In this document: in pieces, positions 1 to 50,078 of the stretch
How positions within the stretch are numbered: position 1 is the first letter of the stretch
Layout of the letters: each line of letters opens with the position of its first letter
Source: a phage
Reading direction: 5' to 3' (one strand)
Sequence record: NC_107631.1
Length of the DNA stretch: 50,078 bases
Position numbers and translations under genes: made by a program
Notes under the pieces: model-generated
What the model was told of the DNA's origin: nothing
What the model saw: only the letters and a program-made list of their open reading frames with translations
Database searches by the model: none

Positions 1-409
1 AATCAAATTTAAATGCACTTCCGCAGAAAAAATCACAGGATTCGAAGTTAATAATCTGTACAAAGGTCGTGAGCACGACGACGGCACTCGCGAAGTAAAG
101 TTAAAATGCGGTAAGTATTTAAAACTTGAAAAGCATGATGAATTACATATTCACGGATCTGATGAAATCTTCTTCGCGAAGTTCACTGAGTTGAAAACAA
201 AGACGCTCAAGTGCACCGGACTTGACCATCGCAACCCGATGAAAAAATCATTCAAGGTTGGAAAGCGTTACCAGGTAGAAAGCGGTCGCGCTCTCGGTGC
301 TGTGGCTGGTTACATCTTTGATGAGGACGGTTGCCGCTGGACCTTATACAGATCCGATATTGGATTTGAGGTAGCTGACGGTACGAAGTTTGAAGGACTT
401 TACTCATGA
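1..409 (+). CDS. hypothetical protein, 5'-truncated at window edge
   Basis: Frame is open from position 2 to the stop at 407-409; internal repeats of K-x-K-C-T / F-E-V type; overlaps the next start (ATGA). Confidence 0.5.
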   Translation, partial: IKFKCTSAEKITGFEVNNLYKGREHDDGTREVKLKCGKYLKLEKHDELHIHGSDEIFFAKFTELKTKTLKCTGLDHRNPMKKSFKVGKRYQVESGRALGAVAGYIFDEDGCRWTLYRSDIGFEVADGTKFEGLYS

Positions 410-891
410 TAAATATAAGAGATGATTTTTTATATGTTGATGGAATTATTTATTATAAGAGTAACACTAGATTTAAAAACCTTGCTGGGAGAGAGGCTGG
501 AAAGTTAGATAGGCTGGGTTACTGTAGGTTTTATGATGGGTTTAGGATGGTTTATAGACATAGATATGTATGGACTATTTTTAACGGCCAGATACCTGAA
601 GGTATGGAAATAGACCACATAAACCATATACCAGGTGATGATAGAATTGAAAATTTAAGACTTGTAACTAGAGAAGGGAACACAACAAATAGAAGTCTAA
701 ATAAAAATAACACATCTGGCATGAATTGCATATACCCTATGAAATCAGGCTCTTACAGGGTAAGAGTTAGATTTAGGGGTAAGACTTACGGAAGGTGCGT
801 TGACACTGTTAGTGAGGCTATAGATTTAAGAGATTCAATACTCATTGATCTTGGTTTTCATGAGAATCACGGATCGAATAGCATTTTTTGA
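406..891 (+). CDS. HNH homing endonuclease (HNH plus AP2-like domain)
   Basis: IDHINHIPGDDRIENLRLVTREGN motif; tail resembles AP2 domain (YRVRVRFRGKTYGRCVDTVSEA); visibly AT-rich codon usage versus neighbours. Confidence 0.8.
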   Translation: MINIRDDFLYVDGIIYYKSNTRFKNLAGREAGKLDRLGYCRFYDGFRMVYRHRYVWTIFNGQIPEGMEIDHINHIPGDDRIENLRLVTREGNTTNRSLNKNNTSGMNCIYPMKSGSYRVRVRFRGKTYGRCVDTVSEAIDLRDSILIDLGFHENHGSNSIF

Positions 892-950
892 AAAACGCGT
901 GTACCATTGGCGGTGTATCATTTACACCGTCAACTAAGGAGTTTATTGTG

Positions 951-2519
951 ATGTTTAATATTAAGCCAAAACTGAATTACCAACAGATTATTGAGATCGC
1001 AAATAGCACTGGAGTTAATCCGGTGGCGATCGCAATTCGTGAAAACAGTTATGGGGATTCAGTTTCTTTTTGGCAAGATCCGATCGATATCAACAGCGGA
1101 AACGATAAGTTCCCTCTGATTTCGTTAGGTGGCGATAACCTGGTATTCGAATATGCAAAAGCAAAAGCTGAATCAGTCCAGTTCCCGGTTTCATCCGCGT
1201 ATGCTCATTTTATCGGTTGCATCTCAGCCGCGATGCTCGGGAAGTTTTGGGTGCAATATCATGGAGAAGAACAGCCGACAGCACTTTACATGGTAATCAG
1301 TCAGCCACCATCAACAGGTAAATCAGCGATTAACTCAGCGGCGATTACACCTATGCGTGCGGAGATTCAGCGACTGAATGAAGAGCGCAAAAAGGAACGT
1401 ATCCGTTTAACAAGTCAGCTACGTCAGGTCGAGAAGGAAATTAAAAACGATCCGAAGGGTAACACGACGGCGGCGCTGTACGAAGACAAGGAAAAACTGG
1501 AAGAAAAGATCAAGAAGATGGCTGATATTGTTTTTGCGGTATCAGATCCTACACCTGAAGGTCTTGCGAAGGTGGCGGCTGTTCAAGGTCACTTCTCCGT
1601 AATCTCTGATGAGGCAACAGCAATAAATACATTGCTGGGACTGACCTATGGCGGTTCTGATAAGAAATCAAACAGCGAGCTTATCCTTAAGGCGTGGGAT
1701 AAAAACCATATGGAGGTCGCGCGTTCAAATCAGGACAACAACTTATCTCTTTGCCCGGTCGGTTCGATCTGCGTCATTGCGCAGGATGAAACAATCAAGG
1801 GCATAATGGACGCAGGCCAGCGAGGTATCGGTGTATCTGAGCGTTTCCTATTGGTTCGCGAGGAACCGCTTTTAGGTACTCGTATTCTTTGCGATGAAAA
1901 TGGTGATGCGCTGTATAAGGAAGTCGATCGAGGGTTGGTGAGTAAATATTATCGACTCGTGCACAACATTATGAAAGAGGACAGCGTTGTTCTCTCTGTA
2001 AGCCGTAATGCTATGCGTGAATTGAACCTTGCGCGTCAGGCGATGGAGCCGGATTTCGCCGCAGGGGGTAAATACTCTCACTCAATGCTACGCGGTCATC
2101 TCGGCAAGTTCGATAAGCACGCCTTGCGTATTGCTTCAGTTCTCCACACAATCAAGAATTGGGAGGGTGAATCACCGAACCGTTCCAATCGTGAGATAGA
2201 TCTTGAAACAATGCAGGAAGCAATCATGATTTTTAATGAGCTTTCCAGAACTTATCTGTCGTCTGCCAGCGCCGCCGGGTATGCTGGTGATGAGGCTGAA
2301 TCTCGTAAGCTGATTGATGTTATCACTGAGATCGCAAAGAAGAACAAAGGTCGCGCACCTATTCATAGCATTGTTGCAAAGTGCCGTAACGTTACGCCGT
2401 TCAACGGTCAACAGAAAGTAGCTGAGCGAATCGACAGCCTGCTGATCACGCTCGAAGAGATGAACTACACTTGCCGCATTGATGATATTGTTTTCATCAA
2501 TCCTCGACTGATGGGTTAA
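951..2519 (+). CDS. putative replication-associated P-loop NTPase (DnaB-like Walker A)
   Basis: Start moved to Met22 of the track ORF, preceded by AAGGAG; ISQPPSTGKSAINSA resembles the DnaB RPSMGKTA Walker A; function is inferred only. Confidence 0.5.
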   Translation: MFNIKPKLNYQQIIEIANSTGVNPVAIAIRENSYGDSVSFWQDPIDINSGNDKFPLISLGGDNLVFEYAKAKAESVQFPVSSAYAHFIGCISAAMLGKFWVQYHGEEQPTALYMVISQPPSTGKSAINSAAITPMRAEIQRLNEERKKERIRLTSQLRQVEKEIKNDPKGNTTAALYEDKEKLEEKIKKMADIVFAVSDPTPEGLAKVAAVQGHFSVISDEATAINTLLGLTYGGSDKKSNSELILKAWDKNHMEVARSNQDNNLSLCPVGSICVIAQDETIKGIMDAGQRGIGVSERFLLVREEPLLGTRILCDENGDALYKEVDRGLVSKYYRLVHNIMKEDSVVLSVSRNAMRELNLARQAMEPDFAAGGKYSHSMLRGHLGKFDKHALRIASVLHTIKNWEGESPNRSNREIDLETMQEAIMIFNELSRTYLSSASAAGYAGDEAESRKLIDVITEIAKKNKGRAPIHSIVAKCRNVTPFNGQQKVAERIDSLLITLEEMNYTCRIDDIVFINPRLMG

Positions 2520-2523
2520 TGAT

Positions 2524-2931
2524 ATGCTTCTTCTTTTAGATCTGTTCAGGTTCTGCGAAGGTTACGACAAATACACTCGACAGCACATAGCGAAATTTAT
2601 ATACGCCCACAAGGAAAGTGAGCGATTTGCTAAGGCCGCTGGAATGACTCACCGTGAATTTACAAGTGCGCTATCTAAGGAGTTTTGCGCACGTTGCGTG
2701 ACTGAGGGTTATCTTGATTGCAAGGATGGGTTTTACTGGTGCAAGGGAAAGATTAAGCGCCCTGTAATGATGAAGCTGATGTGTATTGATGGCTACAACA
2801 ATCGGTATACGTGGGAAATGATGCACATTGGAGAGATGAGTGATGAAGATTTGTTTGGCGAACGTAGAAACATTGATAGATCGGAACGTCGAATTGTGCG
2901 CAAGGCTCCAGCTTACGAAAGAAGAATTTGA
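2524..2931 (+). CDS. hypothetical protein (Cys-rich, basic C-terminus)
   Basis: 135-aa ORF directly after the previous gene on the same strand; no recognisable motif. Confidence 0.5.
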   Translation: MLLLLDLFRFCEGYDKYTRQHIAKFIYAHKESERFAKAAGMTHREFTSALSKEFCARCVTEGYLDCKDGFYWCKGKIKRPVMMKLMCIDGYNNRYTWEMMHIGEMSDEDLFGERRNIDRSERRIVRKAPAYERRI

Positions 2932-3043
2932 GCAAGGGTTGTTGAGTCTGTTACTCACTTCAATGAGGGCCAGTAACGAAAGCGAGCATAATCTTTGCGA
3001 CCAGGAGGGGGAGTTACTCATTCACGTAAAAAGGTACAAATAA
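2843..3043 (+). CDS. hypothetical small protein, possible overlapping gene
   Basis: ATG 8 nt after GGAGAG; ends just before the bidirectional terminator; overlaps the 3' end of 2524..2931 in another frame, so one of the two may be spurious. Confidence 0.3.
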   Translation: MKICLANVETLIDRNVELCARLQLTKEEFEQGLLSLLLTSMRASNESEHNLCDQEGELLIHVKRYK

Positions 3044-3070
3044 GAAAGGAGGCTAAGCCTCCTTTTTTTC
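3044..3070. terminator. bidirectional intrinsic terminator between convergent genes
   Basis: AGGAGGC-taa-GCCTCCT hairpin flanked by an A-run on one side and T7 on the other. Confidence 0.7.
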
Positions 3071-3457
3071 GTCCTTGCGAAGTGAAAAATAAACCAGCAA
3101 CAGACCAATGAAAACGAGAGGCCAGCCAGCGATAGCGTCGTACCAGTTCCCAGGTTTTGTCACAGTGATTCTTTCAGCGTTAACCGTGTTGGCCTGAATG
3201 GTTGACACTTCAATTGACTTCTTCACGGAAGAGTCAACCTTTCCTACATTGGACTTTTCAACTTTAACATCTCGCTTATCTTCTGATTTTGCGGTTACTC
3301 CTGCTAATTGCTTTGTGTTCTCCTCTCCAATCTGTGCTGTAACTTCAGGTTTAGATCCGATTAAACCGCTCAGGGCAGATGCCATTGAGCAACCTGATAG
3401 AGAAATGACACCAACAGCCACTACAATCGCAATGCATGTTTTCTTCAGTTTCATCAT
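3053..3457 (-). CDS. unimolecular spanin (u-spanin), T1 gp11-like
   Basis: N-terminal lipoprotein signal with lipobox LSGC plus C-terminal transmembrane helix ([13 protein letters not shown]); sits directly after the endolysin gene. Confidence 0.7.
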
Positions 3458-3942
3458 AATTCCTTAACGCAATACGCGTATTCTTCAGCGCGTCGGTTCT
3501 TGAGTCCTCTAGACACTTCGCGCTTTTTGGTTTTTGGGTTGTAGTAGTATACCCATCGCCATAACTGATTGCACGCTTCCTTGTGCTTACTCTGATTTAT
3601 TAGCTTAAGCATTGTAGAAGATCCGAATGCGCCAGTACCAACGTTGAAAGTAAAACTGTACAGTGACGCGCGCATCGTTACCGGAATGTCAACCTTAACC
3701 TTCTTGTCAACGTATCGCTGAGCGACGCCGATATGTTTTATCAGCAATGCATCGCATTCTCGCTTAGTGTATTTCTTACCAGGTATGACGTCAGGCCCGG
3801 TTATTCCGCTGCATACGGTAGGGACTCCGGCGATATCGTAATAAACCTCGTATTCTATACCTTCGATCCGTTCCAGTAGGGTGGGTGTCAACGTCAAAGC
3901 GGCCCCGATGGATGCGCCTATAACGTTATTTTTTAAACTCAT
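3454..3942 (-). CDS. SAR endolysin (GH24 lysozyme, P21 R21-like)
   Basis: Gly/Ala-rich N-terminal SAR segment; [14 protein letters not shown] matches the E-D-T catalytic region of P21-type lysozymes (LEG..YKDIVGVWTVC); GGGGAG RBS. Confidence 0.85.
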
Positions 3943-4157
3943 TATCTCCCCCTAATCTTAAGCGCCTTATTTAGATCGCCATCGTTTAACGCTTCCTGAA
4001 TAGCCTTACTATCGCGATACTTCCAGTACGCTCCCCATGCACCAAAAAGCAGAAAGCAAATAAATGTAGCGCCAGCAATATAAAGCTGCCCTGTCGCCGC
4101 CCCTACCAACGAAGCACCGCCCGTGCTTGACGTAGCTGCTGTTAAAAATTCTTTCAT
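3942..4157 (-). CDS. holin (small, pinholin-like)
   Basis: Start moved to Met22 (ATG) because the track start is TTG; Gly-rich transmembrane segment; stop overlaps endolysin start (TAATG). Confidence 0.6.
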
Positions 4158-4191
4158 AATCTCACCATATATTTTTTGAACAAGTGAATCG

Positions 4192-4220
4192 ATTTTAACC
4201 TTCAAATTTACTTGATACAA
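4192..4220 (-). promoter_or_regulatory. sigma70-type promoter for the lysis cassette
   Basis: On minus strand TTGTAT-N17-TAAAAT immediately upstream of the holin. Confidence 0.4.
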
Positions 4221-4275
4221 CGCAAAAAGGCCAGCATGTAAATCATGCCAGCCTGTAAGGTGATGAATGATATTG

Positions 4276-4452
4276 TTAATCTATCGCAATAAATTCCAGA
4301 TAGCTACCGTTCAGAGGCGCTTGGATTGCTGAACATCGCCCGTCGTAAATCTCAAATAATCCCCCACCGAAATCATAACCAACACTATAGATCTGATTTA
4401 CGCGGAATGGAAGTGTTTGGGAGTCATTTCGGATGCACTTAACTAGCTTCAT
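4276..4452 (-). CDS. hypothetical small protein (about 58 aa), not in ORF track
   Basis: ATG 7 nt after AGAGG; served by a dyad-motif promoter; coordinates approximate. Confidence 0.4.
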   Translation of the reverse strand: MKLVKCIRNDSQTLPFRVNQIYSVGYDFGGGLFEIYDGRCSAIQAPLNGSYLEFIAID

Positions 4453-4481
4453 GATATAGCCTCTTTGTTTTCGATGTGGTT

Positions 4482-4525
4482 ACTATGCCCGAATCCATTC
4501 GGGCGTTTTTATCAATTAGTGCGAT
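4482..4525 (-). promoter_or_regulatory. dyad-motif middle promoter (degenerate site)
   Basis: TCGCAC-TAA-TTGATAA on minus strand; CATAGT hexamer 28 nt downstream, inside inverted repeat GCCCGAATGGATTCGGGC. Confidence 0.45.
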
Positions 4526-5667
4526 CCTGTCATTTCTGGACGATAGATGAAGCGACCTATTTCCCCAAACTGCTTATCGTAAACAATTACAGCCGCCTGG
4601 CGATATGAGCGCCACCCTCCGCGCGCTGCGTATGCGTCTTTCGCGCCTAACTGACCGTGCACTTCATCAATACCTAACGAGTGTTCAGTGATTGTCTGAT
4701 GATGCCAGTGACCGCTATGAGTATACACATACTTACTCTCTCCGAAGTCTGCACGGAAGTCTGCCGCCATCGCTGCAAGTCGCGTGTCTGCCTTTTTCAT
4801 AGTGTGCCCGTGAGTGTATCCCAATAAGGTGTTTCCCCAGCGAGTCTTATGCAGAATCATAGGACTAACGTCAACGAATACTCGCGGCTCGTCTTCATAA
4901 TATGCAGACATTGCAGCTCGCAGCCAAATCATCCCAGACTGATCGTGGTTCCCTTCGATAACCTGGACCTCGACTTCTTTGTGTTTCATAAGCATTTTGT
5001 CGATGGCGCGACGCACCGAACGAATCGCTACATGCACCAATTTCGCATATCGTGAATCCTGATCTAGAACGTGACCACTTGCCGGGGTAACAGCGTCAAG
5101 GCCGTCAGAGTGAAGGAAGTCGCCGCCGATTAACAGAACAGCCTTCTCTGCGTTCGGCGCAATATCGATCGCGTAATTAAAGAAGTCGCTAAGCACTTTT
5201 TCCGCTACGTCGGTGGAATAGTTCTCACCGCATTCATGCTTATGAGCAAGCGCGCCAATATGAAGATCGAATACCGGATAGAGTGCCAGCTTACCCATCG
5301 CCGTAGTAAGCCCTTGTGAGGTTAGTAGTTCAGTTGGCTTTGCTCGAGGCAGGTCTTCACAGAATGCAATACGCGCCGCTTCCATCATTGCCGCAATCTT
5401 CTCACGGTCCTGATCGGTCTTAACCCAGCGAACTACCTCGGTCCCATCTCCGCGAATCATCGTTGATGTACCTTTTACCATGAATCCTTCCGGCACGTTT
5501 TTAGCAACATGCTCGTTACCGTGGAAGTGGCCTTCTTTTGCAAGTTTTGCGTGACGCGCCTCGACAGTGCGAATGTGCATACCGTACTTTTCCGCGATCT
5601 CGCGAAGTGTAAGTCCGTTCATGCGCTCTTCGACAAGTTGTTCGGTAGTGATTTTAGCTTGTGACAT
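4516..5667 (-). CDS. calcineurin-like metallophosphoesterase with N-terminal HTH domain
   Basis: N-terminal HTH-like segment (LTLREIAEKYGMHIRTV); phosphoesterase motifs DLH, GGDFLHSDG, GNHD, GHT. Confidence 0.7.
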   Translation of the reverse strand: MSQAKITTEQLVEERMNGLTLREIAEKYGMHIRTVEARHAKLAKEGHFHGNEHVAKNVPEGFMVKGTSTMIRGDGTEVVRWVKTDQDREKIAAMMEAARIAFCEDLPRAKPTELLTSQGLTTAMGKLALYPVFDLHIGALAHKHECGENYSTDVAEKVLSDFFNYAIDIAPNAEKAVLLIGGDFLHSDGLDAVTPASGHVLDQDSRYAKLVHVAIRSVRRAIDKMLMKHKEVEVQVIEGNHDQSGMIWLRAAMSAYYEDEPRVFVDVSPMILHKTRWGNTLLGYTHGHTMKKADTRLAAMAADFRADFGESKYVYTHSGHWHHQTITEHSLGIDEVHGQLGAKDAYAARGGWRSYRQAAVIVYDKQFGEIGRFIYRPEMTGSH

Positions 5668-5745
5668 ATTTTAATCCTTACATGATAATGAAATACATTA
5701 CAGAAAATGAAATTAGCGGTGTTAATACTACAGCAAAATAAAGTT

Positions 5746-6147
5746 TCATGCCACAGCCTTTAACCAGAATCCTAGATCCGAAGATTTAAACTCAACAAGT
5801 TTTCCGTCAACCTCAAGCATCATACTGTTTCGGCCTGGTGAGTAGTAACCTATATGCAACTCCTGCTCAATACCGATAGTGCAAAGCACATTAACAAAGT
5901 CAGGTGGCAACCAGTCAGAGAAAGGGATTTGCTTAACCTGTTTTTTCCCAATCCATATAGTCTGGTAGTCATCTGATCTAATGTTTAAGCCTGGAAGGCT
6001 TGTTGTTCTTTGCGTTTTTTCGTTCTCGCTCAATTCTCTTTCCTTCTTCACGATAAAACTCAAGTGATGGGGTGGCTGGCACTCTATGCATTTTTCTAGG
6101 CATATCTTCCATAAATGAAATCTTTCCGTTTGAGATAATGCTAACAT
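5746..6147 (-). CDS. hypothetical ORF, doubtful
   Basis: Overlaps 5978..6250 by about 170 nt in another frame; poor RBS; kept only as a possibility. Confidence 0.2.
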   Translation of the reverse strand: MLALSQTERFHLWKICLEKCIECQPPHHLSFIVKKERELSENEKTQRTTSLPGLNIRSDDYQTIWIGKKQVKQIPFSDWLPPDFVNVLCTIGIEQELHIGYYSPGRNSMMLEVDGKLVEFKSSDLGFWLKAVA

Positions 6148-6250
6148 CCTTTATATCGAAATATTTTGCTATTAGTGCTATATCGTCTGAGATTCCGCAT
6201 TCCTTCGCGTGCTCCCACACTTCGCGCTTACCTTGTTTTTTTATCAGCAT
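5978..6250 (-). CDS. hypothetical protein
   Basis: ATG preceded by GGAGA at about 9 nt; basic C-terminus. Confidence 0.4.
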   Translation of the reverse strand: MLIKKQGKREVWEHAKECGISDDIALIAKYFDIKDVSIISNGKISFMEDMPRKMHRVPATPSLEFYREEGKRIERERKNAKNNKPSRLKH

Positions 6251-6437
6251 TGGTTAGTTTCTCCACGTCAGAGATGAAGCCTTCGACTTCTTCAACTGAG
6301 CAACGGTAATAAGACATTTTAAGGAAGTTCATAGCAATATCCCAATCGAAGTTGCCGCCTTGCTTGTTCGTAATGTGAACAGCCATTTTTGCGGACTGTT
6401 GAGCGATATTGAAAAAGTTTGCGTTAATGCGTGCCAT
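6228..6437 (-). CDS. hypothetical protein
   Basis: Start moved to Met6, preceded by GAGGAATCAG, the conserved RBS context seen at other genes. Confidence 0.5.
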   Translation of the reverse strand: MARINANFFNIAQQSAKMAVHITNKQGGNFDWDIAMNFLKMSYYRCSVEEVEGFISDVEKLTNADKKTR

Positions 6438-6469
6438 CTTCTGATTCCTCATTTCGTTTCGATGAAATA

Positions 6470-6513
6470 ACTATACCCGACTTTCGCCGGGTAGTTTTAG
6501 CAATTAGTGCTGA
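6470..6513 (-). promoter_or_regulatory. dyad-motif middle promoter
   Basis: CAGCAC-TAA-TTGCTAA then TATAGT 28 nt downstream inside inverted repeat ACCCGGCGAAAGTCGGGT. Confidence 0.5.
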
Positions 6514-6755
6514 ACGATCGTATCAGTTTTAAGTTCCTCTACGTCTTTCTGTATGATTGAAGGCCAATTCTCTATGTATTCATTTTTTATCTCATCGAAA
6601 GACATATCAAGAGAACTAGTGAACTCCCATAGATCGCAACCAATAACATCCTGAGTCAATCCGTTTTGCTCCATAATTTCGCAGCACGTAGCGCGATAAA
6701 GAAGCCATAAACCTTGCTCAGTTAATTTAACAGGAACCATTTTTTCGCTCATCAT
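6504..6755 (-). CDS. hypothetical protein
   Basis: 83-aa ORF overlapping the dam stop/start region; acidic. Confidence 0.5.
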   Translation of the reverse strand: MMSEKMVPVKLTEQGLWLLYRATCCEIMEQNGLTQDVIGCDLWEFTSSLDMSFDEIKNEYIENWPSIIQKDVEELKTDTIVQH

Positions 6756-7465
6756 ACTTTCCTCACCTTTGCTCGTTTGTTTTTAACCGAAGGGCAAATG
6801 CTTGTGATTGGGATATAGTGAGTCTGTTGCACCTCACCTTCTTTAAGTTCGCGCATAATAAAAATTACCGAACCTTTGTTATTGCCGTCTACTGCCTTTC
6901 CAGTTTCACCGGATATGAAAGCCAGGCGACCGGATCGAGCATACTCGTTGCCGTCAATATCTTCTGTCAAGTCAGCCTCAATCCAGATGATTTCAGCCGC
7001 GTGCTGTCGCGCCTCAGTAAACCACGCCGTAGAGTTATCTGTAGGTAAAAGCATATCGATCTGGTTGTTGTGCTCCATTTGCTCAATCGCCTTCTTGACG
7101 AATATATCAGGTCGACTGTAAGGAGGATTTAACCAAACGTGCTTATTCTTTCCCCACCAACGTTTTAAGCAGTTTGTTTCCTGAGAGTAAAACTTCTCGC
7201 AAACTTTATTTTCTTCGCTTGCCGCAGCGTCCAGATCATATTTTCCGTAACGCCCCTCAAGGTATGCGATAACCTCGCGTGGGGTTGACCATAAATCACG
7301 AACAGCGTCAGGCGTATTGGTCCCCTTGTATCTACGTCCTGAAATCTCTTTGCAGGTTGGCGTTTTCAATGCTTGATAATAACCGCCTGATGCTATTGCT
7401 TCGCGAGTGAATGAGCAACCAGTTTCTGCAAAGTCGATAGTTTTGATATCATTAAAGTCTTTCAT
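6752..7465 (-). CDS. dam: DNA N6-adenine methyltransferase (phage Dam type)
   Basis: Catalytic NPPY motif (WLNPPYS); size and context typical of phage Dam-like MTases. Confidence 0.8.
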   Translation of the reverse strand: MKDFNDIKTIDFAETGCSFTREAIASGGYYQALKTPTCKEISGRRYKGTNTPDAVRDLWSTPREVIAYLEGRYGKYDLDAAASEENKVCEKFYSQETNCLKRWWGKNKHVWLNPPYSRPDIFVKKAIEQMEHNNQIDMLLPTDNSTAWFTEARQHAAEIIWIEADLTEDIDGNEYARSGRLAFISGETGKAVDGNNKGSVIFIMRELKEGEVQQTHYIPITSICPSVKNKRAKVRKV

Positions 7466-7492
7466 TTTTATTCCTCTAGTTTTGGTGAGATA

Positions 7493-7536
7493 ATAATGCC
7501 AGATTCCATCCCGGCAGTTTTAACAAGAAGTGCTAT
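7493..7536 (-). promoter_or_regulatory. dyad-motif middle promoter upstream of dam
   Basis: ATAGCAC-TTC-TTGTTAA then CATTAT/TATTAT 28 nt downstream. Confidence 0.5.
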
Positions 7537-7949
7537 TTCATCATTTCGTAAATTGCGATCTTGAATTGCCCGAATCCGTATGCGACGGCAGAGAAGCCGC
7601 CACGCTCCCGGACCTTTTGGAGAAATTCCCTTTGCTTGTCGCTGACTGGTGACGCCTTTCCTTTTCCTGACTTATTAACCCGCTTAAGTTCGATTGCTGC
7701 AAACGGGTATCGTGAGTTAACACCAATCAGGATAACAAAGTCTGACACTCCTTTAAGTAATCCGGCCTGCTCATCCCTGAGCGCCGATGTGATTGTTTTT
7801 TCACCTTCATTGACAGTGTGCCAAAATAGAAGGTGCGGGAAGTTGTATTTCAGCCAGGACACGCAATCTACCTGGTGCGCGTCCTCTTTCCGTGTATCGC
7901 TGGGATCTCTCTCGTAAAATTCTAAATAATCACCTTTGTCTGTAATCAT
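7533..7949 (-). CDS. VRR-NUC domain nuclease
   Basis: PD-(D/E)XK-like core (GVSDFVIL..ELK); sits immediately downstream of the helicase, a common pairing; GGAGGA RBS. Confidence 0.65.
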   Translation of the reverse strand: MITDKGDYLEFYERDPSDTRKEDAHQVDCVSWLKYNFPHLLFWHTVNEGEKTITSALRDEQAGLLKGVSDFVILIGVNSRYPFAAIELKRVNKSGKGKASPVSDKQREFLQKVRERGGFSAVAYGFGQFKIAIYEMMK

Positions 7950-9958
7950 TCCGGGATATCCTCCATACCGAAGTCTTTACGTGAAATAATATCTTCTTTC
8001 TTCTGGTTGCGACGATGAGTTACGCGCACCGGGTGAGCAATATGATGTGAGTATTGCAAAATCTTGATGGCGTTCTTCATTCCGATAAAGTAGCGGCGCA
8101 TTTTAGGATCTGACACATGAGGTAATACACCTTTCGTTTTCCATAGCGTACCGCAAATCTTAGAGTCAGACTCGGGGAAGAATTTTTCATACGCCTTGAA
8201 CTCATCACCATCGTCGTTAATCAGAGTGTATTTGTATATTATACCTTTCTGGTTTTTGGTTAGCGTAACCTCAAAATTCTTTACTTCATACCAGTCATTC
8301 TTAGTGTACGCCTTACCGGATAACTTCAGGTTAGGATCGACAAGAGAAACATCACAACAACGACAGACTCGCGCAACAACATCATTCTCTGCACCGCATC
8401 CTTTAACAAGGATTTTCCCGGTTCGCTCGTCAACCTGGTCCTCACAAATCTGAGAAGTCCAGAAATGATCGCAACGCTCACCATCAATGACATTAACGCA
8501 TCGTCGAGCATAGAAGCTATTTACGCAACCGCATTTCGGACACGTTTTCGGGTCTTTTCCGTTTTCAAAACGCTTTTGGAATTGTGCCTGCTCAAGTATC
8601 GGATCGAAATAAAGCTGACCCAACTCATCCATCGTACCTGCGAAATCCCATACCAGATGGTCCTGCTTAACCATTCCCTCAGCAACCTGCCAAGATTTAA
8701 GCAGACGCATACCCCTACCCAAAAGTTGAATTAACAGTGTGAGCGACCCTATCTTGCGGAGTATGACACTGAAATCCCAATTTGGAACGTTAACGCCAGT
8801 AGTGAGCGCCATTACCTGAAAGGTGTATTTAATTTTTCCGGCCCTTACATCGTCAAGAATCTTCTTGCGCGCTTTGTTGTCTGTGTCGCCAGTGATGATT
8901 GCATAGGTACTTCCAGGAGGAAGTGCAGCCGCCGCCTCTTTGCAGTGACGCACCCCGGCGCATGTAATCAGTACCGCGTTACGCTCTTCAGCCTTTTTGG
9001 CAACCATTTGCATGATTCGCTGAGTAAGAGATTTATCATGAAGGATCTCATCTTCCATTGCCTTCATATCTTTCTCTGTAAAGTCCTGTACCCCATCCTC
9101 GCTTGAAGCCTTGAATTTATCAAGATCGTAGTGAACTCCGTCCGTCGAACCGAATATAGTCGGCACAACAGAACCGAACTCAATAAGATAATTTGTGTCA
9201 ATATCAGTCACGCGCTCACGCCAGAATCCAAGAGCTTTCGGATTCTCTACCAGAATAGGAACTACACCCCGAAATTCAGATCCAGTCATACCAAATATTC
9301 TGAGATCGTGACCGTGAACCTTTTTACAGCGCCGCATCATTTCCATGATTACGATCGTGTACTGACTGCGCTTAGTTCCAAGCAAAGGTTTTCCATCATT
9401 ACCAATCATGGGGATATCTCCGTCCATGATAACCTTCCCTTTCTCGCCCCTCATCTGCTCCATCGTTTCCTTGCCTTCGATGGCTTGCGCAAGGTCTTCC
9501 CAATCCACCTGGTGACATTCGTCGATCCCAATTACATGCGGTACGAAATCAGCTAACTCATTGTCGAGGCCATTTGCAACAGTACCCTCTGAGCCAACCA
9601 CGATCGGAAAGTAGCAGGACTTGATTCCAAGTGACGCTGAGAAGATGGAGTTCGTTACCCCGAAGTTGTCGATCTCTTCGCTATCCTGATCGACAATCTC
9701 ACCCTGACGAGCCAGGACAAGCATTTTTAAGCCCATTTTCTGACACTGCTTTGCCACCATAGCGAAGATGATTGTCTTACCTGCGGATACAGACGCTTTA
9801 ACGAAGAATGGATGCTCGTAATTTGATAGGCGTTTCGCGATCTCGGCATAAGCAACAACCTGGTACGGATAAGGAACAACCTCACCAACAGTAAATCGCT
9901 CCTGAGTTCTCTTTATATAGTCATCGCCAAGTAATGCAATCTGTTTTTTAATGTTCAT
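7946..9958 (-). CDS. SF2 DNA helicase (DEAH-type) with C-terminal zinc-ribbon
   Basis: Walker A-like SAGKT, motif II IGIDECHQ, C-terminal CPKCGC..C..C cluster; start moved to ATG at Met3 because track start is GTG. Confidence 0.8.
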   Translation of the reverse strand: MNIKKQIALLGDDYIKRTQERFTVGEVVPYPYQVVAYAEIAKRLSNYEHPFFVKASVSAGKTIIFAMVAKQCQKMGLKMLVLARQGEIVDQDSEEIDNFGVTNSIFSASLGIKSCYFPIVVGSEGTVANGLDNELADFVPHVIGIDECHQVDWEDLAQAIEGKETMEQMRGEKGKVIMDGDIPMIGNDGKPLLGTKRSQYTIVIMEMMRRCKKVHGHDLRIFGMTGSEFRGVVPILVENPKALGFWRERVTDIDTNYLIEFGSVVPTIFGSTDGVHYDLDKFKASSEDGVQDFTEKDMKAMEDEILHDKSLTQRIMQMVAKKAEERNAVLITCAGVRHCKEAAAALPPGSTYAIITGDTDNKARKKILDDVRAGKIKYTFQVMALTTGVNVPNWDFSVILRKIGSLTLLIQLLGRGMRLLKSWQVAEGMVKQDHLVWDFAGTMDELGQLYFDPILEQAQFQKRFENGKDPKTCPKCGCVNSFYARRCVNVIDGERCDHFWTSQICEDQVDERTGKILVKGCGAENDVVARVCRCCDVSLVDPNLKLSGKAYTKNDWYEVKNFEVTLTKNQKGIIYKYTLINDDGDEFKAYEKFFPESDSKICGTLWKTKGVLPHVSDPKMRRYFIGMKNAIKILQYSHHIAHPVRVTHRRNQKKEDIISRKDFGMEDIPE

Positions 9959-9977
9959 TGTCACGGCTATTAATCCT

Positions 9978-10006
9978 TTGAATCGTTGTAACGTTTACGC
10001 TATAAT
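9978..10006 (+). promoter_or_regulatory. strong sigma70 early promoter for the HTH regulator gene
   Basis: TTGAAT-N17-TATAAT. Confidence 0.6.
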
Positions 10007-10045
10007 ACACGGCATACAGTAAACGTTTTTAGCAAAAAGTGCTAT
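10002..10045 (-). promoter_or_regulatory. dyad-motif promoter driving the helicase operon, overlapping the divergent early promoter
   Basis: Dyad TTAGCAA-AAA-GTGCTAT (ATAGCAC-TTT-TTGCTAA on minus) with TATTAT 28 nt downstream on the minus strand; the same dyad lies in the 5'UTR of the plus-strand transcript. Confidence 0.5.
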
Positions 10046-10057
10046 AGGAGAATTAAG

Positions 10058-10510
10058 ATGAGTATTCAACGTATCGCAGAGTCAACTGGTGAAATCGATA
10101 AACGTCACATCAATGGTAACAACGGAACACGACGCGGTAAAGATAAAAAGCCACGACAGCGCTGCGGATTCTATATTCATAAAGAAGAAACACGCGCAGG
10201 ATTGCGAGCACGACTTGATGCGCTTATCGAATATTATGGTGGCCCTGCGGCCTGCGCAAAGGCTCTAAAAGTTAGCAATCAGACGGTGCAAGGCTGGAAA
10301 GAACGCAATATGATTTCATGGCAAGGTGCTGAAGCTGCGCATCGTGCTTACCGCCGACAGGGGTGTAAAGGGTTTAGGGCCGCATGGTTGCGATTCGACC
10401 TGAAGTTTGACGGTAACGGCAAGTGCATTGAGAAGCGATGCAAGAACAAGAAGTTTATGCGAGTGGTGAAGAAGGAAGATATCGGGACGACCAATAGCAT
10501 TTTTAGTTAA
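10058..10510 (+). CDS. HTH DNA-binding protein, candidate transcriptional regulator
   Basis: Cro/C1-type HTH signature (AKALKVSNQTVQGW); basic protein; RBS AGGAG. Confidence 0.6.
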   Translation: MSIQRIAESTGEIDKRHINGNNGTRRGKDKKPRQRCGFYIHKEETRAGLRARLDALIEYYGGPAACAKALKVSNQTVQGWKERNMISWQGAEAAHRAYRRQGCKGFRAAWLRFDLKFDGNGKCIEKRCKNKKFMRVVKKEDIGTTNSIFS

Positions 10511-10517
10511 AACAAAC

Positions 10518-10556
10518 GACGCGTAGCGGGTTAATATCCTTCTACGCGTTTTTTAT
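10518..10556 (+). terminator. intrinsic terminator
   Basis: GACGCGTAG-loop-CTACGCGT followed by TTTTTTATTTT. Confidence 0.7.
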
Positions 10557-10571
10557 TTTGGAGATCTGGAA

Positions 10572-11507
10572 GTGAACGAAGAATTTATGATGTTTCAGAA
10601 AGAGGACGTTTTGCCGTACATGAAGGGGTTATGGCGCGAGGCTTTCCAGTCCGTATGCGGATTACCGAACGAGGTTTTCAACAAGAAGCACCAACCTTGC
10701 CCTAACTGTGGCGGCAAGGACCGTTTTCGCTGGACCGATAACTTAAACACTCCGGGCGACGGCGGCGCGATCTGCAACTCATGCGGGAACGATTCCGGGA
10801 TCGGGTGGCTAATGAAATTAACTGGCATGCCGTACAGTGAATGTATAAACATCCTGGGGAGATTTCTCGGAAAGGTTCCACAGGAATACATTGTTAAGGC
10901 AAACAAGAAAGCACGCAGGACTCCGGTCTCTGGCGTCAACGTCATGATGGCAGACCATGAAGCAGTAATGAAAGTTATGGAGCGTACAGAGAAGCGCGTA
11001 AACACACCCCTAAGCATTTTTGAGTCGCTACCCACTGAATCATTCGACGTTGGCGTAAAACGTCGAGAAGATGGCGGGGAGAGCGTATTTCACACTATCC
11101 CGTGTCAACTTGTGCACGAGGATGGACTTGATGACGAGTTTTGCAATATTTTGATTATTGATGAAGAAGGGAGGGAGTCATTTTACGCTAAGAAATATAC
11201 GAGTTGCTCGGTTGCCGTGACTGGTAAAACTGAAAAGGCGATCTACTTATGCCTGAACTGGATTGATGCTCAGCATATTGCATTTCACACAAAGCAAGAG
11301 GTATGGGCCTGCTTCACTCCTGAAAACCTAGAAATGGTTGCGTACAGGTATAAAGGTGATCGAGAAGTAAGAGTGGCGTGCGAACCTTCGGACAAGGAGA
11401 CTTTATACATGGCAGACGACCGACAATTAAAAATAATCATCCCGAATCCTGGAGGATACCGTTCAGGAATGCAAGTCAAATTATTCTCAGCAAGTGACCT
11501 ACTCTAA
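10572..11507 (+). CDS. putative DNA primase-like protein with zinc-ribbon
   Basis: CPNCGG..(N)..CNSCGN zinc-ribbon typical of primases; possible TOPRIM-like IIDEEG; GTG start per track, ATG alternatives 15-18 nt later. Confidence 0.5.
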   Translation: MNEEFMMFQKEDVLPYMKGLWREAFQSVCGLPNEVFNKKHQPCPNCGGKDRFRWTDNLNTPGDGGAICNSCGNDSGIGWLMKLTGMPYSECINILGRFLGKVPQEYIVKANKKARRTPVSGVNVMMADHEAVMKVMERTEKRVNTPLSIFESLPTESFDVGVKRREDGGESVFHTIPCQLVHEDGLDDEFCNILIIDEEGRESFYAKKYTSCSVAVTGKTEKAIYLCLNWIDAQHIAFHTKQEVWACFTPENLEMVAYRYKGDREVRVACEPSDKETLYMADDRQLKIIIPNPGGYRSGMQVKLFSASDLL

Positions 11508-11530
11508 CCGCCTTTGGGCGGTTTTTTATT
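11506..11530 (+). terminator. intrinsic terminator
   Basis: AACCGCC-tttg-GGCGGTT then T-run. Confidence 0.7.
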
Positions 11531-11535
11531 GCCCA

Positions 11536-11564
11536 TTGCAAGGCAGGTATCACAATGATAAAAT
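11536..11564 (+). promoter_or_regulatory. sigma70 promoter for the tail-fibre gene
   Basis: TTGCAA-N17-TAAAAT; predicted transcript starts at the dyad motif. Confidence 0.5.
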
Positions 11565-11570
11565 CTGTGC

Positions 11571-11587
11571 TTAGCAATTCGTGCTAT
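11571..11587 (+). promoter_or_regulatory. dyad element in 5'UTR next to RBS
   Basis: TTAGCAA-TTC-GTGCTAT, 6 nt before AAGGAG. Confidence 0.6.
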
Positions 11588-11607
11588 TTACTTAAGGAGT
11601 TTATACT

Positions 11608-13473
11608 ATGGCTTTATATAGACGCGGTACTGCATCAATGGATGCAGACGGCACGGTTCACGGAACCGATACAAAATGGAAAGATCAGCTTGCTCTGATT
11701 CGAGTCGGTGCAACTATCGTATTCCTGGAGCAACCGATTAAGCTGGCGGTAATCAGCGATATTGTGAGCGATACGGAAATGAAGGCTATCTCTACGGATG
11801 GTCAGACTGCAGCTGACGGAAAGTATGTGATCTTGCTTAGCGATTCACTAACCGTTAACGGGCTTGCGCAAAACGTTGCTGAGACGCTTCGATACTATCA
11901 AAGCAAAGAGACTGAGATCGCGGCAGCTATAGACCTGATAAATCAGCTTGACATGACTAAACTTGAGCAAATAGTTACTGAAGTGAATCAGGCAAAATCT
12001 GATGCTCAAGATGCGCAAGGTCAGGCTGAACTAGCTCGTGATGCCGCTAACGCTGCGCGCGATGAAACCAACTCAATCAAGGACCAGGCTCAGGGAATTG
12101 TTGACGGCGCTGTCGATGGAATTAATGCCGCAAAAGACCAAGCGATCACAGATGTAGGCGCTAAAGAATCTGCGGCGGTTACGCACATCGACACGGAAGA
12201 GGCGGCAGCTATTCAGGCAATCAATGACGCTAAAGGCGATCTATCCGGGTATGTTAATGACGCTCAAACAGCTGCACAAACAGCCACATCTGCAAAGAAC
12301 GATGCTCAGTTGGCGCGTAATGATGCTGTTAGCTCAAAAGATGCGGCGGCGGTAAGTGCTCAGGAAGCGAAAGACGCAGCAAATAGCATTAATGCTGAAA
12401 ACCTTTTAACTAAGGATGGAAACCTGGCAGGTTTAACAGATCCAGAGGAGGCAAGGTACAACCTAAAACTGACTGAGTGGGGGTTGTTAAGTGACGCATC
12501 ATCTGCTGGTGTTTCTGATATAAACGCAATATCTGTAAACTGCAATTACAGCGTGCCACCAAAAAACACCAATAATTTAACTGGTACATATCCATTTGAG
12601 CACGTTCAAAATCTTGATGATGGTTGGTTAATTCTTGAAACACGTATGCATCCAGATCCTAATTATGGAATTCAGAGGGCTACTCAATTCACAGGCAATT
12701 CCGCTGGCTCCGTTAGCGTGAGATGCAAGATCAATGGAGCTTGGGGGAATTGGGGTCAGGAAAGAGGATCGCATGGATATCTTGCAAACGTAATACTTGA
12801 CAGAGCAACATTTAGATCTGTCGGTACTGCTTCTGGAGGTGCTGGGGCGTTGGTTGGCGGTGGAGTTGAGGGTGGTGCGTATCAACAATGGAGAGATAGA
12901 GCTACTGGATTACTGGTTGAGGCAATTGCGAAAGATGCAGCGGTATCAATATTCAAGAGTGTAATGTGGGGCCAAGATTGGATTGGGGGTCTTGATTGTG
13001 TTCTATGGGGTGCTGGCAGTAAGGAGATGAAACTTTATACTGGTGGCGCTGAGTTCACTTTTAATTACGCAGGAGTAGCTACAGCAGCTCAGTGGACAAG
13101 TACATCTGATATCAGGCTGAAAACAAATCTTAATAAAATTGAGTCGGCAACCGAGAAAGTGGAGAGGCTCGTTGGTTATACTTACTACAAGAGAAACACC
13201 ATTGAAGAAACTGAAAACTCAAGGTATGAGATTGAGGCTGGTATAGTAGCTCAGGATCTTGAAATGGTTCTACCTGAGGCTGTTCTTAGCATAAACAGCA
13301 AAGGTGAACTCGACCCTAAAAGAGAGGGTATTAAGAGTGTCAATTATGCTGGAGTTGCGGCACTTCTTGTTAACGCATTTAACGAGCAGAAGAAAAGGTC
13401 TGATGAAATGGAGTTAAAAATAAATGAAATGATAAAGGAGATTGACGAAATCAAAAAACTATTGAACAAGTAA
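11608..13473 (+). CDS. tail fibre protein with C-terminal intramolecular chaperone (peptidase S74-like) domain
   Basis: N-terminal coiled/repeat region rich in D-A-Q/A-A-N-A; C-terminal SDIRLKTNL..VGYTYYKRN..EAGIVAQDLE resembles the self-cleaving chaperone domain of T5 pb1/endosialidase fibres. Confidence 0.8.
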   Translation: MALYRRGTASMDADGTVHGTDTKWKDQLALIRVGATIVFLEQPIKLAVISDIVSDTEMKAISTDGQTAADGKYVILLSDSLTVNGLAQNVAETLRYYQSKETEIAAAIDLINQLDMTKLEQIVTEVNQAKSDAQDAQGQAELARDAANAARDETNSIKDQAQGIVDGAVDGINAAKDQAITDVGAKESAAVTHIDTEEAAAIQAINDAKGDLSGYVNDAQTAAQTATSAKNDAQLARNDAVSSKDAAAVSAQEAKDAANSINAENLLTKDGNLAGLTDPEEARYNLKLTEWGLLSDASSAGVSDINAISVNCNYSVPPKNTNNLTGTYPFEHVQNLDDGWLILETRMHPDPNYGIQRATQFTGNSAGSVSVRCKINGAWGNWGQERGSHGYLANVILDRATFRSVGTASGGAGALVGGGVEGGAYQQWRDRATGLLVEAIAKDAAVSIFKSVMWGQDWIGGLDCVLWGAGSKEMKLYTGGAEFTFNYAGVATAAQWTSTSDIRLKTNLNKIESATEKVERLVGYTYYKRNTIEETENSRYEIEAGIVAQDLEMVLPEAVLSINSKGELDPKREGIKSVNYAGVAALLVNAFNEQKKRSDEMELKINEMIKEIDEIKKLLNK

Positions 13474-13475
13474 AA

Positions 13476-13503
13476 CAAATCCCCGCATTGCGGGGATTTT
13501 TAT
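13476..13503. terminator. bidirectional intrinsic terminator
   Basis: AATCCCCG-cattg-CGGGGATT followed by TTTT; lies between convergent genes. Confidence 0.75.
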
Positions 13504-13919
13504 TAGAACGGAATATCGTCATCAAATGTTGACTGAGGGTTAGGTTGTGGTTGTTGTTGAGTTCGCTGTTGCTGCTGAGGTGATCTCTGTTGTTGATTGC
13601 TTTGCCCTCGTTGACTGAATACCAGCTTAGGGAAATCAGCAGCCTGCAATGAATTGTAAGTAGTTCCGTTGTGCTCACGGGATGAGATCTTCAACGTTTC
13701 GCAAGATACTGAAATTACCCGACCAACCTGAAACGCTTCACGATACCAATCAGCAAGGCCAGGCTTTCCACCATCGCTAAAAAAGAATGTGTAGTTGGTG
13801 TATTCACGATCGCCATCACGAGGCTTATAGCTTTCTGCCAGTTCGATGATATAAGTATTGCCGCCGTTACGTTCAAGAATCTTAGGTTCTTTGCGGATCT
13901 CGCCAGTTATAATATGCAT
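13503..13919 (-). CDS. ssb: single-stranded DNA-binding protein
   Basis: OB-fold-like N-terminus, Gln/Pro-rich linker, canonical acidic C-terminal tail DDDIPF. Confidence 0.85.
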   Translation of the reverse strand: MHIITGEIRKEPKILERNGGNTYIIELAESYKPRDGDREYTNYTFFFSDGGKPGLADWYREAFQVGRVISVSCETLKISSREHNGTTYNSLQAADFPKLVFSQRGQSNQQQRSPQQQQRTQQQPQPNPQSTFDDDIPF

Positions 13920-13964
13920 TATTTCTCTCCTAAAATTTATGGGCGACCGAAGCCGCCCTGATGA

Positions 13965-14612
13965 TTATTCGAAGTTGGTGATTGATTGAGATTGTACAGG
14001 CTTCGCGCTAGTTGCTTCAACCTGTTTTTTCTGTTCCGGTTGCGCCGGGCGAATACCACGAGCTTTACCGATCTCAAACTTAGCCTTAAGTGCGTTGTAG
14101 TGATCCTGAATGATTGACTTGCTTGCCGTGTCCGTCTGGCGGTAAGCGTTAGCCCATACCTCTTTCAGTGATTCGATATCTTCACACGCATCAAGTTCTT
14201 TTTTCCAGTCCTTGACAGATTTCACTGCAAGCTGAGCATCGTCATCACTCTGGCTAATCCCCAGCGCTGCGGCTAATGAGTAACGTCGAGCATACGTCAT
14301 TGCGGAACCTACGCCTTGCGGATCGCGTTTTGCAATCGGCATCATCATGAAGAATTTGGCCCACTGCCCGGATTTATGAATCAACATCGTCTCAAGATGG
14401 AAGGTCGTTTCCGTGCTTGTATCAAGCATTGATTGCAAGATCATAATATCGTTGTCGGTGAGCGCCGGGCTAACGGCTGACATCATTGCATCAAGGGTTG
14501 CGTATGAATTTTTCAGGTGGTTGTTTTTTGCGTCCTTCTTTGCTTTAGCAAATTTGTTGCGAGCATTGAACAGTGCTGGAAGGATTTCGTTCGTTTCTGG
14601 TGATAATTGCAT
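13965..14612 (-). CDS. erf: ERF-family single-strand annealing recombinase
   Basis: Similar to P22 Erf: N..K.AKAKKD..NSYATLDAMMSAVSPAL and AMTYARRYSLAAALGI; start moved to Met12 with conserved ACCAATCAGGAG RBS. Confidence 0.75.
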   Translation of the reverse strand: MQLSPETNEILPALFNARNKFAKAKKDAKNNHLKNSYATLDAMMSAVSPALTDNDIMILQSMLDTSTETTFHLETMLIHKSGQWAKFFMMMPIAKRDPQGVGSAMTYARRYSLAAALGISQSDDDAQLAVKSVKDWKKELDACEDIESLKEVWANAYRQTDTASKSIIQDHYNALKAKFEIGKARGIRPAQPEQKKQVEATSAKPVQSQSITNFE

Positions 14613-14686
14613 CTTTACTTCTCCTGATTGGTGTATGAGGTGCATTATAACACCTCATTAATTATTTGTTTAGCTATTTGTGCCGT

Positions 14687-15751
14687 TTACTTATTTTGGT
14701 AACGCACCCATGATGGCGTTTCAAGTTCGATCTCGCTTGCGTCGCCAGCGTACCCAGGCCAAACATCCATTTCAGAGCAAGCCTTGTAAGTGTGGACTAC
14801 GCTAATGTACTGGTTACGACCGATCCTGATTTGCTCCATAGTCATACGGTAAGCAAGTGCGATGTAAGGCTCTTTTTTCTCCTGCGTAAGCAATCGAACT
14901 ACGATCGGGATATCTTCCGGAAAGTTTCCTTCAAAAGCGCCAGCCTGGATTGCACGTCGTAGCAGGTCATGCTGCAAGGCCATTTTTAGATAATACCCGT
15001 GATTGTATGCCAGTCTAGGGAACTCTAACGGGTTAGCGCTCATCGTGGTTTTGAAGTCAGTGATAATTAGCGCTTCAGGGAAAATAACGTCTTCAAATAC
15101 CGGATCGCCGTTCTCATCATAACCAGTCAGCACGCGGCCTGGAACATTCTCTTTGTAGTCCAGATGGTCAAGACGAACCTTAACTTTGACGCCGGATATC
15201 TCACCGAAGATTGAGATCTCACGCTGAGCCGTCTCGCTATTGATGCACGCTTCATGATCCTGATTTTGCTCAAGGATTGCCCTCATCTTCATGCAGGCGT
15301 CGTATTTGTCAGCGTCAACCAATTTCTTTCCTTCAGCGCGCGCCTCGGCCTCAGCAATTAGTTCAATCAGATATTGGACGTTAAGGTCTTCACCACAATC
15401 AACCATCATTTTGATGAGGTCCGGGTACTGCTTACCGGATGTACCTTTCAGGCCGAATGATTTTAATTTAGATGCCAGCGCCGCCTGCGAAGTAATCAGA
15501 TCCTTAAACTCTGCCGGAGCCGGGCAACGGGCATACGATGCAGTAAACAGATCTCGGCTCTCAAAGTTGGTATGCGACTGAGTGCCGAACTCCAGCGCTT
15601 TCGTTGTCTCATTCTTCTTGAATCGCCAGTTAGCCGGGCAAGTTTGATAGATTTCTGCAAGGCTCGATCCGCTCACATACTCTGCCGCCCAACCTTCGTT
15701 GCTATGATACTCGTCATTAGAAAGCTGACTTGATGTGAATACCTGGAACAT
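14687..15751 (-). CDS. PD-(D/E)XK exonuclease (recombination partner of ERF)
   Basis: IITDFKTT motif of RecB/Cas4-type nucleases; first gene of an exo-erf-ssb operon; AGGAG RBS. Confidence 0.6.
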   Translation of the reverse strand: MFQVFTSSQLSNDEYHSNEGWAAEYVSGSSLAEIYQTCPANWRFKKNETTKALEFGTQSHTNFESRDLFTASYARCPAPAEFKDLITSQAALASKLKSFGLKGTSGKQYPDLIKMMVDCGEDLNVQYLIELIAEAEARAEGKKLVDADKYDACMKMRAILEQNQDHEACINSETAQREISIFGEISGVKVKVRLDHLDYKENVPGRVLTGYDENGDPVFEDVIFPEALIITDFKTTMSANPLEFPRLAYNHGYYLKMALQHDLLRRAIQAGAFEGNFPEDIPIVVRLLTQEKKEPYIALAYRMTMEQIRIGRNQYISVVHTYKACSEMDVWPGYAGDASEIELETPSWVRYQNK

Positions 15752-15782
15752 TGCGTTTATCTCCTTTGTTTACGATGAGTCA

Positions 15783-15810
15783 ATTATAGCCATTAACAGC
15801 GTTTAGTCAA
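15783..15810 (-). promoter_or_regulatory. strong sigma70 promoter for the recombination operon
   Basis: On minus strand TTGACT-N16-TATAAT. Confidence 0.55.
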
Positions 15811-16029
15811 TAGAATGCATGTAATTGGCGTGTAATTGCGTGTCTATATCGCTCAAGTTACAACCAGTGTCAACGCAATCAATATCTTAGCCATGTTTTT
15901 ATGTGGTGTCTATTGCGTAATACTTGTAACAGCATTTTCTTAGAAATACACGGATATCCATGAATAGAATCAATATTGATTAAATTTTGAACATATATGA
16001 TAGAAATTTGACGAATCAATAAAATCACC

Positions 16030-16200
16030 TGTTACACGATAGACAACTGTTACACAGCAATAATTATATATATAAAGCTAAAATTAAATATTATCTATCT
16101 ATATATATTATATAGAGTTTTTATCATATCCCTCTGCGGTCGGGTGGGGTGGATTTTGTAACACCCGTTCCGGTTACAAAAATAGACACCTGTTACACGA
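16030..16200. repeat. AT-rich block with (TA)n runs and repeated CTGTTACAC / GTGTTACA sites
   Basis: ATAGACA(A/C)CTGTTACAC occurs twice plus inverted TTTGTAACAC; TATATATA runs; divergent intergenic region. Confidence 0.6.
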
Positions 16201-16219
16201 AAAAATTGTAATCGCACTA

Positions 16220-16248
16220 TTGCAATAAAAGTAAATGCGACATACAAT
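16220..16248 (+). promoter_or_regulatory. sigma70 promoter for the lipoprotein gene
   Basis: TTGCAA-N17-TACAAT. Confidence 0.5.
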
Positions 16249-16277
16249 GCAATCACACTAACGACGAGGACATACAA

Positions 16278-16505
16278 ATGAAAAAGTTAATCACCATTAT
16301 CGCTGCGGCATTCATCCTGACTGGTTGCTCATCAATGCCTGAGCGAACTTGTACGGCAATTTATGAATCAGGAGGCTCAGAGTACTCGGTTTACGTTTTT
16401 GGATCTAAGATGCGAGGAGAGGAGATGCTATTGCGTGCTGGATACCCATTCTCCTTCAACTACGTATCAGAGAAAAACTTCAAGTCTCACGATTGCTCGA
16501 TATAA
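16278..16505 (+). CDS. small lipoprotein, candidate Cor/Llp-like superinfection-exclusion protein
   Basis: Signal peptide with lipobox LTGC; two further Cys; 75 aa; divergently placed beside tail-tip genes, as for T5 llp and T1/phi80 cor. Confidence 0.55.
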   Translation: MKKLITIIAAAFILTGCSSMPERTCTAIYESGGSEYSVYVFGSKMRGEEMLLRAGYPFSFNYVSEKNFKSHDCSI

Positions 16506-16530
16506 AAGAAAAGCCCCGCAAGGGGCTTAG
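16505..16530. terminator. bidirectional intrinsic terminator
   Basis: AAGCCCC-gca-AGGGGCTT with A/T runs on either side. Confidence 0.7.
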
Positions 16531-17216
16531 TCATACGCTGCTGTGTTGATTGCTGTTATGATATTTCCATTATTCGTGGTGTTCATTATCTGACCCGCAG
16601 CTGTGGTTGCTGCTGCATTTATCCTAGTTGCGCTCCCGTTGTACCTGCATGAGCTGCCTGCTGTTGAGTTTCCTATTATGGGTTGCCCAGTTGGCAACCT
16701 GCCAATAACAACTTGATAGTTGCCAAGTATAGTTGGGACAACTGCGTAGCTTCCGCTGAGTGTTGTGTCTATGTTTAATCCACCGCCAGCGTATCCAGGA
16801 GTGCCGACTGTAACCAAATCACTAAGGACTTTTGTCTCATTTGTCAGCACTAGTTTTCCTGACGAATCCCATATTGCCATACCCCAGCTCGGTAGTGGCT
16901 GCTCAAATATGGCAAATATGTAGTATGTTAGCGTGTATGATTGGTTTGCTGGATTTGTCCCCCTTATATAAACAGTTCCAACATTGGGTCCGCTTCTGAA
17001 AGTAAAGGCTGAAAGCGCGGTCCCCTGCTGCGTGTTTGTTGTTTTGCAAAAAGCTATAACCGGAACGCCTGTAGGTATCCGAACATATCTCTCCGCAACC
17101 TGTGAACCACTAACATTTACTGATTGAATTTCCCCTCTCGCATATAAGGCGAACGGCGTGGATAACGGGGTTATGAATGGGTTTCCGTTTACATCTATAA
17201 AAGCACCGTATGACAT
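16527..17216 (-). CDS. putative distal tail / receptor-recognition accessory protein
   Basis: Gly/Thr/Asn-rich beta-type composition; downstream of the tail-tip J-like gene; N-terminus paralogous to 17216..17548. Confidence 0.4.
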   Translation of the reverse strand: MSYGAFIDVNGNPFITPLSTPFALYARGEIQSVNVSGSQVAERYVRIPTGVPVIAFCKTTNTQQGTALSAFTFRSGPNVGTVYIRGTNPANQSYTLTYYIFAIFEQPLPSWGMAIWDSSGKLVLTNETKVLSDLVTVGTPGYAGGGLNIDTTLSGSYAVVPTILGNYQVVIGRLPTGQPIIGNSTAGSSCRYNGSATRINAAATTAAGQIMNTTNNGNIITAINTAAYD

Positions 17217-17548
17217 TAATCATTCTCCAGATATGCTATTAAGTAACAGTTTGATGATGGGTACACGTTTGGCCCGGGTGAGTTTGTTGGCGTTACTGTT
17301 ATCGTATTACCGCTAGCAATAATTTTCCTGCCAGGCCCACTAATGGCGCCATCGTCAAGGCTTATAACGTAGTTCACATGCATACCAGGAGGAACTTGAT
17401 AGCTGAACGATGCTGAATTCTGTCCTGCTGACAAAAAGTTCCAACCAACAACCGTAACAGGCTTAATTCCATAGTTATTATAAACGCCATTTGCGTCCCA
17501 AGTTGATATACCGTACGCCATAATAAATCCTCCAAAAGAAAAGGGCAT
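17216..17548 (-). CDS. putative tail accessory protein
   Basis: Small Gly-rich protein downstream of the J-like gene; N-terminal similarity to 16527..17216. Confidence 0.4.
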   Translation of the reverse strand: MPFSFGGFIMAYGISTWDANGVYNNYGIKPVTVVGWNFLSAGQNSASFSYQVPPGMHVNYVISLDDGAISGPGRKIIASGNTITVTPTNSPGPNVYPSSNCYLIAYLEND

Positions 17549-17566
17549 CGAGAGATGCCCTTGATA

Positions 17567-20500
17567 TTACCATGAACCAGTCAACCTGCCAATCTGAACC
17601 CTCAGACGACCACTCGCATCCCTAACAGATATTGTGGTATTAGTTTGCTTCATTGCACCCTCACCGTCACTTCCGTAGTTTTCGAATGTTCCACCCTTGT
17701 CAAGCCTCCAGCCGGACTGGTTAAAGACATAGTTATTCGACTGAATGAAGTTTCCAATCATCGCATTCGTGATGAATCCGTTCTTAATGATTGCGCTATT
17801 AAGAATCACCTGATTACCTTCAACAACGAAAGGATACTGAGTCTGACCGTTCATCCCTGTCATGATTGCAAATCGTGACGCCTCGAATAGAATTTGCGCC
17901 TTAACCGCAGCACCTGAACCAATAAGAGACATAGCCATACCAGCACTGTATTCCTGGCCGTTATACTTCAGACCCAGCTTGACGCCGTACATTGCACCAG
18001 TCGAATCCGCATTACTCCACGAATCAAGTTTTTGAGAAAGTGCCGCCTCATTATCACCAAGCCTCGCGCTTAATGACAAGTCAGCTTGCGTTCTCGCCTC
18101 AGTCTCGTTTGCTATAGCCTCTCTGATATCAGTCAAACTTGCCTGGATATCATCACCAATCTCTGCCCTGAGTTGGTCGATTTCACGCGATAGCGCTCCA
18201 GTCTCAGTTGCGATAACTTCACGCAATTCGCTGTTGCTAGCGCTAATCTGATCTCCAAAACTTGCCTTCAATTGCTCGATCGCCGTCACTCGTGCCTGAG
18301 TCTCATCAACAATAAGTTTCAGTGATTTCGTGTACTCGGCTTTTCGTTTTCCGTTCTCCCTCTTCATATAGATCGCGTCTTTGTCATTGGCGAGCGCGTT
18401 TTCTATTGCCGCCTCTGCGTTAGCTGCGTTCTGCGCAGCGTTGTCGGTTGCGTTATCAACAAGCCACTTGTAACCCGGCGAGTTTTCGATATCAACAGAA
18501 ATCTCTCCGATGATATCGTCAACGTTTGTTGATGCCATGCCCCTGACAAAATCAGTCCACTGAGAAACGTTACCGATCCTGTCAACCGTCCTTACCCGAT
18601 ACCACACAATATTCCCTCCAGGCATCGGTGAGTGATAATACTCATGCTGCGGATACGGAATCAAAGAAAGCAAACTTGCGTTATCCACTGTTCCATCCGG
18701 AGACTGTTGCAACTCCGTATAGGCCGTATCTCCAGAACCATCAGAGAACCCCCATTTTGTACGGATACCAAAAACAACATCATCTGTAGCTGTAAGGTTA
18801 ATCGGCCTCCCTGGCTCTCCTTGCTTGCCTGTCAACGTCGCTGCGACGATATTTGACCATCCGGAAGTTGTACCGGAACCAGCGACGGAGCGAACGCGAA
18901 CCTGATAGTTGCCAGCGTAAATACCCTCAACGTAAACCTCTTTGTTTGCCGTCTGAGGAACGTTTTGCCAGTTGCCATTATCCTTTCTCCACTGCACATC
19001 ATAGAAAACTGCGTACGGAACTTTATCCCAGCTAACAATCATAGTTTCTACGCTCATCCCCTGGACGATTCGTGACTCAGAGGACACTTTCACGTTTTCC
19101 GGTTTAGGAATCTGATCTGGCTCAACGATGCTCGTCGGTCGGTCGTCAATGTTTACTCCGTAATCAATCTCATCGTACTTGTTAGGATCGTACTCCACCG
19201 CAGTAATTTTGTAGGTAAATTCCTCATCATCATCACCCTTGTCGATTTTGGTCACGACGTACTGCTGCAAAGCAAGGTCGGTGCGGTCGATAGCGAATAC
19301 CGTGTTAGGCTTCACAGGAAAGCCAAAGCCGATGTTAACCTCTATAGTCTTGCCATCCGCACTAACACTTGAGATTGTGCGCTTTACGGGCTTGCCATCG
19401 GGCTTATTTACGATGATGAAGTCACCTGCGCGAGCATCGACACGGAACGGCAAGAAAATCTGACTTCCAGACACTTCGAGCAAGCGCCCTGACAGGTTCA
19501 TAGTCAAGTTACTTGACCAGAAGTTATCAGCTATAGCTACAACATCTCCAATTGTCGGAATCATACCCTCAAGCCCGGTAGCAAAGTTTACCGTAGTGCT
19601 GCGAAGGTTTGTTTTCAGAATCCATCGTCCGCGACGGTTAGCTTCACTTCGACGTGTGCACCCGATCGCTGTAATGCTCGTTACGTTATTCCCGAACCGT
19701 AGAGTTGCCTCTCTGTCGAATACTGGCTCAACGTCCTGCTGATACATGTTTTGCTCATCATCAAACATAACGTTGCACGTCGTGTACATACTTTTCTCGC
19801 TTGCGAAAGTATAGGAGAAGTCACCGTTAACAACGTTGTCGTTAGTGAAGATGTACGCAGGCTCACGCGGTCTGTCGATGATTACAGAAATGCTCTCACC
19901 ATTCCAAAAACTCATGCCACGGAAGATTGAGCAAATATCTCGAATCACTTTGTAAGCATCAGTCTGTGACTGAATTATCACGTCGCAAAGGTATCGAGGC
20001 TCCGTACCGCCTTTGCCATCAGGGACCATCTGATCGCAATATTGCGCCGCCTCATATAGCGCCCATTTATCGACAGATATTCCAAGCTCTTTCTGATCAA
20101 GCCCATAACGCTGATTAATCATCAGGTCATAAAGTACCCAGGCAGGATTATTAGTCCACGCCTTCTTAAAAGTTCCATCCCAATTTCCGTTATAAGTTCG
20201 TGATTCTGGATCATAGTTTGACGGAACGTTTACAATCTTCCAGCGCTTACGAATTGAGATCGTAGGTAACTGGTTTGGGAACATCTTCGAATCGAACTCG
20301 ACGAAAAGAAGACCAGTCAGAGGGTAACGGAATTTGGCATCAATCACCTCGGCATAGCTCTTTACCTGAATCGCGTCAACAACGTTCGAGTCGTTAGAGT
20401 CTGGAGTTTTACGAACGACTCTGAATATCACCTGATTGTTGAAGTTAGGTAGGTTTACACGTCTGCTTCGATCATAACCTGACATTGTTTTGCCTTCGAT

Positions 20501-20986
20501 TACATCGGTGAGCACCGTCTCAAACGAGCCGCCATCAACAGCTTGTTGCACCTCATACTCAACTCTTACGCCGTTTTTATCACCGTTGCTTTCAATTCGT
20601 ACGCCGCGAGGCATAAACATTTTGATACGGATTGCCGAAAGTGTTTTGTTGGTTACTGAGATCGTGTATGGGTTATCTGTAGTAACCTCACGGTTTACAG
20701 TTACCTCACTAGAGCTATCTTCCATCCCCTTGATATATTCCTGAGTCTGCGTCCCCGGCCTAAACTCTGCCTTTACTCCCTCGAAGTTAAATGAGCCATC
20801 CTCGTTTTGCACCGGGACTGAGTTAAACATCAACTGCTTTAGGCTGAATGTTTCGTCAATCTCGCCATCAGACACAGCTAACAGGATCTTGATTTTGTTG
20901 ATTGAGATTAGATTATCTTCCATCTCAACTGGCTTATGCGGCTTAGGTGAACCGCCTTTCGATCCGCTTATCACTTTTTGAATCAT
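17567..20986 (-). CDS. tail tip / central fibre protein (lambda gpJ-like)
   Basis: 1139 aa; position after gpI/K/L/M-like genes; fibronectin-like and coiled repeat segments. Confidence 0.85.
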   Translation of the reverse strand: MIQKVISGSKGGSPKPHKPVEMEDNLISINKIKILLAVSDGEIDETFSLKQLMFNSVPVQNEDGSFNFEGVKAEFRPGTQTQEYIKGMEDSSSEVTVNREVTTDNPYTISVTNKTLSAIRIKMFMPRGVRIESNGDKNGVRVEYEVQQAVDGGSFETVLTDVIEGKTMSGYDRSRRVNLPNFNNQVIFRVVRKTPDSNDSNVVDAIQVKSYAEVIDAKFRYPLTGLLFVEFDSKMFPNQLPTISIRKRWKIVNVPSNYDPESRTYNGNWDGTFKKAWTNNPAWVLYDLMINQRYGLDQKELGISVDKWALYEAAQYCDQMVPDGKGGTEPRYLCDVIIQSQTDAYKVIRDICSIFRGMSFWNGESISVIIDRPREPAYIFTNDNVVNGDFSYTFASEKSMYTTCNVMFDDEQNMYQQDVEPVFDREATLRFGNNVTSITAIGCTRRSEANRRGRWILKTNLRSTTVNFATGLEGMIPTIGDVVAIADNFWSSNLTMNLSGRLLEVSGSQIFLPFRVDARAGDFIIVNKPDGKPVKRTISSVSADGKTIEVNIGFGFPVKPNTVFAIDRTDLALQQYVVTKIDKGDDDEEFTYKITAVEYDPNKYDEIDYGVNIDDRPTSIVEPDQIPKPENVKVSSESRIVQGMSVETMIVSWDKVPYAVFYDVQWRKDNGNWQNVPQTANKEVYVEGIYAGNYQVRVRSVAGSGTTSGWSNIVAATLTGKQGEPGRPINLTATDDVVFGIRTKWGFSDGSGDTAYTELQQSPDGTVDNASLLSLIPYPQHEYYHSPMPGGNIVWYRVRTVDRIGNVSQWTDFVRGMASTNVDDIIGEISVDIENSPGYKWLVDNATDNAAQNAANAEAAIENALANDKDAIYMKRENGKRKAEYTKSLKLIVDETQARVTAIEQLKASFGDQISASNSELREVIATETGALSREIDQLRAEIGDDIQASLTDIREAIANETEARTQADLSLSARLGDNEAALSQKLDSWSNADSTGAMYGVKLGLKYNGQEYSAGMAMSLIGSGAAVKAQILFEASRFAIMTGMNGQTQYPFVVEGNQVILNSAIIKNGFITNAMIGNFIQSNNYVFNQSGWRLDKGGTFENYGSDGEGAMKQTNTTISVRDASGRLRVQIGRLTGSW

Positions 20987-21033
20987 GATGTTTACCTTTT
21001 TGTGCTATTTATCGGTGAACCCATTATACAGGC

Positions 21034-21060
21034 GAAAAAAAACCCGCGCAAGGCGGGTAT
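21034..21060 (-). terminator. intrinsic terminator/attenuator between tail assembly I-like and J-like genes
   Basis: ACCCGCGCAAGGCGGGT hairpin; on the minus strand followed by T8. Confidence 0.6.
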
Positions 21061-21063
21061 ATT

Positions 21064-21663
21064 TTAACTCATATCCTCGGCATAGGAACCTGCTGAGAAA
21101 GTTGCGCCACCTCCGGCGCGATATCCATACGGGACCGGGAGAGGGTATCCCGCCGCCGTCGTATTGACAGCGCCGCCGAACGCGTACGAAGGTTTATTCT
21201 TGCTTGATTGAACTTCAAAGTTTGCGCCACCCGGCTGCGGTGAAATCATCTGCATCACGCCGCCCAGCACCATAGCGCCGCCCATCATAAACAGAGACGA
21301 GGACATTGTGCCCATTAAAGCCAGAGACGCGCCGCCAGTATAGAATGCTGCAACCATTATTGCCGCGCCCAATACAACCTGAAATAGACCTCCTGTCTTA
21401 GAGCCAGTAGGGATCGGTACGATTCTTATCTCTTTTGCGCACTTGAATTTTTCCTCTTCATGGTGTCCCACGTTAACGCCATCCACAAATATTGCAAACT
21501 TGCTACGAGATCCTACCTCGCTTTGCATGTATTCTTTAAATCCGTCCACCTGACTGGATAGCGCCCGGATGGCTTCCGGGTAAGAATCAACAGCGTAACG
21601 GTGAAAGACGCCGAAGCGTCTCCCAAGTGAACCTGATAATTTGATTAACTTTACATCATTCAT
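21064..21663 (-). CDS. tail assembly protein (lambda gpI-like)
   Basis: Position and size; C-terminal hydrophobic Gly/Ala-rich region; start moved to Met18 because track start is TTG. Confidence 0.65.
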   Translation of the reverse strand: MNDVKLIKLSGSLGRRFGVFHRYAVDSYPEAIRALSSQVDGFKEYMQSEVGSRSKFAIFVDGVNVGHHEEEKFKCAKEIRIVPIPTGSKTGGLFQVVLGAAIMVAAFYTGGASLALMGTMSSSLFMMGGAMVLGGVMQMISPQPGGANFEVQSSKNKPSYAFGGAVNTTAAGYPLPVPYGYRAGGGATFSAGSYAEDMS

Positions 21664-22394
21664 AATTTTAGATCCTTGTGCCGAACAATTAAAACGGTGT
21701 GATCCTGATACCAACCTGAATAAATATCACGGCGTGATAGCTTTCCGAAGGCGTGATGCAAGATCTGATTATCTCCCAGGTAAATCCCTGCGTGGTTCCA
21801 TACCGGAACGTTTTGCCCTATCTGCATGATTACCATATCACCGAATGACGGGTTATTCTGATCTGTAATCTCAACGAAGCCATCTTGCTTGTAATAATCC
21901 TGATAGAGATTAATTCCGTACTCAGGTTTCCACCATTCAAAATTCAATCGGCGATCGCGCAACTCTACGCCGTGCTCTTTGTGCCACGCCATAACAAGAC
22001 CATAACAGTCGAATGATCCTAATGACCACGGACGACCAATCAGAGGTAATTTCTCTGGCTTCACAAAGCGCATATCTCCTTCCGGCACGCTAACAATAAT
22101 CCAGGTAACTTCCATCTCGTTGCACATACACGTATCGTGAGCGCTCGGTAGAGTTGTAGCACCGTCTCCGGTGTGGCTGTGTACGATTGCGATCGTGGTT
22201 GATTCTGCGTCGTCCTCAATGCAGGCGTATTGCACTGCGTCCATCATGAAGTGATTTTCAGGATCGCGATGCACGTTATCAATGCGATGGTATTTTTGCA
22301 CTCGCCCCTTTTGGGTAACTACCCCGCAGCATTCGCGGGGGTATTCTTCTTGTGCATGAGTCATGATTTCAAGTTTAATTTTTGCACTAATCAT
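21660..22394 (-). CDS. minor tail protein (lambda gpK-like: JAB/MPN plus NlpC/P60)
   Basis: JAB-type metal motif HSHTGDG..S..D; Cys-His region (CYGLVMAWH); position between gpL-like and gpI-like. Confidence 0.75.
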   Translation of the reverse strand: MISAKIKLEIMTHAQEEYPRECCGVVTQKGRVQKYHRIDNVHRDPENHFMMDAVQYACIEDDAESTTIAIVHSHTGDGATTLPSAHDTCMCNEMEVTWIIVSVPEGDMRFVKPEKLPLIGRPWSLGSFDCYGLVMAWHKEHGVELRDRRLNFEWWKPEYGINLYQDYYKQDGFVEITDQNNPSFGDMVIMQIGQNVPVWNHAGIYLGDNQILHHAFGKLSRRDIYSGWYQDHTVLIVRHKDLKL

Positions 22395-22891
22395 TTTCCG
22401 TGCCTCCAGGTAAAGCCATTTTTCATGTTAAATTCTTCCCTAGCCTTTACAGCCTCATCAAGTGAGTCATAGTAGCCTATATGAGTGTTTCCAGATGATA
22501 CCCTCCACTTTCCATTCCTGTATAAATTAACACCATTAAATCCAGAAGAATTTTTTGAGTTTTTCTTCTGGTTTTTTGCGTTAATGATAGTGTCAGCAAG
22601 TCTTAGGTTTTCTATTCTATCATCTCCAGCAATTCCATTTATATGATCTATAACCTTTCCTCCTGGTATAGATCCATTAAACATGGTCCAAATAATCCTG
22701 TGTCTGTAAAATCTTTCTCCATTTATTTTTACAATGACGTAACCATCATTCCTTTTAGTTCCAGCCGATAAGCCGAGTAACCCCGGCTTTCTCTTTGGCG
22801 CTAACTTGTAAAAAATCTCTCCGTCTCTATAAGAAAATAACTCAATGTAGTTAATCATTGATTTTTCCTCTGTAGTGAAGCGACAGCGCAA
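22391..22891 (-). CDS. HNH homing endonuclease inserted in the tail operon
   Basis: IDHINGIAGDDRIENLRL motif plus AP2-like tail; AT-rich; lies between gpL-like and gpK-like genes. Confidence 0.8.
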   Translation of the reverse strand: MRCRFTTEEKSMINYIELFSYRDGEIFYKLAPKRKPGLLGLSAGTKRNDGYVIVKINGERFYRHRIIWTMFNGSIPGGKVIDHINGIAGDDRIENLRLADTIINAKNQKKNSKNSSGFNGVNLYRNGKWRVSSGNTHIGYYDSLDEAVKAREEFNMKNGFTWRHGK

Positions 22892-23637
22892 CCGCCAAAA
22901 TCCAGTTCATTGTTTGCTCCGAATCTCAGGCGGCAGGCCGTTACCGTACCTGGGCAGAAATCCAGAGAAGGATCATCTACCGGATTATTGTCTTTGTCAA
23001 AATAACCGTTTTGCCCGTTGTATCCGCAGCCTTTCCCGGTTTTATACCATCCTCTTTGTGCAAAATAGCATACGCTTTGCGTGAGTCGAGACGGGATCAT
23101 GATGCCGTCCATATCGTAAGGTGATGTGAGATCGAACCGCGCAACACTTTTATCAACATAGTTCGGACGCTCGATATAGTATACCAGCTTACGGTAAGCT
23201 CCATCAGCGATTGAGCCATCAGAGTTAATAAGCTCACGCTGAGTTATCCAGATAGTCACCTTAGCTTGCATCAATCCGTTATATGCGCGAATCATTGCCG
23301 ACACTCTGCTATCAATATTTGCCACTGTCAACTGTGGTTTAGTCGCCTTGCCGGAACTGTCGAACGAGATACCGGATATACCGAACGGTCGCGCCCCGTA
23401 TTTCTCGCCACGGAATGTAATTTCCTTCGGCGGTAGCGTTCCAGTTTGCTGGGCCTGCATGATTTCTTCTGGAGTGTACTGGATGTTCTCTCCGTGGAAT
23501 CGGTACACCTGAGCACCGAACTTACTACCATCAACTTCAATGAGGGTGATTATCTCGCCAGGATACAGTGATTGCAGGCAGTTATGAAACAGGCTCTTTC
23601 CGCTTTCTTCATCATAAAGTTTTTTGTTTTCGCTCAT
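22855..23637 (-). CDS. minor tail protein (lambda gpL-like)
   Basis: Start moved to Met20 with AGAGGA RBS; C-terminal Cys cluster (C..C..C) as in the gpL iron-sulfur domain. Confidence 0.65.
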   Translation of the reverse strand: MSENKKLYDEESGKSLFHNCLQSLYPGEIITLIEVDGSKFGAQVYRFHGENIQYTPEEIMQAQQTGTLPPKEITFRGEKYGARPFGISGISFDSSGKATKPQLTVANIDSRVSAMIRAYNGLMQAKVTIWITQRELINSDGSIADGAYRKLVYYIERPNYVDKSVARFDLTSPYDMDGIMIPSRLTQSVCYFAQRGWYKTGKGCGYNGQNGYFDKDNNPVDDPSLDFCPGTVTACRLRFGANNELDFGGCAVASLQRKNQ

Positions 23638-23678
23638 TGATTTTTCCTCTTGTTTACCTGCAACCATTCTACAGCTAC

Positions 23679-23702
23679 AAAAAAACCCGCGCAAGGCGGG
23701 CT
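23679..23702 (-). terminator. intrinsic terminator/attenuator
   Basis: ACCCGCGCAAGGCGGGC hairpin with A7 on plus strand; near-identical to the hairpin at 21034..21060. Confidence 0.6.
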
Positions 23703-23716
23703 TTTGTTATGTAGCG

Positions 23717-24070
23717 TTAATCCATAGATGTAAATTGCTCCATAAACGTGACGTTAATCTCCATCACGTCGCGTGATACTGGCTTCGCTCCCAAGCTGTT
23801 AGGCTTTACTACCCATATCCCGATCTTACCGTCCGGAGGCGTCCATGCGAACGGCTTAATGCGGTGAGAGTCACAGAAGTCGTAAACAGCCATGAAATCT
23901 TCCCCGGCATAGACAACTGAATACTCGCGTCGAGTGGTGTTAAATCCAGACGATGCAAGCTGCATGTAGCCGTTACCAAACTGGATTGAGCGGTCATTGT
24001 TGGTAGTGGTAAGGGAGCCGCCGCCCCCTTGAACCTGCGTACACCAACCAAAAGTGTCAAGTGTCGCCAT
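23717..24070 (-). CDS. minor tail protein (lambda gpM-like)
   Basis: 117 aa; immediately downstream of the tape measure gene. Confidence 0.6.
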   Translation of the reverse strand: MATLDTFGWCTQVQGGGGSLTTTNNDRSIQFGNGYMQLASSGFNTTRREYSVVYAGEDFMAVYDFCDSHRIKPFAWTPPDGKIGIWVVKPNSLGAKPVSRDVMEINVTFMEQFTSMD

Positions 24071-24072
24071 TA

Positions 24073-26946
24073 TTAACCTCCTGTTTTTTCCTGAATGTAA
24101 TTATAAACCTCGCCTCCCTGCGAGCAAGACTCACGAATCATCTTTTTGAACATCATTTCTACACCCTGAGAAATGCCTCTCGGATCTGAACCGTTGTCAA
24201 CTTTAACCTCCATACCCCTAACGTCAACGACCGTCCCGCCTGCTGATTGGTTTACTGCCTTCGGTGCTGCTTTAGATGCGTTAAATCCAGATGTTGCCAC
24301 ACTACCAGCTGCGGCAGCAAGAGAGGTAACGGCAGCGCCAGATGATAAAGACCTAAAACCGGAGGCGGCAGGCGTAGGAGTTGCCTGTGATGCCGCAGAA
24401 GCACCAGACGACGCCACTCCAGCAAAGCTCCACGTCTTACCGCCCATCATGCCTGAGATCGTATTGAAGATTACCATCTGAGCAATCATCTTTATAATCA
24501 TGCCGATGATATTTTTCGCAAAGTCCTCAAAGTTCGCTTTTCCTGTGGTCAGAAATTGAACCATCATATCTGACATTCCGTTAAGGGCACTTGACGCGAT
24601 CTCGTTAACATTGCCGTACATATCCATTGCTGCATCACCGTAATCAGCAAAAGCACTTTCAGCACCTGCCAACCAGTCAGCTCGCTTGGCATCTTCCGCA
24701 GCGTAGTAATCATTTTGCGCCTTAATCATGTTCTGAAGTTTCTCGTCTCCTTCGCTGCCGCCGGAGTTGATGTAATCAGTGGTGATTTTAGCTAGTTCAG
24801 CTTGTCGTTCCATTTCGCGAGTACTAAGACCTCGTGAAGCGTTAAGCTGTTCCGTCGCCGCCGTCATCTCATTGACAAACTTCAGTGATTTGTCGGTAAG
24901 TGCGTTCAACTGCTGTTGCTTGACAATCTGATCGCCAATCTCAGCCTTCTGTTTAGCAAGTTCTACAACCTTCTCCTGACTTGCCAACAATGCTTTTTCT
25001 TCCGCAGACAACTGACGCTTGGAACTGGCTTCACGAAGAACAGCAATCGTCGCCTCGGTCGTAAACAGCGCTTTTCTCTGTGCGGAAAGTTTTTGCCCGA
25101 TCTCCTTGTGCTCTTGCAATACCTTAAGTTGAGCCTTGAGTGAAATTAACTCCTTGTCGAATTGCTCTGTCGGTGAGCGTACAATTTTCGACTGCTTATT
25201 TCTTTCTCGGTTTCGCTTCTCGATCTCTTCTGCTTCTTTCCTTATTGCCTCCTTAGTTTCCTCACTGTACTGCTTTTCAAGAGTTCGACGCTGCTTCATT
25301 GCTTCAATGTATCCCATCTCGCCTTTCTCTACGCGAGCGTTAATAGCATCAAGCTCTGAAGCCAACTGTTCGTAGTTGTCGCGAGAACTTTTTACGATGT
25401 TCTCCTGCTCCTTCAGCACATCAGCGCCGAAATCACTCATTCCAGGTAGTGACTGAGTTGCCTTTATGGCTGAGGCGATAAAGTTTGAGATGTACTCATC
25501 ACCCTTCGCAAGAATCATTTTAACCTGAATCACTGTACCCTGAACAACGTCGATAATCAGGTTTAGCGCCCCGAGTGTATGATCACCAACCCATCCCCAC
25601 GCGTCCGAAGCCCATTGTTTAATATCGCTCCACATTTTTTCTAGGGGTGTGGCGTTATCCGCGATCGACTTCATTCGCTTTTCCATTACGTCGGAGAATA
25701 ATTTCGTTGCTTCAGATACTGCTTCGGTTTCACCCTTCGTCCGGCTTAACGTGTCGATATAGGTCAGTTGACCTTTTTCAAGGAAGTTATATTGTTCGTT
25801 TAACTTCTCCAGACCTTTGACCGGATCGCTTGCGATTTTGTCGAACTCAGCAATGATTTGGCTTGCTGATTTTCCAGTTGCTGCCGACCACTCTGCCGTC
25901 GCCTTAGTGATGTTCTGGATCTGCTTGCGGGTGTACTTACCAGAACTCGCCAACTCCGTTACAATCTCGCGAATACTCCCAATGGTTGAGTTGCTTGTCT
26001 GCGCGATCTTTTTAGACACTGAATCAAGATCTTCAGCCGTAACACCTGCATAACCGCCAGTCTCAATAAGCGCATTCTGAATATCAGTTATTGACTTGTA
26101 AGAGTCATAACCAGCTTTCGCCAGAAGACCTAACGAACCAACAAGAACGCCAACACCTGCCGTGACCGGATTAATATAACTCAGCAACACTTTAAACGTG
26201 TTACCGATCCCGCCGAACGAATCCTTAATCTGACCGCCCTGCTGGATAGCAACCATCCATACTGGCATACCGGATGCAAGAGATGTTACGACATCTGTGA
26301 TCTGCGCAGGAAGCATTCGAATTGCCTGTCTGTATTCCCCGGAGCTAATACCTGCTGCATTCATAGCCCGGCCTTGATCTTTAAGTTTTGCGATTAGTGG
26401 TGCTGCTTCTTTCGATAAACCAAGCTCAGCCGCTTTCAGTTCCATCAATTCAGCATGAGTCTTGCCGATCGCGTTAACTTGACCATTCAGGGCATCCATG
26501 AACGCCTTGCTTCGTGCTGTCGCCTGCTCTTTTGCTTTCGCTTCCTGCAATGCCGCCTGACCTTCTTCCGTAAGCATAGCCCGGCTGCGAGCAAGTTTTG
26601 CGTTTTGCAGATCCAGCATTTCACCCAAACGGAAAAAAGTCTCATCTGGAACGACTCCCTGCTGCCAGAGTTTATCAAGCTGCTGAGATGCAATCTTCAA
26701 CCTTTCCATTTTTGATACTGTAGGATCGATTGCCTTCTCCACGGCCTCATACTCTTTTCTCTGGCGCCTGAGTTGTTCAGCGTGTTCTTTGGCCTTCTGT
26801 TTTGCAACCTCTGACTCATTGATTAAAGAACCCATAGAATCAGCGGCCTGGTCGTTGGCCTTTGAAAACTCTTTCAGTGACTTGACCGCACGCTGAACTG
26901 TTGACACGTCAACGTCAAGAGATAGACCTGCTACCTTATCAACCAT
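24073..26946 (-). CDS. tail tape measure protein
   Basis: About 958 aa, long coiled-coil regions, Gly/Ala-rich hydrophobic segment near the C-terminus; start moved to ATG at Met11 with AGGGGG RBS. Confidence 0.9.
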
Positions 26947-26984
26947 ATAACCCCCTATATACGAAAAAACCGCCAAACGGCGGC

Positions 26985-27311
26985 TTAGTTGTTTTGCTTA
27001 GCAATCATTTCAAGCGCTTTCGCTTCCATGATCCTAACGTCCTGCAATGCCAGTTCTTCATCTTCTATTTTATAGATTTTGAACAACATAGGCAAAACAT
27101 TATAGTCAAGACCATAAGCTCCAGCGCCTGAACTTCTCCACTGAGTGAGCATTGACGTAAAAACATTCCACGCCTTCACCATTTCAGCATCGCCGATTAT
27201 CGTTTCCGGTTCCTCGTCTTCATAGTCAGAAAGACTGAGGCCAACCGATCTTAATTGCTCTTCTGTTGGCGGTTTCTGATATAACAGATAAACCGCCCTT
27301 TTTAGTTTTTT
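26985..27311 (-). CDS. tail assembly chaperone frameshift extension (GT-type -1 frameshift product)
   Basis: The -1 frame is open from slippery heptamer A-AAA-AAC at the 3' end of 27302..27619 through to 26985, just before the tape measure gene. Confidence 0.5.
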
Positions 27312-27619
27312 GCGCGGTGTCCTGCGAGCGCCTTGATGTAAGTTGCCGTCAGATTGTACGCTGCTGAAGGATAATACTGTACCAGTTTACGCGCATTCTC
27401 TTCGTTAAATTCTTCTTCCAGATTCCATCCTGATGCGATCTTAGTGATGAAATCGCTATCATTCATTTCGCCCTGCTTCGCATACATATCTTGCACTTCT
27501 TTACTGGAAAGGTGGCGTACTGTAAAAATAATAGTCGCATCCTCGCCGTTTGGCATGGTGAACGTCACCGGAAGTTTGAAGTCTGGAAGCTGCCCCAACA
27601 CGAAATTGAATTTAGCCAT
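27302..27619 (-). CDS. tail assembly chaperone (gpG-like)
   Basis: Position between major tail and tape measure genes; ends in slippery site; conserved CAACCAATCAGGAG RBS. Confidence 0.6.
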   Translation of the reverse strand: MAKFNFVLGQLPDFKLPVTFTMPNGEDATIIFTVRHLSSKEVQDMYAKQGEMNDSDFITKIASGWNLEEEFNEENARKLVQYYPSAAYNLTATYIKALAGHRAKN

Positions 27620-27640
27620 GATGTTTCTCCTGATTGGTTG

Positions 27641-27657
27641 ATAGCACTTTTTGTTAA
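27641..27657 (-). promoter_or_regulatory. dyad element immediately upstream of RBS
   Basis: TTAACAA-AAA-GTGCTAT on the coding strand, directly abutting CAACCAATCAGGAG. Confidence 0.5.
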
Positions 27658-27700
27658 AAGTTAAGTGAATAAAGTTGATAGGATGATTTTACAGAAATGA

Positions 27701-27726
27701 ATAAGGGGGCGCAAGCCCCCTATGGA
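27701..27726 (-). terminator. intrinsic terminator/attenuator
   Basis: GGGGGCTTGCGCCCCC hairpin followed by TTATT on minus strand. Confidence 0.5.
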
Positions 27727-27732
27727 TAGGAT

Positions 27733-28401
27733 TTAAGCACTAGGCGAGGCCAGAGTGGAGGAAATGAAAGTAAAGTCACCTTTCAGGGATACGGCGAGTT
27801 CCACCGTTTCCATTTCGTTAACCTGCGTGGATGGAATATCGTTAAACGACAAGATACCAGCCCACATACGCATTTCGCTTGCTTTCGGCACGTACATTCG
27901 AACCGCTGTCACCTGACCAGACGAATCCAGCTTGCGCAGAATCGGGTAGATCGGGTTATCAAATTCGTGCGCGAAAGTGTACGTTAGCGATACCGCAGAT
28001 TTAAACGTTGGGATCTGCTGCTCTTTATCGTCGGACAAACACTGATAAGTGTAATACTGCTGCTCGCCGCCGTCCTGACCAATCTCCTGTACGCAAGGAA
28101 TCTCAGTCCAGCCAGTAATTTTTGCAAAGCTCATTGTACCGCCAGCCGGGAAAACAAGAGTATCAGAGGTGTCAATTCCAGCAAGAGTGACGCTTGTTTC
28201 TTGAGCGTCAGTAACAATTAGCACTCGACTAACCATCTTAGCCCAAGTTGACTGAGTTACAATAACGTAATCGCCTTTTACTAAGTCACCTTTAGATGCA
28301 ACTGTAGCAACAGGATTATCTGCATTAGTGATAGCGGTCGCCTCAATCTCTACTCCGCGAGAGGTTTCCACGAAAATTTGCGCGCCATTTGGTAAGTGCA
28401 T
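27733..28401 (-). CDS. major tail protein
   Basis: Position upstream of chaperone/tape-measure genes; 222 aa. Confidence 0.6.
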   Translation of the reverse strand: MHLPNGAQIFVETSRGVEIEATAITNADNPVATVASKGDLVKGDYVIVTQSTWAKMVSRVLIVTDAQETSVTLAGIDTSDTLVFPAGGTMSFAKITGWTEIPCVQEIGQDGGEQQYYTYQCLSDDKEQQIPTFKSAVSLTYTFAHEFDNPIYPILRKLDSSGQVTAVRMYVPKASEMRMWAGILSFNDIPSTQVNEMETVELAVSLKGDFTFISSTLASPSA

Positions 28402-28402
28402 A

Positions 28403-28801
28403 TTAAGTCTCCTTTGTGTCTACTCGTACTGTAAAGCGAACCGGAATCATCCACCCGCTTTCATGTTTAACAATTTGATGCACGATTGCACCCTCGAAAA
28501 TATAACCAACGTTAAGCATTTTACCATCTTTGAAAAAATCAGCAATCTCTTTTGCTTTCAATCTTGCCTCGTCAACGCCGGAACCTGGAGGGAACACTAC
28601 GCCGATCTGAACGATTGCGATGTAAGATTTACACTTTCTGTCAATGGATAGATAAAGCGTATCCCCTTCAATGTAGTTGAACCTCAGCCACATCCCGCCA
28701 TCCTTCGGCGGTGTGAAATTTCTGTTTTCCATGTAGTGAGGAAAGTCTCTGTACTTTGATAGAAAAGCAGCTCGCGCCGCCGCTGATAACTCATAGTGCA
28801 T
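28403..28801 (-). CDS. putative tail completion / tail terminator protein
   Basis: Position only. Confidence 0.35.
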   Translation of the reverse strand: MHYELSAAARAAFLSKYRDFPHYMENRNFTPPKDGGMWLRFNYIEGDTLYLSIDRKCKSYIAIVQIGVVFPPGSGVDEARLKAKEIADFFKDGKMLNVGYIFEGAIVHQIVKHESGWMIPVRFTVRVDTKET

Positions 28802-29234
28802 TTTGCTGTCTCCTTGCCTGCTTGATTGCGTCAGCCATATATGATCTCAGCCTTAATGCCACAAGACCGACAACGCCGCTCGGTGCTTGCTGTGAATGAC
28901 CGTACTCAAGAGCGTTTGCATAAATCAACATGTTTGAAAAGTGAACTGATGTTATCGCGCCGCCACGGCTGAACATACCATAAGTTTTGGCCTGCTCCTC
29001 ACCTCTGACGACACCGCCAGTTTTATCGTATCGGTTTAATGCGTGGTTAGGGATTTCGTTAAAAGTTATCTGCCAGTTACCCTTGAATCGACCTGTATCA
29101 ACAGGGGAGCGGCTAACAAGAGCGTCGTGAACATCCCTTACGAATATCTCTATAGCGTGCTCTAGCGTGCTTTCAGCGGCCTTAATCCACGCATCAATCT
29201 CACCTTGAAATCTACGAATCTGATAATTAGCCAC
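28791..29234 (-). CDS. putative head-tail joining protein
   Basis: Position only. Confidence 0.35.
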   Translation of the reverse strand: MANYQIRRFQGEIDAWIKAAESTLEHAIEIFVRDVHDALVSRSPVDTGRFKGNWQITFNEIPNHALNRYDKTGGVVRGEEQAKTYGMFSRGGAITSVHFSNMLIYANALEYGHSQQAPSGVVGLVALRLRSYMADAIKQARRQQNAL

Positions 29235-29607
29235 CGACTGATACCCTCCTCAATACCGGACGATAGGCGACAGGCTCTAATGACGCCTGAACCGGACGGG
29301 CGTCAACGACAACATGACGAACGCCATCAATCTCTATATAGTCACCTTCGTTTATTTCATGATCATTATTGAAGATCCCCAAAATATCTGAGGCGCGGAT
29401 AGTTTCCCCGTCAATCTCACGCGCGTTCGGTCTTCGCGTCGCGCCGGATATTGGAATAACCTTTTCCATTGGTGGGATCTCGAATCCGTTTTCATCATAT
29501 CCGTATTCACCTTGTTTTATCAGGTTCATAGGTCTTGACGGATCGGTGAAGAAAGCCACGCCTTTGCGAGCCATCCTTTCAATCTGTGAGTAGTTCATTA
29601 GTGGCAT
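29227..29607 (-). CDS. putative head completion protein
   Basis: Position only. Confidence 0.35.
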   Translation of the reverse strand: MPLMNYSQIERMARKGVAFFTDPSRPMNLIKQGEYGYDENGFEIPPMEKVIPISGATRRPNAREIDGETIRASDILGIFNNDHEINEGDYIEIDGVRHVVVDARPVQASLEPVAYRPVLRRVSVGG

Positions 29608-30008
29608 CCTCCACGGAGTCCTGTCATTAATGCGAATCGACCACGTCGTCGCGCCTTAAGCTGTTCGAACATCTTACCCCACGGCGTCGAAAGCATCATG
29701 TTTCCTGACTGGTTCTTCGTCACCTCTCCGAAAGTCTGGCTAAATTCACCGCTCAGGGAGAATGACGTAACGCGTCGTGAGTACGATTCAAGATCCTCAT
29801 CTTCACCTTTTAGCGCCCCATCAAGGAAAGCAAGGTGCAATGCATAAAGAGAAAGCGCCTTGATGTATGCATCTTTAAAGGTCTTCTGGCATACAAATAG
29901 CTCAGCCATTTCTACCCACGCATAAAGCGTTTCGTCTGGAACCTTACGAAGTGCCGGAACCAGCTTTCGCATTTGCTCAACAACTGCAATTAAAGTTTCT
30001 TGATTCAT
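29598..30008 (-). CDS. putative head-tail connector protein
   Basis: Position only. Confidence 0.35.
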   Translation of the reverse strand: MNQETLIAVVEQMRKLVPALRKVPDETLYAWVEMAELFVCQKTFKDAYIKALSLYALHLAFLDGALKGEDEDLESYSRRVTSFSLSGEFSQTFGEVTKNQSGNMMLSTPWGKMFEQLKARRRGRFALMTGLRGGCH

Positions 30009-30051
30009 AATTTACCCCCATAAAAAAGGCGCTACATGAGCGCCTTGATGA

Positions 30052-30339
30052 TTAATATTCGCCGCCGTCCTCAAGCTCTTTAACGCTTTTGCTATCCCAC
30101 GGATCTGGCTTCTTGATCTTTGCCATTTCATCGCGGATTTTGCGGTTGGTTGCACTGTCGTCTTTAACTTCGATTTCTTCGCGAGCAATTAAGCAACGCA
30201 GGCCAGGTAAATCAAGAACGGAAGCCGGAAGCGTGACCTCTTCATCTGGAAGAACTTTAGCAAAGGAACCATCTTCAAGACGGAACATCTGAAGAGCTAC
30301 ACCAACGTTTACGATAACAACAGTTTTTTCTTTAGCCAT
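30052..30339 (-). CDS. hypothetical structural protein
   Basis: 95-aa ORF after the major capsid gene; preceded by hairpin-T7-GGAG module. Confidence 0.4.
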   Translation of the reverse strand: MAKEKTVVIVNVGVALQMFRLEDGSFAKVLPDEEVTLPASVLDLPGLRCLIAREEIEVKDDSATNRKIRDEMAKIKKPDPWDSKSVKELEDGGEY

Positions 30340-30389
30340 TTTGATTTCTCCAATAAAAAAAGGGACTAACTAAGTTAGCCCCTATAATA

Positions 30390-31349
30390 TTACACGCCAG
30401 TGATTAAGACAATAGTCATCGGGCGATAAATTGTAAGACCAGTACACTTAGAGGTGCAAGGCACTTTAAAGTGCAAGTCTTTCGGTTGTGCTGGCAGCAT
30501 GTTAAATGCTTCCGGGATCTCGATGGACATGTTCATCGGATTCTTTTCGTACACCAGTACGCCTTTAGTGCCTGCGCCGTCAATATCCTCAAGCTCTGCG
30601 ATAGAGTCGATTTCGATACCGGAGTTCTGAGACTTAAAATAGTCCAGGTAAGACATGGTTGTCTCAGGCATACGAATCGCCAAAACCTTACGCATGGAAG
30701 GCGGGATCAGGATGTTGGTAGCTCGGTGCTGGCCTCGAGTAATCGTCTCGATGGTTTCGATCGCCTGAGTCAATTCCGCTTCAGCCGTTTCCGGTTTCTG
30801 AGTTGCGCCATCCATCCACTTACCGGAGGTAATTTTGGTGATGTTTGGATGATTGAACACGGACACAATCTTGTGCGGCGCGGAACCTTTGAACACCAGG
30901 CGGTTAACAAGCTGATCATGCGCCAACTGGCACGCACTTGCCTTACGGGTTGACAGTGGGCGACCAGTTGCCTGACCTGCTTTGATTTCGTCGATTGAGA
31001 TCAGATACGCGTTACCCAGACGGAACACCTTGCCAAACTCAGAAGTACCCAGGGCATCAACAAGCGGCAGGTCATCGGTGTAGTCAGCGATAATCTGAGC
31101 CGTACCAACCTTATCAAAGGTCATGTATTCAAACGCCTTGTCGGTCGGAGATAGATCGGTTGTAACCGGGAATACGCGTAGAGCGGAGCCTACCGGGTAG
31201 TCTTCTTCATAGGACTGGCTTTTGATGCGGTGTAGTTCCTGAGCGGTCCAGATACCCATCGTTGCGGCTGCATCCTGTTTTACGCCAGCCTGGATCAGAT
31301 ACATTTCAACATTGCTTTTATCTGCTTCATCAAATTTTTTAGTAGTCAT
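30390..31349 (-). CDS. major capsid protein
   Basis: 319 aa; sits after a scaffold/protease-like gene and decoration-like genes; strong promoter plus 5' hairpin. Confidence 0.65.
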   Translation of the reverse strand: MTTKKFDEADKSNVEMYLIQAGVKQDAAATMGIWTAQELHRIKSQSYEEDYPVGSALRVFPVTTDLSPTDKAFEYMTFDKVGTAQIIADYTDDLPLVDALGTSEFGKVFRLGNAYLISIDEIKAGQATGRPLSTRKASACQLAHDQLVNRLVFKGSAPHKIVSVFNHPNITKITSGKWMDGATQKPETAEAELTQAIETIETITRGQHRATNILIPPSMRKVLAIRMPETTMSYLDYFKSQNSGIEIDSIAELEDIDGAGTKGVLVYEKNPMNMSIEIPEAFNMLPAQPKDLHFKVPCTSKCTGLTIYRPMTIVLITGV

Positions 31350-31400
31350 GATTACTTCTCCGTAGTTAATAAAAAAGCCGTGATTATGTTCACGGCTTCA

Positions 31401-31429
31401 ATAATAGCACTTTTTGTTAAAGCGTCAAA
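31401..31429 (-). promoter_or_regulatory. sigma70 promoter with embedded dyad element, upstream of the major capsid gene
   Basis: On minus strand TTTGAC-N17-TATTAT with TG extension; the spacer contains TTAACAA-AAA-GTGCTAT; followed by hairpin AAGCCGTG..CACGGCTT and T-run. Confidence 0.5.
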
Positions 31430-31440
31430 GTGTTTTTATG

Positions 31441-32208
31441 TTATACATCAACCCCTGGCGTTGGCACTGCTTCTACGCGATAAGCAATGGTTGCCGTCGT
31501 CTTGCTGGCATCGTTAGCCGTCCAGGTAATATTAAAATCACCGACTGACTCTCCACCAACAGGAGTTACAAGACCTGAGTCCGGATCGACAGTGGCGATA
31601 TTGGTAGCGTCGATTGACCATTTGCCAGTCTTATCAGTTGCATTAGCCGGAAGAGCATTAGCTACACACTGGATCGTAACATTGTTTGGTTGAGGACTTT
31701 CCTTGTCAGTGGTGACTGTAGCGGACTCAACAAGAACGACAGGGGGCGGCGGCGGTGGAACGATGAAAGCATTTTGTTTCACCTGAACCTCAATGACATA
31801 CCCGTCCTCGTGCTTAACAAAGCCGCCAGCAAAGGTCCATCCTGCGGAACCAGATCCACCAGTAACAACTCCACCAGCTCCAAACTGCAACTTTGAGAAC
31901 AAGCTGGGAGCCTCATCAAGAGAAGTAAGCGCCCACACTCGACCGTGAGAAACGACGCTGCACACTTCACCGTCGAGGATTTTACCGCTCAGATGTTCAT
32001 ATTGGGAACGGAAAGCGATACCGTAAGGAGTTCCACCATCAGAAAGCGCCGTAACAACTTTTACACCATCAACGATGCCGACAACCTGAACCGCTGAGCC
32101 GAACTCAATGTCACCTTGAGCCACGCAAGCGCCATCAATATTGTAGGTTGAAGTATCAGAAAGATTTCCCGGACACGCGGGGCGCAAGAACAAATTTTCG
32201 TAAGCCAT
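31441..32208 (-). CDS. putative head decoration protein with C-terminal Ig-like domain
   Basis: N-terminal domain paralogous to 32272..32748; poly-Pro linker then Ig-like beta domain. Confidence 0.5.
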   Translation of the reverse strand: MAYENLFLRPACPGNLSDTSTYNIDGACVAQGDIEFGSAVQVVGIVDGVKVVTALSDGGTPYGIAFRSQYEHLSGKILDGEVCSVVSHGRVWALTSLDEAPSLFSKLQFGAGGVVTGGSGSAGWTFAGGFVKHEDGYVIEVQVKQNAFIVPPPPPPVVLVESATVTTDKESPQPNNVTIQCVANALPANATDKTGKWSIDATNIATVDPDSGLVTPVGGESVGDFNITWTANDASKTTATIAYRVEAVPTPGVDV

Positions 32209-32271
32209 AATGATTTCTCCATAAAAAAAGGACTATCCAAAAAAAAGGATAGTCCCCATATTAAACGCTAA

Positions 32272-32748
32272 TTACAGTTGATGCAACTGAACCTCAACAA
32301 GCTGAATATCTTTGTATTTAGTCCAGCCGCCAGCGTAGGTCCAGGTTGTTTCGATTGTGCCATCAGATTTCTCTTGACCATCAACATCAAGTTTAACGGC
32401 AGAGCCGAAAGTTGGTGCTTCGGTGGATTTGGAAAGCATCCATACTCGGCCTGAAGTCATCACGTTGATAGCGCCGCCATCTTCGTAAATCATCTGATTT
32501 TGAGCGTTAACAGTCTGCCAGTGAGATCGGATTGCCACGCCGTAAGGAGTGGTTCCGGTAGTAAGAGCCTTAACCAACTTATGACCATCAACCGCCTGAG
32601 CTTGAACAACTTGTACGGCAGCGCCAACAAGAACATCACCTTCATTAACGACACAAGCGCCGTCAATATTGTACTTTGAAGTATCCGCAACCATGCCCGG
32701 AAGCGCAATCGCCATATCTCGCTGATAAGATGCATTAATTTGTGCCAT
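32272..32748 (-). CDS. putative head decoration / capsid accessory protein
   Basis: Shares N-terminal sequence with 31441..32208 (..YNIDGACV..VGAAVQVV..). Confidence 0.5.
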   Translation of the reverse strand: MAQINASYQRDMAIALPGMVADTSKYNIDGACVVNEGDVLVGAAVQVVQAQAVDGHKLVKALTTGTTPYGVAIRSHWQTVNAQNQMIYEDGGAINVMTSGRVWMLSKSTEAPTFGSAVKLDVDGQEKSDGTIETTWTYAGGWTKYKDIQLVEVQLHQL

Positions 32749-32759
32749 GATATTTCCCC

Positions 32760-33872
32760 TTACATTACTTTGCTTAAACGTGAATTTGGCGTAACAGGCG
32801 CGGAGTCGTTTTTCTCTTCCGGCTTACCGCCTTCGATAGAGTCGCCTTTTACTGCTTTACGCTGAATAGCCATGATATCAGAATCTTTAGCAACATCAAA
32901 CATAGCGTCGATATATGCGTCTGATTTTTCACTAACATCTTTATCAAGCATGGCTTTAACTACGGCAATCTTGACGTCTTTGATATCAAGACCATCATGT
33001 TTGACACCTGCGGTTTCTGCTACTGCGGTAACTTCTGCGCGTGCGGCGGCATCGGCTTTTTGCTTCTCTACCTCGGCTTTAACCAGTTCCGGCAGGGAGT
33101 CAACCTTAACCTTCAGCGCATCGCGCTCAGCTTCGAAGCCATCAGCTTTACCCTGAATGGTGGCAATCTGCGCGGTTAATTTTTCGATATGGTTTGCAAC
33201 TTCTTCGGTTACTTCCACATCAACTGAGTCGATCTTAATTTTTTTCATTTGCTTGTCCTCGTTAGTTAATTGAACGTTATTATCATACGGGAACTCCTGC
33301 TCGGCATCAAGATTTAATTTAGCAATTCCCGCACGACCTTTGAAAACAAGTGCAATATGGTTAACCTTGATATTAGTCTGTACCGCGTCAAATTTCACCC
33401 AGCCTTCAGGCGGCGCTTCGTCCTGTTTCATATCCTCTTCGAAGATGTATTCTCCAGTCTCATTTGAACCCCAACCAGGCTTATCAATATCAACCGAAGT
33501 ATAACCAACAGATAATTCACCTGCTTCTTTTGCTTTAGCTTTGCTGATCGCGTAGTCGCTGTAAATACTCAAAGGAACTTCAACGCCAACCCCTGAAGCA
33601 ATACCAGCGCCAGCACACGATCCGACAACAACGTCCTTAGCATTCTGCGGAGTTACCGTTACGTGACCGACAGTAATTGGCTTCCCTGCAAAACTTTGCA
33701 AGGACTCTTGCTTGAAAACTTCGGACGCCGGACGGAACTCAACGCGATCGCCGTGCGGAGTCTTGTAAACCTGAGCACCGATTCGCGCCACGATTGGGCG
33801 GTCAACTAAAAAACCGTTATCATCAAAGTGCGCCTTGATTTTTACCGAATCGAATCTTTGCTTTGCCTTCAT
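32760..33872 (-). CDS. putative prohead protease / scaffold protein
   Basis: Start moved to Met15 with AGAGAGG RBS; C-terminal coiled-coil scaffold-like region; position upstream of the capsid gene. Confidence 0.45.
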   Translation of the reverse strand: MKAKQRFDSVKIKAHFDDNGFLVDRPIVARIGAQVYKTPHGDRVEFRPASEVFKQESLQSFAGKPITVGHVTVTPQNAKDVVVGSCAGAGIASGVGVEVPLSIYSDYAISKAKAKEAGELSVGYTSVDIDKPGWGSNETGEYIFEEDMKQDEAPPEGWVKFDAVQTNIKVNHIALVFKGRAGIAKLNLDAEQEFPYDNNVQLTNEDKQMKKIKIDSVDVEVTEEVANHIEKLTAQIATIQGKADGFEAERDALKVKVDSLPELVKAEVEKQKADAAARAEVTAVAETAGVKHDGLDIKDVKIAVVKAMLDKDVSEKSDAYIDAMFDVAKDSDIMAIQRKAVKGDSIEGGKPEEKNDSAPVTPNSRLSKVM

Positions 33873-33886
33873 TTTTAACCTCTCTT

Positions 33887-34639
33887 TTATGTGAATGCCG
33901 GAACAGCCCAACATCGGCAGTTGTATTCCTCGCCCGGGAATACGTGATCGGAGTCTACCGCTATGCGCTTACCTTCCCATCTTACATGTTTTTCACGTTC
34001 GCGTAAATCCATCACCCCGCGCCAGAAATAGTAAGAGACACCAGCGTCTTTTATGCGCTGCCGCATCAGTCTACTGTTCCAGGTTCCGACAATTCCCGAC
34101 GCCCTGTTTTTGGCCCAGCTTCGGTAAATACCAAATCGCTCCTTAGCCAGTTCAACAACAAAATCCTTGCTTTTACCCTGACCGGATGCCGCACGAAGTT
34201 TATCAGTGAAATCAGTAACCATGTTGGCGGCAAATTTCCTGATAGAAGTAGTCACCTGCGATCGCCACAGATTATATTGTCCTGAGTACCAGCTTTCGGC
34301 AGCGGTAGGACCAATCAGGGCAAGTAGCATCACGGCTTGATTCTTCTTACCTCCAGCATTGCGAGCGATACGCAGCCACTGCTTAGAGTTGAATTTATAG
34401 ATCGTTAGCGCAACGGATGATAGAGAACCAATAATCGGAGCGATGAGTGATTCAACGTAATCAAGCAATGACCTTTCCGTCTGATCTATCTCTTCGTCGG
34501 TAGCGTCAAATTTCATCGGCTTTAATTCGTCACGCATTTTTTCAGTTAGTTTGGCTGCTACATCCTGTAGGGAGCGCGACATTGCGCGCTCGCTCATTTC
34601 AGGGTAGCGCCACTGTGTTGCAACGCCATTAATTTTCAT
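33887..34639 (-). CDS. minor head protein (Mu F / SPP1 gp7-like head morphogenesis)
   Basis: Position directly after the portal gene; C-terminal CRCW motif. Confidence 0.55.
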   Translation of the reverse strand: MKINGVATQWRYPEMSERAMSRSLQDVAAKLTEKMRDELKPMKFDATDEEIDQTERSLLDYVESLIAPIIGSLSSVALTIYKFNSKQWLRIARNAGGKKNQAVMLLALIGPTAAESWYSGQYNLWRSQVTTSIRKFAANMVTDFTDKLRAASGQGKSKDFVVELAKERFGIYRSWAKNRASGIVGTWNSRLMRQRIKDAGVSYYFWRGVMDLREREKHVRWEGKRIAVDSDHVFPGEEYNCRCWAVPAFT

Positions 34640-35939
34640 CTTCTAACTTCTCCCCTAATCCCGGTTCCGGCTCGGTTGTTTCTTCCGGTTCGCGAATGTT
34701 GATGTTATTACCATCCTTGAGTTTGAACTCAGGGGCAATGGATCGCAACGTGTCGCGAGCTTCTTCCAGATCGATGATTTGCTCAGTGATAGCCTTCGTT
34801 ACTGACTCAACGTTATTCTTCGTGATCTCTGATTCCTCTTTCTTACTCGGAACAGACAAAGGCTCAAACTCGATCGACCACTCTTCCTCATCAACAATGA
34901 ACGGCAACAAGAACTCAAGAAGCGGCCTGTAATCTTCCTCGCGCTTGCGATCGACTAGCTTATAGAAAGTCTCAAGTGCTGTGTTTTGGCTCGCTGATAC
35001 GCCGCCTACGTTCTTATTCTTGATGATAATCTCATGAATCCCGGATAGGGAGACGATGCGGTCCATCTTGCTTGATAAGAACTCAGGAACTCCGCTGATA
35101 TCAGAGTTGAGAACGTCATATTCCTCAGTCTCAGCATCGATACCGATCGCACGGCCTACGCCGGAGTTATCATCAACCTGAGCAAGTCTCAGTCGCGCGG
35201 CATACTGAGCATCATCATCATCACACATTTCAGCAAGACCTTTGACCTTCCATACAGCCTGTTGCTTACGTCGCAAGATCTGAGTAGCCAGAGATTCACA
35301 GTAATCATAGTCACAGATTGCATCAATCAGTGACTTGTTCAATACCGAAGCTCCCCATCCTTGATTCTGCTTTCTTGCCTGTTGCGTTACTCGTTCACCA
35401 TCAGCAATAAAGACTCTTGAGTGATGAATCAGATACGGCTGCATATTGTCGCCAGGGGATACCTTGTAAATTTCAGGCTCACCATAGCGAGGAGATCTTG
35501 CATTGGTGACTCGCTTTTCAACAGTGATAGCAAATCGATCGTAAACTCGGACGCCTTCAAGTTTAGCTCCAGGCTTTGCCTGACTGGTTAACATCCGGTT
35601 GTCGTTGATGATTGCCACCATCGCCGCGCCACCGTAAAGTCGCGCCCAACAAAGAAGATCCACCAGACTTGAATCAAGTTTGTAGCTATCCCATAAAGAC
35701 TTGAACTCTTTTTCATCCTTAACGCCTGACATTTTAAAACCAGCCGTCACCATCTCTTCCGGGATAACATCCACAATTCGCTTCGCGGTTGCGTTGTCGT
35801 TGTAGAAAGAACCGACGTGATATGATGCATCAGACATAAAGAATGGCTTAGGCGATCCGTCCGCGCCGCCGTTAAAGATATCGTTATATCCATCATGCTT
35901 AACAATTTTCATGTTTCCTCCAATAAAAAGGGCCGTCAA
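34629..35939 (-). CDS. portal protein
   Basis: 436 aa immediately downstream of the large terminase; acidic C-terminus. Confidence 0.7.
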   Translation of the reverse strand: MTALFIGGNMKIVKHDGYNDIFNGGADGSPKPFFMSDASYHVGSFYNDNATAKRIVDVIPEEMVTAGFKMSGVKDEKEFKSLWDSYKLDSSLVDLLCWARLYGGAAMVAIINDNRMLTSQAKPGAKLEGVRVYDRFAITVEKRVTNARSPRYGEPEIYKVSPGDNMQPYLIHHSRVFIADGERVTQQARKQNQGWGASVLNKSLIDAICDYDYCESLATQILRRKQQAVWKVKGLAEMCDDDDAQYAARLRLAQVDDNSGVGRAIGIDAETEEYDVLNSDISGVPEFLSSKMDRIVSLSGIHEIIIKNKNVGGVSASQNTALETFYKLVDRKREEDYRPLLEFLLPFIVDEEEWSIEFEPLSVPSKKEESEITKNNVESVTKAITEQIIDLEEARDTLRSIAPEFKLKDGNNINIREPEETTEPEPGLGEKLEDEN

Positions 35940-35966
35940 TTGACAGCCCTAATTATATCTCATTTA

Positions 35967-37535
35967 TTACCGCTTAACCATCCCGGCGAGTCGCTTCATT
36001 CTCTCGATAGGATCATCAATGGTCAGCAATTCGATGTTCGCCGCATCCATGAAGTTATCGACGATATCATCATGCGGGTGGGTGTCATCGTAAGTAAAGG
36101 CGCTATGTTCTGCGATGATTTCCGCAAGCATAGGGTGCTCTTCTGGAAGAACCACGCGACCAGCCTTAATGACTGGCTGAGCATCCATCGCTCGGGTAAC
36201 TTTATCCTTGTTACGCTGCAATGGAGTGATAGAGATCGGAGTCTTCTTCCTGAGATTCTGGATTAAGCCCGTACCGCTTGCTTTGTCTTCCACGTAGATT
36301 TTACGAAGCACGCCCATTGATTTATTGTGCCTCCATGCCTGATTGACGAAAGCTGTAAATTGCCTCTCCATATCCGGCGCTTCCCACTTTCCGCGAATGC
36401 CGTCGATAAAGTAAACCTTATCATTCTTCTTGCCCCACAAACAAAATACCGTGTAGTCGTTTAGCTCGCCTGTCTTCTGAGCGGTATCGGCAGTGATGAA
36501 TCGGTAATCATATTTACCCGGATCTGGCTCGTCAGCGTCAAGACTGCTGCCGTAATAAGTCCACCACTCTGAGTTAAACACTGAGCCACCCAGCGCGATC
36601 GGTTTCTGCTGATACTGAGAATCAAAGGTATACTGATCTGCTTCTCGTAACGCTAACAGGTCGTGAACGCTTTCCTTGCTGGGCCAAAAAGAGTAATGCT
36701 TAACGCCATCCAATTCTACATACTCAGACGATAAAACATCACGCTCAAAGTAAGGCTGCAACCAATCAGGAAGCGTCTTTCCGTATTCTTCAGTAACCAG
36801 CGCCGGGATTGAGATTTGGTCAAACTCAATACCCATCCCGCCATTCATCATGAACCAGGTTGAATCCTGAGCATGCAGTCGTTGCTGAATTGCAATAATA
36901 GGCGTCTCGTTATGCATACGACGGGATCGAATGGTGTTTTTCAATAGCATGTGCGTACGCTCACGCTTAACCTTTGAGAACATATCATCAGGCTTGTCGA
37001 TATCGTCGAGCATTACCATCCCTGAGAATCCCGGCATCATGTAGCCACCACGCGAACCAGTAATACGACCGCCAGCCGCTGCGGATATCAACTCAAACCA
37101 AACCTTTCCGTCACTATTCAGAACCTGAATCTCTTCGTCTTTAGATGTGCCGAACTTGCAGGGCCATAGCTCCTGGAATTCGTTGCTGCTGATAATCTCA
37201 CGAACGCGCTTACTGTTACGCTTCACCAGGCTGTCGGCAAACGACACGTTAAGGTTACGAATCTTTTTACACTTAAGCATTGCGTACACCGGGAGGTGGA
37301 TTGAGAATATCTCAGTTTTTGATGATCCTGGCGTTACGTTAAAGATGGTGTTACCGCGACGACCCGCAACAATCTCTTCAGCCTCATGACACAAGTAAAT
37401 GTGATGCCAGTTCATTGAGTATTTTTGCGCCTGCATAATCTGGAACCATGCCCTAATCATTCCAGAGAAGCTTGCCTCAGATATTTTCTTTATAGCCAGC
37501 TTCTCAAGATTGTTTAACTCTTCCCATTGCAACAT
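35967..37535 (-). CDS. terminase large subunit
   Basis: 522 aa; ATPase-like N-terminus and nuclease-like C-terminus (..FITADTA..DYTVFCLWG..); followed by portal. Confidence 0.85.
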   Translation of the reverse strand: MLQWEELNNLEKLAIKKISEASFSGMIRAWFQIMQAQKYSMNWHHIYLCHEAEEIVAGRRGNTIFNVTPGSSKTEIFSIHLPVYAMLKCKKIRNLNVSFADSLVKRNSKRVREIISSNEFQELWPCKFGTSKDEEIQVLNSDGKVWFELISAAAGGRITGSRGGYMMPGFSGMVMLDDIDKPDDMFSKVKRERTHMLLKNTIRSRRMHNETPIIAIQQRLHAQDSTWFMMNGGMGIEFDQISIPALVTEEYGKTLPDWLQPYFERDVLSSEYVELDGVKHYSFWPSKESVHDLLALREADQYTFDSQYQQKPIALGGSVFNSEWWTYYGSSLDADEPDPGKYDYRFITADTAQKTGELNDYTVFCLWGKKNDKVYFIDGIRGKWEAPDMERQFTAFVNQAWRHNKSMGVLRKIYVEDKASGTGLIQNLRKKTPISITPLQRNKDKVTRAMDAQPVIKAGRVVLPEEHPMLAEIIAEHSAFTYDDTHPHDDIVDNFMDAANIELLTIDDPIERMKRLAGMVKR

Positions 37536-38079
37536 TTTTCAACTCCCCTTCATTAAATGACCTTTCACACAAGTTTTCATGAATTTCTAATTTCGCTTTC
37601 GCGTATGCTGCTCTACATTCTTCCGGAGTGTCAAAATAACCAATGAATGTTACCTTGCCTTTCCTCTTAATCCTGCAATGCCATCGACCAACCCTTTTCT
37701 CAAAATATCCACCAGCAATATCATTGCAATCTCTATTCTGCTGATTCCTCATCGCGTCAGTTTCTTGCAGGTTTTTTACTGCATTGTTTTGTCTGTCACC
37801 ATCAATGTGATCTATTTTTTCAGGCCATACCCCATAATGAAGGAACCACACCACGCGATGAGCAAAAAACCTCCTACCCCTACTACCGCGCTGACCTCTA
37901 AAATAACCGTCTTTAGTAACCTCCCTGAATGCGACGGAGTTTTCCTTATTCCTATGAAACATGTTCTTAAATCTCAATGATGTAGGTGATGATTCGTCGT
38001 AATATACGTGATCCAACAACCACGCCTCATCATCTGCACTTACTTCTCTTGCTAATCCTGTGTTCATAGTCAAACCCAT
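37504..38079 (-). CDS. HNH endonuclease between terminase subunit genes
   Basis: IDHIDGDRQNNAVKNL motif and AP2-like tail; overlaps the large terminase start. Confidence 0.75.
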   Translation of the reverse strand: MGLTMNTGLAREVSADDEAWLLDHVYYDESSPTSLRFKNMFHRNKENSVAFREVTKDGYFRGQRGSRGRRFFAHRVVWFLHYGVWPEKIDHIDGDRQNNAVKNLQETDAMRNQQNRDCNDIAGGYFEKRVGRWHCRIKRKGKVTFIGYFDTPEECRAAYAKAKLEIHENLCERSFNEGELKNVAMGRVKQS

Positions 38080-38107
38080 AAAATGTTACCCATCCGTGGG
38101 TAAGATA

Positions 38108-38632
38108 CTACAGCAATCCAATAACCTTGTCTACCGCGTCCTTCATTGCATCCTCAGTAGTGGCGACCACTGTCGATGCGGAGGCTGACGAGTTTTCGAT
38201 ATTTATTGAGGCTGGCTTATCGATTCCGAGATCCTTACCGATAAAGGAGGCATTAATAACACCGTTGGCGGCAAGCTGAAATTTTTGCTCGTTGATTACG
38301 GATTCCACGAACTCCATAACCTCACTGTATTCTTCCTCACGCTTCCACTTAATGATTGCGGCCTCGCTTGCACCGATAAATAGTCGGTATCCGGTCCAGG
38401 TGAAGACGCGCGGCTTATGAACAAGCGATTCATAAACGCCACCCTGAAAGCTGGCTGATTCTGACGCCTTTATCGCATTGTCTTCAGCCCATTCGAAATA
38501 CTTAACTGACAGATCGAATAGTTGCTCAGGCGTCATTGCCCGGTTCTTCGCAAGAACAGTGCCGAACTTTTTCTTGTATAGCTCTTTGAAATTACCTCCC
38601 TGAACAACGGGGGCGTTCTTAGGTTCACTCAT
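38108..38632 (-). CDS. putative terminase small subunit
   Basis: Position upstream of the large terminase; start moved to Met9 with AGAGGG RBS. Confidence 0.45.
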   Translation of the reverse strand: MSEPKNAPVVQGGNFKELYKKKFGTVLAKNRAMTPEQLFDLSVKYFEWAEDNAIKASESASFQGGVYESLVHKPRVFTWTGYRLFIGASEAAIIKWKREEEYSEVMEFVESVINEQKFQLAANGVINASFIGKDLGIDKPASINIENSSASASTVVATTEDAMKDAVDKVIGLL

Positions 38633-38649
38633 AAATCCATCCTCTTTGT

Positions 38650-38666
38650 TTAACATTTAGTGCTAT
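38650..38666 (-). promoter_or_regulatory. dyad element just upstream of the putative TerS RBS
   Basis: TTAACAT-TTA-GTGCTAT on plus strand; TGGTAAAAT extended -10-like sequence adjacent on minus strand. Confidence 0.4.
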
Positions 38667-38682
38667 TTTACCATATTGCAGG

Positions 38683-38712
38683 CATAAAAAAACCCGCCGG
38701 AGCGGGTTAGTG
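38683..38712 (-). terminator. intrinsic terminator
   Basis: ACCCGCCGGAGCGGGT hairpin with A7 on plus strand. Confidence 0.55.
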
Positions 38713-38716
38713 TTTA

Positions 38717-38944
38717 TCACGACAATAGTCGTTTAATGCCTTTAGGGTGGGTCTTAGCTTTAGAATAGCAGTGAGCAAGGTCGCCAGTCATTTCCCATTG
38801 GTCCCTCTTAGGTGAGTAGGTCAGCCATACACCAGTTTTATCCTTCGCGTCCATCGCAATTGCTGCCGCAACAAGTGCGAAGCCAGCAAACAAACCAGCA
38901 CCAAAAATAACAACACCAGCGATAATCAATAAAAAAATTGTCAT
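38717..38944 (-). CDS. small membrane protein
   Basis: N-terminal transmembrane helix (IFLLIIAGVVIFGAGLFAGFALVAAAIA). Confidence 0.45.
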   Translation of the reverse strand: MTIFLLIIAGVVIFGAGLFAGFALVAAAIAMDAKDKTGVWLTYSPKRDQWEMTGDLAHCYSKAKTHPKGIKRLLS

Positions 38945-38945
38945 G

Positions 38946-39131
38946 TTAAATCTCCTTGATTAATTCAATATTTATTTTGTGAGTGTCAAAGTTAGCGCCG
39001 GAAAGTTTTTTTGCTTTCGTGATGGCTTCTGCCTGACTGGTTGCTGATAATTCAGTTTCGAAAGATTGCTTGCACGACTGGCAAAACATTCCCATCTTTC
39101 GAATAATTAATTTAACTTTGAATCGCTTCAT
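38946..39131 (-). CDS. hypothetical small protein
   Basis: 61 aa; contains a C-x-x-C pair. Confidence 0.4.
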   Translation of the reverse strand: MKRFKVKLIIRKMGMFCQSCKQSFETELSATSQAEAITKAKKLSGANFDTHKINIELIKEI

Positions 39132-39273
39132 CTTCCTGCGCCTTAATCATAACGCCAGCAATGCGACCAATAACAGCCTCGCCAGGATTTAATCGTTTTT
39201 TATAACGAGTGGTTTCACCGTTGCGAGTTACTTTAATTTCAATTTTGACTGATTCATCTTTAGTGTTTTGCAT
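39111..39273 (-). CDS. hypothetical small protein (about 53 aa), not in ORF track
   Basis: ATG 9 nt after AGAGGA; coordinates approximate. Confidence 0.3.
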
Positions 39274-39449
39274 TATGCAATCCTCTTGAATTTTTGCCGC
39301 TTACGGGTCTGCGGCGTTGCTTAACCACTATGCAACCGAGCTTGTTAGCTGGAAGTGTGAGAATCGTCTCACGCGTTGCGACTAATTGCGCCTCGTCTGT
39401 CTACGTGATTAATACTATCACCGCTCAGGGACGTAGGTCAATCATTAAT

Positions 39450-39641
39450 TTAGAATTGTCCCTTAGTCATATCCTGCGGGTAATCAATCTCATGCAAGTT
39501 TCCATCATCCCCGTACACGAATACAAGTCTCTTTGATTTACTAACCTTTTCTACGTCGTACGCGCACCCCGCCGAGAAAGCATTACCATTGCGTGAAGTG
39601 ACACATCTAACCTGATCGCCTTTCTTCGGTAAATTAGCCAT
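39450..39641 (-). CDS. hypothetical protein
   Basis: 63-aa ORF in compact same-strand array. Confidence 0.45.
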   Translation of the reverse strand: MANLPKKGDQVRCVTSRNGNAFSAGCAYDVEKVSKSKRLVFVYGDDGNLHEIDYPQDMTKGQF

Positions 39642-39871
39642 TATTCGTAATCCCCTTCTTTGTTACCTACGCGCCCTGCAATATACCCGGCAGTCCATAC
39701 AAATTTGTATCGGTCGATGAGTAGCTCGACCTTTTTGTGGTGAGTCGATATTACATCAATCATGATCTTATCGTTTTTGCGATCTTCTTTCTTCATGCCG
39801 CTGACGAATTTATTTAATTCTTTAGCTGCGCGCTTTACTACGTTCCATTCTGCCTCGCTTAAACCGAACAT
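39641..39871 (-). CDS. hypothetical protein
   Basis: 76-aa ORF; start/stop overlap with neighbours. Confidence 0.45.
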   Translation of the reverse strand: MFGLSEAEWNVVKRAAKELNKFVSGMKKEDRKNDKIMIDVISTHHKKVELLIDRYKFVWTAGYIAGRVGNKEGDYE

Positions 39872-40215
39872 TATTTACCTCTCCCAAATGAAAAATTAAC
39901 ACCTAAAACCTGATTGCAAACCGACTCCATGTATCGCAACTGGTATTGAGCAACCTTTGAAGGACTTAATTCATCGGTAAATAAATCCTCAACATTTATT
40001 TCTTTTTTATGCTTGCGCTTCCATGCCTTGATGATATTTGGCAGGATTCGCTCGCTCTTCCAGGCTGCAAACTCAGATTGATTCGTTGATGCCGGGGTAA
40101 ACTGCCTTTCGATCTGGTTAAGAAGTTCGGCGGCAGCGCCTTTTACGTGAAGCTGTTCACCAATCGTGTCCAAGAGTTCGCGAGCTTGTTTCTCTGACAA
40201 GTTAATCGTAATCAT
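39871..40215 (-). CDS. hypothetical protein
   Basis: 114-aa ORF, translationally coupled. Confidence 0.45.
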   Translation of the reverse strand: MITINLSEKQARELLDTIGEQLHVKGAAAELLNQIERQFTPASTNQSEFAAWKSERILPNIIKAWKRKHKKEINVEDLFTDELSPSKVAQYQLRYMESVCNQVLGVNFSFGRGK

Positions 40216-40421
40216 GCCTCTTCTCCTTCTTCTTCGATCGGGGTAAAGAACTGCGTTTTAGTTTCCTGGTTGTAATAAACACCTTCGTCATAATCGCTTT
40301 CTTTTACTGCGATAAAAACATCACAGCCGTCATGCATAAAGTCGCCGCTGTCAGTTTCAATCAGCTCGAATATCTCAGAAGTTTTAGTGCAAGTGAAAAA
40401 CTTATCAGTTGATACCATCAT
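40212..40421 (-). CDS. hypothetical acidic small protein
   Basis: 69 aa; preceded by a dyad-motif promoter cassette. Confidence 0.45.
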   Translation of the reverse strand: MMVSTDKFFTCTKTSEIFELIETDSGDFMHDGCDVFIAVKESDYDEGVYYNQETKTQFFTPIEEEGEEA

Positions 40422-40453
40422 TTTGATTTTCTCTCTTCGTTGTCGATGAGGTA

Positions 40454-40497
40454 ACTATATCAAATCACCCCATCGACGTTTTAGCAATTCGTGCTAT
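40454..40497 (-). promoter_or_regulatory. dyad-motif middle promoter
   Basis: ATAGCAC-GAA-TTGCTAA; TGaTATAGT extended -10 28 nt downstream inside inverted repeat GTCGATG..CATCGAC. Confidence 0.55.
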
Positions 40498-41066
40498 TTA
40501 TTGATGAACGTGGCGGCTATGTGCTGAGCGGTAATTTCTGGATGGCCTTCGACAGAAAAGAAGTCACATTCCTGATAACCGTTGACCCCAATCATATCGT
40601 CCAGGTAGATATAGTCTCGACTGTCATTATCGAAGTTGCAACCGTTGCGATGTATTCGACATAGCTTTACCTGGATATCACCTTCAATCATCTGCAATAT
40701 TTCATCTTTGAATCCACCATCAGTAAATACCGAAAGGGAGTGAGACTCTTTCACCTTGCTTTCCGCTCGCATACCGAAGAAGCGATTTCCGAACTGCGGC
40801 TTGATGACTTCCTCGCTAATCCAGATCATAAACTGGCGAGGGCTTTTACCGTTCAGGATTGATGCTGGCTCTTCTTTATATCGACGGTCCTCATACAAGA
40901 ACATGAAATACTCGTAGTTAGCTTCACCCAGGATTGCCCGGGCAATCTCAAACATTGGCGCTTTGAAGCTGCGCAAGGCTACGTGATCGTAAGTGTCAGC
41001 CAGGATGCATCCGATAGTGTCTTTTCCCGCGCCAGGTGCGCCGTTTAAAATGATAGCTGTTTTCAT
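40494..41066 (-). CDS. P-loop kinase, polynucleotide kinase-like
   Basis: Walker A ILNGAPGAGKDT resembling the T4 Pnk N-terminal kinase domain; AGGGAG RBS. Confidence 0.55.
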   Translation of the reverse strand: MKTAIILNGAPGAGKDTIGCILADTYDHVALRSFKAPMFEIARAILGEANYEYFMFLYEDRRYKEEPASILNGKSPRQFMIWISEEVIKPQFGNRFFGMRAESKVKESHSLSVFTDGGFKDEILQMIEGDIQVKLCRIHRNGCNFDNDSRDYIYLDDMIGVNGYQECDFFSVEGHPEITAQHIAATFINK

Positions 41067-41174
41067 GTTAGCATCTCCCTAAAAATAATTTTGCCACATT
41101 GATGATTGTGTGATTGATGATTAACAGGATGATAACCGTCAATACCGGATGTGCTGCAATAAATTCGTACAGGT

Positions 41175-41708
41175 TCATTCATCTACCCCGTGGGATTTTA
41201 AATGATCGTGAACGTTATCACCATAGTCAACTACAGCGTAAGTGGTTATCCCAAGCGATCTGAATAATGGAATAATTTGCGGCGAGTCATCCCAAGCCGC
41301 CAGAATGTTATCAATGCCGATCGCGCGCACCGCCTCTTCTTTCATTACCGTGTCTTTGCGGTTGTCGGTGTGCGGTCGCATGACTAAGTAATCATATCGA
41401 GCGCCGTGATGCTTAAGCCATAACTCAGATGCGTAACGCACCTCATCACTTCGCCCGGTTAAAATTATTACATGATATCCAGCGGCAAACATAGAGTTCA
41501 TCACATCGATCGTGCTTTGGATAGGGTTGTCAAATATTGCCGCGCGGTTAAACTCGGACCAGCTTTCAGTCAAGTGCAAATCCTTTGTCGGCAGCAGGTG
41601 AAGTCGACCAGAACCATCGCTAAGTGTCCCGTCAAAGTCAAAGATTGCCACGCGGCGCGTGCCGAGAAACAGGTTGATTGTCTGGCCCCAAATTGTGATT
41701 TTATCCAT
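41175..41708 (-). CDS. HAD-family phosphatase, T4 Pnk 3'-phosphatase domain-like
   Basis: VAIFDFDGTLSD and NP..GYHVIILTGRS match the T4 Pnk phosphatase motifs FDVDGTL and GYQIVVVSGRES. Confidence 0.65.
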   Translation of the reverse strand: MDKITIWGQTINLFLGTRRVAIFDFDGTLSDGSGRLHLLPTKDLHLTESWSEFNRAAIFDNPIQSTIDVMNSMFAAGYHVIILTGRSDEVRYASELWLKHHGARYDYLVMRPHTDNRKDTVMKEEAVRAIGIDNILAAWDDSPQIIPLFRSLGITTYAVVDYGDNVHDHLKSHGVDE

Positions 41709-41748
41709 GATTTATTCCTCTGATTGGTTGCTTAACTCAACGAAGGGC

Positions 41749-41792
41749 ATTCTAACAAATACCCTTGAGCAAGTTTTAGCAATTCGTGCTAT
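41749..41792 (-). promoter_or_regulatory. dyad-motif middle promoter
   Basis: ATAGCAC-GAA-TTGCTAA then TGtTAGAAT 28 nt downstream inside inverted repeat AAGGG..CCCTT. Confidence 0.55.
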
Positions 41793-42286
41793 TACCAGTA
41801 ATCAACCTCGTAGTCAGCCCAGGCGTCAAAATCACTTTGGCAGAATGTTCCGCTATAATTTTCCATCATTTCATCGATCAGGAAGTAGCATGACTCACCG
41901 TTACGATAGAAGTATGAATCAGCAACGTTACGCGCCCATCGCCCGGCATCTTTCTTGCTCATCTTCCAGTGTTTCATTGCAATTTTCTTGAATGCGCGAA
42001 CAACGCGTTTGCGGATCTTGACATGCTTGTACACCGCATTGCAGCCGTAGGCCATATATTCGTTATTTCCAAGATTCTGCATGATGTAAGGATTAACCTC
42101 TTTCGATGTGATTTCCAGATCGCCATCATCCAGCTTGTCATCTTGAATCTTAGCTGTAATGTAGTGACCTTTGAACATACCTAAGCCATGCAGAGTGTAC
42201 TCGTCGTTAGGTGCTTCAATACAGATTAGGTGTTTCATTCGTGCTTCCTCTTTTGTTGGTGTAGGGGAATCATAGCGCATTCCCAT
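41792..42286 (-). CDS. hypothetical protein
   Basis: 164-aa ORF with Trp/Tyr-rich C-terminus. Confidence 0.5.
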   Translation of the reverse strand: MGMRYDSPTPTKEEARMKHLICIEAPNDEYTLHGLGMFKGHYITAKIQDDKLDDGDLEITSKEVNPYIMQNLGNNEYMAYGCNAVYKHVKIRKRVVRAFKKIAMKHWKMSKKDAGRWARNVADSYFYRNGESCYFLIDEMMENYSGTFCQSDFDAWADYEVDYW

Positions 42287-42312
42287 TGATAGGTTTTAGC
42301 AATTCGTGCTAT
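42269..42312 (-). promoter_or_regulatory. dyad-motif middle promoter
   Basis: ATAGCAC-GAA-TTGCTAA then TATGAT 28 nt downstream inside inverted repeat GGGAAT..ATTCCC. Confidence 0.55.
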
Positions 42313-42671
42313 TCGTTTTAATAGTGATGCAAAAATAATTTTTTAAGCACGTCACTACGCGCGCTGAATCGACTTGTGGGAGCCTTAAAATTTCGTGGGT
42401 CAATTGCACTGCCGACACATCAGATTTGTAGTAGTGGGCGATTCTGGAGCTATTTGGGCGCATTCCTTCCACTGCGTCGCGTGCTGCATCTTCTGCTGTC
42501 ATGATAGTAGCCATAAAACACCCTTAAGAGATAGAGTCAGAAACAGGAGGCAGAATAACAACTCATGAAATGATGGAGGTTCGTTTTTCCAGTTCTTAAA
42601 GTCAGGCATAAAGCTATTCATATTCACCTCATAAAAATAGGGAACCGCTCAGGAACGATTCCCACTTTAAT

Positions 42672-43328
42672 TTAAACTACGAAAAACAGCACGATAAGAG
42701 AAATAAGAAGCACGGTAGCCATAGCCAGGTTCGCCAGATTATCAATGTCCTTGTTGGTCAGCTTAGGCTTGACTTTACCATCAACTTCGGTTGGCTTAAC
42801 GCTGTGAATCTTACCCTGTTCGATGCGGAAACCGCCCTTGATTCGACTGGTATTAAATTTCTGCTTCTTCTTGCCGAACGTTGCAAACTTAGTGCCGCCA
42901 CTATTCCAGCGAAGACCCTCGCCGTTGTGAGTTACGGTTGCAATGCGGTTGCGACCCGTGTCGTCGGTAATTACAGCTGCGTGCTTTGCGTTCTCGGTCG
43001 GTACATCGTAGATATTGCCAACGGTAAATTTTTTGGTGTTATCGCTGATACATTCGAATTTCATAGTTTTTACCTCTTTATTATGCAGTTGGTTGATTGC
43101 TTCGATTACGTCGTTAAATTTAACACCATCCACGATTCGATGGAAGATATATTTTGAACTACCGCCATATGGCAGGAAAAGCTCCTGGTATTCGTGACGC
43201 CGCACAACGTTCACGTTACTACCGAACTCATCAACTATAACGAAGTTGTCGTCATTGACGCGAGCGCCTTCGTAGATTTTGCCGTACTTAAAACCAGATC
43301 CGATACTTGATACGCATTCAAATTTCAT
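42672..43328 (-). CDS. membrane-anchored protein with tandem duplicated domain
   Basis: Two repeats each beginning MKFEC(V/I)S...G(K/N)IY; C-terminal transmembrane anchor. Confidence 0.5.
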   Translation of the reverse strand: MKFECVSSIGSGFKYGKIYEGARVNDDNFVIVDEFGSNVNVVRRHEYQELFLPYGGSSKYIFHRIVDGVKFNDVIEAINQLHNKEVKTMKFECISDNTKKFTVGNIYDVPTENAKHAAVITDDTGRNRIATVTHNGEGLRWNSGGTKFATFGKKKQKFNTSRIKGGFRIEQGKIHSVKPTEVDGKVKPKLTNKDIDNLANLAMATVLLISLIVLFFVV

Positions 43329-43612
43329 GGTCTAACCTTCCTGTAAGGTTTGATTGATAACATCACGTATTGCGTGAAGTCGCATTCTTGCTCGTCATAC
43401 CCGCGATTGATGTACGGAGTCACGTCGGTAACATCGGATACCCTGGCGTGAACCTCCCAACCGGTAAACTCATCGCGATCGAACTCTCGTAGCTCAAGGA
43501 TATCACCAACCTGGAAGTTTCTGTCATTGACTCGGAACTCTGCCGTTTTGGTTCCGTTCATTACACCAATGAAATGTACCGGGGCGATTTTTAACTTATG
43601 AGTTTTGCTCAT
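43325..43612 (-). CDS. small beta-barrel protein, possibly ASCH/DUF3850-like
   Basis: 95 aa; weak pattern resemblance only; translationally coupled to the downstream gene. Confidence 0.35.
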   Translation of the reverse strand: MSKTHKLKIAPVHFIGVMNGTKTAEFRVNDRNFQVGDILELREFDRDEFTGWEVHARVSDVTDVTPYINRGYDEQECDFTQYVMLSIKPYRKVRP

Positions 43613-43802
43613 CTTTCTTTACCTCGAATGTCACGTTCCAGAATTTATTGCCGCATGAATGATAGATTACGTCATGAGATGTTAGTTCGTGCAATGCGTG
43701 CCCGACAATATCCATTCGGTCATTCGGCGTCAGTCCGCGAAGCGATTCACGAAGGCGTGAGGCCTTGTCGTAAATCTGCCACTGAGTTAGTCGTGTAGCC
43801 AT
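43596..43802 (-). CDS. hypothetical protein
   Basis: Start moved to Met15, directly after the conserved CAACCAATCAGAGGAAT cassette. Confidence 0.45.
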   Translation of the reverse strand: MATRLTQWQIYDKASRLRESLRGLTPNDRMDIVGHALHELTSHDVIYHSCGNKFWNVTFEVKKDEQNS

Positions 43803-43842
43803 AGCTGATTCCTCTGATTGGTTGCCATGCTTCAATAAGGCC

Positions 43843-43886
43843 ACTATATCAAATGGCCTTGCGGAAGGTTTAGCAATTCGTGCTAT
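43843..43886 (-). promoter_or_regulatory. dyad-motif middle promoter (cassette family B)
   Basis: ATAGCAC-GAA-TTGCTAA then TGaTATAGT 28 nt downstream inside inverted repeat GGCCA..TGGCC. Confidence 0.55.
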
Positions 43887-43949
43887 TTAAAACTTTCTTG
43901 ATGCGATTGCGATAAAACTGCATTACGTGCTCATTATGCCAATTGCTCA

Positions 43950-44435
43950 TTATTTCGCCTCGTAGCGTACAAGCGTTCCGCGCTTAATGCTGATTTCACC
44001 TGATACCGTCTTGTGTTTGAAGCTGCCATAATGCAATAGAAGAGTGATGATATCGTCGTGCACTTCAATAGTTTTCGGCGTAGCGGTGATTTCAAGCCAG
44101 GATTTATCATCAAGCTGAACTCCTTTTAGCGTTGCGCTAAGTGGCATGTTCTCGATTTGAGTGCATTGTAGCATCGGCTTGATTTCTGGCTTTGCTGCGT
44201 GAAAGATGGCTCGACCAGTCTTCCAGCCAGGCCCGACACTCTCAACATAATACGGAAGAGATGGGATGTTATCAGGATTGTGATTGTTATGAAGCTCTAT
44301 GAGATTACCAACAATCGACGGATGGCACTCATTGAATGACGAATCAGTTGCACGATCTTTGCTGTGGCAGGTTATTTTACCGCAGCTAATAGTGTTAAAA
44401 ACTACAGGGAATTTAATCTCGTTTAATTTCAACAT
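43950..44435 (-). CDS. hypothetical protein
   Basis: 161-aa ORF served by its own dyad-motif promoter. Confidence 0.5.
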   Translation of the reverse strand: MLKLNEIKFPVVFNTISCGKITCHSKDRATDSSFNECHPSIVGNLIELHNNHNPDNIPSLPYYVESVGPGWKTGRAIFHAAKPEIKPMLQCTQIENMPLSATLKGVQLDDKSWLEITATPKTIEVHDDIITLLLHYGSFKHKTVSGEISIKRGTLVRYEAK

Positions 44436-44465
44436 AATGACTTCCTCTTAGTGGTCGATGCGGGG

Positions 44466-44509
44466 ATTATACCAGTCAGGACAAATCCCCTTTTAACAAT
44501 TCGTGCTAT
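44466..44509 (-). promoter_or_regulatory. dyad-motif middle promoter
   Basis: ATAGCAC-GAA-TTGTTAA then TGgTATAAT 28 nt downstream inside inverted repeat GGGGATT..AATCCCC. Confidence 0.6.
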
Positions 44510-44976
44510 TTGGTAAGATACTTCACGTTACTACCAGCAACCTCATTCCAGCCGTCATCAAAGAACACGCTGTAGCACGTTGCTGAGCGCTGTCGAATCT
44601 TCGATACGGTTCGCCACACTTTACGCCCCGAGTAACCAGTCAGCACACGCATCCCTGGCAATAACTCACCCGACTTTCTCACCTTAATAGCCACATCAGA
44701 ATCAAGCTCGAACGACTCAAGATAGACCGGGTTAATCATATTCCACATACGGCGCTCTTCGTGCTCATCTGCCCACTCGCAGCCATTGTTCGTCTTGATA
44801 GATCCAATGAAGCAACCCAGTTTTTCAGTAAGTGAGTCTGCGCGGTATGAGTTGATATCGATGACCGTGTAGTGGCTGTACATATGCCAGTGCGATCCGG
44901 TTTTGTGCTCAAACGCGAAGAATGACATTTCGCCATCAATCTCATCTTTAGCCAGAAATACGGTAATTGTCGCCAT
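44506..44976 (-). CDS. hypothetical protein
   Basis: 156-aa ORF. Confidence 0.5.
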   Translation of the reverse strand: MATITVFLAKDEIDGEMSFFAFEHKTGSHWHMYSHYTVIDINSYRADSLTEKLGCFIGSIKTNNGCEWADEHEERRMWNMINPVYLESFELDSDVAIKVRKSGELLPGMRVLTGYSGRKVWRTVSKIRQRSATCYSVFFDDGWNEVAGSNVKYLTK

Positions 44977-44978
44977 GA

Positions 44979-45173
44979 TTAAGCCTCAGCAAAGTAAGTG
45001 TTAAAGCCTTTGAGTTTGTAGTCGCTACCTACGCGCACAACGTTCCAGGCAAGGCCCGAGTGATATGCAACCATATCCTCAAGGTCGATCGTGATTTCGG
45101 TTCCTTTCTTGAACAGACCCTTTTCATGAGTTGAGTCGCGCTGAACAACAACCACATCAATTTGAGTTTCCAT
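44979..45173 (-). CDS. hypothetical small protein
   Basis: Start moved to Met23, preceded by GAGGAAACGAAG, identical to the RBS of the gene at 46658..46828. Confidence 0.45.
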   Translation of the reverse strand: METQIDVVVVQRDSTHEKGLFKKGTEITIDLEDMVAYHSGLAWNVVRVGSDYKLKGFNTYFAEA

Positions 45174-45205
45174 CTTCGTTTCCTCTGTATCGTGTCGATG
45201 AGAAG

Positions 45206-45249
45206 ATAATACCCGATCCGCTCGATCGGGCTTTAACAAAAAGTGCTAT
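45206..45249 (-). promoter_or_regulatory. dyad-motif middle promoter (cassette family A)
   Basis: ATAGCAC-TTT-TTGTTAA then TATTAT 28 nt downstream after inverted repeat CCCGATC..GATCGGG. Confidence 0.55.
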
Positions 45250-46060
45250 TCCATTCGCTAATTTTTGGAGGCTTTACAGATTCAACACAGTTCTTCAATA
45301 TCGCACACCTTTCGGCAAGTATGTCTGATTTGCTGCCACCTTTGGAAAGGCATTGATCTACAGCTTGCTTAACGTCATCAGTATCAATCCACTTATCCTT
45401 GTGGATACTCCTCCTGCAAGCCTCAATTGTCACTACCTTATTTATGGCAAGGTACTTAGGAACGTTGCAAGCCAGGTTAGTGCTATCTGCTGAGTTTAGA
45501 GGGTAGTTACCTAAAACTCTTCCATCAAGCATCCTTAGCCCATGCAGTTTTACCTCAACATTAGATTCCTTAATGGCTGAAAAAGCCTCACTTATCCTTT
45601 GCTTCCACCTGGCGGATCTGACTGTTGCAAATTCTCCAGAAGATCCCATGCATACCCATTCCCATTTTTCACATAGACTTATCAGTCTGCTTATTGGCTC
45701 GTGCATATGCCACACCGGAGCTGCCTTACTCTTTAGATCTGAAGGCAACTGAGATATGAGCTTATCATTATCCTCGGCACTGCCAGTTATGTCATCCGGG
45801 ATAACAAAGAATCTCAATTTTGGGTTGTCAAACCAGTCAGGAAGGAAGTTGCAATAAAACTCTCTCCAGTCTTGATTCTTCCCGCTCTTCCACTTTGAGA
45901 ACGCCCCATTATCTATGCATACAGTGTCAGCCGCATCAAAGGCTAATTTTATCTGATCAGGTCGCTCGAATGATACGAATGCACCGCTTCCACGGTGCGC
46001 GATTCGTGCAATCCTTCCCCTATCTCCCCATATTGGAGATCCGTGAAAGTGAATTGTCAT
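45233..46060 (-). CDS. DpdA-like DNA-guanine transglycosylase (TGT family), putative
   Basis: Local matches to TGT catalytic motifs: CIDNGAFS vs LTDSGGFQ, FVIPDD vs MIFDEC, SADSTNLACNVP vs GIDMFDCVMP; overlaps the start of the transporter-like gene. Confidence 0.5.
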   Translation of the reverse strand: MTIHFHGSPIWGDRGRIARIAHRGSGAFVSFERPDQIKLAFDAADTVCIDNGAFSKWKSGKNQDWREFYCNFLPDWFDNPKLRFFVIPDDITGSAEDNDKLISQLPSDLKSKAAPVWHMHEPISRLISLCEKWEWVCMGSSGEFATVRSARWKQRISEAFSAIKESNVEVKLHGLRMLDGRVLGNYPLNSADSTNLACNVPKYLAINKVVTIEACRRSIHKDKWIDTDDVKQAVDQCLSKGGSKSDILAERCAILKNCVESVKPPKISEWNSTFC

Positions 46061-46536
46061 AGTTTAAATTTCCTCATGATAGCTATGATTATAAATGCGC
46101 CAACTGTCTTAGCTGCGAATTGAGCTAATGAAACATCAATCATTATGCTTCCGAATGCTATCATTGGGAACGCCATAGAGTCAATTGCAGCCGACACTGT
46201 ATTTGCCGGGATTGATTTGCTGTAGAAGTCACCACGCTTCAACTTGAACGTTATGGCGCTACCAGTTCCAGCAAGGATTACTGATGATACTGATGCAACA
46301 GCTATCATTCCTGCACTGGGGTCTATAATCACTGTAGCAATCCCAGCTACAAAGCAAGCTAGCATCGAATACCAGAACCCAAAATTGTGCTGTATCTTGT
46401 CCCTGATAACCATGTCTGCTGATATGATTACGAGTGCATTGATTGGGGTTGACCACACCCCAAAGTACGCTACTGACAGGTTTGCTGCAACATACAGCAA
46501 AACAAATAATACAATCATTACTGATAATTTACGCAT
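46057..46536 (-). CDS. YhhQ/QueT-family (DUF165-like) 7-deazaguanine precursor transporter, putative
   Basis: About 6 predicted transmembrane helices; F-KLKRGDFYSKSIPANTVSAAIDSMAFPMIAF aligns with E. coli YhhQ FNRLRQSRRWWLAPTASTLFGNVSDTLAFFFIAF. Confidence 0.55.
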   Translation of the reverse strand: MRKLSVMIVLFVLLYVAANLSVAYFGVWSTPINALVIISADMVIRDKIQHNFGFWYSMLACFVAGIATVIIDPSAGMIAVASVSSVILAGTGSAITFKLKRGDFYSKSIPANTVSAAIDSMAFPMIAFGSIMIDVSLAQFAAKTVGAFIIIAIMRKFKL

Positions 46537-46657
46537 ACGGCCTCCGTGGAAAAGATTGGTAGGATCTGGATGTTTGGTCTAACCTGCCTGATTCTGCTTA
46601 CGATTGATTCATCACTTAGAGGATAAAACACACCATTTACGAGCCATCCTATCCTAA

Positions 46658-46828
46658 TCATTCGTCGATCTCTCCAATATACTTAGCCTCTTTCCACTGT
46701 GAGTATGCATCTTGCTCGCTGAACCCGTAGCCAGTAAAGCCACCTCCCTGGCACATGAACCGCTTAAATTTCATGATTCCTTTGTAGCTGTCGCCGCGGT
46801 CGGTGATTTTGCATTCTTCGTTAATCAT
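46658..46828 (-). CDS. hypothetical small protein (about 56 aa), not in ORF track
   Basis: ATG preceded by GAGGAAACGAAG; coordinates approximate. Confidence 0.4.
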   Translation of the reverse strand: MINEECKITDRGDSYKGIMKFKRFMCQGGGFTGYGFSEQDAYSQWKEAKYIGEIDE

Positions 46829-46859
46829 CTTCGTTTCCTCGTTCGTTGTCGATGGGATA

Positions 46860-46903
46860 ACTATACCAAGCTATCCCGATCCAGCTTTAACAAAAAGTGC
46901 TAT
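46860..46903 (-). promoter_or_regulatory. dyad-motif middle promoter (cassette family A)
   Basis: ATAGCAC-TTT-TTGTTAA then TGgTATAGT 28 nt downstream inside inverted repeat GGGATA..TATCCC. Confidence 0.55.
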
Positions 46904-46917
46904 TTACCGTTCAGTGC

Positions 46918-47493
46918 TCACAGTCCACACTTTTCGATATGCGCTTTCATCTGGCGAACGATCTCGTTTACGTCACGAGTCATCAATTCGCTATCAGCCA
47001 GTTTACCCACATCAACCACAAACGAATCCAGGCAATCAGCCAGGCTAACTTTTTTCCGACTGCGGCGCTTCTTCACTGGAACTTCTTCGTCACTCACTGA
47101 GATGGTAACGACTCGCAACTTCTCATCGTTCATGGTTACGCTCACCTTGACCGACTTGCCGATTTTGGAGAAGTGACGAGAAACGATCGGGGTGATGAAT
47201 GATGATTTAAACTTCTCGTTAATCTCTTCCGTCTTCCCGAGCAACCAAGACTCGGCATATCCGCTAACAGCATCATCATCAGCGTCAGGGACTGACTTTC
47301 TCACTGCTGCCTCAGCCATCTGAGTAGCGTCGAATGAGAACTCGACATTCTCGCCATCACCATAAAGCTGATCGCAAGCGGCACGGATAACATCGGTCAC
47401 TTTTGCCTCCTGGCGCTTCTCAACGGTCACGCCAGATTTCTGGTAAGCCGCCTGAATTGCTGCCTGCACTGCGTCTGATTGGTAAGAACTCAT
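46918..47493 (-). CDS. hypothetical protein, first gene of the leftward accessory operon
   Basis: Start moved to Met31 with GAGGAG RBS; acidic N-terminal half, basic patch KKRRSRKK. Confidence 0.5.
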   Translation of the reverse strand: MSSYQSDAVQAAIQAAYQKSGVTVEKRQEAKVTDVIRAACDQLYGDGENVEFSFDATQMAEAAVRKSVPDADDDAVSGYAESWLLGKTEEINEKFKSSFITPIVSRHFSKIGKSVKVSVTMNDEKLRVVTISVSDEEVPVKKRRSRKKVSLADCLDSFVVDVGKLADSELMTRDVNEIVRQMKAHIEKCGL

Positions 47494-47608
47494 ATCTTTC
47501 TCCTCATTTTCAATATACACCATGATTAACATGTAACACTGTGTCTCTAATCGTAGTGTTACACGGCGACACGCTTGTGTCAAGGCTTGCGAGCCGATTT
47601 TAAGCGTG

Positions 47609-47635
47609 GTTAATCGTGTTAATCGTGTTAATCGC
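47609..47635. repeat. tandem direct repeat (GTTAATCGT)x3
   Basis: Three consecutive 9-bp units in the divergent control region, next to GTGTTACA sites. Confidence 0.7.
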
Positions 47636-47699
47636 TTTTCCCATATAAATATGAGCCGATAAAACTACTGTATATATAAACATGAATATAATAACCAGA

Positions 47700-47830
47700 G
47701 CATCCAACGATTAACATAGTAGACACGCTATACATCCATATTACAAATAATAGTATCTATATATATAAATAAAAAAAACACTTATATATTATATATATAC
47801 ATATATCTATATGTATATTATAAGGCGTAA
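47700..47830. repeat. AT-rich low-complexity block with TATATATA runs
   Basis: Extended TA-rich sequence resembling the block at about 16060-16125. Confidence 0.6.
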
Positions 47831-47911
47831 TTTGGTGTAATTTTGTCTACGATTGCGATTTAGGCAAATCATATACATGGATTAACACACAATCAAGCGT
47901 AATCGTAATTG

Positions 47912-47928
47912 ATAGCACTTTTTGCTAA
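47912..47928 (+). promoter_or_regulatory. dyad element without an obvious -10 partner
   Basis: ATAGCAC-TTT-TTGCTAA; no -10-like hexamer at +28 on either strand. Confidence 0.4.
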
Positions 47929-48116
47929 AAATGGAGATGACTACCAGGCGAACCGGGTAACACCAATTCCTCCCTCTCACAATCATTGCAATCTCAGCAA
48001 CAAATCAACCAACTGTTGCACACCATGCAATAATCACGTTTCATCATTCGCAATCAATAACAATCAAAATTATTCCACCTATTCCAGTATTGATGGAATA
48101 ATGAGCAATTATTGAA

Positions 48117-48161
48117 ATAGCATTTTTCGCTAACGACTTGACCAGGTTGTCAGGGTATAGT
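48117..48161 (+). promoter_or_regulatory. dyad-motif promoter (degenerate) for the rightward early genes
   Basis: ATAGCAT-TTT-TCGCTAA then TATAGT about 29 nt downstream; followed by CAACCAATCAGGAG RBS cassette. Confidence 0.45.
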
Positions 48162-48193
48162 TCGGGCCATCAACCAATCAGGAGAATCACCAT

Positions 48194-48424
48194 ATGGCAA
48201 TCAAACACCCTGGATTAAAGAAAGCAATCCAGCGCGCCAATGACGAGGGATTCATTGTCTACCGCACACATTACGGTCACATGGGTGGATTAAAAGAGCA
48301 TCATACAAAGGTTGAGCTTGTCGACCTTTGGGAAGATTACGATACATTCCAGTATATCGCCACGTCTGACGTAGAGGCGCAAGTGAAATACATCAACGAT
48401 ACAATTGATAGTTTTAGAGGGTGA
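48194..48424 (+). CDS. hypothetical early protein
   Basis: 76 aa; conserved CAACCAATCAGGAG RBS. Confidence 0.5.
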   Translation: MAIKHPGLKKAIQRANDEGFIVYRTHYGHMGGLKEHHTKVELVDLWEDYDTFQYIATSDVEAQVKYINDTIDSFRG

Positions 48425-48428
48425 TTAC

Positions 48429-48800
48429 ATGTTTAAACAATTCGTAGACCTTGACTTCTCAGCAAGCACAGCAATCCAGACTGACGAGAAAGAGAACGTA
48501 GCGATCGAGAACATTGCTCGCAAGATTTACAACAAGCAAGAGAAGGCAGTGAGAGCCGCTCTAAGCGCTTATTACGGTGTAAGTGATGCAATGGAGTGTG
48601 TTAACCGTGTAACGCGCGTGGTGGACCGTTCTGGCGCGTCTCGTTTCGTCGATGACGATACTGGCGAAACAATCATCCAGCTTAACAATCCATCCATGCG
48701 CACCGAGCTTGGCAATATTGCATTATGGGGCGTGGCTAACTACTCAATCACCGTGAACTCCTGCATTGCGGGTCGCGTCAAGGAGGCATTATATGAGTGA
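48429..48800 (+). CDS. hypothetical early protein
   Basis: Start moved to Met9 with AGAGGG RBS; 123 aa. Confidence 0.5.
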   Translation: MFKQFVDLDFSASTAIQTDEKENVAIENIARKIYNKQEKAVRAALSAYYGVSDAMECVNRVTRVVDRSGASRFVDDDTGETIIQLNNPSMRTELGNIALWGVANYSITVNSCIAGRVKEALYE

Positions 48801-48993
48801 TAATATTTACCGCGTAGTGGCGATCTCACGTAAGACACAGAAGAGAGCGATCGCTTACATGGGTAGTAGCGCCATTGAAGCTACGGACGCTTTCGAATTG
48901 CTAAAGAATAATGAAGGATTTATGAACACGTTCCGCGTTCGACTTGAGCGCCTCGAACCTGTTATCATTGATGAAGCGCGAAAGCTATCCTGA
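48793..48993 (+). CDS. hypothetical early protein
   Basis: Start moved to Met10 with AGGAGG RBS; overlaps the previous stop. Confidence 0.5.
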   Translation: MSDNIYRVVAISRKTQKRAIAYMGSSAIEATDAFELLKNNEGFMNTFRVRLERLEPVIIDEARKLS

Positions 48994-49010
48994 ATGGTTA
49001 AGGGGGAGTA

Positions 49011-49331
49011 ATGAACCACACTTACAAAATCACAACGAAGTCACCGAAGATTAACGGAAGCACGGTTGCGGCACTGAATAACGCGGCGGCAATTCACGAA
49101 AAAAATATCATGGAGCGCGTGAAGGCAGCGGTAGGTAGATTCTACGGGATCAATGCCGACATTGCCGACAGCAAGCGACTGTTCAAATACGTTCCAGGTC
49201 ATCCATATGGCAGGATGATTGATATCAAGCATGATAAAGAACTGGTTCGAATCGGATCGCTTAGCGTTGACGAGTTCGACCATAGCATCAACCTGGTTAC
49301 GGCATATCAAACATGGGACGGTAAAAAATGA
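49011..49331 (+). CDS. hypothetical early protein
   Basis: 106 aa; RBS AAGGGGGAG. Confidence 0.5.
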   Translation: MNHTYKITTKSPKINGSTVAALNNAAAIHEKNIMERVKAAVGRFYGINADIADSKRLFKYVPGHPYGRMIDIKHDKELVRIGSLSVDEFDHSINLVTAYQTWDGKK

Positions 49332-49471
49332 TTTATGTTCACACCTTTTATACAGGAAAGTTTAACAGCGTAAAAAATGTTCGCGTTTACGATAGTCACC
49401 AAAAAGCAATGATGCAGAGAGTAGTGCTAGGAGGAACAATCAAAGAGTGCAAAGTAATCTCTGAGTACTGA
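49328..49471 (+). CDS. hypothetical very small protein, not in ORF track
   Basis: ATG overlapping the previous stop (ATGA); coordinates approximate. Confidence 0.25.
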   Translation: MIYVHTFYTGKFNSVKNVRVYDSHQKAMMQRVVLGGTIKECKVISEY

Positions 49472-49515
49472 TAGCACAAATTGCTAAAGACACACACCGG
49501 GGAGTGAGTTATATT
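49471..49515 (+). promoter_or_regulatory. dyad-motif promoter
   Basis: ATAGCAC-AAA-TTGCTAA then TTATAT(T) 28-29 nt downstream inside inverted repeat GGGAGT..ACTCCC. Confidence 0.5.
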
Positions 49516-49548
49516 ACTCCCACACCAAACGAAACAAAGGAATCAAAA

Positions 49549-49773
49549 ATGAGCATTAAAGTTGAGAATATCATCAAGCACTTGAACGCAAAAGGTCGTG
49601 TAGTTATCAAAATGGATAAGTCTTCCGGTTTTATTTCAATGACGGTAACTAAGACCCGTAACGGTAATAACGTTATTGGCAGCACGCCAGGCTCGCACTT
49701 AGTAAATGCAACAGATGCGGATGTGCGCGCTACGCTTGAGGCTAACTCAATTTACATTAATTCATGGAGTTAA
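49549..49773 (+). CDS. hypothetical early protein
   Basis: Start moved to Met16 with AAAGGA RBS; 74 aa. Confidence 0.5.
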   Translation: MSIKVENIIKHLNAKGRVVIKMDKSSGFISMTVTKTRNGNNVIGSTPGSHLVNATDADVRATLEANSIYINSWS

Positions 49774-49777
49774 TTTA

Positions 49778-49990
49778 ATGGAACGGGATAATTTCTGGAC
49801 TCGTTATTTTGGCGCTCTTGATGCTGGTCTTAGTGCTGAATGGTGTATCAAGGTAGCGTATAAAGAAATAACGCTTGAAGAGGCTTTGGGTGATATGAAT
49901 ATGGACGAAGAAAGTGAGTTTGATCCTGATTTTGAATTACCAGAAGAACCAAAAAACGAAGATTTAGACGACGATTATATCCCGTGGTAA
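49778..49990 (+). CDS. small acidic protein with SSB-tail-like C-terminus
   Basis: Start moved to Met25 with GGAG RBS; C-terminal DEESEFDPDFELPEEPKNEDLDDDYIPW. Confidence 0.5.
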   Translation: MERDNFWTRYFGALDAGLSAEWCIKVAYKEITLEEALGDMNMDEESEFDPDFELPEEPKNEDLDDDYIPW

Positions 49991-50034
49991 ATAGCACGAT
50001 TTGTTAATATTGCCGTAAGGTCATTTGATAAAGT
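49991..50034 (+). promoter_or_regulatory. dyad-motif promoter (cassette family B)
   Basis: ATAGCAC-GAT-TTGTTAA then TGaTAAAGT 28 nt downstream inside inverted repeat; the whole cassette is near-identical to the one at 43803..43886. Confidence 0.55.
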
Positions 50035-50070
50035 GGCCTTATTCAAGATAACCAATCAGGAGTTAACACC

Positions 50071-50078
50071 ATGAAAAA
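50071..50078 (+). CDS. start of a gene truncated by the window end
   Basis: ATG AAA AA following the conserved AACCAATCAGGAG cassette. Confidence 0.4.

Follow-up and report, generated by a model that had tools for sequence, protein, structure and literature searches.

The gene studied here lies at 42672..43328 on the minus strand of a stretch of 50,078 nucleotides (the window) from a T1-like phage (Drexlerviridae, Tunavirus). It runs from an ATG start to a TAA stop and encodes a protein of 218 amino acids. The original prediction described the architecture of this protein well, but the strand is corrected here to minus. The flanking genes, from about 39.9 to 46.1 kb, are all on the minus strand. 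A 4-kb stretch around the gene matches 252 phage records, and the best matches are Tunavirus phages of Shigella and Escherichia (about 89-91% identity).

The first ATG is preceded by a Shine-Dalgarno site (AGGAAGGT, 43335..43342, minus strand, with a duplex energy of -7.2 kcal/mol) and shares ATGA with the stop codon of the upstream gene (43325..43612, minus strand), which encodes a DUF3850/ASCH protein ('RNA-binding protein', E = 3.2e-16). Because the start overlaps this stop codon, the sequence suggests that translation of the two genes may be coupled. Directly 3' of the gene's own stop codon is an intrinsic terminator (GGGAATCG..CGGTTCCC plus a T-run, 42630..42663, minus strand), and the T1 record labels the equivalent site as a rho-independent terminator. 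On the upstream side, the nearest copy of a 21-nt repeat (AATAGCACGAATTGCTAAA, 43869..43887, minus strand) is followed by an extended -10-like sequence (TGATATAGT). The transcription unit probably starts at this repeat and would comprise a 68-aa ORF, the ASCH gene, and the 218-aa ORF. A candidate sigma-70 promoter within the 218-aa ORF was unconvincing (CATAAT alone, with no -35 element).

Just past the terminator, and overlapping the next gene, there is a tiny ORF with a single transmembrane (TM) segment (MNSFMPDFKNWKNEPPSFHELLFCLLFLTLSLKGVLWLLS, 42499-42621, minus strand), which is apparently the counterpart of T1 Orf67. In phage SH2, a change from TAA to CAA fuses the homolog of our gene to this tiny ORF, which gives a 267-aa protein with two TM segments.

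The repeat is present in many copies. A 19-21-nt motif (AATAGCAC-NNN-TTG(C/T)TAAA) occurs about 20 times in the window, with 9 copies at three or fewer mismatches, versus 0.02 expected. The 21-nt repeat (aaATAGCACnnnTTGnTAAAA) has a core dyad of TAGCA-N5-TGCTA. Besides the copy mentioned above, examples are at 40480-40498, 41775-41793, 42295-42313, and 44492-44510 on the minus strand and at 49470-49488 and 49990-50008 on the plus strand. The copies that we examined are just 5' of an ATG on the same strand that has a Shine-Dalgarno site. Most of the inspected copies have, about 22 nt further downstream, a TGnTATAGT-like extended -10 that a short inverted repeat contains or flanks, and then come a conserved leader (..CAACCAATCAGAGGAA..) and the ATG. 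By sequence, these copies look like promoter-plus-operator units. A 21-nt direct repeat about 76 nt 5' of start codons was described in T1-like phages by German et al. 2024 (PMC11447400); the repeat is also reported in phage TLS, and its role is listed as an open question (PMC11447400). We considered a 19-nt direct repeat that flanks the locus as a pair of recombination scars, but it is this known multi-copy repeat, so we rejected the idea.

Domain anatomy and predicted membrane anchor

The protein had been predicted to contain tandem homologous domains, and formal alignment confirms a significant internal repeat. The alignment of residues 1-58 with 89-146 has a Smith-Waterman score of 65, which was reached in none of 2,000 shuffles of the second part (26.1 ± 4.3, maximum 53). 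With domain 1 as the query against the whole window, tblastn finds domain 2 (E = 1e-4). Both copies open with MKFEC(V/I)S, and the G(K/N)IY motif is at residues 16-19 and 104-107. The sizes that were given (about 90 amino acids each) need revision: the first copy is a barrel of residues 1-66 plus a helix, and the second is a barrel of about 64 amino acids (89-152) plus a tether.

An AlphaFold2 model of the 218-aa protein, with 44 family sequences as input, has a mean pLDDT of 67.9. Domain 1 (residues 1-66; 43131..43328, minus strand) is modelled as a small beta-barrel of six strands, with these strands across residues 2-65 and pLDDT of 72-90 per 10-residue block. The interdomain segment (residues 67-88; 43065..43130, minus strand) has a predicted helix at 72-82. 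Domain 2 (residues 89-152; 42873..43064, minus strand) is the conserved barrel that is found in every family member; it is modelled across residues 89-150 with a similar strand order (seven short strands by DSSP, pLDDT 67-87). A basic tether (residues 153-198; 42735..42872, minus strand) and a C-terminal TM anchor (residues 199-218; 42675..42734, minus strand) complete the protein, with nothing after the anchor. The model is disordered at 152-190 (pLDDT 28-37 in the tether) and ends in a helix at 192-217. Although the tether is variable among phages (see below), both of its alleles keep the motif K-I-H-x-V-K-P-x-E-V-D at residues 173-183.

As originally predicted, there is a single C-terminal TM anchor: the last 20 residues are the only hydrophobic segment, and Kyte-Doolittle hydropathy in a 19-residue window peaks at 2.68 at residues 200-218. 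The scan of the whole 218-aa protein gave neither a second hydrophobic segment nor anything signal-like at the N-terminus (MKFECVSSIGSG), which is not hydrophobic. We found no signal peptide, lipobox, or periplasm-exposed domain in the protein. The 46 residues before the TM segment include 13 K/R versus 5 D/E, with 4 lysines among the last 16, and there are no positive charges after it. With a single TM segment at the end, no signal peptide, and positive charges on the N-terminal side, the protein is a predicted C-tail-anchored protein. Both domains should face the cytoplasm, given a strongly basic tether, a TM segment that nothing follows, and the lack of a signal peptide or lipobox. The GenBank record for T1 describes Orf68 as having a single transmembrane domain with N-in/C-out topology. 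We consider a tail-anchored architecture with both barrels in the cytoplasm to be very likely.

Bacterial C-tail-anchored inner-membrane proteins include ElaB/YqjD/YgaM, Flk, and DjlC of E. coli. Like the phage protein, these have a cytoplasmic domain, a basic juxtamembrane stretch, and one TM segment at the extreme C-terminus. However, they are encoded by the host, their cytoplasmic parts are helical, and they have no sequence or domain kinship to the phage protein.

The family and the origin of the two-domain gene

The protein was originally thought not to belong to any recognizable family, but a profile search places it in phrog_10580 (the T1 Orf68 family, with no annotated function), with a match across residues 1-217 of 218 (E = 1.7e-107). 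The structure-based search that had also been proposed, Foldseek against the PDB, gave nothing significant (see below). No Pfam family was above threshold (we treated sub-threshold hits to DUF7244, DUF1287, and Rpn3_C as noise), and NCBI-style family naming gave nothing significant for the 218-aa protein. PADLOC gave no significant match either (the best, to a Type I specificity-subunit model at 18 bits, was treated as noise), and sequence searches of the PDB with full-length and domain profiles had no match. In the literature on the locus tags, on Bas13 escape mutants, and on early transmembrane genes of T1, we found nothing about the phrog_10580 gene. Database entries for the family already existed, as 'hypothetical', and the T1 record notes its TM segment. 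What is new here is the domain-level anatomy, the proposed origin of domain 1 via an exapted leader that retained its start site, the proposed secondary deletion in T1, and, tentatively, a link of the barrels to the Gp54 fold.

The family is narrow. An index of 5.8 billion proteins contained only 43 homologous clusters, and those with names are from T1-like phages or from phage-sized assemblies of E. coli or Shigella. Searched exhaustively with an HMM, 1.84 billion representative proteins yielded only 8 clusters at E ≤ 1e-3. By tblastn, 67 phage records carry the gene, all of them Tunavirinae of Escherichia, Shigella, or 'Enterobacteria', and at least 80% of the query is covered in 57 of these. 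Every family member that we traced is in a Tunavirinae phage. Conversely, 121 Klebsiella phages have the neighbouring DNA in common with the window, but tblastn found the gene in none of them. The relatives share a gene order of ASCH, the phrog_10580 gene, the terminator, the tiny TM ORF, a 72-aa ORF, an ORF of about 148 aa, and the polynucleotide kinase gene (pnk). Our gene likewise encodes a C-terminal hydrophobic anchor and lies before the terminator and upstream of pnk.

Domain 2, the tether, and the TM segment are common to every full-length member, with about 20 invariant residues in domain 2. Domain 1 was seen only in Tunavirus. The members with the core alone are T1 Orf68 (124 aa), SRT8 gp48 and Bas12_0070 (both from Sertoctavirus), and IME347 gp15 (Badaguanvirus). 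T1 Orf68 (CPTT1_010, AAP49932.1) is a true homolog: it aligns at full length to domain 2, the tether, and the TM segment (64% identity, E = 1e-41), and it has the same genomic position and the same downstream terminator. Unlike our gene, it has no domain 1 and no upstream ASCH gene. The adjoining ASCH gene is kept in Tunavirus, Sertoctavirus, and Badaguanvirus but not in T1. A 21-nt repeat unit is directly before the single-domain gene in T1, IME347, SRT8, and Bas12.

The second MKFEC is preceded by an intact ribosome-binding site (AAAGAGGTAAAAACT). The internal Shine-Dalgarno site (AGAGGT, 43072..43077, minus strand) is 7 nt 5' of the ATG at codon 89 (43062-43064). Its duplex energy, -7.1 kcal/mol, is level with those of the bona fide starts of the operon (-5.0 to -8.9 kcal/mol) and places this ATG in the top 6% of the 230 ATGs in the region. 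The segment from -25 to +15 has a local folding energy of 0.0 kcal/mol, with no predicted structure. Furthermore, the 3' half of the interdomain segment and the 5' leader of T1 orf68 are homologous (ATYGAAGCA..CAACCAACTG..GAGGTAAAA). From these similarities we infer that the junction (codons ~76-88) began as a 5' leader and is now translated, and that the internal Shine-Dalgarno site and ATG are the ancestral translation start of a single-domain gene. The ancestral unit would be domain 2, the tether, and the TM segment, with domain 1 added in Tunavirus. The ancestral start signals would persist at codon 89 because domain 1 was fused in frame through the old leader. The ribosome-binding site, the ancestral unit, and the lack of domain 1 in T1 had all escaped the original prediction.

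T1 itself seems to have lost domain 1. Its sequence upstream of orf68 is identical (59 of 59 nt) to the window's repeat unit at 43869-43887, which precedes the 68-aa ORF, and then changes to the sequence of the junction between domains 1 and 2. The crossover falls inside a short stretch that is common to both (ATYGAAGCA..CAACCAA). Most simply, T1 has a secondary deletion of about 740 bp that removed the 68-aa ORF, the ASCH gene, and domain 1, and this deletion most likely arose by recombination between two leader-like sequences. Overall, we believe that this history, with a domain gained via the leader and lost again in T1, is probably correct. Whether the internal start is still used is less certain: on sequence grounds, production of the short isoform is a real possibility, but somewhat short of an even bet.

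The junction is nearly free of synonymous change. Codons 67-88 have dS of 0.04, versus 0.55-0.65 in the flanking domains, and a valley in nucleotide diversity at 43014-43166 (minus strand, codons ~55-105) is centred on the internal start. This pattern fits either a conserved ribosome-binding region or mosaic ancestry. In conservation, the ASCH gene and the 72-aa ORF further downstream equal the junction, so we do not claim any constraint beyond that of the ex-leader and ribosome-binding region. We also considered a special conserved RNA element at the junction, which was not supported: these neighbouring genes have equally low diversity, the junction between the domains has no Rfam match, and there is no excess of folding energy (z = -0.44).

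Across the two-domain genes of eight phages, the mean pairwise dN/dS is 0.22 for the whole gene, so this is a real gene under purifying selection. Domain 2 is the most constrained part (0.075), followed by domain 1 (0.16), and the tether (0.33) and TM segment (0.44) evolve the fastest. The tether and TM segment occur as two very different alleles, one in the window, Sfin-1, and ADB-2, and the other in most other phages. Between the alleles (42675-42872 in the window, minus strand), dN is about 0.5-0.6. Because the flanking DNA is nearly identical, this suggests that the membrane-proximal part may be swapped like a cassette among Tunavirus phages. The homologs in ADB-2 (L013, 601-1300) and vB_SsoS_008 (L004, 1501-2200) are apparently frameshifted, and these may be real pseudogenes or sequencing errors. 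The SH2 homolog, as noted above, lacks its stop codon and continues into the tiny TM ORF. Given the broken copies in ADB-2 and vB_SsoS_008 and the stop loss in SH2, we interpret the gene as functional but dispensable, as is typical of accessory genes, and this agrees with its originally predicted location in an accessory region.

Fold and similarity to other phage mini-barrels

The barrels appear to be SH3-like and six-stranded, and the best structural match, Gp54 of phage Bas11 (PDB 9AXB), makes a Gp54-like fold a reasonable but tentative lead. A model of domain 2 by itself had a pLDDT of 57.8 and was too poor for fold searching, so the match may lie in either domain. Foldseek against the PDB did not reproduce the match: its best E was 0.08, to tandem SH3, KOW, and Tudor domains, and 9axb was outside the top 50. 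We rejected sequence homology to Gp54: hhalign of the phrog_10580 family against Gp54 gave probabilities of 0.4% and 0.6%, and the 218-aa protein had no Pfam match to the Gp54 family (PF25180) at E ≤ 1. A 'GL.W' motif that is shared with Gp54 is not collinear and is probably a coincidence. Gp54 also differs in being a free, soluble, single domain rather than a membrane-tethered tandem pair.

Gp54 of Bas11 is an alternative trigger of the defence protein CapRelSJ46, as seen in a toxicity assay with co-expression of CapRelSJ46 (PMC11578894). Most of the homologs of Gp54 that were tested, even close ones, fail to trigger CapRelSJ46. Gp54 is the only protein of its fold with a known interaction (with CapRel). 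If the link to Gp54 is true, then the 'very rare' Gp54 barrel would be a recurrent phage module that is either soluble or membrane-tethered. If it is false, then this is an ordinary uncharacterised accessory gene. The window also encodes a true homolog of Gp54 (44979-45173, minus strand, within the ORF 44979..45239; PF25180, E = 2.7e-35). It is 60% identical to Gp54 of Bas11 over residues 1-45, shares the leftward gene block of the 218-aa ORF, from which it lies about 1.7 kb upstream, and is the only match in the window to the Gp54 HMM.

The domain belongs to a loose, uncharacterised group of phage mini-barrels. Against the BFVD, Foldseek found many small uncharacterised phage proteins, including one with DUF7244. 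The most distant relative by sequence, P0049, has four tandem repeats and no TM segment, and it matches DUF6501, DUF7244, and phrog_4927; the link to the DUFs is indirect, via P0049, with scores below the gathering thresholds (14.7 bits versus 27 for DUF7244 and 10-13 bits versus 23.8 for DUF6501). DUF7244, DUF6501, phrog_4927, and phrog_2684 are of similar size and share an N-terminal K-x-K-C-[VIT] ... G-K-x-Y-x-V ... DD-x-G pattern with our domain, and tandem repeats are seen both in P0049 and in an ORF at 2..406 of the window (two repeats). In contrast to our protein, these families lack the tether and the TM segment.

The ORF at 2-406 (plus strand; phrog_2684; MK.IKFKCTSAEK...) encodes a soluble tandem pair of 'KFKC...G..Y' mini-barrels (E = 1e-6 to the domain profile), and a 21-nt repeat unit precedes it. 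Its ATG is at 50071-50073, and its reading frame continues from the window's end into its start, so the window is probably a complete, circularly permuted genome. A 63-aa ORF at 39453-39641 (minus strand) matches phrog_4927 (E = 2.3e-28), a PHROG that it shares with P0049, and has a weak match to the domain profile (E = 3e-3), which would make it the third mini-barrel gene of this phage.

Possible functions

T1-like phages are widely used (they are in the BASEL collection and in screens of defence systems), but the majority of their small genes are without a known function. For the phrog_10580 family, there is now an anatomy (a cytoplasmic barrel, a basic tether, and a tail anchor) and a history. 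Our best overall explanation, to which we assign a probability of roughly 40%, is that this is a dispensable accessory gene of Tunavirus whose product is a tail-anchored inner-membrane protein with domain 2 as the core of a binder. The last 20 residues would span the inner membrane, and the flexible, basic tether of about 45 residues would hold two small barrels at the cytoplasmic face. Domain 2, the tether, and the TM segment would be the functional core, to which most Tunavirus phages would have fused a diverged copy of the barrel, upstream and in frame, through the former leader. The start signals at codon 89 would give a short, T1-like isoform of 130 aa beside the 218-aa protein, and this two-isoform prediction is testable. 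The near-invariant barrel of domain 2 may bind a cytoplasmic partner, from the host or the phage, and domain 1 may add to or modulate this binding. If so, the binding could serve host takeover or counter-defence by keeping the partner at the inner membrane in the course of infection. We propose this last role, as a membrane-tethered binder or sequestrator, only tentatively, as our confidence in it is low. The original suggestion of a host-interaction factor is plausible as a candidate role.

Another explanation is that the barrels, if they are like SH3, KOW, or Tudor domains, act together with the lysine-rich tether to hold RNA or phage DNA at the inner membrane, perhaps in cooperation with the product of the coupled ASCH/DUF3850 gene (PUA-like, RNA-binding). 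This would be similar in principle to p16.7 of phi29, which organises membrane-associated replication. The ATGA overlap with the ASCH gene, the conservation of that neighbour across three genera, the nature of the best (non-significant) Foldseek matches in the PDB, and the excess of basic residues in the tether all fit this idea. However, the positive-inside rule already accounts for the basic tether, and neither barrel is basic itself (11 K/R versus 12 D/E in one and 8 versus 7 in the other). Also, T1 retains the gene without the ASCH gene, and there is no significant match to a known nucleic-acid-binding family. We think that this explanation is unlikely.

The original prediction also suggested an exclusion factor, which the predicted topology does not favour. 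To our knowledge, the known exclusion proteins work from the periplasmic or outer-membrane side, and our protein has none of the features of the Cor, Llp, Imm, Sp, or SieA types (a signal peptide, a lipobox, or a periplasmic domain). A protein that blocks superinfection or DNA entry could instead act within the inner membrane via its TM helix. This would fit a membrane protein from the accessory gene block of a lytic phage, and the rapid evolution of the tether and TM segment, with two alleles, is what might be expected under diversifying pressure. But essentially nothing is exposed to the periplasm, the strongest constraint is on the cytoplasmic domain 2 rather than on the TM segment, and T1-type phage genomes have the Cor exclusion system elsewhere. 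We view such a blocker as quite improbable.

By analogy to holins and antiholins, two isoforms from dual starts might regulate membrane permeability or the timing of lysis. The gene does have an in-frame internal start with a strong Shine-Dalgarno site, a single TM segment, and a tiny TM ORF just downstream (fused to it in SH2 by the stop loss). However, the two starts are 88 codons apart, so the isoforms would differ by an entire 88-aa domain instead of by a few N-terminal residues. The tiny TM ORF is separated from the gene by a terminator, and its variation does not follow that of the two TM alleles. Judging from annotated relatives, the gene is in the pnk-proximal block of small ORFs and not in a lysis cassette: T1, Sfin-1, SRT8, IME347, and Bas12 have only hypothetical proteins and polynucleotide kinase annotated around it, and the holin, endolysin, and spanin genes of Bas11 form a separate cluster. 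A role in lysis therefore seems very improbable.

The similarity to Gp54 raises the idea of a membrane-tethered decoy or trigger, with barrels that are seen by, or that sequester, an immune sensor of the CapRel type. But there is no sequence homology to Gp54, Foldseek gives no support, and close homologs of Gp54 themselves fail on CapRelSJ46, so we give this idea little credence. A combined version, with a two-in-one locus whose long and short isoforms use Gp54-fold barrels, tethered on the cytoplasmic side of the membrane, to inhibit a host immune sensor or act as its decoy, is likewise a long shot; if true, it would provide both the Gp54-like fold and the T1 Orf68 family with a first function.

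Finally, the second MKFEC with its own Shine-Dalgarno site and ATG, and the frameshifts in some relatives, could be taken to mean that two small adjacent genes were merged in annotation or that this is a decaying pseudogene, but we find this barely credible, as there is no stop codon between the domains in the window, family alignments cross the domain junction unbroken, 57 of the 67 records cover most of the query, and dN/dS is low in both domains and overall.

Follow-up and report, generated by a model that had tools for sequence, protein, structure and literature searches.

The segment at positions 43800-43889 is, with a probability that we put at about 0.7, one standard transcription-start cassette of a T1-like phage, activator-driven and hairpin-insulated, that doubles as a recombination site. 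The window analysed here, a stretch of 50,078 nucleotides, is the complete genome of a T1-like siphovirus of ~50 kb (Drexlerviridae, Tunavirus); its closest matches are Tunavirus genomes at 86-91% identity, and the hosts listed are all Enterobacteriaceae. As the sequence statistics show, each cassette comprises, in this order, the stop codon of the upstream gene, a short motif, a -10 element without a -35, a hairpin, a leader with its RBS, and the start codon. Judged from their sequences, such cassettes are likely the siphovirus counterpart of the promoter-early stem-loops (PeSLs) of T4-type phages, with a putative activator-type promoter replacing the sigma-70 consensus promoter.

The first-pass annotation had drawn attention to the regions upstream of the gene 43596..43802 and of the gene starting at 50071, and this observation is confirmed. 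One cassette occupies 43800-43889 (minus strand), the other 49988-50073 (plus strand); both have a length of ~85 bases, and they are 77-83% identical. The reverse complement of 43830-43889 aligns with 49988-50047 over an ungapped 60 nt at 83% identity, and the full alignment between the TAA stop and the start codon has 68 identical columns out of 88 and a single 3-4 nt indel. The similarity thus persists on formal alignment, although "near-identical", as the regions had been described, is somewhat overstated. In 43800..43889 the TAA stop and the motif ATAGCACGAATTGCTAAA (43886-43869) are followed by the extended -10 TGATATAGT (43851-43843), a predicted +1 at A 43836, the leader and RBS CAACCAATCAGAGG (43824-43811) and the ATG (43802-43800), and a hairpin spans 43867-43830 (-16 kcal/mol, z = -3.7), its inner stem pairing 43860-43854 with 43843-43837 and its outer stem being CTTC/GAAG. 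The paralogous cassette, 49988..50073, carries its motif at 49991-50008, TGATAAAGT at 50026-50034, a predicted +1 at 50041, a hairpin at 50010-50046 (z = -4.5), TAACCAATCAGGAG at 50049-50062 and the ATG at 50071. The inverted repeat reported before the ATG is present in both, as GGCCA...TGGCC in the former and as GGTCA...TGGCC, with one G-U pair, in the latter. Downstream of the first lies a 68-aa accessory ORF (43596..43802, minus strand; phrog_18601, unknown function), and downstream of the second a 138-aa gene, which is split as 50071-50078 plus 1-409 because the record is circularly permuted; BLASTP between the two proteins gave no match even at E<=100.

What had been taken for two small duplicated families is instead one genome-wide promoter class. 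The second group, upstream of 40421, 45173 and 46828, does carry CATCGACAACGA or CATCGACACGA and then GAGGAAACGAAG-ATG, and the recurring RBS context CAACCAATCAGGAG is found at nine sites with at most two mismatches (14621, 16314, 24240, 27627, 36759, 41717, 43811, 48171 and 50049) against 0.30 expected. The dyad that had been noticed is the motif ATAGCAC-N3-TTGCTAAA; searched as ATAGCAC-N3-TTGnTAAA with up to three mismatches, it occurs 24 times genome-wide against 1.92 expected, and shuffled genomes yielded seven copies or fewer in 100 of 100 shuffles. It is found in each of 73 related loci, at 4-18 copies per locus and 761 instances in total, and its start lies 70-89 nt from a start codon in 650 of 734 instances. 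The longer form, (A)AATAGCAC-N3-TTGnTAAAA, covers 19-21 bp at about -51 to -32 and contains the dyad TAGCA-N5-TGnTA, whose centre, near -42, precedes by 42 bp the conserved A that we read as the predicted +1. We compiled a diverged set of 72 cassettes that are <60% identical downstream of the motif; there, motif positions G4, C5, A6, G13, A16 and A17 are invariant or nearly so (71-72/72), C7 is almost invariant (67/72), and the central triplet is variable.

Seventeen of the 24 window copies stand in promoter geometry, the others being antisense (three) or atypical (four), and these 17 share one architecture: motif at -50 to -33, no -35 hexamer, extended -10, C-1/A+1, a hairpin that varies in sequence, and leader. 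The -10 hexamer, in most cases of the extended type (TGnTAnnnT), lies exactly 22 bp after TTGnTA in all 17. In the diverged set, G-14 (51/72), T-12 (40/72), A-11 (51/72) and T-7 (49/72) are conserved without indels, as are C-1 (39/72) and A+1 (42/72), and no -35 hexamer is found at 16-18 bp from the -10, positions -35 to -30 reading AAAAcn. The leader measures 20-38 nt and has one of two RBS types, CATCGAmAACGA..GAGGA or CAACCAATCAGGAG; motif, -10 and RBS jointly occupy ~35 of the 85 cassette positions. All +1 positions given here are predictions from sequence; a literature search found no measured transcription start, RNA 3' end or protein-DNA binding for any T1-like phage.

On the minus strand, 46826..46903 is of the CATCGACAACGA / GAGGAAACGAAG-ATG type, and its variable core recurs as the sole cassette before a Gp54-family gene in three relatives (L002, L003, L010). 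The cassette 45171..45249, which precedes the Gp54-family gene 44979-45173, has a class II hairpin, with GCCCGATCgagcgGATCGGGT immediately before the -10 TATTAT and a T-rich tail. The same strand carries the chimeric cassette 44433..44509 (motif at 44492); 42236..42312, with its motif at 42295-42312, the -10 TATGAT and a hairpin GGGAAT/ATTCCC; 41706..41792, which stands before pnk with the leader CAACCAATCAGAGG; and 40419..40497, in which a 15-bp hairpin (-23 kcal/mol, z = -6.4) is combined with the leader CATCGACAACGA. Further predicted +1 positions are 44459, 45199, 46853, 40447, 41742, 9995 and 10544. The plus strand carries 48117..48196, with a CAACCAATCAGGAG RBS and a 76-aa ORF downstream, and 49471..49551. 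The list continues with 878..950 (plus), before the putative helicase gene 948-2516; 4450..4525 and 6435..6513 (both minus), each with a class II hairpin, that of the latter being ACCCGgcgaaagtCGGGT; 7463..7536 (minus), before a Dam methyltransferase gene; 9962..10045 (minus; -10 TATTAT at 10007-10002), before a DNA helicase gene; 10494..10574 (plus), before the primase gene; and 14610..14686 (minus; ACACCAATCAGGAG RBS), before an Erf-like annealase gene, which corresponds to 'DR9' of the TLS paper discussed below. About half of the cassettes lie within the presumed early region. The genes that they flank are unrelated, as had been stated, but they are not confined to small accessory ORFs: core genes, namely those for helicase, primase, Erf, Dam methylase and pnk, also lie behind cassettes.

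The window motif belongs to the 21-nt repeat family of Drexlerviridae. The TLS paper (German, Kropinski, Misra et al. 2024, PMC11447400) described a 21-nt intergenic direct repeat, aaATAGCACnnnTTGnTAAAA, whose function was left open, with a stoperator, an enhancer site or a UP element raised as options; the 2024 re-annotation in that paper contained almost no recognisable promoters, and consensus -35/-10 promoters were not above chance. The window motif has the same position profile as this published consensus and shares with it the orientation with transcription, the distance of ~76 nt to start codons and the A/T/G subgroups set by the central triplet. The 21-nt core is thus already published. 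The TLS paper treats this 21-mer alone and reports none of the following: an extended -10 and a +1 at fixed positions, the lack of a -35, a hairpin and its covariation, families of leaders, copies that depart from promoter geometry, a role in recombination, or a connection with breakpoints in gene content.

The hairpins fold far better than chance would predict. Five window cassettes have z scores of -3.7, -4.5, -6.4, -3.5 and -2.6, the family mean is -2.3 against -0.07 for random 44-mers, and 57% of cassettes fall below z = -2 against 5% of random 44-mers. Its placement varies: among 138 diverged cassettes the 3' arm extends past the -10 in 69 and ends at T-12 in 29, and 40 have only a weak hairpin. 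No single pairing register holds across the whole family (the best 6-bp helix scored 0.51, the background 0.35), and because the hairpin shifts position between cassettes we ran the covariation analysis within a subfamily picked by loop sequence alone. There, 87% of cells pair, against 68% in shuffled sets and 36-45% with slid partners; changes on both sides occur in 147 cells against 57; and the covariation score of 0.54, against 0.20, was matched by 0 of 500 shuffles. Inner stem mispairs in this subfamily comprise 42 G-T and 7 A-C, an excess that points to the hairpin acting as sense-strand RNA. Folding energies favour the sense over the antisense strand only slightly in the whole set (-11.3 against -10.4 kcal/mol, p = 0.01) with no significant difference in the strict set. 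Rfam 15 covariance models gave no match with E<=1 across 38500-50078.

Could these hairpins simply be terminators? In phage SA30RD they are annotated as Rho-independent terminators, with which they share GC-rich stem-loops right after genes and, in a minority, T-runs (10494-10554; 45211-45231 with tail). They differ in that the cassette -10 lies inside or directly after the hairpin and in that a mean of 1.5 T follows the stem in 8 nt, with at least five T in only 5 of 98; most of the hairpins are not canonical intrinsic terminators because the T-run is absent. A terminator scan caught just the 45232 hairpin among the cassettes, the tails being T-poor family-wide, and the terminator reading was rejected. 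The hairpin of 10494..10574 does have a true terminator shape, enclosing the -10, because TTTTTTATTTT comes after it. We propose that the hairpin would form in sense RNA entering from the upstream gene, where it would probably attenuate the upstream transcript or stabilise the transcript 3' end, so that each unit would probably be insulated from readthrough.

Gene turnover next to cassettes is a pattern seen across genomes. Within the window, the 68-aa ORF 43596..43802 is missing from three relatives (L001, L005, L010), where the cassette abuts the next gene; relatives carry an additional ~200-nt gene inserted at the RBS/ATG edge of the pnk cassette 41706..41792; and at 48117..48196 the homology of relatives stops at 48184-48185, the 76-aa ORF behind it standing where they have a Dcm methylase region. 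A four-ORF block of 1.6 kb (45255..46825, minus strand) between the cassettes 46886 and 45232 is common only to phage LHE71 and is absent from the other 95 T1-like loci fetched; both of its junctions end in GAGGAAACGAAGATG, and relatives have a single cassette there. The cassette 44433..44509 is itself a chimera. One cassette of the relative L004 corresponds to it in upstream flank and left motif half, and a second L004 cassette, 1.9 kb away, in right motif half, spacer and -10; the crossover falls within AGCACGAATTG(T/C)TAAA, inside 16-18 nt of common motif, and the window lacks 1.9 kb relative to L004 at this point (44492).

The same mobility is apparent in the cassettes themselves, as those with the same variable core occur in unrelated contexts across 72 related loci. 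Single-linkage clustering of cassettes chains too much, and pairwise spacer identity was used in its place. Spacer and hairpin arms can vary freely, with ~100 cassette families, and still at least 16 of 18 spacer bases are common to 1161 cassette pairs with unrelated downstream proteins, and all 18 to 252 pairs before unrelated genes, against none for either in a shifted-register control. The similarity of cassette pairs ends within 4 nt of the motif 5' end in 683 of 926 unique pairs (74%) and never passes the start codon; identical variable cores with both flanks unrelated require exchanges at both cassette ends.

Comparison with relatives, which the first-pass annotation had suggested, revealed an association between cassette positions and gene-content breakpoints. 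Of 33 distinct breakpoints between the window and 17 Tunavirus relatives, 11 fall inside cassettes, against a cassette share of 8% of the region (p = 3e-5); family-wide the fraction is 785/2932 (27%) against 5.7% expected, in counts that are not phylogenetically independent. There are two sharp breakpoint peaks, one at the motif and one at the leader, RBS and start codon. We propose that the motif and the leader with its RBS would serve as short recombination homologies, because they are conserved in ~20 co-oriented copies per genome, and that recombination between them would lead to deletions, insertions and replacements of genes between or beside cassettes. An Erf-like single-strand annealing protein (13968-14612) and exonuclease VIII (14690-15751), encoded together on the minus strand (13968..15751), are a plausible machinery for such short-homology exchange, the enzymology being inferred from sequence.

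Breakpoints could also gather at cassettes with no targeting of recombination, if cassettes are transcription-unit boundaries where indels are tolerated and selection shapes what is seen. Starts without cassettes are breakpoint-rich too: tightly packed starts have a breakpoint rate of 34.5% against 44% for cassette-preceded starts (again not phylogenetically independent), and in the window a breakpoint is present at 7 of 12 cassette junctions against ~5 of 19 others, a modest difference. Because this excess over ordinary starts is modest, the statement that cassettes mediate shuffling rests mainly on the chimeric cassette and on cassette-only homology. Tolerance alone does not predict the second peak, at or inside the motif (195+77+86 breakpoints against ~48 expected), which lies upstream of any coding constraint, nor does it fit the crossover at 44492 inside common motif sequence or the shared cores between unrelated flanks in 74% of pairs. 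We consider tolerated indels an unlikely explanation, albeit one that deserves to be taken seriously, and favour cassettes that take part in exchange.

What, then, recognises the motif? Scans for TTGACA-N16-18-TATAAT returned 25 sites in the early region, where 25 are expected, and 11 in the whole genome, where the expectation is 8-19; consensus scans thus stay at chance level, and canonical sigma-70 promoters were rejected as a description of the cassettes. Reading TTGnTA as a -35 with a 17-bp spacer fails, there being no -10 at that distance. A sigma-54 promoter (TGGCAC-N5-TTGC) was likewise dismissed, as the motif TAGCAC-N3-TTGC is 2 bp too short and has AG for GG, and a sigma-70-type -10 lies at a fixed distance downstream.

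Host RNA polymerase might nevertheless read the motif directly, as a UP-like or displaced -35-like element, in which case the cassettes would be strong constitutive early promoters requiring no phage protein. Extended -10 promoters can function without a -35, and UP elements are A/T tracts recognised by minor-groove readout. The motif contains TTG and ends in TAAAA, about half of the cassettes are presumed early, and a similarity to UP elements was proposed by the TLS authors (PMC11447400). A UP element would, however, be expected to be an A/T tract from -40 to -60 without specific G or C, whereas G4, C5 and G13 are invariant and A6, A16 and A17 nearly so (71-72/72), and the motif has dyad symmetry. 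TTGnTA is out of reach for sigma region 4 because it lies 22 bp from the -10, and copies that abut an RBS or sit in the spacer of another promoter would be senseless as UP elements. Direct reading by the host enzyme alone is in our view rather improbable.

We favour an activator at the motif. In class II CRP/FNR geometry the site is centred near -41.5, which would also be the position of the cassette dyad (~-42 from the predicted +1), and Mu Mor- and C-dependent promoters and T4 MotA middle promoters lack a -35. Such activator-dependent phage promoters and the cassettes share a good -10, no -35 and a conserved box just upstream. The T4 MotA box TGCTTtA resembles the right half of the motif, TGCTAAA, with the motif ~9-10 bp further upstream; the CRP, FNR and Mor sites are unrelated to the motif in sequence, and the protein that would bind the motif is a candidate. 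In our model, host sigma-70 RNA polymerase would use the -10, and a dimeric helix-turn-helix (HTH) protein, occupying the dyad as a class II activator does, would stand in for the missing -35 contact.

The best candidate for this activator, on the evidence of its sequence and gene context, is the 150-aa protein of 10058..10507 (plus strand), a Cro/YdaS-like HTH protein assigned to phrog_2856, 'transcriptional regulator'. Its gene belongs to the Drexlerviridae core and occurs in 824 phage records; a PDB sequence search with the protein returned a marginal P22 Cro match alone (E = 0.8). The gene has a canonical sigma-70-type promoter (9978..10006, plus strand; TTGAAT-17-TATAAT), whose -10 is overlapped by the -10 of the divergent helicase cassette 9962..10045, and the motif of that cassette (10028-10045), in reverse orientation, falls at about +14 to +31 of the regulator leader, just before the RBS. 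The order helicase <- / -> regulator -> primase is conserved in nine of nine phages from four subgroups, as is a regulator promoter of the form TTGxxx-16/17-TATAAT with the motif in the leader. With this arrangement the protein would repress its own gene and, in the same step, activate the divergent helicase promoter.

Seven window copies lie outside promoter geometry, and pure activation does not explain them. The copy 47912..47929 (plus) has no -10 at the standard distance, and 11570..11587 (minus) points into the 3' end of the primase gene and has a poor -10. The copy 38649..38666 (minus) is outside promoter geometry because the small terminase gene has its RBS/ATG 17 nt downstream; the 5' end of this copy is overlapped by an extended -10, TGgTAAAAT. 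A weak copy, 6164..6181 (minus), is excluded because the next gene's start codon is at +35, and another, 20991..21008 (minus), with two mismatches outside the variable positions, lies 4 nt before the ATG of a J-like tail tip gene. Two plus-strand copies are antisense to late genes: 27641..27658, among tail genes, abuts in its reverse reading the CAACCAATCAGGAG RBS of gene 27305-27619, and 31404..31421, among head genes, lies inside the spacer of TTGACG-16-TATTAT (31428-31401), a canonical promoter on the minus strand directed at the major capsid gene.

The motif might instead be a stoperator-like operator, at which a repressor or roadblock protein would turn genes off. In favour of this, several copies overlap core promoter parts or stand just before an RBS, namely those at 38649 (terS), at 31404 (capsid promoter spacer) and at 10028-10045 (regulator leader). 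The stoperators of mycobacteriophage L5 are sites inside transcribed regions to which the prophage repressor binds. Like the motif, they are many dispersed, asymmetric short sites oriented with transcription; the difference is that most motif copies keep one set distance from a -10 downstream of them and that the present phage is virulent. No repressor/integrase module is annotated in the close relative. Stoperators were suggested by the TLS authors (PMC11447400). The fixed distance upstream of a -10 without a -35, seen in 17 of 24 window copies and most of the 761, argues for activation rather than occlusion, and we regard repression as the principal function of the motif as doubtful. A dual role of the motif-binding protein, as activator and repressor, may apply and belongs to the model that we favour.

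A host factor such as Lrp could bind the dyad instead. The Lrp SELEX consensus, which we take to be YAGHAWATTWTDCTR, agrees in its flanks with TAGCA...TGCTA of the motif, and hosts that are all Enterobacteriaceae would share such a factor, which would explain expression right after infection; the conservation of C7 (67/72) and the variable central triplet conflict with that consensus, however, and the phage itself encodes a conserved HTH protein whose gene is laid out for autoregulation, making a host factor very unlikely. That cassette similarity is convergent, imposed by functional constraint on motif, -10 and RBS (~35/85 positions) with neither descent nor exchange, is scarcely credible, given 252 pairs with 18 of 18 spacer bases in common, against none in the control, in a spacer that is free to vary.

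The likeness to T4-type cassettes that the first-pass annotation had proposed is borne out, since the anatomy agrees point by point with published descriptions. PeSLs are cassettes of ~100 bp in T4-type myoviruses that consist of an upstream stop codon, a promoter, a stem-loop with G-T pairs, a Shine-Dalgarno sequence and a start codon (Arbiol et al. 2010, PMC2839356; Comeau et al. 2014, PMC4122927). In both systems the stem-loop lies between promoter elements or over the -10, many co-oriented copies cluster where the small accessory ORFs are, cassettes delimit the indels that separate close relatives, and chimeric cassettes occur. The present cassettes differ in belonging to a 50-kb Drexlerviridae siphovirus, in lacking a -35 and having a dyad at about -42, whereas PeSL promoters have a sigma-70 -35/-10 consensus with AT-rich upstream sequence, and in the absence of a U-tract from most hairpins. 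Terminator activity, seen in reporter assays, and encapsidated mini-circles, which arise by recombination between neighbouring cassettes, are experimental findings for PeSLs. Our literature search found no paper linking PeSLs to T1-like phages, and the KanT1 paper does not mention them.

Taken together, these features could describe a system in which a Cro-like master regulator drives 17-20 promoters without a -35, represses its own promoter and some late ones, and acts through cassettes that are also modules for Erf/exonuclease VIII recombination. We offer this composite tentatively, as on balance we do not expect every part of it to hold. If it did, the cassettes would have evolved independently, as siphovirus counterparts of T4 PeSLs that depend on an activator, and most T1-type transcription would be run by one phage-encoded regulator from about -42. 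T1 is a classical coliphage, and treating the repeat as the upstream portion of a promoter with fixed geometry and no -35 would yield a promoter map for the family (>800 genomes) along with predicted start sites, a candidate activator and a simple autoregulatory switch. It would also extend beyond T4-type myoviruses the PeSL idea of regulatory cassettes as recombination joints for accessory genes, the shuffled genes under that idea including anti-defence genes and defence triggers. Possible uses include promoter annotation, the engineering of T1-like therapeutic phages, with cassettes as safe insertion points, and the study of change in accessory gene sets.

The arrangement 'P51-gp51-DR9-gp52' of the TLS paper is the exoVIII locus rather than the regulator locus; in the window it corresponds to the motif copy at 14669 together with a canonical promoter (15810-15783).

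Judged by its 50,078-bp genome, NC_107631.1 is a complete, circularly permuted T1-like siphovirus (Drexlerviridae, Tunavirus). Its repeated cassettes, including those at 43800-43889 (-) and 49988-50073 (+), run from a stop codon through an 18-nt motif, a -10 element, a hairpin and a leader with a ribosome-binding site (RBS) to a start codon. The first-pass annotation had described two duplicated families of such stretches. The second family is present, but the scope was too narrow: the "dyad" is the motif ATAGCAC-N3-TTGCTAAA, found in 24 copies against 1.9 expected and, three antisense copies excepted, oriented toward its downstream gene. The two stretches are alignable: an ungapped core of 60 nt is 83% identical, and the span from stop to start codon has 68 identical columns out of 88, a real similarity for which "near-identical" was a little strong; the GGCC inverted repeat ascribed to both is found in the first, but the second stem reads GGTC...GGCC. 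Their downstream genes, for 68-aa and 138-aa proteins, are indeed unrelated (no BLASTP match at E<=100), and the CAACCAATCAGGAG context recurs as described (9 copies against 0.3 expected). Many cassettes do flank small accessory ORFs, but the motif also precedes the helicase, primase, Erf, Dam methylase and pnk genes.

The motif can be assigned by sequence to a published Drexlerviridae repeat family, whose 21-nt core, 'aaATAGCACnnnTTGnTAAAA', has been known since 2024 from phage TLS, with 18 intergenic copies ~76 nt upstream of start codons, and recurs in T1, Rtp and Rogue1. The authors of that study found only three sigma-70-like promoters in TLS, offered stoperators, enhancer sites and UP elements as guesses, and counted the function of the repeat among the open questions for T1-like phages (German, Kropinski, Misra et al. 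2024, PMC11447400). New relative to that paper are the fixed -10, the hairpin and the link to genome plasticity.

What does the repeat do? A gap-free alignment of all window copies, anchored on the motif, has a fixed architecture. From 761 motif instances in 73 related loci we kept 72 whose identity past the motif stays below 60%, removing the effect of relatedness. In this diverged set the motif is almost invariant (G4, C5, A6 and A17 in 72/72; G13 and A16 in 71/72), and exactly 22 bp past TTGnTA comes G (51/72), n, T (40/72), A (51/72), t, a, a, T (49/72), which we read as an extended -10 signature (TGnTAnnnT). Seven bases beyond the -10 lies a C-A (39/72 and 42/72), typical of a start site; counting the conserved A as the predicted +1 places the motif at -50 to -33 and the centre of the dyad TAGCA-N5-TGnTA near -42, and AAAAcn occupies the positions expected for a -35 hexamer. 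The start codon is 70-89 nt from the motif start in 650 of 734 cases. We consider it very likely (roughly 0.85) that the cassettes are promoters of this geometry. Consensus sigma-70 promoters were no more frequent than in shuffled sequence, an Rfam search gave no match, and a literature search returned no start-site mapping for the T1-like phage family. The simplest reading of the motif would be a dimeric helix-turn-helix (HTH) protein bound at a class II position. An A/T-tract UP element is argued against by the invariant G/C positions and the dyad symmetry, contact of sigma region 4 with TTGnTA by the 22-bp distance to the -10, and a sigma-54 promoter is ruled out by motif spacing and a GG mismatch. 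Which central triplet a motif carries depends on the region: GAA in six consecutive leftward-operon cassettes (motif coordinates 40480, 41775, 42295, 43869 and 44492, plus 11570), TTT or TAA/AAA elsewhere. Such a pattern would be expected from local duplication, from gene conversion among neighbours, or from functional subclasses, which would be the TLS paper's A/T/G groups.

The sole conserved candidate regulator we can name is a 150-aa, Cro/YdaS-like HTH protein encoded at 10058-10507 (+). Its HTH match in Pfam is below threshold (E = 4e-5), it belongs to phrog_2856 'transcriptional regulator' (E = 2e-76), it occurs in 824 phage records, essentially all T1-like genomes, and the HTH segment is conserved between subfamilies. 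The locus is laid out alike in nine phages of Tunavirinae, Tempevirinae, Braunvirinae and Webervirus: the gene has a canonical promoter, TTGxxx-16/17-TATAAT, with 9-11 of 12 matches (9978-10006 in the window), the -10 of this promoter overlaps that of a divergent, motif-type helicase promoter, and a motif lies at about +14 to +31 of the leader, directly 5' of the RBS. Binding of a protein at this site would switch on transcription from the helicase promoter and shut down the protein's own gene. This layout fits a putative early, activator-independent gene that later switches on the cassette promoters; that its product is the factor binding the motif is a tentative assignment, the odds falling a little short of even. 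Good consensus-type intergenic promoters are otherwise few: 15783-15810 (-), with 11/12 matches, before exonuclease VIII (the 'P51' of PMC11447400), and 47788-47817 (-), 47868-47896 (-) and 39412-39441 (-), at the head of the leftward small-gene operon or before gene 39112-39273. Together with the regulator promoter, they are candidates for activator-independent (immediate-early) transcription.

Seven motif copies depart from the promoter geometry, adjoining an RBS (terS, a tail-tip gene and one other gene), lying antisense in the late operon, or lacking a -10, which suggests repression as a second activity of the binding protein. At 38623-38716 (-), ahead of the small terminase gene, a strong bidirectional terminator (38691-38708) is followed by TGgTAAAAT overlapping the motif 5' end, with RBS and ATG just 17 nt past the motif; this layout, unlike the standard cassette, may serve to control late genes. 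A canonical sigma-70-type promoter, TTGACG-16-TATTAT (10/12), at 31401-31428 (-) faces the major capsid gene, and its spacer is filled by an antisense motif copy at 31404-31421 (+), the reversed motif giving TGcTATTAT. The same copy is found in phage LeonhardEuler (position 6674), and it could be a repressive operator on the late promoter. Two further copies, both conserved in LeonhardEuler, run against the surrounding genes: 27641-27658 (+), between the major tail gene and the next gene, with a good extended -10 (TGATAGGAT) that would yield antisense RNA into the major tail protein gene, and 11570-11587 (-), at the 3' end of the primase gene.

Portability was assessed on 707 cassettes with a called downstream gene, counting a pair as unrelated when its downstream proteins gave no match at E<1e-3. 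Pairs before unrelated proteins have 18/18 identical spacer bases 252 times and at least 16/18 in 1161 cases; a 3-nt register shift never gave more than 13/18. Across 926 unique unrelated-protein pairs, similarity stops within 4 nt of the motif 5' end in 683 (74%), and its other end always falls at +40 to +85, before or at the start codon. A cassette is thus a self-contained piece of 55-85 bp that descends from a common ancestor and turns up in unrelated contexts, for which exchanges must have taken place at both conserved ends.

Related genomes bear out the proposal that gene gain and loss would concentrate at cassettes. In the family-wide comparison, all-against-all over 72 loci, cassettes hold 785 of 2932 breakpoints (27%) where 5.7% would be expected, and these form two sharp peaks: one at or inside the motif, the other at the leader/RBS/start codon. 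The spacer shows no such enrichment. When the window is compared with 17 Tunavirus relatives, cassettes make up 8% of the region and contain 11 of the 33 distinct alignment breakpoints (p = 3e-5), or 65 of 153 when weighted by relatives. Might the cassettes merely mark sites where breaks are tolerated? With crude gene calls and events that are not independent, a breakpoint lies within -30 to +10 of 44% of cassette-preceded gene starts, versus 34.5% of tightly packed and 15% of other starts, so in these genomes gene boundaries generally are joints; what cassettes contribute is a modest surplus at the start codon and, separately, a hot spot at the motif. We think that they probably act as recombination joints rather than markers of tolerated sites. 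Among the phage's own genes are those for an Erf-like annealase and exonuclease VIII; such systems can recombine short homologies, and would here recombine the cassettes.

The 10 kb around 43800-43889 is 86-91% identical to Escherichia/Shigella phages LHE71, ADB-2, ISF002 and Sfin-1, and is mosaic, since these matches cover just 58-86% of its length in 5-9 pieces. Cassette 44492 is chimeric and matches two cassettes of one related phage locus in turn: the first in its upstream flank and the left half of the motif, the second, 1.9 kb farther downstream in that locus, in the right half of the motif, the spacer and the -10. The switch point lies inside AGCACGAATTG(T/C)TAAA; the extra 1.5-1.9 kb is present in thirteen relatives. 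A four-ORF block, 45255-46825, between cassettes 46886 and 45232 is absent from 95 related loci compared and common only to LHE71. Relatives have a single 46886-type cassette directly before the Gp54-family gene, and both junctions of the block end in GAGGAAACGAAGATG. The 68-aa gene behind the cassette at 43800-43889 is absent from three relatives, with cuts at the RBS/ATG (43803-43806) and the next gene's start, and at cassette 48117 homology ends directly past CAACCAATCAGGAG, a 76-aa ORF standing in place of the relatives' methylase region.

As for the genes at these loci, the four ORFs of the block (45233-46828, -) have no Pfam matches. Its 275-aa ORF has counterparts in other phages at 50-59% identity, which some records call queuine tRNA-ribosyltransferase or which are neighbours of a VUT-family transporter; it may be a gene for DNA modification of the 7-deazaguanine type. 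Immediately downstream of a cassette at the indel hot spot, 44979-45173 (-) is a defence-trigger gene of 64 aa (Pfam PF25180 'phage antiviral trigger protein Gp54', E = 3e-35). The second gene past the cassette at 43800-43889, 43325-43612 (-), encodes a DUF3850/ASCH (PUA-like) protein, whose homologue in relatives is a RefSeq 'RNA-binding protein'.

The 44 nt at -32 to +12 have a mean folding z of -2.3, versus -0.07 for random 44-mers from the same genomes, and 57% versus 5% fall below -2; five cassettes named in the first pass range from -2.6 to -6.4. Stem sequence differs between cassettes and the register shifts: of 138 diverged cassettes, half have arms on either side of the -10, a fifth have a stem ending exactly at T-12, and the rest are weak. 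In a subfamily picked solely by the loop sequence ATTTG (68 distinct sequences, including the cassette at 43800-43889), stem pairing is 87%, versus 68% in shuffles and 36-45% with slid partners, and both-side changes occur in 147 cells versus 57, reached by none of 500 shuffles. The inner helix has 42 G-T versus 7 A-C mispairs, which points to a hairpin in the sense-strand RNA. Because the predicted start lies inside or past the hairpin, it would form solely in read-through transcripts from the upstream gene. The annotation of phage SA30RD labels such hairpins as intrinsic terminators; T-runs after the stems are rare (mean 1.5 T in 8 nt), so most are not canonical ones. The hairpin could instead attenuate the upstream transcript or protect its 3' end, by analogy with the promoter-early stem-loop (PeSL) cassettes of T4-type phages (Arbiol et al. 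2010, PMC2839356; Comeau et al. 2014, PMC4122927), where the analogous stem-loop function was demonstrated by reporter assay. The PeSL resemblance noted at first holds for cassette layout and evolutionary footprint, but our cassettes are without a sigma-70 consensus promoter and the phage is not T4-type; PeSLs have two further features, terminator activity and mini-circles, shown by experiment. A literature search found no paper linking PeSLs to T1-like phages. We class the cassette as a putative activator-type, PeSL-like cassette of T1-like siphoviruses.

Proteins of LeonhardEuler, mapped onto the window, place small, mostly unannotated genes in a left arm (38.7-47.6 kb, minus) and a right arm (47.9-50.1 kb continuing at 1-409, plus), with replication, recombination, lysis and virion genes in the remainder. 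The 330-bp divergent intergenic region between these arms (47640-47830) contains TATATA-type repeats, both direct and inverted (I15), in very AT-rich sequence, and is possibly an origin, packaging site or promoter cluster. Paralogous HNH-type homing endonuclease ORFs of 161 and 166 aa with a common IDHIN..GDDRIENLRL, at 406-891 (+), directly upstream of cassette 878, and 22391-22891 (-), between tail genes, explain the 114-nt inverted repeat I1; no LeonhardEuler protein matched either region. Repeat family D4 of the late region consists of strong terminators, AAAAAAACCCGC..GCGGG, at 21016-21066, 23659-23709 and 38666-38716, a separate family with proper T/A runs on both sides, unlike the cassette hairpins.

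Follow-up and report, generated by a model that had tools for sequence, protein, structure and literature searches.

Why would a T1-like (Tunavirus) phage keep 700 bp free of genes between two divergent genes? In the window, by which we mean the whole stretch of 50,078 nucleotides that was analysed (NC_107631.1), this gap spans 47494-48193; its borders are the start codon (ATG) of the leftward gene at 46918-47493 on the minus strand and a rightward ATG at 48194. A sequence-only reading had recognized the gap between leftward and rightward genes, and each element listed by it was found at its place. It had left three alternatives for the function, an origin, a packaging start or a master early control region. 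These are partly supported, the packaging start best of all owing to the homology with T1 and TLS, but it falls in another part of the gap than the features that had been stressed. The gap is the counterpart of the T1/TLS record junction and probably holds the start of DNA packaging between two outward promoters. A composite of divergent promoters, a packaging start and a separate repeat assembly on the left is the arrangement that we favour by somewhat better than an even chance.

T1-like phages are frequent laboratory and fermentation contaminants as well as therapy candidates and, to our knowledge, a base-level definition of their pac, their origin or the logic of their promoters has never been given. 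The overall kind of region is known and its internal anatomy appears undescribed. If confirmed, the assignments below would make the cis-required sequences known and help in rebooting or engineering T1-like phages and in predicting transduction; beyond that, the region is what one would expect as the equivalent of the end of the T1 genome. The parts of the locus are as follows.

46918-47493, minus strand: first leftward gene, T1 gp77 family (191 aa; PHROG 11083; weak DUF7174 match)
47523-47531, minus strand: unit-core copy GATTAACA in the P-left leader (GATTAAC at 47524)
47532-47563, unstranded: dyad TGTAACACT-N14-AGTGTTACA, perfect 9-nt arms over the -10 and start of P-left
47555-47583, minus strand: candidate sigma-70-like promoter P-left, TTGACA (47583 to 47578), 17-nt spacer, AACACT (47560 to 47555)
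47609-47635, plus strand: three tandem units GTTAATCGT GTTAATCGT GTTAATCGC, that is GTTAATCG(T/T/C), TRF score 54
47707-47716, minus strand: inverted unit copy ACGATTAACA; GCTAGACA in group B and GCGGTTGCAC in group C at the same relative place
47735-47822, unstranded: TA core, 88 bp, 89% AT, inside 47640-47830 (191 bp, 77% AT)
47824-47850, plus strand: module GGCGTAATTT GGTGTAATTT TGTCTAC, resembling TGCATGTAATTGGCGTGTAATTGCGTGTCTAT at 15816-15847
47879-47888, minus strand: unit-core copy GGATTAACAC beyond the TA core; group B carries TCTAGACA at almost this position
47912-47930, plus strand: orphan element ATAGCACTTTTTGCTAAAA (palindrome TAGCA-N5-TGCTA), without a -10 hexamer downstream
47965-48070, plus strand: G-poor stretch, candidate pac or first-cut region, AATCA at 47981, 48003, 48032, 48052 and 48062
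48071-48100, unstranded: TATTCCA-cc-TATTCCA-N7-TGGAATA, two direct copies and one inverted, the sole such arrangement in the window
48117-48161, plus strand: P-right unit, degenerate element ATAGCATTTTTCGCTAACG (48117-48135), 20 nt, TATAGT (48156-48161)

A small open reading frame at 47909-48115 was rejected as five relatives have stop codons or a frameshift in it. Searches for structured RNA in the gap gave no Rfam match at E<=1, and the folding z-scores, -0.9 and -1.15, are unremarkable.

The assignment of the gap rests on its homology to the left end/pac region of T1. Over the 535 bases alignable up to the end of the T1 record (NC_005833, AY216660) the identity is 92.5%, and the T1 gap has the same length (162+538 = 700 bp). 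It is a direct homologue with the same gp77-family neighbour, repeats, TA core and dispersed element. The two phages differ in the first rightward gene and in a DpdA-type module inserted in the leftward arm of the window, and the internal anatomy described here is absent from the annotation of the T1 records. Base 1 of the T1 record corresponds to 48031 of the window, and bases 1..2800 are annotated by the depositors as a repeat_region, a 2.8-kb terminal repeat. Further GenBank records begin in the gap at 47944, 47963, 47976/7 and 48044. T1 pac genetics is said to go back to Ramsay and Ritchie in 1983, and the T1 genome records to Roberts et al. in 2004.

The second line of homology comes from TLS, the record of which opens inside the equivalent divergent gap of 195+588 bp. 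For TLS, a submolar fragment in restriction digests served to map pac (German et al. 2024, PMC11447400), and the paper on the T1-like phage SU57 places the pac of T1 and its relatives of the T1-like kind in this untranslated region at the genome end (PMC7718038). Both the start of the T1 terminal repeat and the gap of the mapped TLS pac thus correspond in position to the gap studied here. According to the Sanco paper, the start of that genome was chosen to agree with T1 and TLS, and PhageTerm gave no clear termini for some T1-like phages. Several of the record starts follow the T1 convention and are therefore no independent measurements; the starts of three Webervirus records (P7a, Sanco and Roth10), which lie within 8 nt, were discounted as independent evidence of cutting.

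The terminases were compared as well. Among phages that differ in their repeats (three types), identity is 89-96% for TerS and 90-99% for TerL; therefore the terminase must read a conserved sequence. The tandem repeat, (GTTAATCGT)x3, was rejected as the recognition site of the small terminase because TerS keeps this identity where the tandem repeats entirely differ. The segment 47905-48135 is 76-97% identical in all 13 relatives, compared with 22-56% for the repeat-bearing blocks in the groups with other repeats, and its conservation within Tunavirus is no higher than the genome average of 88-93%. Together with its AATCA array this segment is conserved along with the terminase and unique in the genome, as would be expected of a pac site. 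The array, five same-strand motifs in 111 nt against 0.31 expected, is the densest cluster of AATCA in the window. Similar arrays are found in KW1, in VAC2 and around base 1 of TLS, those of Webervirus and TLS being at the same place. The candidate pac is narrowed in this way to ~150 bp, the AATCA array beside the TATTCCA cluster. We infer that the sequence recognized by the conserved TerS would lie at ~47965-48100 and be the G-poor AATCA array, perhaps in combination with the TATTCCA cluster, and that TerL would make the first cut near 47944-48044. Headfuls would then run leftward in window coordinates, so that the leftward genes would form the terminal redundancy.

The participation of the TATTCCA cluster deserves separate consideration. 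The block 48050-48133 is the only part of the gap matched by blastn in 92 Klebsiella phage (Webervirus) records, and in the two Webervirus loci examined the genes that flank it are without DNA-level alignment. TerS is about equally diverged (~50-55% identical) in Webervirus, which keeps the block, and in genera without a blastn match to it; therefore the block does not track TerS. Directly upstream of P-right, the cluster reads as a candidate operator.

Multi-part headful packaging sites are exemplified by pacL-pacC-pacR of SPP1 and by P1 pac with hexamer repeats flanking the cut. The candidate site resembles these in being unique in the genome and in consisting of short repeated motifs distributed over 100-250 bp, between or next to which the DNA would be cut. 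It differs in that no sequence similarity is found and in that it lies ~9.4 kb from terS, not inside or next to it. A pac of the P22/Sf6 type, a 22-bp consensus inside terS (GAAGATTTATCTGAAGTCGTTA), was also sought and dismissed: the best match in the window is 15/22, and shuffled sequences give 14-17. P22-pac similarity was used by the TLS authors to refine TLS pac (PMC11447400), whereas it is at chance level in the window. The comparison with the esp site of lambda was uninformative, as the longest word common to the gap and lambda 39.5-44.6 kb has 11 nt and shuffles give 10-15. Reportedly, packaging by T1 can begin in the lambda genome between genes P and Q (Drexler, 1984).

The claim of a divergent control region agrees with the promoter-like anatomy found on both sides of the gap. 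On the left, the predicted start of P-left is near 47548, which leaves a leader of ~55 nt to the ATG at 47493. Its -35 matches the consensus hexamer in 6/6 positions and its -10 in 3/6, for which reason P-left was missed by a simple sigma-70 promoter scan; that scan gave two sites against 4.8 expected, below shuffled sequence. Equivalents of P-left are present at the same place in group B (TTGACA-17-CACAAT) and group C (TTGACG-18-TAACAT). The -35 block (47577-47608) is 72-78% conserved in eight intact group-B genomes, in which its neighbours are replaced, and 56% in the rearranged phage 008. A literature search found no transcriptome of any Drexlerviridae phage.

The inverted GTGTTACA sites that had been pointed out (47532-47539 on the minus and 47556-47563 on the plus strand) turned out to belong to a perfect dyad with 14 nt between its arms. 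The count of this 8-mer alone is without significance (3 against 1.36 expected). All seven copies of TGTTACA in the 50-kb window are confined to this gap (two) and the gap at 15.75-16.28 kb (five), and T1 shows the same confinement. The TGTAACACT/AGTGTTACA dyad, which would cover the -10 and start of P-left as a putative operator, reads as the candidate operator of this promoter; groups B and C have another dyad at its position. The second of the two dyads claimed earlier is likewise real, ATTATTCCACCTAT/ATTGATGGAATAAT at 48069-48102.

On the right, the promoter is built on a different plan. The dispersed 21-nt element of T1 and TLS (ATAGCAC-N3-TTG-N-TAAAA, intergenic and along transcription) occurs in 22 copies in the window against 2.2 expected, two of which lie in the gap: a perfect one at 47912-47930 and a degenerate one at 48117-48135, both on the plus strand. 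It is the same as the 21-nt direct repeat of TLS, aaATAGCACnnnTTGnTAAAA, for which the TLS authors left a stoperator, an enhancer site and an UP element all possible (PMC11447400). A -10 hexamer follows at 19-20 nt in 15 of 20 copies, and this fixed distance together with a palindrome near -42 is how we would read the element; a promoter model is thereby offered for it. P-right has such a -10, TATAGT (5/6), and no -35; its predicted start is near 48168, followed by the leader CATCAACCAATCAGGAG and the ATG at 48194. The layout is common to ~15 other units of the window and to the first rightward promoter of Webervirus and TLS.

Class II activator-dependent promoters have CRP, FNR or lambda cI at about -41.5. 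P-right and the ~15 other units show the corresponding geometry with respect to their predicted starts, a dyad near -41.5 in place of the -35. In P-right a 5-bp inverted repeat of the TAGCA-N5-TGCTA type, centred ~42 nt upstream of the predicted start, would lie over the missing -35 and be combined with a good -10, which suggests dependence on an activator. The dispersed copy at 47912 departs from this class, as it has no -10 (the best hexamer 16-23 nt downstream matches just 2/6). It is invariant in 14/14 relatives except for its eighth base, T or G.

The three tandem GTTAATCG units that had been described are present at 47609-47635 and form the top-scoring tandem repeat of the window (TRF). 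There are eight copies of GTTAATCG in the window against 1.9 expected, four of them inside the gap, one of these four being the inverted copy at 47708-47715. The tandem units are kept in T1, ISF001 and ULIM2; in their stead group B has TGTCTAGC x2 and group C has GTAACCAGT-GCAACCGAT-GCAACCGAC. The TLS gap has the same order of parts with TGTTCACG x2 at the equivalent place of the tandem units and (GACCAATCGGTCTA)x2 at that of TATTCCA. An own repeat in the same layout was observed in each of three Tunavirus lineages, in Webervirus and in TLS. We consider the tandem units as putative sites for a lineage-specific protein, possibly an origin.

Comparison of 14 relatives revealed that four repeat-bearing blocks around the TA core are exchanged wholesale between lineages, with conserved blocks between them. 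Between groups A and B, low and high identity take turns from one end of the gap to the other (roughly 35/78/40/96/48/86/54/84-97%). For instance, 47685-47730 is 43-48% identical between these groups, and for 47661-47684, beside this swapped block, the eight group-B genomes that are intact show 88-96% identity (phage 008, 42%). The TA core itself is 84-88% identical between groups A and B, the blocks on each side of it being replaced, and equivalent AT blocks are present in Webervirus and in TLS (GC 0.21). The 130-bp TA-rich block of the earlier reading could be delimited as 133 bp at 80% AT (47690-47822). The lowest-GC 200-bp window of the sequence is 47651-47850 (0.235), the second lowest being at 15.9-16.1 kb (0.26).

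The protein that follows these swaps is the product of the first leftward gene. Identity of the gp77-family protein is 82% in T1, 73% in ISF001, 55% in BIFF and 26% in both DELF2 and AV106. It is the only protein of the window whose divergence follows the repeat types, and within it the N-terminal half alone varies in the same pattern; the family is thus singled out as the candidate partner of the repeat set swapped between lineages. An AF2 model (pLDDT 77) gave no confident fold relative and no Rep-like fold, and no homology was detected when the first leftward gene was compared between Tunavirus, Webervirus and TLS. On either side of the TA core, the tandem units with their inverted copies, and probably the dyad too, may be bound by a DNA-binding protein specific to the lineage; the likeliest one is the gp77-family product, acting through its variable N-terminal half. 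The left-hand assembly would either control the leftward arm or melt the TA core as an origin.

The latter possibility, a replication origin with the repeats as initiator sites flanking a meltable TA core and the gp77-family protein as a self-repressing initiator as in iteron replicons, is tentative. It finds support in the TA stretch, which has the lowest GC of the genome and stays conserved through the swaps while direct and inverted repeat copies flank it, and in a layout maintained in three genera with five different repeat sequences. Moreover, GTGTTA is common to the repeat unit and the arms of the dyad, the dyad lies on the promoter of the adjacent variable gene, and the gene set (T1 annotation) includes a primase and helicases, with neither a polymerase nor a recognized initiator among it. 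Iteron origins and P4 ori/crr are similar in combining direct repeats, an AT-rich stretch and an adjacent gene with a related inverted repeat in its promoter. The 16-kb second locus shares TGTTACA and the TA block, as crr does with ori, and the T1 primase is annotated as P4-alpha-like. The AT-rich stretch needed for unwinding is present; however, there are just three units of 9 bp compared with 17-22 bp for plasmid iterons, DnaA box and IHF consensus are absent from the gap, and the primase is conserved across lineages with differing repeats. The recE-cor gap (15.75-16.28 kb) is a more classical candidate because it has longer repeats (ATAGACAnCTGTTACAC), adjoins the genes for replication and recombination and does not vary from lineage to lineage. 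A literature search found no replication data for T1-like phages. An origin here is compatible with pac in the right-hand part of the gap. A bolder version takes the left two-thirds of the gap as a specificity module, so far undescribed for virulent T1-like phages, in which a fast-evolving protein, the gp77 N-terminal half or its genus-specific counterparts, and the short repeats around the conserved TA core are exchanged together, forming a two-site origin with the 16-kb locus like P4 ori/crr. We hold this to be doubtful; if true, replication and packaging would start from one region, with the origin beside pac.

The same repeats, copies and dyad may instead be operators of a lineage-specific regulator by which expression of the leftward arm is timed or limited. 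The virulent phage would then have an 'immunity-like' specificity module, with the TA core just a flexible or curved spacer or an upstream promoter element. Such a purely transcriptional switch is possible, and we give it a modest share of our belief. The position of the dyad exactly over the -10 and start of P-left speaks for it, as does the -35 block, 72-78% conserved in the eight intact group-B genomes while surrounding sites change. Classically, the immunity regions of lambdoid phages show just such swaps of operator and regulator while the promoter hexamers are conserved, and small phage regulators, P2 Cox for instance, are known to have tandem sites of 9 bp. Nevertheless, the sites span ~370 bp on both sides of the TA core, which is excessive for repressing one promoter; the searches made gave no sign of gp77 being a regulator, and promoter-like matches within the TA block are not above chance. 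It is quite improbable, in our judgement, that the gap is an ordinary long promoter region in a hypervariable end, with an approximate or arbitrary T1 origin, pac elsewhere and repeats left over from neutral recombination. Many record starts here are copied conventions, Tunavirus-wide conservation equals the genome background, and genes on both sides are mosaic, all of which would fit. However, the T1 record explicitly annotates a terminal repeat from base 1, the block 48050-48133 is kept in another genus where the neighbouring genes do not align, and one layout with different repeats in five lineages would not be yielded by neutral decay. Furthermore, experimental mapping put the pac of TLS in a gap of this kind (PMC11447400). 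The composite of two promoters, a packaging start and a left-hand repeat assembly is the reading that we retain.

As to the resemblance of the TA-rich block to the one near 16.1 kb, also noted earlier, the two have the 13-mers TATCTATATATAT and TATATATTATATA in common, but these words are of low complexity. The module at 47824-47850 was compared with the repeat of the 16-kb locus (15816-15843), and the presence of an 18-bp composite site of the 16-kb type in this gap was rejected because the spacing differs by one base. The motifs common to the two loci are TGTTACA, GTAATT-TGTCTA and the TA block.

The window represents the genome of a T1-like siphophage. A gap of 700 bp, 47494-48193, separates the ATG of the leftward gene 46918-47493 on its left from a rightward gene on its right, whose ATG is at 48194. 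A gap of 665-804 bp is found at the same position in 13 of 13 relatives examined, in which the first rightward gene varies (methylase, NinC or small ORFs). The 52 phage records matched by a 1.1-kb query around the gap were all Escherichia, Shigella or Enterobacteria phages or Tunavirus T1, and every taxonomy-checked record among them was Tunavirus. Read in reverse orientation, the T1 record is colinear with the window, and its break falls inside the gap: base 2 of T1 was aligned to 48030, placing base 1 at 48031, and the non-coding ends of T1 (162 + 538 bp) give the same total of 700 bp. A repeat region 1..2800, meaning terminal redundancy, is annotated in the RefSeq T1 record and in a later T1 record. 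The record of phage TLS opens within the equivalent divergent gap (195 + 588 bp), and the authors of the TLS paper describe how the submolar pac fragment was mapped with restriction digests to locate pac (PMC11447400). In the paper on the T1-like phage SU57, pac of T1 and its relatives was placed in this untranslated end region (PMC7718038). Further records start at 47944, 47963, 47976/7 and 48044, to which little weight is given as genomes are commonly opened "to be syntenic with T1". The gap corresponds, as expected, to the genome end of T1 and TLS. Its right-hand third most likely comprises the pac region and, after it, the first rightward promoter. Going by how the T1 record is laid out, packaging would proceed leftward in window coordinates, in which case the leftward genes make up the terminal redundancy.

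The right-hand part from 47965 to 48116 is poor in G (14 of 152 nt). Five AATCA motifs on the same strand lie in it and form the window's densest cluster, with T1 base 1 directly before the third. Similar AATCA arrays are found at the equivalent place in TLS, whose base 1 falls within its array, and in Webervirus, a genus of Klebsiella phages. Next after the array comes TATTCCA-cc-TATTCCA-N7-TGGAATA at 48071-48100; at this position TLS carries a tandem palindrome of another sequence. In 92 Klebsiella phage records, blastn matched 48050-48133 and no other part of the gap; at the two Webervirus loci read, this block and the promoter units align, and the flanking genes have no DNA-level alignment. 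The right-hand stretch is not coding, matches no Rfam family and shows no unusual RNA folding.

A dispersed 21-nt element reported in TLS, the palindrome TAGCA-N5-TGCTA, occurs 22 times in the window (2.2 expected) and is always oriented with transcription.

Examples of copies of the dispersed element
40479, 41774, 42294, 43868, 44491, 45231, 46885; minus strand; element copies
27641, 31404, 49471, 49991; plus strand; element copies

Of 20 copies, 15 have a TATAAT-like hexamer exactly 19-20 nt after the element and lack a -35, which sets the dyad centre of the element ~42 nt upstream from the predicted start. We infer that these units are arranged like class II activator-dependent promoters. 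A short G+C-rich hairpin is present in or around the spacer of many of them. The candidate rightward promoter of the gap, P-right (48117-48161), is such a unit with the leader motif of the others, and is conserved in Webervirus and TLS. A perfect copy of the element at 47912-47930 has no -10, yet all but its eighth base are invariant in all relatives. Another copy without the hexamer (38648-38666, minus strand) lies 15 nt upstream of the start codon of terS, the small terminase gene, and, like the orphan at 47912, may have a role other than promoter. A candidate for binding the palindrome is a Cro-like protein of 150 aa (10058-10510, plus strand), the T1 ST23 "transcriptional regulator", which is 89-99% conserved in all genomes compared and weakly matches a Cro-type helix-turn-helix (Pfam P22_Cro, E 4e-5, below cut-off). 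On the other side of the gap, the candidate leftward promoter, P-left, reads TTGACA-17-AACACT, and the TGTAACACT / AGTGTTACA dyad covers its -10 and start.

The three tandem units claimed in the sequence-only reading are present (GTTAATCGT, GTTAATCGT, GTTAATCGC at 47609-47635) and form the top-scoring tandem repeat of the window. The claimed inverted-site pair, TGTAACACT / AGTGTTACA, is a perfect 9-nt dyad, the second dyad was found at 48069-48102, and the TA-rich block spans 47690-47822 (133 bp, 80% AT, with an 88-bp core at 89%). Its likeness to the block near 16.1 kb is real, but lies in low-complexity sequence; the gap and the 16-kb gap at 15752-16278 hold the two lowest-GC places of the window (0.235 and 0.26). 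GTTAATCG occurs in eight copies against 1.9 expected, four of them in the gap and one of these inverted. The 8-mer GTGTTACA showed no over-representation by its own count in the window.

Fourteen gaps were aligned and the alignment was scored by block, the relatives being grouped by repeat type: A (window, T1, ISF001, ULIM2), B (BIFF, pSf-2, Sfin-5 and others) and C (DELF2, AV106). The identity between A and B alternates between high and low along the gap.

Identity of group A vs group B by block (ranges cover the eight group-B genomes that are intact; most blocks score lower in the rearranged phage 008)
47494-47576; dyad block; about 35%
47577-47608; -35 region; 72-78%
47609-47660; tandem repeats; 40%
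47661-47684; conserved block; 88-96%
47685-47730; inverted copy; 48%
47731-47822; TA core; 86%
47823-47904; block with another repeat copy; 54%
47905-48135; right-hand conserved stretch; 84-97%

Group A carries GTTAATCG three times and the inverted CGATTAAC; at those places group B carries TGTCTAGC twice and the inverted GCTAGACA, and group C carries GTAACCAGT-GCAACCGAT-GCAACCGAC and the inverted GCGGTTGCAC. Groups B and C retain the -35 of P-left, and in each a dyad of its own covers the -10. The corresponding repeat is GGTAAGAT in Webervirus and TGTTCACG, twice and with inverted copies, in TLS, and the AT block is flanked by repeats on both sides in all five lineages. One layout with five repeat sequences in five lineages and conserved sequence between them is the signature of binding sites whose protein has a lineage-dependent specificity. 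Since the conservation of the conserved blocks within Tunavirus is not above the genome average (88-93%), constraint is argued from how these blocks contrast with the swapped ones and from the matches in other genera. The internal anatomy of the gap, the swapped repeat set above all, appears to be undescribed in the accessible literature. In Shigella phage vB_SsoS_008, an 804-bp gap joins group-A-type and group-B-type left ends and the gp77-family gene is shortened to 88 aa; this region looks like a recombinant or rearranged version.

All ORFs of the window were compared by tblastn with five full genomes (T1, ISF001, BIFF, DELF2 and AV106). The small and large terminases, TerS (89-96%) and TerL (90-99%), are conserved across the three repeat groups, and therefore the tandem repeat cannot be a terminase site, nor is it the pac signal. 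The earlier interpretation is supported in part, a packaging start and divergent promoters being likely. Conservation extends to the primase, the two helicases and the Cro-like regulator (89-100%), so that these proteins, as well as the terminases, were ruled out as the cause of the swap. The only protein of the window that tracks the repeat pattern is the gp77-family product of the leftward gene 46918-47493 (82, 73, 55, 26 and 26% in the five genomes, in the same order), with divergence mostly in its N-terminal half. This tracking is suggestive of gp77 as the binder, though mere linkage could also explain it. The family matches PHROG 11083 and, weakly, DUF7174, neither of which assigns a function; the AF2 model (pLDDT 77) gave no confident structural relative, and neither Webervirus nor TLS has a first leftward gene related to gp77.

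The left two-thirds of the gap would form a separate protein-DNA assembly on the TA core, in which the sites are lineage-specific and an operator-like dyad overlies a promoter. It could equally be a replication origin or a transcriptional switch. Against a classical origin, the repeat units measure 9 bp, the gap lacks DnaA and IHF sites, and the 16-kb gap, flanked by leftward recE and rightward cor, is a better candidate by virtue of its longer repeats, its position adjoining recombination and replication genes and its invariance across lineages. There, two to three copies of ATAGACAnCTGTTACAC flank a 66-bp block of 86% AT, and the whole hardly varies among the six Tunavirus genomes compared. 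Seven of seven window copies of TGTTACA are confined to the two gaps, five of them at 16 kb, a confinement which also holds in T1 and nearly so in four further genomes. With the GTAATT-GTAATT-TGTCTA module and a TA block also common to both, the shared motifs favour some link between the two gaps.

Two further features of the window were observed. At 45233-46828 (minus strand), two small ORFs accompany a DpdA-like homologue of queuine tRNA-ribosyltransferase (phrog_887) and a membrane protein of 159 aa (phrog_4899). This module, which may be a 7-deazaguanine DNA-modification module, is missing from T1, ISF001, BIFF, DELF2 and AV106, was matched at the DNA level by one other phage record only (LHE71, 89.7%) and appears rare among T1-like phages. 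An HNH endonuclease ORF (37504-38079, minus strand) between the small and large terminase genes has no counterpart there in the five Tunavirus genomes compared, its matches being to other HNH genes at only 37-38%.

Follow-up and report, generated by a model that had tools for sequence, protein, structure and literature searches.

A T1-like block of small, presumably early genes in a Tunavirus genome and the marbox-like promoter elements through which host Rob, MarA or SoxS may fire it

The class I genes 0.3-0.7 of phage T7, the pre-early genes of T5 and the small early ORFs of T4 are small, lineage-restricted and tightly packed, lie beside the first-expressed end of the respective genome and are read by host RNA polymerase. 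For the T1-like phages, the closest described counterpart is the stretch T1 ORF1-ORF5 (CPTT1_079 to CPTT1_075), all members of which are annotated as hypothetical (PMID 14972552), and the Drexlerviridae phage TLS carries a 21-nt direct repeat, aaATAGCACnnnTTGnTAAAA, whose copies all point along transcription and whose function was left open between a stoperator, an enhancer and an UP-like element in a genome credited with three sigma-70 promoters only (PMC11447400). On the host side, class II promoters activated by MarA, SoxS and Rob combine a forward-oriented box that overlaps the -35 position and is centred near -41 with the lack of any recognisable -35 hexamer; the marbox consensus reads AYnGCACnnWnnRYYAAAY (PMC3709825), and the constitutively abundant Rob contacts its GCAC and B sites in the same register. 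Small Drexlerviridae proteins are also known to meet host defences, as Gp54 of phage Bas11 (PF25180) triggers CapRelSJ46 (PMC11578894).

The window analysed here, a stretch of 50,078 nucleotides (NC_107631.1), is 86-91% identical to genomes of the genus Tunavirus and represents a complete, circularly permuted genome of a T1-like coliphage of that genus. Indeed, the ORF that starts at position 50071 runs on at positions 1-409, so the window is circularly permuted and its right edge is no physical end. A first-pass annotation had described a rightward cluster of small coupled genes at 48194-49773, and this description holds in detail: the interval is filled exactly by six forward-strand genes, A to F, listed here with their surroundings.

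47584-48193, no strand: non-coding region between two divergent early clusters, with three copies of GTTAATC, AT-rich palindromes and an orphan marbox
48194-48424, + strand: gene A, 76 aa, pI 5.9
48429-48800, + strand: gene B, 123 aa, pI 5.0, equivalent to T1 ORF1
48793-48993, + strand: gene C, 66 aa, pI 9.3, equivalent to T1 ORF2
49011-49331, + strand: gene D, 106 aa, pI 9.5, equivalent to T1 ORF3
49328-49471, + strand: gene E, 47 aa, pI 9.5, equivalent to T1 ORF4
49549-49773, + strand: gene F, 74 aa, pI 9.9, equivalent to T1 ORF5
49778-49990, + strand: gene G, 70 aa, pI 4.05, equivalent to T1 ORF6, read as co-transcribed with F
50071-50078 then 1-409, + strand: gene H, downstream of the promoter P_H

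Spacing within the block is tight, with 4 nt between A and B, an 8-nt overlap in which the start of C lies inside the end of B (ATGAGTGA), 17 nt between C and D, a 4-nt overlap of D and E (ATGA) and 4 nt between F and G, and the two wider gaps, of 77 nt between E and F and 80 nt between G and H, each hold a predicted promoter. A Shine-Dalgarno site precedes every ORF of the cluster, and the starts of B, C and F are placed at an ATG after such a site rather than at the TTG or GTG of the longest ORF, an assignment supported by the annotated Sfin-3 and T1 genes, whose lengths agree with it. Nei-Gojobori comparisons with T1 and Sfin-3 give dN/dS values of 0.03-0.22 with dS of up to 0.6, and A-F are genuine genes under purifying selection. 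That some of the ORFs are chance open frames, a notion prompted by their very short length (47-76 aa) and the absence of a family assignment, has next to no likelihood in view of these ribosome-binding sites and substitution ratios, of the length and order kept in at least 18 genomes and of the full-length PHROG family found for each ORF.

The cluster had also been placed at the probable genome entry end. It does adjoin the region equivalent to that in which the T1 and TLS reference genomes are opened (47584-48193), but the circularly permuted window edge itself marks no genome end. The non-coding region is 77-95% identical across Tunavirus and stands without annotation in nearly all records. 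It is probably a pac, terminal-repeat and regulatory region; in the SU57 paper, both pac and the terminal repeat are assigned to the corresponding untranslated region. Rfam and tRNA scans of the cluster region detected no RNA genes.

To relate the individual genes to T1, we compared them with the T1 locus by tblastn, where B-F align over their full length at amino acid identities of 75% (B), 98% (C), 96% (D), 96% (E) and 93% (F). By this measure B-F are orthologues of T1 ORF1-ORF5, and the cluster qualifies as a conserved rightward block of T1-like phages: orthologues of the five T1 ORFs occur in more than 60 Tunavirus genomes, the order C-D-E-F-G-H is unchanged in 18 of 18 Tunavirus loci, and the block is flanked on one side by the long non-coding region and on the other by the ORF7/HNH/helicase module, the latter extending into positions 1-2931 of the window. 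The genes differ in their spread. Homologues of B form 35 clusters, in Tunavirus only (dN/dS 0.10-0.22), and D is found in 63 records, all Tunavirus and 82-99% identical, which amount to only three clusters among 5.8 billion proteins (dN/dS 0.03-0.06). Judged by homologue matches, C, E and F are conserved outside the genus: C occurs in 131 phage records from Tunavirinae and Tempevirinae, including TLS gp80 (dN/dS 0.03), E in 318 phage records from Drexlerviridae and some Vequintavirinae (dN/dS 0.03-0.05), and F in 679 phage records across Drexlerviridae (dN/dS 0.04-0.08), its 29 clusters at 50% identity (1.84 billion proteins) being nearly all stand-alone proteins of 71-78 aa. Word-indexed homologue searches for B, D and F returned close relatives only, and a scan of viral contigs with the F protein returned Tunavirus loci only. 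In gene G, whose N-terminal domain is present in 453 records, an acidic linker connects this conserved 42-aa domain to a DDDYIPW tip that is invariant.

Gene A stands apart from this pattern. Of 50,697 phage records, 17 contain it; T1 and ISF001 lack it, and it differs from its Sfin-3 counterpart by six synonymous and no non-synonymous substitutions. It is accessory and lies outside the core T1 ORF1-ORF5 block. An N-terminal motif of 15 aa recurs in a protein of 126 aa that occupies this slot in other Tunaviruses. The slot, between the first promoter and gene B, holds from zero to six promoter-led cassettes in relatives, and the first promoter and gene B lie 59 nt apart in T1, which has no gene there, 294 nt apart in the present phage, where gene A occupies the slot, and up to 2061 nt apart in relatives, those with long slots carrying one to four promoters and up to six genes. 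Some relatives have an extra 234-aa DNA methyltransferase in the slot; this gene and other small cassettes are found in Sfin-3, ISF001, Shfl1 and others but not in the present phage, and the methyltransferase shows no homology to the phage's own Dam (6752-7465). For the putative role in host takeover or anti-defence that the first-pass annotation had associated with such clusters, the support is circumstantial and consists of the hypervariable gene A slot with the methyltransferase in relatives. Its recombination-prone, cassette-swapping position makes gene A the prime candidate for a factor in host range or counter-defence, and its slot is the place to seek counter-defence genes. Overall, the cluster splits into a swap-prone slot (A), strongly constrained genus-level paralogues with an unsolved fold (B and D) and family-wide genes (C, E and F).

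Profile and structure searches, which the first-pass annotation had proposed as a check, yielded no curated family for any of the proteins. Scans of A-H against Pfam, NCBIfam and PADLOC gave nothing above threshold (best Pfam E-values 0.026-0.12), phmmer comparison of A-G with PDB chains gave nothing with an E-value below 0.08, and the family profile of F had no match in PDB or Pfam. The sole PDB match of the gene C family profile, 21nr_A, was rejected as an artefact, since it is made up of four 16-residue matches, all identical, within a protein built of repeats. The Pfam, PADLOC and PDB sequence searches likewise detected no homology of A-G to Ocr, Gp0.7, Gp2, A1/A2, Alc or comparable proteins. 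All six genes do match PHROG profiles over their full length at E-values of 1e-25 to 1e-79 (phrog_13365, 11577, 6503, 10555, 3955 and 4344, with gene A in phrog_13365 and gene E in phrog_3955), and all these families are of unknown function. The earlier statement that none of the products could be assigned to a family is thus correct for Pfam, NCBIfam, PADLOC and PDB, and for function in PHROGs, but needs qualification in that B-F correspond to T1 ORF1-ORF5 at 75-98% identity.

The AF2 model of gene B is confident (pLDDT 89, pTM 0.81) and displays an alpha+beta fold without a solved structural analogue, as Foldseek comparison with the PDB gave best E-values of 0.02-0.1 with TM scores of 0.22-0.37 and rmsd values of 8-11 Å. 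We considered SRPBCC/START/Bet v 1 helix-grip and tail-terminator folds and rejected them, the resemblance being weak (TM at most 0.37). The B model does match the BFVD model of a gene D orthologue, A0A2D1GQ25, with TM scores of 0.65/0.74 and an E-value of 1.4e-4. On the strength of this match between models we consider B and D to be remote paralogues that are predicted to share a fold; at the sequence level, hhalign of B against D gives an E-value of 0.0033 at a probability of 9.6%, and BLASTP of B against D gives no match. The AF2 model of D itself is poor (pLDDT 50 from a 4-sequence alignment) and was left out of the fold search.

The distribution of these genes bears on an alternative that takes the whole block, or if not that then F-G and possibly C-E, as accessory to the replication and recombination module and not as an island for takeover or anti-defence; its small proteins would load or regulate the phage helicase-primase or redirect host replication and repair proteins. 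Genes F, G and H accompany the replicative helicase module across the family, with homologues directly upstream of the helicase (DUF3987) in T1, TLS, PMBT35 and the present phage; F and the G N-terminal domain are family-wide, at the 679 and 453 records given above; the invariant end of G resembles an SSB tail, the phage's own SSB ending in FDDDIPF; and the strong purifying selection on D, E and F fits a core function better than arms-race genes. For the block as a whole we nonetheless find this explanation somewhat unlikely, as the Pfam, PDB, B-model Foldseek and F-profile searches tied none of the products to a replication protein by sequence or fold, B and D do not occur outside a single genus and gene A is clearly accessory. 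For F-G-H taken separately, a replication-linked role fits equally well as one in takeover or anti-defence, given that the three travel with the helicase module.

The cluster had further been described as driven by dyad-type promoters. The recurrence of the underlying motif is confirmed, as ATAGCAN6GCTAA has 20 matches in the genome where 1.0 is expected, whereas its supposed symmetry is not: the element is oriented, asymmetric and marbox-like. A symmetric dimer operator of the form TAGCA-N5-TGCTA was rejected on account of the strict orientation and the fit to the marbox, and what had been described as dyad-type promoters is the 21-nt direct repeat already known from Drexlerviridae. In and around the cluster, it takes the following forms.

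47912-47931, + strand: orphan box, ATAGCACTTTTTGCTAAAAA, perfect as a marbox-type repeat and not followed by a -10 hexamer at 18-19 bp
48117-48136, + strand: P_A box, ATAGCATTTTTCGCTAACGA, a weaker variant with GCAT for GCAC and C at position 18
48156-48161, + strand: P_A -10 hexamer, TATAGT, 19 bp after the 20-bp box; predicted start at about 48168
49471-49490, + strand: P_F box, ATAGCACAAATTGCTAAAGA, a perfect consensus match
49500-49521, + strand: P_F hairpin, GGGAGT...ACTCCC, with the -10 hexamer TATATT (49510-49515) in the loop; predicted start at about 49522
49991-50034, + strand: P_H, with the box ATAGCACGATTTGTTAATAT, an 18-bp spacer and the extended -10 element TGaTAAAGT (50029-50034) in a hairpin loop; predicted start at about 50041

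Genome-wide, the published marbox consensus is matched with at most one mismatch at 23 sites, compared with 2.1 ± 1.4 in shuffled sequences, and 14 of the matches are perfect. In a table of 24 sites, G4, C5, A16 and A17 are present in 24 of 24, A6, G13 and T15 in 23, C7 in 22 and A18 in 21, while positions 2, 3, 11 and 12 of the repeat are nearly invariant and overall conservation is tighter than in host marboxes. Twenty of the 24 boxes share their strand with the genes next to them (the 10028 site, at a divergent junction, being counted to the leftward gene), and all three cluster promoters have a forward-oriented box. A -10-like hexamer, often preceded by an upstream TG, follows 18 bp after the box at most of the 24 sites and 17 or 19 bp after it at three more; in TLS and the Salmonella phage PMBT35 it is found at 18 bp in 11 of 11 sites, whereas by calculation chance would place such a hexamer at a given position with a probability of approximately 0.016 per site. 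Relative to the TLS paper, the present analysis adds both the fixed 18-19 bp distance from a -10 hexamer and the match to the marbox consensus. The P_A box is the poorest marbox of the cluster's promoters, with two mismatches and 19-bp spacing, and its GCAT variant recurs at the equivalent first promoter in T1, Sfin-3, ISF001 and TLS; the orphan box is also kept in Sfin-3 and ISF001. A scan of viral contigs for the repeat returned, among the matches listed, multi-copy loci in contigs of about 50 kb.

No recognisable -35 hexamer lies 16-18 bp from the -10, the canonical position reading AAAACn, and the TTGCTA within the box is ruled out as a -35 element by its distance of 22 nt from the -10 hexamer. 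A simple sigma-70 consensus scan gives six promoters against 7.4 expected, and none of the marbox promoters is among them. Sigma-54 promoters follow the pattern TGGCAC-N5-TTGC, and the repeat is ruled out as one of them by a spacing that is 2 nt too short.

The -10 hexamers at P_F and P_H lie within potential hairpins, and the arms of such hairpins differ in sequence between copies. In another alternative, repeats and hairpins would be terminators, processing sites or nut-like RNA elements and the cluster would be read from a single upstream promoter. The SA32RD annotators indeed call the equivalent hairpins rho-independent terminators, including the stretch that corresponds to the P_F hairpin; moreover, the repeat is itself able to fold into a 5-bp stem closed by a 5-nt loop, 5' leaders contain two of its copies, and canonical sigma-70 promoters are not in excess. 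We hold this explanation to be very improbable, in that the hairpins carry no U-tracts, which excludes them as intrinsic terminators, neither of two cluster promoter regions folds into a significant hairpin (z-scores of -1.44 for P_F and -1.82 for P_H), and the -10-like hexamer keeps its fixed 18-19 bp distance in most of the 24 copies and in 11 of 11 in distant relatives.

Conservation this tight could mean that the repeat has a binding protein of its own, perhaps encoded by the phage and of a type not recognised so far. In its explicit form, in which one of the small proteins C-F, or else the HTH protein encoded downstream, would bind the repeat in place of Rob, MarA or SoxS and the cluster would thereby supply regulators for the phage's own programme, this alternative draws on the conservation exceeding that of host marboxes, on the family-wide occurrence of both repeat and gene F, on the basic character of C, D, E and F (pI 9.3-9.9), on the enhancer-binding or stoperator roles proposed by the TLS authors (PMC11447400) and on a few boxes in positions unfit for class II activation. 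Four boxes are off that layout, those at 20991 and 38649 lying in 5' leaders downstream of the -10 and those at 27641 and 31404 being antisense in the late region, and the element may have a second role there. A phage-encoded activator nevertheless appears improbable to us: the first promoters have to fire while phage proteins are still absent, the oriented, asymmetric box matches a monomer-bound marbox at all 13 specified positions and with micF spacing, a scan of 35 non-structural phage ORFs revealed neither an AraC/XylS-type nor any other double-HTH protein, and no cluster protein matched a DNA-binding family in the family scans.

With moderate confidence, and arguing mainly from sequence, we therefore favour a model in which the cluster is a T1-like early block whose promoters are fired by host Rob, MarA or SoxS and whose small products act as binders. 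In this model, A-B-C-D-E and F-G would form two translationally coupled transcription units, followed by a third that comprises H, the HNH gene, the helicase and the HTH protein; P_H is the predicted promoter that would drive this third unit through the helicase module. Host sigma-70 RNA polymerase would initiate each unit at a promoter in which a forward marbox-like element of 20 bp is followed, after a spacer of 18-19 bp, by a -10 hexamer; a usable -35 is missing, and the host activators would replace -35 recognition in a class II architecture. Because Rob is constitutive and abundant, it would be the likeliest factor to fire the promoters upon DNA entry. The products, 47-123 aa in length, non-enzymatic and lineage-restricted, would most likely work in stoichiometric amounts, as binders of macromolecules of the host or the phage during the establishment of infection, and B and D would be diverged paralogues with a fold specific to Drexlerviridae.

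More tentatively, the model can be extended to the family. Drexlerviridae early and middle transcription might run mostly through class II near-consensus marboxes and host Rob, MarA and SoxS (RamA in Klebsiella), which would couple infection efficiency to the antibiotic, oxidative-stress and bile response; one or more of the small early proteins might in turn tune that pathway, for example by release of sequestered Rob or by MarA/SoxS stabilisation, and B and D would constitute a new early-effector fold family. The gene block itself is ordinary, a further copy of T1 ORF1-ORF5, hypothetical since 2004. If the promoter model is true, however, the marbox fit in sequence, orientation and spacing would explain the repeat described without a function in the 2024 TLS paper (PMC11447400), and a phage family that is both a notorious laboratory contaminant and relevant to therapy would be tied to the host's multidrug-resistance regulators. 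A literature search gave, among the matches listed, no paper that joins MarA, Rob or SoxS with T1-like phages.

How does the locus compare with the systems introduced above? Its nearest likeness is T1 itself, as the order, lengths and overlaps of ORF1-ORF5 are those of B-F here. As small, tightly packed, lineage-restricted genes, A-F also resemble the early clusters of T7, T5 and T4 in general terms. Bas11 Gp54, a small, non-essential protein without an assigned function, comes from the same phage family; none of A-G matches its family in the Pfam scan of A-H, and the PF25180 member of the present phage is encoded outside the cluster, by an ORF on the minus strand at 44979-45239 (E-value 6.9e-35). 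The closest parallel for the promoters is the class II promoter of E. coli K-12 micF, in which the box ACAGCACTGAATGTCAAAAC is followed by 18 bp and then by TAGAAT. The phage boxes are identical to the micF box at 14-15 of 20 positions, and the two share the same 20+18+6 layout, a forward box and the lack of a -35. They differ in that the phage -10 hexamer is usually embedded in a hairpin and that host marboxes lie farther from the consensus than the phage boxes do. Finally, and unlike the E. coli setting, this virulent phage places the element at nearly every early and middle transcription unit.

The 48194-49773 region carries six small forward-strand genes (A-F), each preceded by a Shine-Dalgarno sequence, and the tight rightward coupling proposed in the first-pass annotation is evident from overlaps between B and C (-8 nt, ATGAGTGA) and between D and E (-4 nt, ATGA), with intergenic gaps of +4, +17, +77 and +4 nt at the A-B, C-D, E-F and F-G junctions, respectively.

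Genes of the rightward block, with T1 orthologues and distribution (records counted among 50,697 phage records)
48194-48424, forward: gene A, 76 aa; 17 records, Tunavirus only
48429-48800, forward: gene B (T1 ORF1), 123 aa, acidic (pI 5.0); 35 clusters among 5.8 billion proteins, Tunavirus only
48793-48993, forward: gene C (T1 ORF2), 66 aa; 131 records, Tunavirinae and Tempevirinae, e.g. TLS gp80
49011-49331, forward: gene D (T1 ORF3), 106 aa; 63 records at 82-99% identity, 3 clusters among 5.8 billion proteins, Tunavirus only
49328-49471, forward: gene E (T1 ORF4), 47 aa; 318 records, Drexlerviridae and some Vequintavirinae
49549-49773, forward: gene F (T1 ORF5), 74 aa; 679 records, whole family
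49778-49990, forward: gene G (T1 ORF6), with a conserved 42-aa N-terminal domain

The true starts of B, C and F are ATG codons behind ribosome-binding sites, matching the annotated relatives, and the C-F products are basic (pI 9.3-9.9). Nei-Gojobori comparison with T1 and Sfin-3 put dN/dS at 0.03 for C, with ranges of 0.10-0.22 (B), 0.03-0.06 (D), 0.03-0.05 (E) and 0.04-0.08 (F), and gene A differs from its Sfin-3 counterpart by 6 synonymous and 0 non-synonymous changes; these patterns mark A-F as real genes under purifying selection. Rfam and tRNA scans of the region returned no family and no tRNA.

By megablast, 70 phage records match 47500-50078 at 86-91% identity, all of them Escherichia or Shigella T1-like phages, with the annotated relatives placed in Drexlerviridae, Tunavirinae, Tunavirus. 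In the re-annotated T1 record the orthologues of B-H stand in the same order as ORF1-ORF7, all annotated as hypothetical, and downstream of ORF7 follow an HNH endonuclease, a DUF3987-type helicase/ATPase and an HTH protein. As judged by orthology, the region is the T1 early block already known, with one accessory cassette added, and the spread among phage records differs sharply from gene to gene; the earlier description of a cluster of small unknowns is confirmed, and its interpretation is supported in part. An HNH homing endonuclease gene (406-891, forward; PF13392) lies between the ORF7 and helicase genes in a stretch of low G+C (0.38 in the first kilobase), and T1 also has an HNH gene at this junction.

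The T1 ORF7 orthologue, gene H (138 aa), starts at 50071 and runs on in frame at 1-409, which makes the 50,078-nt window a whole genome in circularly permuted form, whose right edge is an artefact of assembly and whose ends are arbitrary rather than physical. The A-F cluster, proposed to lie at the genome entry end, probably adjoins the first-packaged end, given that the T1 and TLS reference records both open within the region corresponding to 47584-48193 and that the SU57 paper places the T1-like pac and terminal repeat in this UTR, with small ORFs flanking.

Features of the upstream non-coding region
47584-48193: non-coding, 610 nt, 77-95% conserved across Tunavirus
about 47611-47634: three tandem GTTAATC units
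47738-47821: AT-rich palindromes
47912: perfect box of the marbox (host MarA/SoxS/Rob box) type without a -10 hexamer

The region may represent a pac site, an origin or a regulatory region; weaker matches to it occur in some Klebsiella phages.

The stretch from the first promoter to gene B is a highly variable slot among Tunaviruses, spanning 59 nt with no gene in T1, 294 nt with gene A only in this phage, and up to 2061 nt in others, which carry there as many as five small genes besides a 234-aa methyltransferase. Each of the relatives' cassettes has its own promoter repeat copy and a similar leader upstream, and here a 13-nt leader/ribosome-binding segment, AACCAATCAGGAG, is identical before A (48172-48184) and H (50050-50062); close variants lie ahead of several leftward genes and relatives' cassettes. 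The shared leader and promoter repeat make homology available for exchange, and recombination between such repeated modules would be the likely route of cassette gain and loss. Gene A has a 15-residue N-terminal motif in common with a 126-aa protein in the same position of other phages. Alternative slot proteins (Shfl1, ISF001, ISF002) measure 126, 111, 81, 70, 61 (two kinds), 59 and 57 aa, only one matches Pfam (DUF7421), and together they form a pool of uncharacterised accessory genes for the slot of A. The methyltransferase cassette of many relatives is absent from this phage, whose T1-type Dam methyltransferase (6752-7465, reverse; PF05869, E 1.7e-69), with a marbox-type promoter of its own (box at 7519), is unrelated to the 234-aa enzyme.

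Profile and structure searches assigned a function to 0 products, in keeping with the earlier statement that no family could be assigned: Pfam, NCBIfam and PADLOC scans gave no match above threshold, A-G matched no PDB chain by sequence, and full-length PHROGs matches fell in six families, all of unknown function. The F profile, which in 1.84 billion proteins recovers only 29 clusters (50% identity), almost all of them of stand-alone proteins 71-78 aa long, has no match in PDB or Pfam; the single PDB match of the C profile was rejected as a repeat artefact. The AlphaFold2 model of B is confident (pLDDT 89, pTM 0.81) and comprises a beta-hairpin, a 30-residue helix, a five-stranded sheet and a C-terminal helix, for which Foldseek found no solved analogue (best E 0.02, TM at most 0.37). 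Against a viral predicted-structure library it matches a set of Drexlerviridae unknowns, among them A0A2D1GQ25 (TM 0.65/0.74, E 1.4e-4), identified by exact look-up as the D orthologue in ISF001. This model similarity and a weak, collinear B-D match in hhalign (E 0.0033) jointly indicate that B and D are remote paralogues with a common family-specific fold; the structural model of D itself is poor (pLDDT 50).

Among small Drexlerviridae proteins, only Gp54 of Bas11 (PMC11578894) is known to combine a solved structure with an immune interaction, and none of the cluster proteins is related to it. PF25180 ('phage antiviral trigger protein Gp54'), the family of this Bas11 activator of the CapRelSJ46 defence toxin, has its member in this phage at 44979-45239 (reverse; E 6.9e-35) rather than among A-F. 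For gene A above all, an anti-defence role is plausible; a replication-linked role is no less plausible for F-G. In gene G, an acidic, variable linker with a net charge of about -17 connects the N-terminal domain to a C-terminal DDD(D)YIPW; every intact Tunavirus copy ends in this motif unchanged, and it resembles the E. coli SSB tip DDDIPF. Homologues in TLS, PMBT35 and other genera, which end in ...CxC...CxxCFPF or CVPFL, show that the family as a whole retains a terminal hydrophobic-Pro-aromatic tip, and G may be an SSB-tail mimic aimed at SSB-interacting host proteins. The phage's own SSB-like ORF (13503-13919, reverse) ends in ...STFDDDIPF, the canonical E. coli SSB tip.

The promoter-type elements proposed to drive the cluster belong to a repeat: sites of the ATAGCAC-N5-TGCTAA type number 20 in the window versus 1 expected, and correspond to the direct repeat of 21 nt already known from TLS, T1, Rtp and Rogue1, whose function the TLS authors left open (PMC11447400).

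Boxes (20-bp repeats), -10 hexamers and hairpins
48117-48136, -10 at 48156-48161, forward: predicted promoter of A (P_A), a weak GCAT variant
49471-49490, -10 at 49510-49515, forward: predicted promoter of F
49991-50010, -10 at 50029-50034, forward: predicted promoter of H
10494, 48117, 49471, 49991, forward: boxes followed by a -10 hexamer
4508, 6164, 6496, 7519, 10028, 14669, 40480, 41775, 42295, 43869, 44492, 45232, 46886, reverse: boxes followed by a -10 hexamer
40433-40480, 43822-43869, 46839-46886, 49500-49521, 50017-50041: examples of inverted repeats with the -10 in the loop

A box with its -10 precedes nearly every early or middle transcription unit genome-wide, with seven consecutive ones at intervals of 0.5-1.5 kb in the leftward early region (40-47 kb), and the GCAT variant is kept at the P_A position in T1, Sfin-3, ISF001 and TLS. 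Five boxes depart from the class II layout described below. Two of them, 20991 and 38649 (reverse), are located in 5' leaders, with a terminator and a -10-like element just upstream and, immediately downstream, a small-terminase-region gene and a 1139-aa tail gene; 11570 (reverse) is antisense between two forward genes, and 27641 and 31404 (forward) have antisense positions inside the late region. An inverted repeat encloses the -10 in its loop at most sites, and its arms vary from promoter to promoter, so that structure is kept and sequence is not; folding z-scores are modest (-1.2 to -3.1), and folding at P_A and the orphan box 47912 is no different from shuffles. Annotation of these hairpins by others as terminators was rejected, as they have no U-tracts.

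In 15 of the 20 copies here, and in all 11 of TLS and the Salmonella phage PMBT35, the 17-mer is followed at exactly 21-22 nt by the start of a -10-like hexamer, often with TG at -15/-14. The TTGCTA within the repeat lies 22 nt from the -10 and therefore cannot act as a -35. The repeat instead fits the published marbox consensus, AYnGCACnnWnnRYYAAAY (PMC3709825), at every specified position, and a consensus search of the window found 23 sites at up to 1 mismatch (2.1+/-1.4 in shuffles), 14 of them perfect against about 0.05 expected by our calculation. Class II MarA/SoxS/Rob promoters have a forward-oriented box centred near -41 that overlaps the -35, with no recognisable -35 element, and by sequence the geometry of the phage repeat matches theirs. 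Rob, which is constitutively abundant, makes contact with the GCAC and B sites in this register and moves sigma region 4 off the -35. No AraC/XylS-type protein came up in a Pfam scan covering 35 non-structural phage ORFs. Sequence, orientation and spacing strongly support the repeat as a putative class II marbox, a reading we consider the most useful outcome of this analysis, in which the fixed -10 spacing, the consensus fit and the class II geometry are new. The same layout is found in the host: the E. coli K-12 micF promoter, read directly from K-12, runs ACAGCACTGAATGTCAAAAC, 18 bp, TAGAAT, and one phage site runs ATAGCACGAATTGCTAAAAC, 18 bp, TAGAAT.

Follow-up and report, generated by a model that had tools for sequence, protein, structure and literature searches.

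SSB-tail interactions are essential in bacteria, where they organise replication, restart, recombination and repair, and they are pursued as antibiotic targets. The site that receives the C-terminal tip of SSB (SSB-Ct) has three defining features: the last Phe enters a hydrophobic pocket, its carboxylate meets a basic lip and the Asp residues contact a basic ridge. An SSB without the last Phe loses all of its interactions, which is lethal (PMC10164576). In crystal structures of the ExoI and RecO complexes only the last 3–4 residues, (D)IPF, are ordered; a bulkier aromatic last residue and an Ile-to-Leu change at position -2 give higher affinity for ExoI or RecO (PMC10143822). Small molecules that block the interactions of SSB-Ct have been reported as antibacterial targets (PMC3594151).

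Acidic docking tails with an aromatic end are familiar from SSBs and from the T7 helicase-primase gp4, but not as the property of a stand-alone family of small proteins. The tail of the T7 SSB, gp2.5, ends in DGDF. In PDB 6P7E the T7 polymerase, gp5, carries the peptide DTDF as a stand-in for the gp4 tail, and the gp2.5 C-terminus has been positioned by aligning it to that peptide; gp4 offers the precedent of a non-SSB replication protein with an SSB-like, aromatic-ended acidic tail that uses the docking site of the SSB tail (PMC12339929).

The window analysed here (the whole stretch of 50,078 nucleotides in record NC_107631.1) is ~90–93% identical to T1-like phages (Tunavirus, Drexlerviridae), e.g., vB_EcoS_ULIM2 and LeonhardEuler/Bas13. 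The reading frame of the gene that starts at 50071 carries on from base 1, and its two parts together give a product matching the LeonhardEuler 138-aa gene located 3′ of the gene under study; since this gene spans the window junction, the window is a complete, circularly permuted T1-like genome. Read across the junction, the plus-strand cluster comprises small unknown genes, the target gene, the 138-aa gene, an inserted HNH endonuclease gene that is missing from the corresponding position in LeonhardEuler, the helicase gene (PHROG 2373) and a 135-aa gene. Outside this cluster there are genes for SSB, for an Erf-like annealase at 13965..14645, for an ExoVIII-like exonuclease at 14687..15751, for one more exonuclease and, at 7946..9964, for another helicase. 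According to PMC11447400, neither T1 nor TLS has a DNA polymerase gene, and both depend on host enzymes.

The target gene (49778..49990, plus strand) codes for a 70-aa protein, MERDNFWTRYFGALDAGLSAEWCIKVAYKEITLEEALGDMNMDEESEFDPDFELPEEPKNEDLDDDYIPW (ATG at 49778, TAA at 49988-49990), exactly the ~70-aa reading frame with the C-terminus DLDDDYIPW for which the original prediction had proposed a likeness to the SSB tail. As the stop codon of the upstream 74-aa gene, at 49773, lies only 4 nt ahead of the target ATG, the two genes are probably co-translated. The label "early" given to the gene derives solely from its place among small same-strand genes upstream of the helicase gene. The protein matches the PHROG 9085 profile over its full length (E 3.6e-40, residues 1-70 vs profile positions 1-69 of 69), and its N-terminal domain (N-domain) also matches PHROG 9323 and PHROG 4823; these are all families without an assigned function. 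The net charge of the protein is -17, of which -14 falls in residues 39-70. As modelled, it is a two-part protein, with an N-terminal three-helix domain followed by an acidic arm predicted to be disordered (Table 1).

Table 1. Features of the target gene and of the loci discussed with it, in window coordinates
Feature	Coordinates	Strand	Remarks
Target gene	49778..49990	+	PHROG 9085 member; orthologue of T1 MK213796 47187..47327 region and LeonhardEuler bas13_0048
Ribosome-binding site GGAG	49766..49769	+	8 nt 5′ of ATG; from the sequence
N-terminal domain, residues 1-38	49778..49891	+	Helices 6-15, 20-27, 33-38; conserved module of the family
ALGDMNMDEES, residues 36-46	49883..49915	+	Most conserved stretch of the whole family; consensus ALGDMDMDxES
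Acidic arm, residues 39-66	49892..49975	+	Predicted coil, block-mean pLDDT 60-70
C-terminal tip Tyr-Ile-Pro-Trp, residues 67-70	49976..49987	+	TAA 49988-49990 directly after
74-aa gene (PHROG 4344)	49549..49773	+	Upstream of target, same two-gene unit
Intergenic repeat ATAGCACnnnTTGnTAA, copy	49471..49487	+	Upstream bound of two-gene unit
Intergenic repeat ATAGCACnnnTTGnTAA, copy	49991..50007	+	Starts one base past target stop codon
138-aa gene (PHROG 2684)	50071-50078 joined to 1-405	+	Crosses window junction
HNH homing endonuclease gene	406-891	+	Between 138-aa gene and helicase gene
Helicase gene (PHROG 2373)	951..2519	+	3′ of target; same strand cluster, continuing across window junction
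Phage SSB, 138 aa	13503..13919	-	Ends STFDDDIPF; tail codons 13506..13526

The tip of the target protein is placed like SSB-Ct, at the extreme C-terminus after a flexible segment, and like it combines Ile-Pro-aromatic and a free carboxylate with a run of Asp residues. Pro at -1 and Ile at -2 follow the SSB-Ct pattern, Trp70 is the last residue with a free alpha-carboxylate both here and in all Tunavirus homologues, and the predicted-disordered segment before the tip (residues 39-70, coil) corresponds to the SSB-Ct linker. Unlike in SSB-Ct, the last residue is Trp and not Phe (Phe being last in most other subfamilies), and position -3 is occupied by Tyr and not Asp, with Asp-Asp-Asp at -4 to -6 in the target and D-D at -4 and -5 in T1. 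Set against the E. coli SSB-Ct, DFDDDIPF, the window's DLDDDYIPW has one extra Tyr, whereas the DVDDYIPW of the T1 homologue aligns without gaps, with five identities and two conservative changes. The carrier protein further differs from SSB in having no OB fold. The resemblance put forward in the original prediction is thus real, backed by this T1/E. coli alignment and by family-wide conservation of the tip (see below), and its statement that the phage's own SSB at 13503..13919 carries a DDDIPF tail also agrees with the translation, which ends in STFDDDIPF; the small protein and the phage SSB may use the same pockets. To judge from the substituted Phe residues on ExoI and RecO, the pocket can accept a larger ring, and because larger aromatics at the last position raise affinity for these two enzymes, the Trp tip is plausible as a ligand of the SSB-Ct pocket and, by the same analogy, possibly a tighter one. 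No covariation of the tip with the SSB tail was found in the Webervirus KpV522, in which the SSB ends in MDFDDDIPF and the small protein in IPFW.

Chance and selection were assessed at the level of the window, the genus and the wider family. Ends of the form [ILVMF]-P-[FW] occur in just two of 574 six-frame segments (stop-to-stop, >=40 aa, all six frames of the window), namely the target and the phage SSB, with 0.47 expected. DNA comparison of the window gene with 15 homologues found Tyr-Ile-Pro-Trp to be identical in 16/16 Tunavirus genes: the Tyr, Ile and Pro codons of the tip vary only synonymously (TAT/TAC; ATC/ATT; CCG/CCC/CCT), whereas the four codons preceding the Tyr codon do show replacements. 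A word-indexed homology search returned 62 clusters, all from T1-like contigs of ~50 kb and every one either without a name or labelled "hypothetical"; when these are aligned, the first 38 residues hardly vary, the acidic stretch before the tip is variable and YIPW is present in every complete sequence. These sequence comparisons indicate that the tip is under purifying selection and that it is probably a C-terminal docking motif of the SSB-Ct type on a non-SSB protein.

More distant relatives were collected with a profile search of 1.84 billion representative proteins, which yielded 32, and a second indexed search with a diverse alignment, which yielded 203. They share an N-terminal module, roughly F..R...A.DAGLN.EW..KVA....TL.EALGDMDMD.ES, past which the 25-40 residues preceding the tip are not alignable between subfamilies. 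An x-Pro-[Phe/Trp] end is found in 153/168 collected family proteins (IPW 66, FPF 61, IPF 19, LPF 3, and VPF, MPF, TPF and EPF one each); four others have Pro-Phe plus one residue (IPFW, VPFL), one ends in ISF, and the last ten comprise fragments, proteins of the long form and a spurious repeat protein. The Pro of the tip is conserved in >90% of the aligned family. In the acidic arm, residues 46-52 form a semi-conserved SE[FY]DP[ND]F, and the remainder differs in both sequence and length among relatives. Because the terminal tripeptide is the sole conserved feature of the C-terminal half, it has the hallmarks of a linear docking motif, short and dependent on a free C-terminus, a form shared by the SSB tip with its Ile/Leu-Pro-Phe-COOH.

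A tblastn search with the N-domain matched 461 phage records, essentially all of them ~50-kb T1-like genomes in which the gene is annotated as hypothetical, from hosts including Escherichia, Klebsiella, Shigella, Salmonella, Citrobacter and Enterobacter. Twenty records labelled "Campylobacter phage" (e.g., MG065643, ~50 kb) carry the target gene at 61-65% identity, and the host assignment of these T1-like genomes looks doubtful. In one genome, that of Shigella phage vB_SsoS_008 (L019, P0062), the annotation joins the upstream 74-aa gene and the N-domain of the target into a single gene whose frame ends after MDMD, with loss of the acidic arm and tip; the truncation may be natural or may reflect a sequencing error. 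Webervirus members (about 109 records; e.g., KpV522 gp70, L026 47985-48224, minus strand) end in CRECIPFW or CSECVPFL, one residue past Pro-Phe. Most non-Tunavirus members (P0066, P0072-P0075, P0094-P0168; e.g., Escherichia phage tonnikala gp19) have an invariant CxC(5-6)CxxC directly before the terminal Ile/Phe-Pro-Phe, a cluster which by its sequence looks like a small zinc knuckle. An intermediate is seen in P0105, which combines an acidic run and a Cys at -3 with an IPW end.

The N-domain is also found in longer proteins. In Ackermannviridae it lies within proteins of 160-175 aa (259 matching records, 240 of them covering >=80% of the query), e.g., gp193 of Salmonella phage SKML-39 (L025 5001-5528), which has the ALGDMD motif and is coded ~1 kb from the DNA polymerase gene; these ViI-like relatives, probably equivalent to PHROG 4823, are all annotated as hypothetical and none has a Pro-Phe end. 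Two further proteins (L005 8001-8654 and L002 879-1808) combine the N-domain in one chain with a coiled-coil and with a zinc ribbon like that of Mu gp6 (PF26833); the gene in L005 directly follows a lysozyme gene, and its contig, of 54 kb, codes for a PolA-type polymerase. Since the long forms keep the N-domain and its ALGDMD motif without the Pro-Phe tip, the N-domain is, by this comparison, a module in its own right, and the tip belongs to the T1-like lineage, which has no polymerase, a correlation over three lineages only.

Modelling with AlphaFold from the family alignment gave three short helices (block-mean pLDDT 78-90), coil for residues 39-70 (60-70) and no strands, and a Cys-cluster relative gave the same three helices with a low-confidence C-terminal half (block-mean pLDDT 51-61). 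These models bear first on the option, raised in the original prediction, that the protein is a DNA mimic. As with Ocr, ArdA, Arn or T7 gp5.9, the acidic half would then stand in for the phosphate backbone and block a DNA-binding enzyme. Like these proteins the target is small, very acidic and coded among small genes of unknown function; a net charge of -17 in only 70 residues would suit such a role, as would the acidity of the C-terminal half, whose mean charge is -6 to -13 across all subfamilies. However, a DNA mimic has a fold on which the charges are arranged as in DNA, whereas the acidic region here is predicted to be coil in two subfamilies (block-mean pLDDT 51-70), with no rigid scaffold. 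Moreover, its sequence and length are poorly conserved while the terminal tripeptide is conserved, and a mimic would not need an unchanging Tyr-Ile-Pro-Trp end. The option is therefore poorly supported, and we consider it very improbable.

The models also bear on whether the tip has an intermolecular role at all, the alternative being that it packs on the N-domain or the Cys cluster, or affects stability or turnover. Terminal aromatics are often buried in small proteins, and the adjoining Cys cluster of most subfamilies could form a metal-bound knuckle that includes the tip. Yet neither the model of the Tunavirus protein nor that of the Cys-cluster relative supports packing of the tip onto the N-domain, the C-terminal half being of low confidence and without confident packing in both (pLDDT 60-70 and 51-61, respectively); the Tunavirus proteins have no Cys cluster and their tip is unchanged all the same; and the long relatives retain the N-domain with no tip. 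A purely structural tip thus appears improbable.

Searches of Pfam, NCBIfam and PDB sequence profiles found no family for the target protein or its relatives, two weak PDB matches (a designed repeat protein and CHMP1a) being chance matches to the LxEALGDxDM stretch. Membership of the SSB family was rejected, there being no match in Pfam or NCBIfam and a model of three short helices with no strands. A Foldseek comparison of the AlphaFold model with the PDB gave nothing with E <6, and against BFVD it recovered only uncharacterised phage proteins with the same N-domain. A likeness of the N-domain to the three-helix proteins Pol III theta and P1 Hot was dismissed at a profile-comparison probability of 0.3%. 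The label "Phage_Mu_gp6" seems to fit the C-terminal zinc ribbon of the long relatives and not the shared N-domain; the only relatives with a PF26833 record are the long P0086 and P0091, and the likeness of their zinc ribbon to Mu gp6 was judged by eye.

We favour the explanation that the hydrophobic-Pro-aromatic tip docks into pockets that recognise the C-terminal tip of SSB. The pocket would take the last aromatic, the basic lip the alpha-carboxylate and the basic ridge the acidic residues, with the N-domain providing a second contact and the source of target specificity. Going by sequence, we give docking in SSB-Ct-type pockets, whether to block them or to use them as a tether, about an even chance. 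As a competitive blocker, the protein would occupy the SSB-tail pocket on one or a few DNA-metabolism enzymes of host or phage (candidate host targets are ExoI, RecQ, RecJ, RecO, PriA, RecG, primase and the chi subunit) and would thereby uncouple them from SSB-coated DNA during infection. A possible gain is that the single-stranded intermediates of the phage's Erf/ExoVIII recombination-dependent replication would be protected, and the Trp tip and Phe-Pro-Phe variants would represent an Ile-Pro-Phe tuned in affinity or selectivity. We put the blocker forward tentatively, well short of even chances, and give it that much weight because small acidic phage proteins of this kind are mostly inhibitors and because the departures from IPF look like such tuning. 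Peptidomimetics and small-molecule blockers of SSB-Ct, as described in PMC10143822 and PMC3594151, likewise act by competition for SSB-Ct pockets, but are man-made.

In favour of a blocker are the conservation of the tip, its SSB-Ct likeness, the arm predicted to be coil and the restriction of such ends in the window to the SSB and the target, together with a genome that has SSB, an Erf-like annealase, exonucleases and two helicases in a lineage whose members T1 and TLS have no polymerase gene (PMC11447400). Against it stand the Trp at the last position and the Tyr at -3, as well as the diversity of the tips elsewhere in the family. The seven residues before the tip have a mean charge of -4.2 in the IPW subgroup vs ~0 in the largest other subfamily (FPF), where they comprise the Cys cluster, often with Lys/Arg, and are neutral or basic; this would be a poor fit to the basic ridge. 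The IPFW and VPFL ends shift the carboxylate one residue past Pro-Phe. The phage SSB tail is canonical both here and in KpV522, and a non-selective decoy would also disturb the phage's own replication. Finally, the strong conservation of the N-domain suggests that the tail is not the whole story.

Several of the same observations fit a docking site unrelated to SSB-tail pockets, on a phage partner, the beta sliding clamp or another host hub, with the DDDIPF likeness of the Tunavirus tip being partly coincidental. The element conserved across the family is just hydrophobic-Pro-aromatic; the acidic run is confined to the IPW subgroup; ends such as IPFW and VPFL show that the position of the carboxylate is not fixed; and in many members a CxC..CxxC cluster directly precedes the tip. 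The subfamilies with this cluster in place of an acidic run, and Webervirus with its one residue beyond Pro-Phe, are indeed unlike SSB-Ct. However, the exact SSB tip, Ile-Pro-Phe-COOH, occurs in 19 family clusters and Leu-Pro-Phe in others, and no alternative receptor for x-Pro-Phe-COOH was identified. The beta-clamp motif is QL[SD]LF or QLxLxL, with hexapeptides that end in Leu-x-Leu, e.g., QLSLPL and QLVLGL. Measured against this consensus, a beta-clamp-binding motif was rejected, the ends DDDYIPW, CKRCFPF and CRECIPF having no Gln-Leu. A different receptor for x-Pro-aromatic-COOH is a possible reading, to which we give roughly the same chance as to the blocker.

Docking of the tip in an SSB-tail pocket could alternatively serve to recruit rather than to inhibit. 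In this case the N-domain would bind a phage replication protein, e.g., the downstream helicase, and the tip a host client of the SSB tail such as chi or the DnaG primase, so that the host polymerase, absent from the phage, is coupled to the phage helicase, with T7 gp4/gp2.5 as the analogue. The target lies in the same-strand cluster as the helicase gene in both Tunavirus and Webervirus, although gene order kept within one virus family is a weak sign of functional linkage. The T1-type phages are without a polymerase gene (PMC11447400), whereas both N-domain lineages that lack the Pro-Phe tip (the Ackermannviridae and the PolA-type contig) code for their own, subject to the small number of lineages noted above. 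If the N-domain is an anchor, its higher conservation relative to the arm would be expected. The DTDF peptide of the gp4 tail on gp5 in PDB 6P7E (PMC12339929) provides a precedent; yet in T7 the tail is part of the helicase-primase and docks on a phage polymerase, whereas the target is a separate 70-aa protein of a phage without one, and the motif chemistry differs (D-x-D-F in T7 vs I-P-W). In addition, the binding of the N-domain to the helicase is an assumption, and a canonical tail for the recruitment of host factors is already present on the phage SSB. We regard the tether as unlikely.

In the open-access papers and preprints searched, no non-SSB phage protein with an SSB-Ct-like tip is described, nor did they yield a natural protein inhibitor that competes for SSB-Ct pockets; the literature on T1 early functions and the genome-wide phage gene-fitness screens covering T1-like phages, within the same open-access and preprint scope, have nothing on the target gene. 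That T1-like phages code for a natural, affinity-tuned ligand of host SSB-tail pockets, in effect an "SSB tail without an SSB", is still a doubtful proposition. If true, such a ligand would be used to switch off or hijack part of the host SSB interactome, and the SSB-Ct hub would have its first inhibitor or adaptor among natural proteins, with the IPW, FPF and IPFW variants forming evolution's structure-activity series for a validated antibacterial target. A separate small protein with the tip of the SSB tail would show how a polymerase-less phage manipulates the SSB hub, would name the host enzyme or enzymes that T1-like phages must silence or recruit and would supply natural high-affinity ligand variants. 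It would also give a first functional handle on a domain that is "hypothetical" in hundreds of Drexlerviridae and Ackermannviridae genomes.

As for the surroundings of the gene, a scan for promoters and terminators around the target gave no excess over shuffled controls. Two copies of the repeat ATAGCACnnnTTGnTAA flank the two-gene unit that contains the target. The window holds 17 such sites against an expectation of 0.05, and most share the strand of the genes next to them; further examples lie at 47912-47928 (plus strand), 40481-40497 and 41776-41792 (both minus strand). The repeat is the 21-nt direct repeat described in phage TLS, for which roles as a promoter, UP-element or enhancer have been proposed (PMC11447400). 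A 7-bp hairpin at 50017..50040 (AAGGTCA / TGGCCTT, with one G-T pair) lies 3′ of the repeat copy downstream of the target; it was rejected as a classical terminator, having no T-run. The LeonhardEuler version of this hairpin has a perfect stem (TGACCTT).
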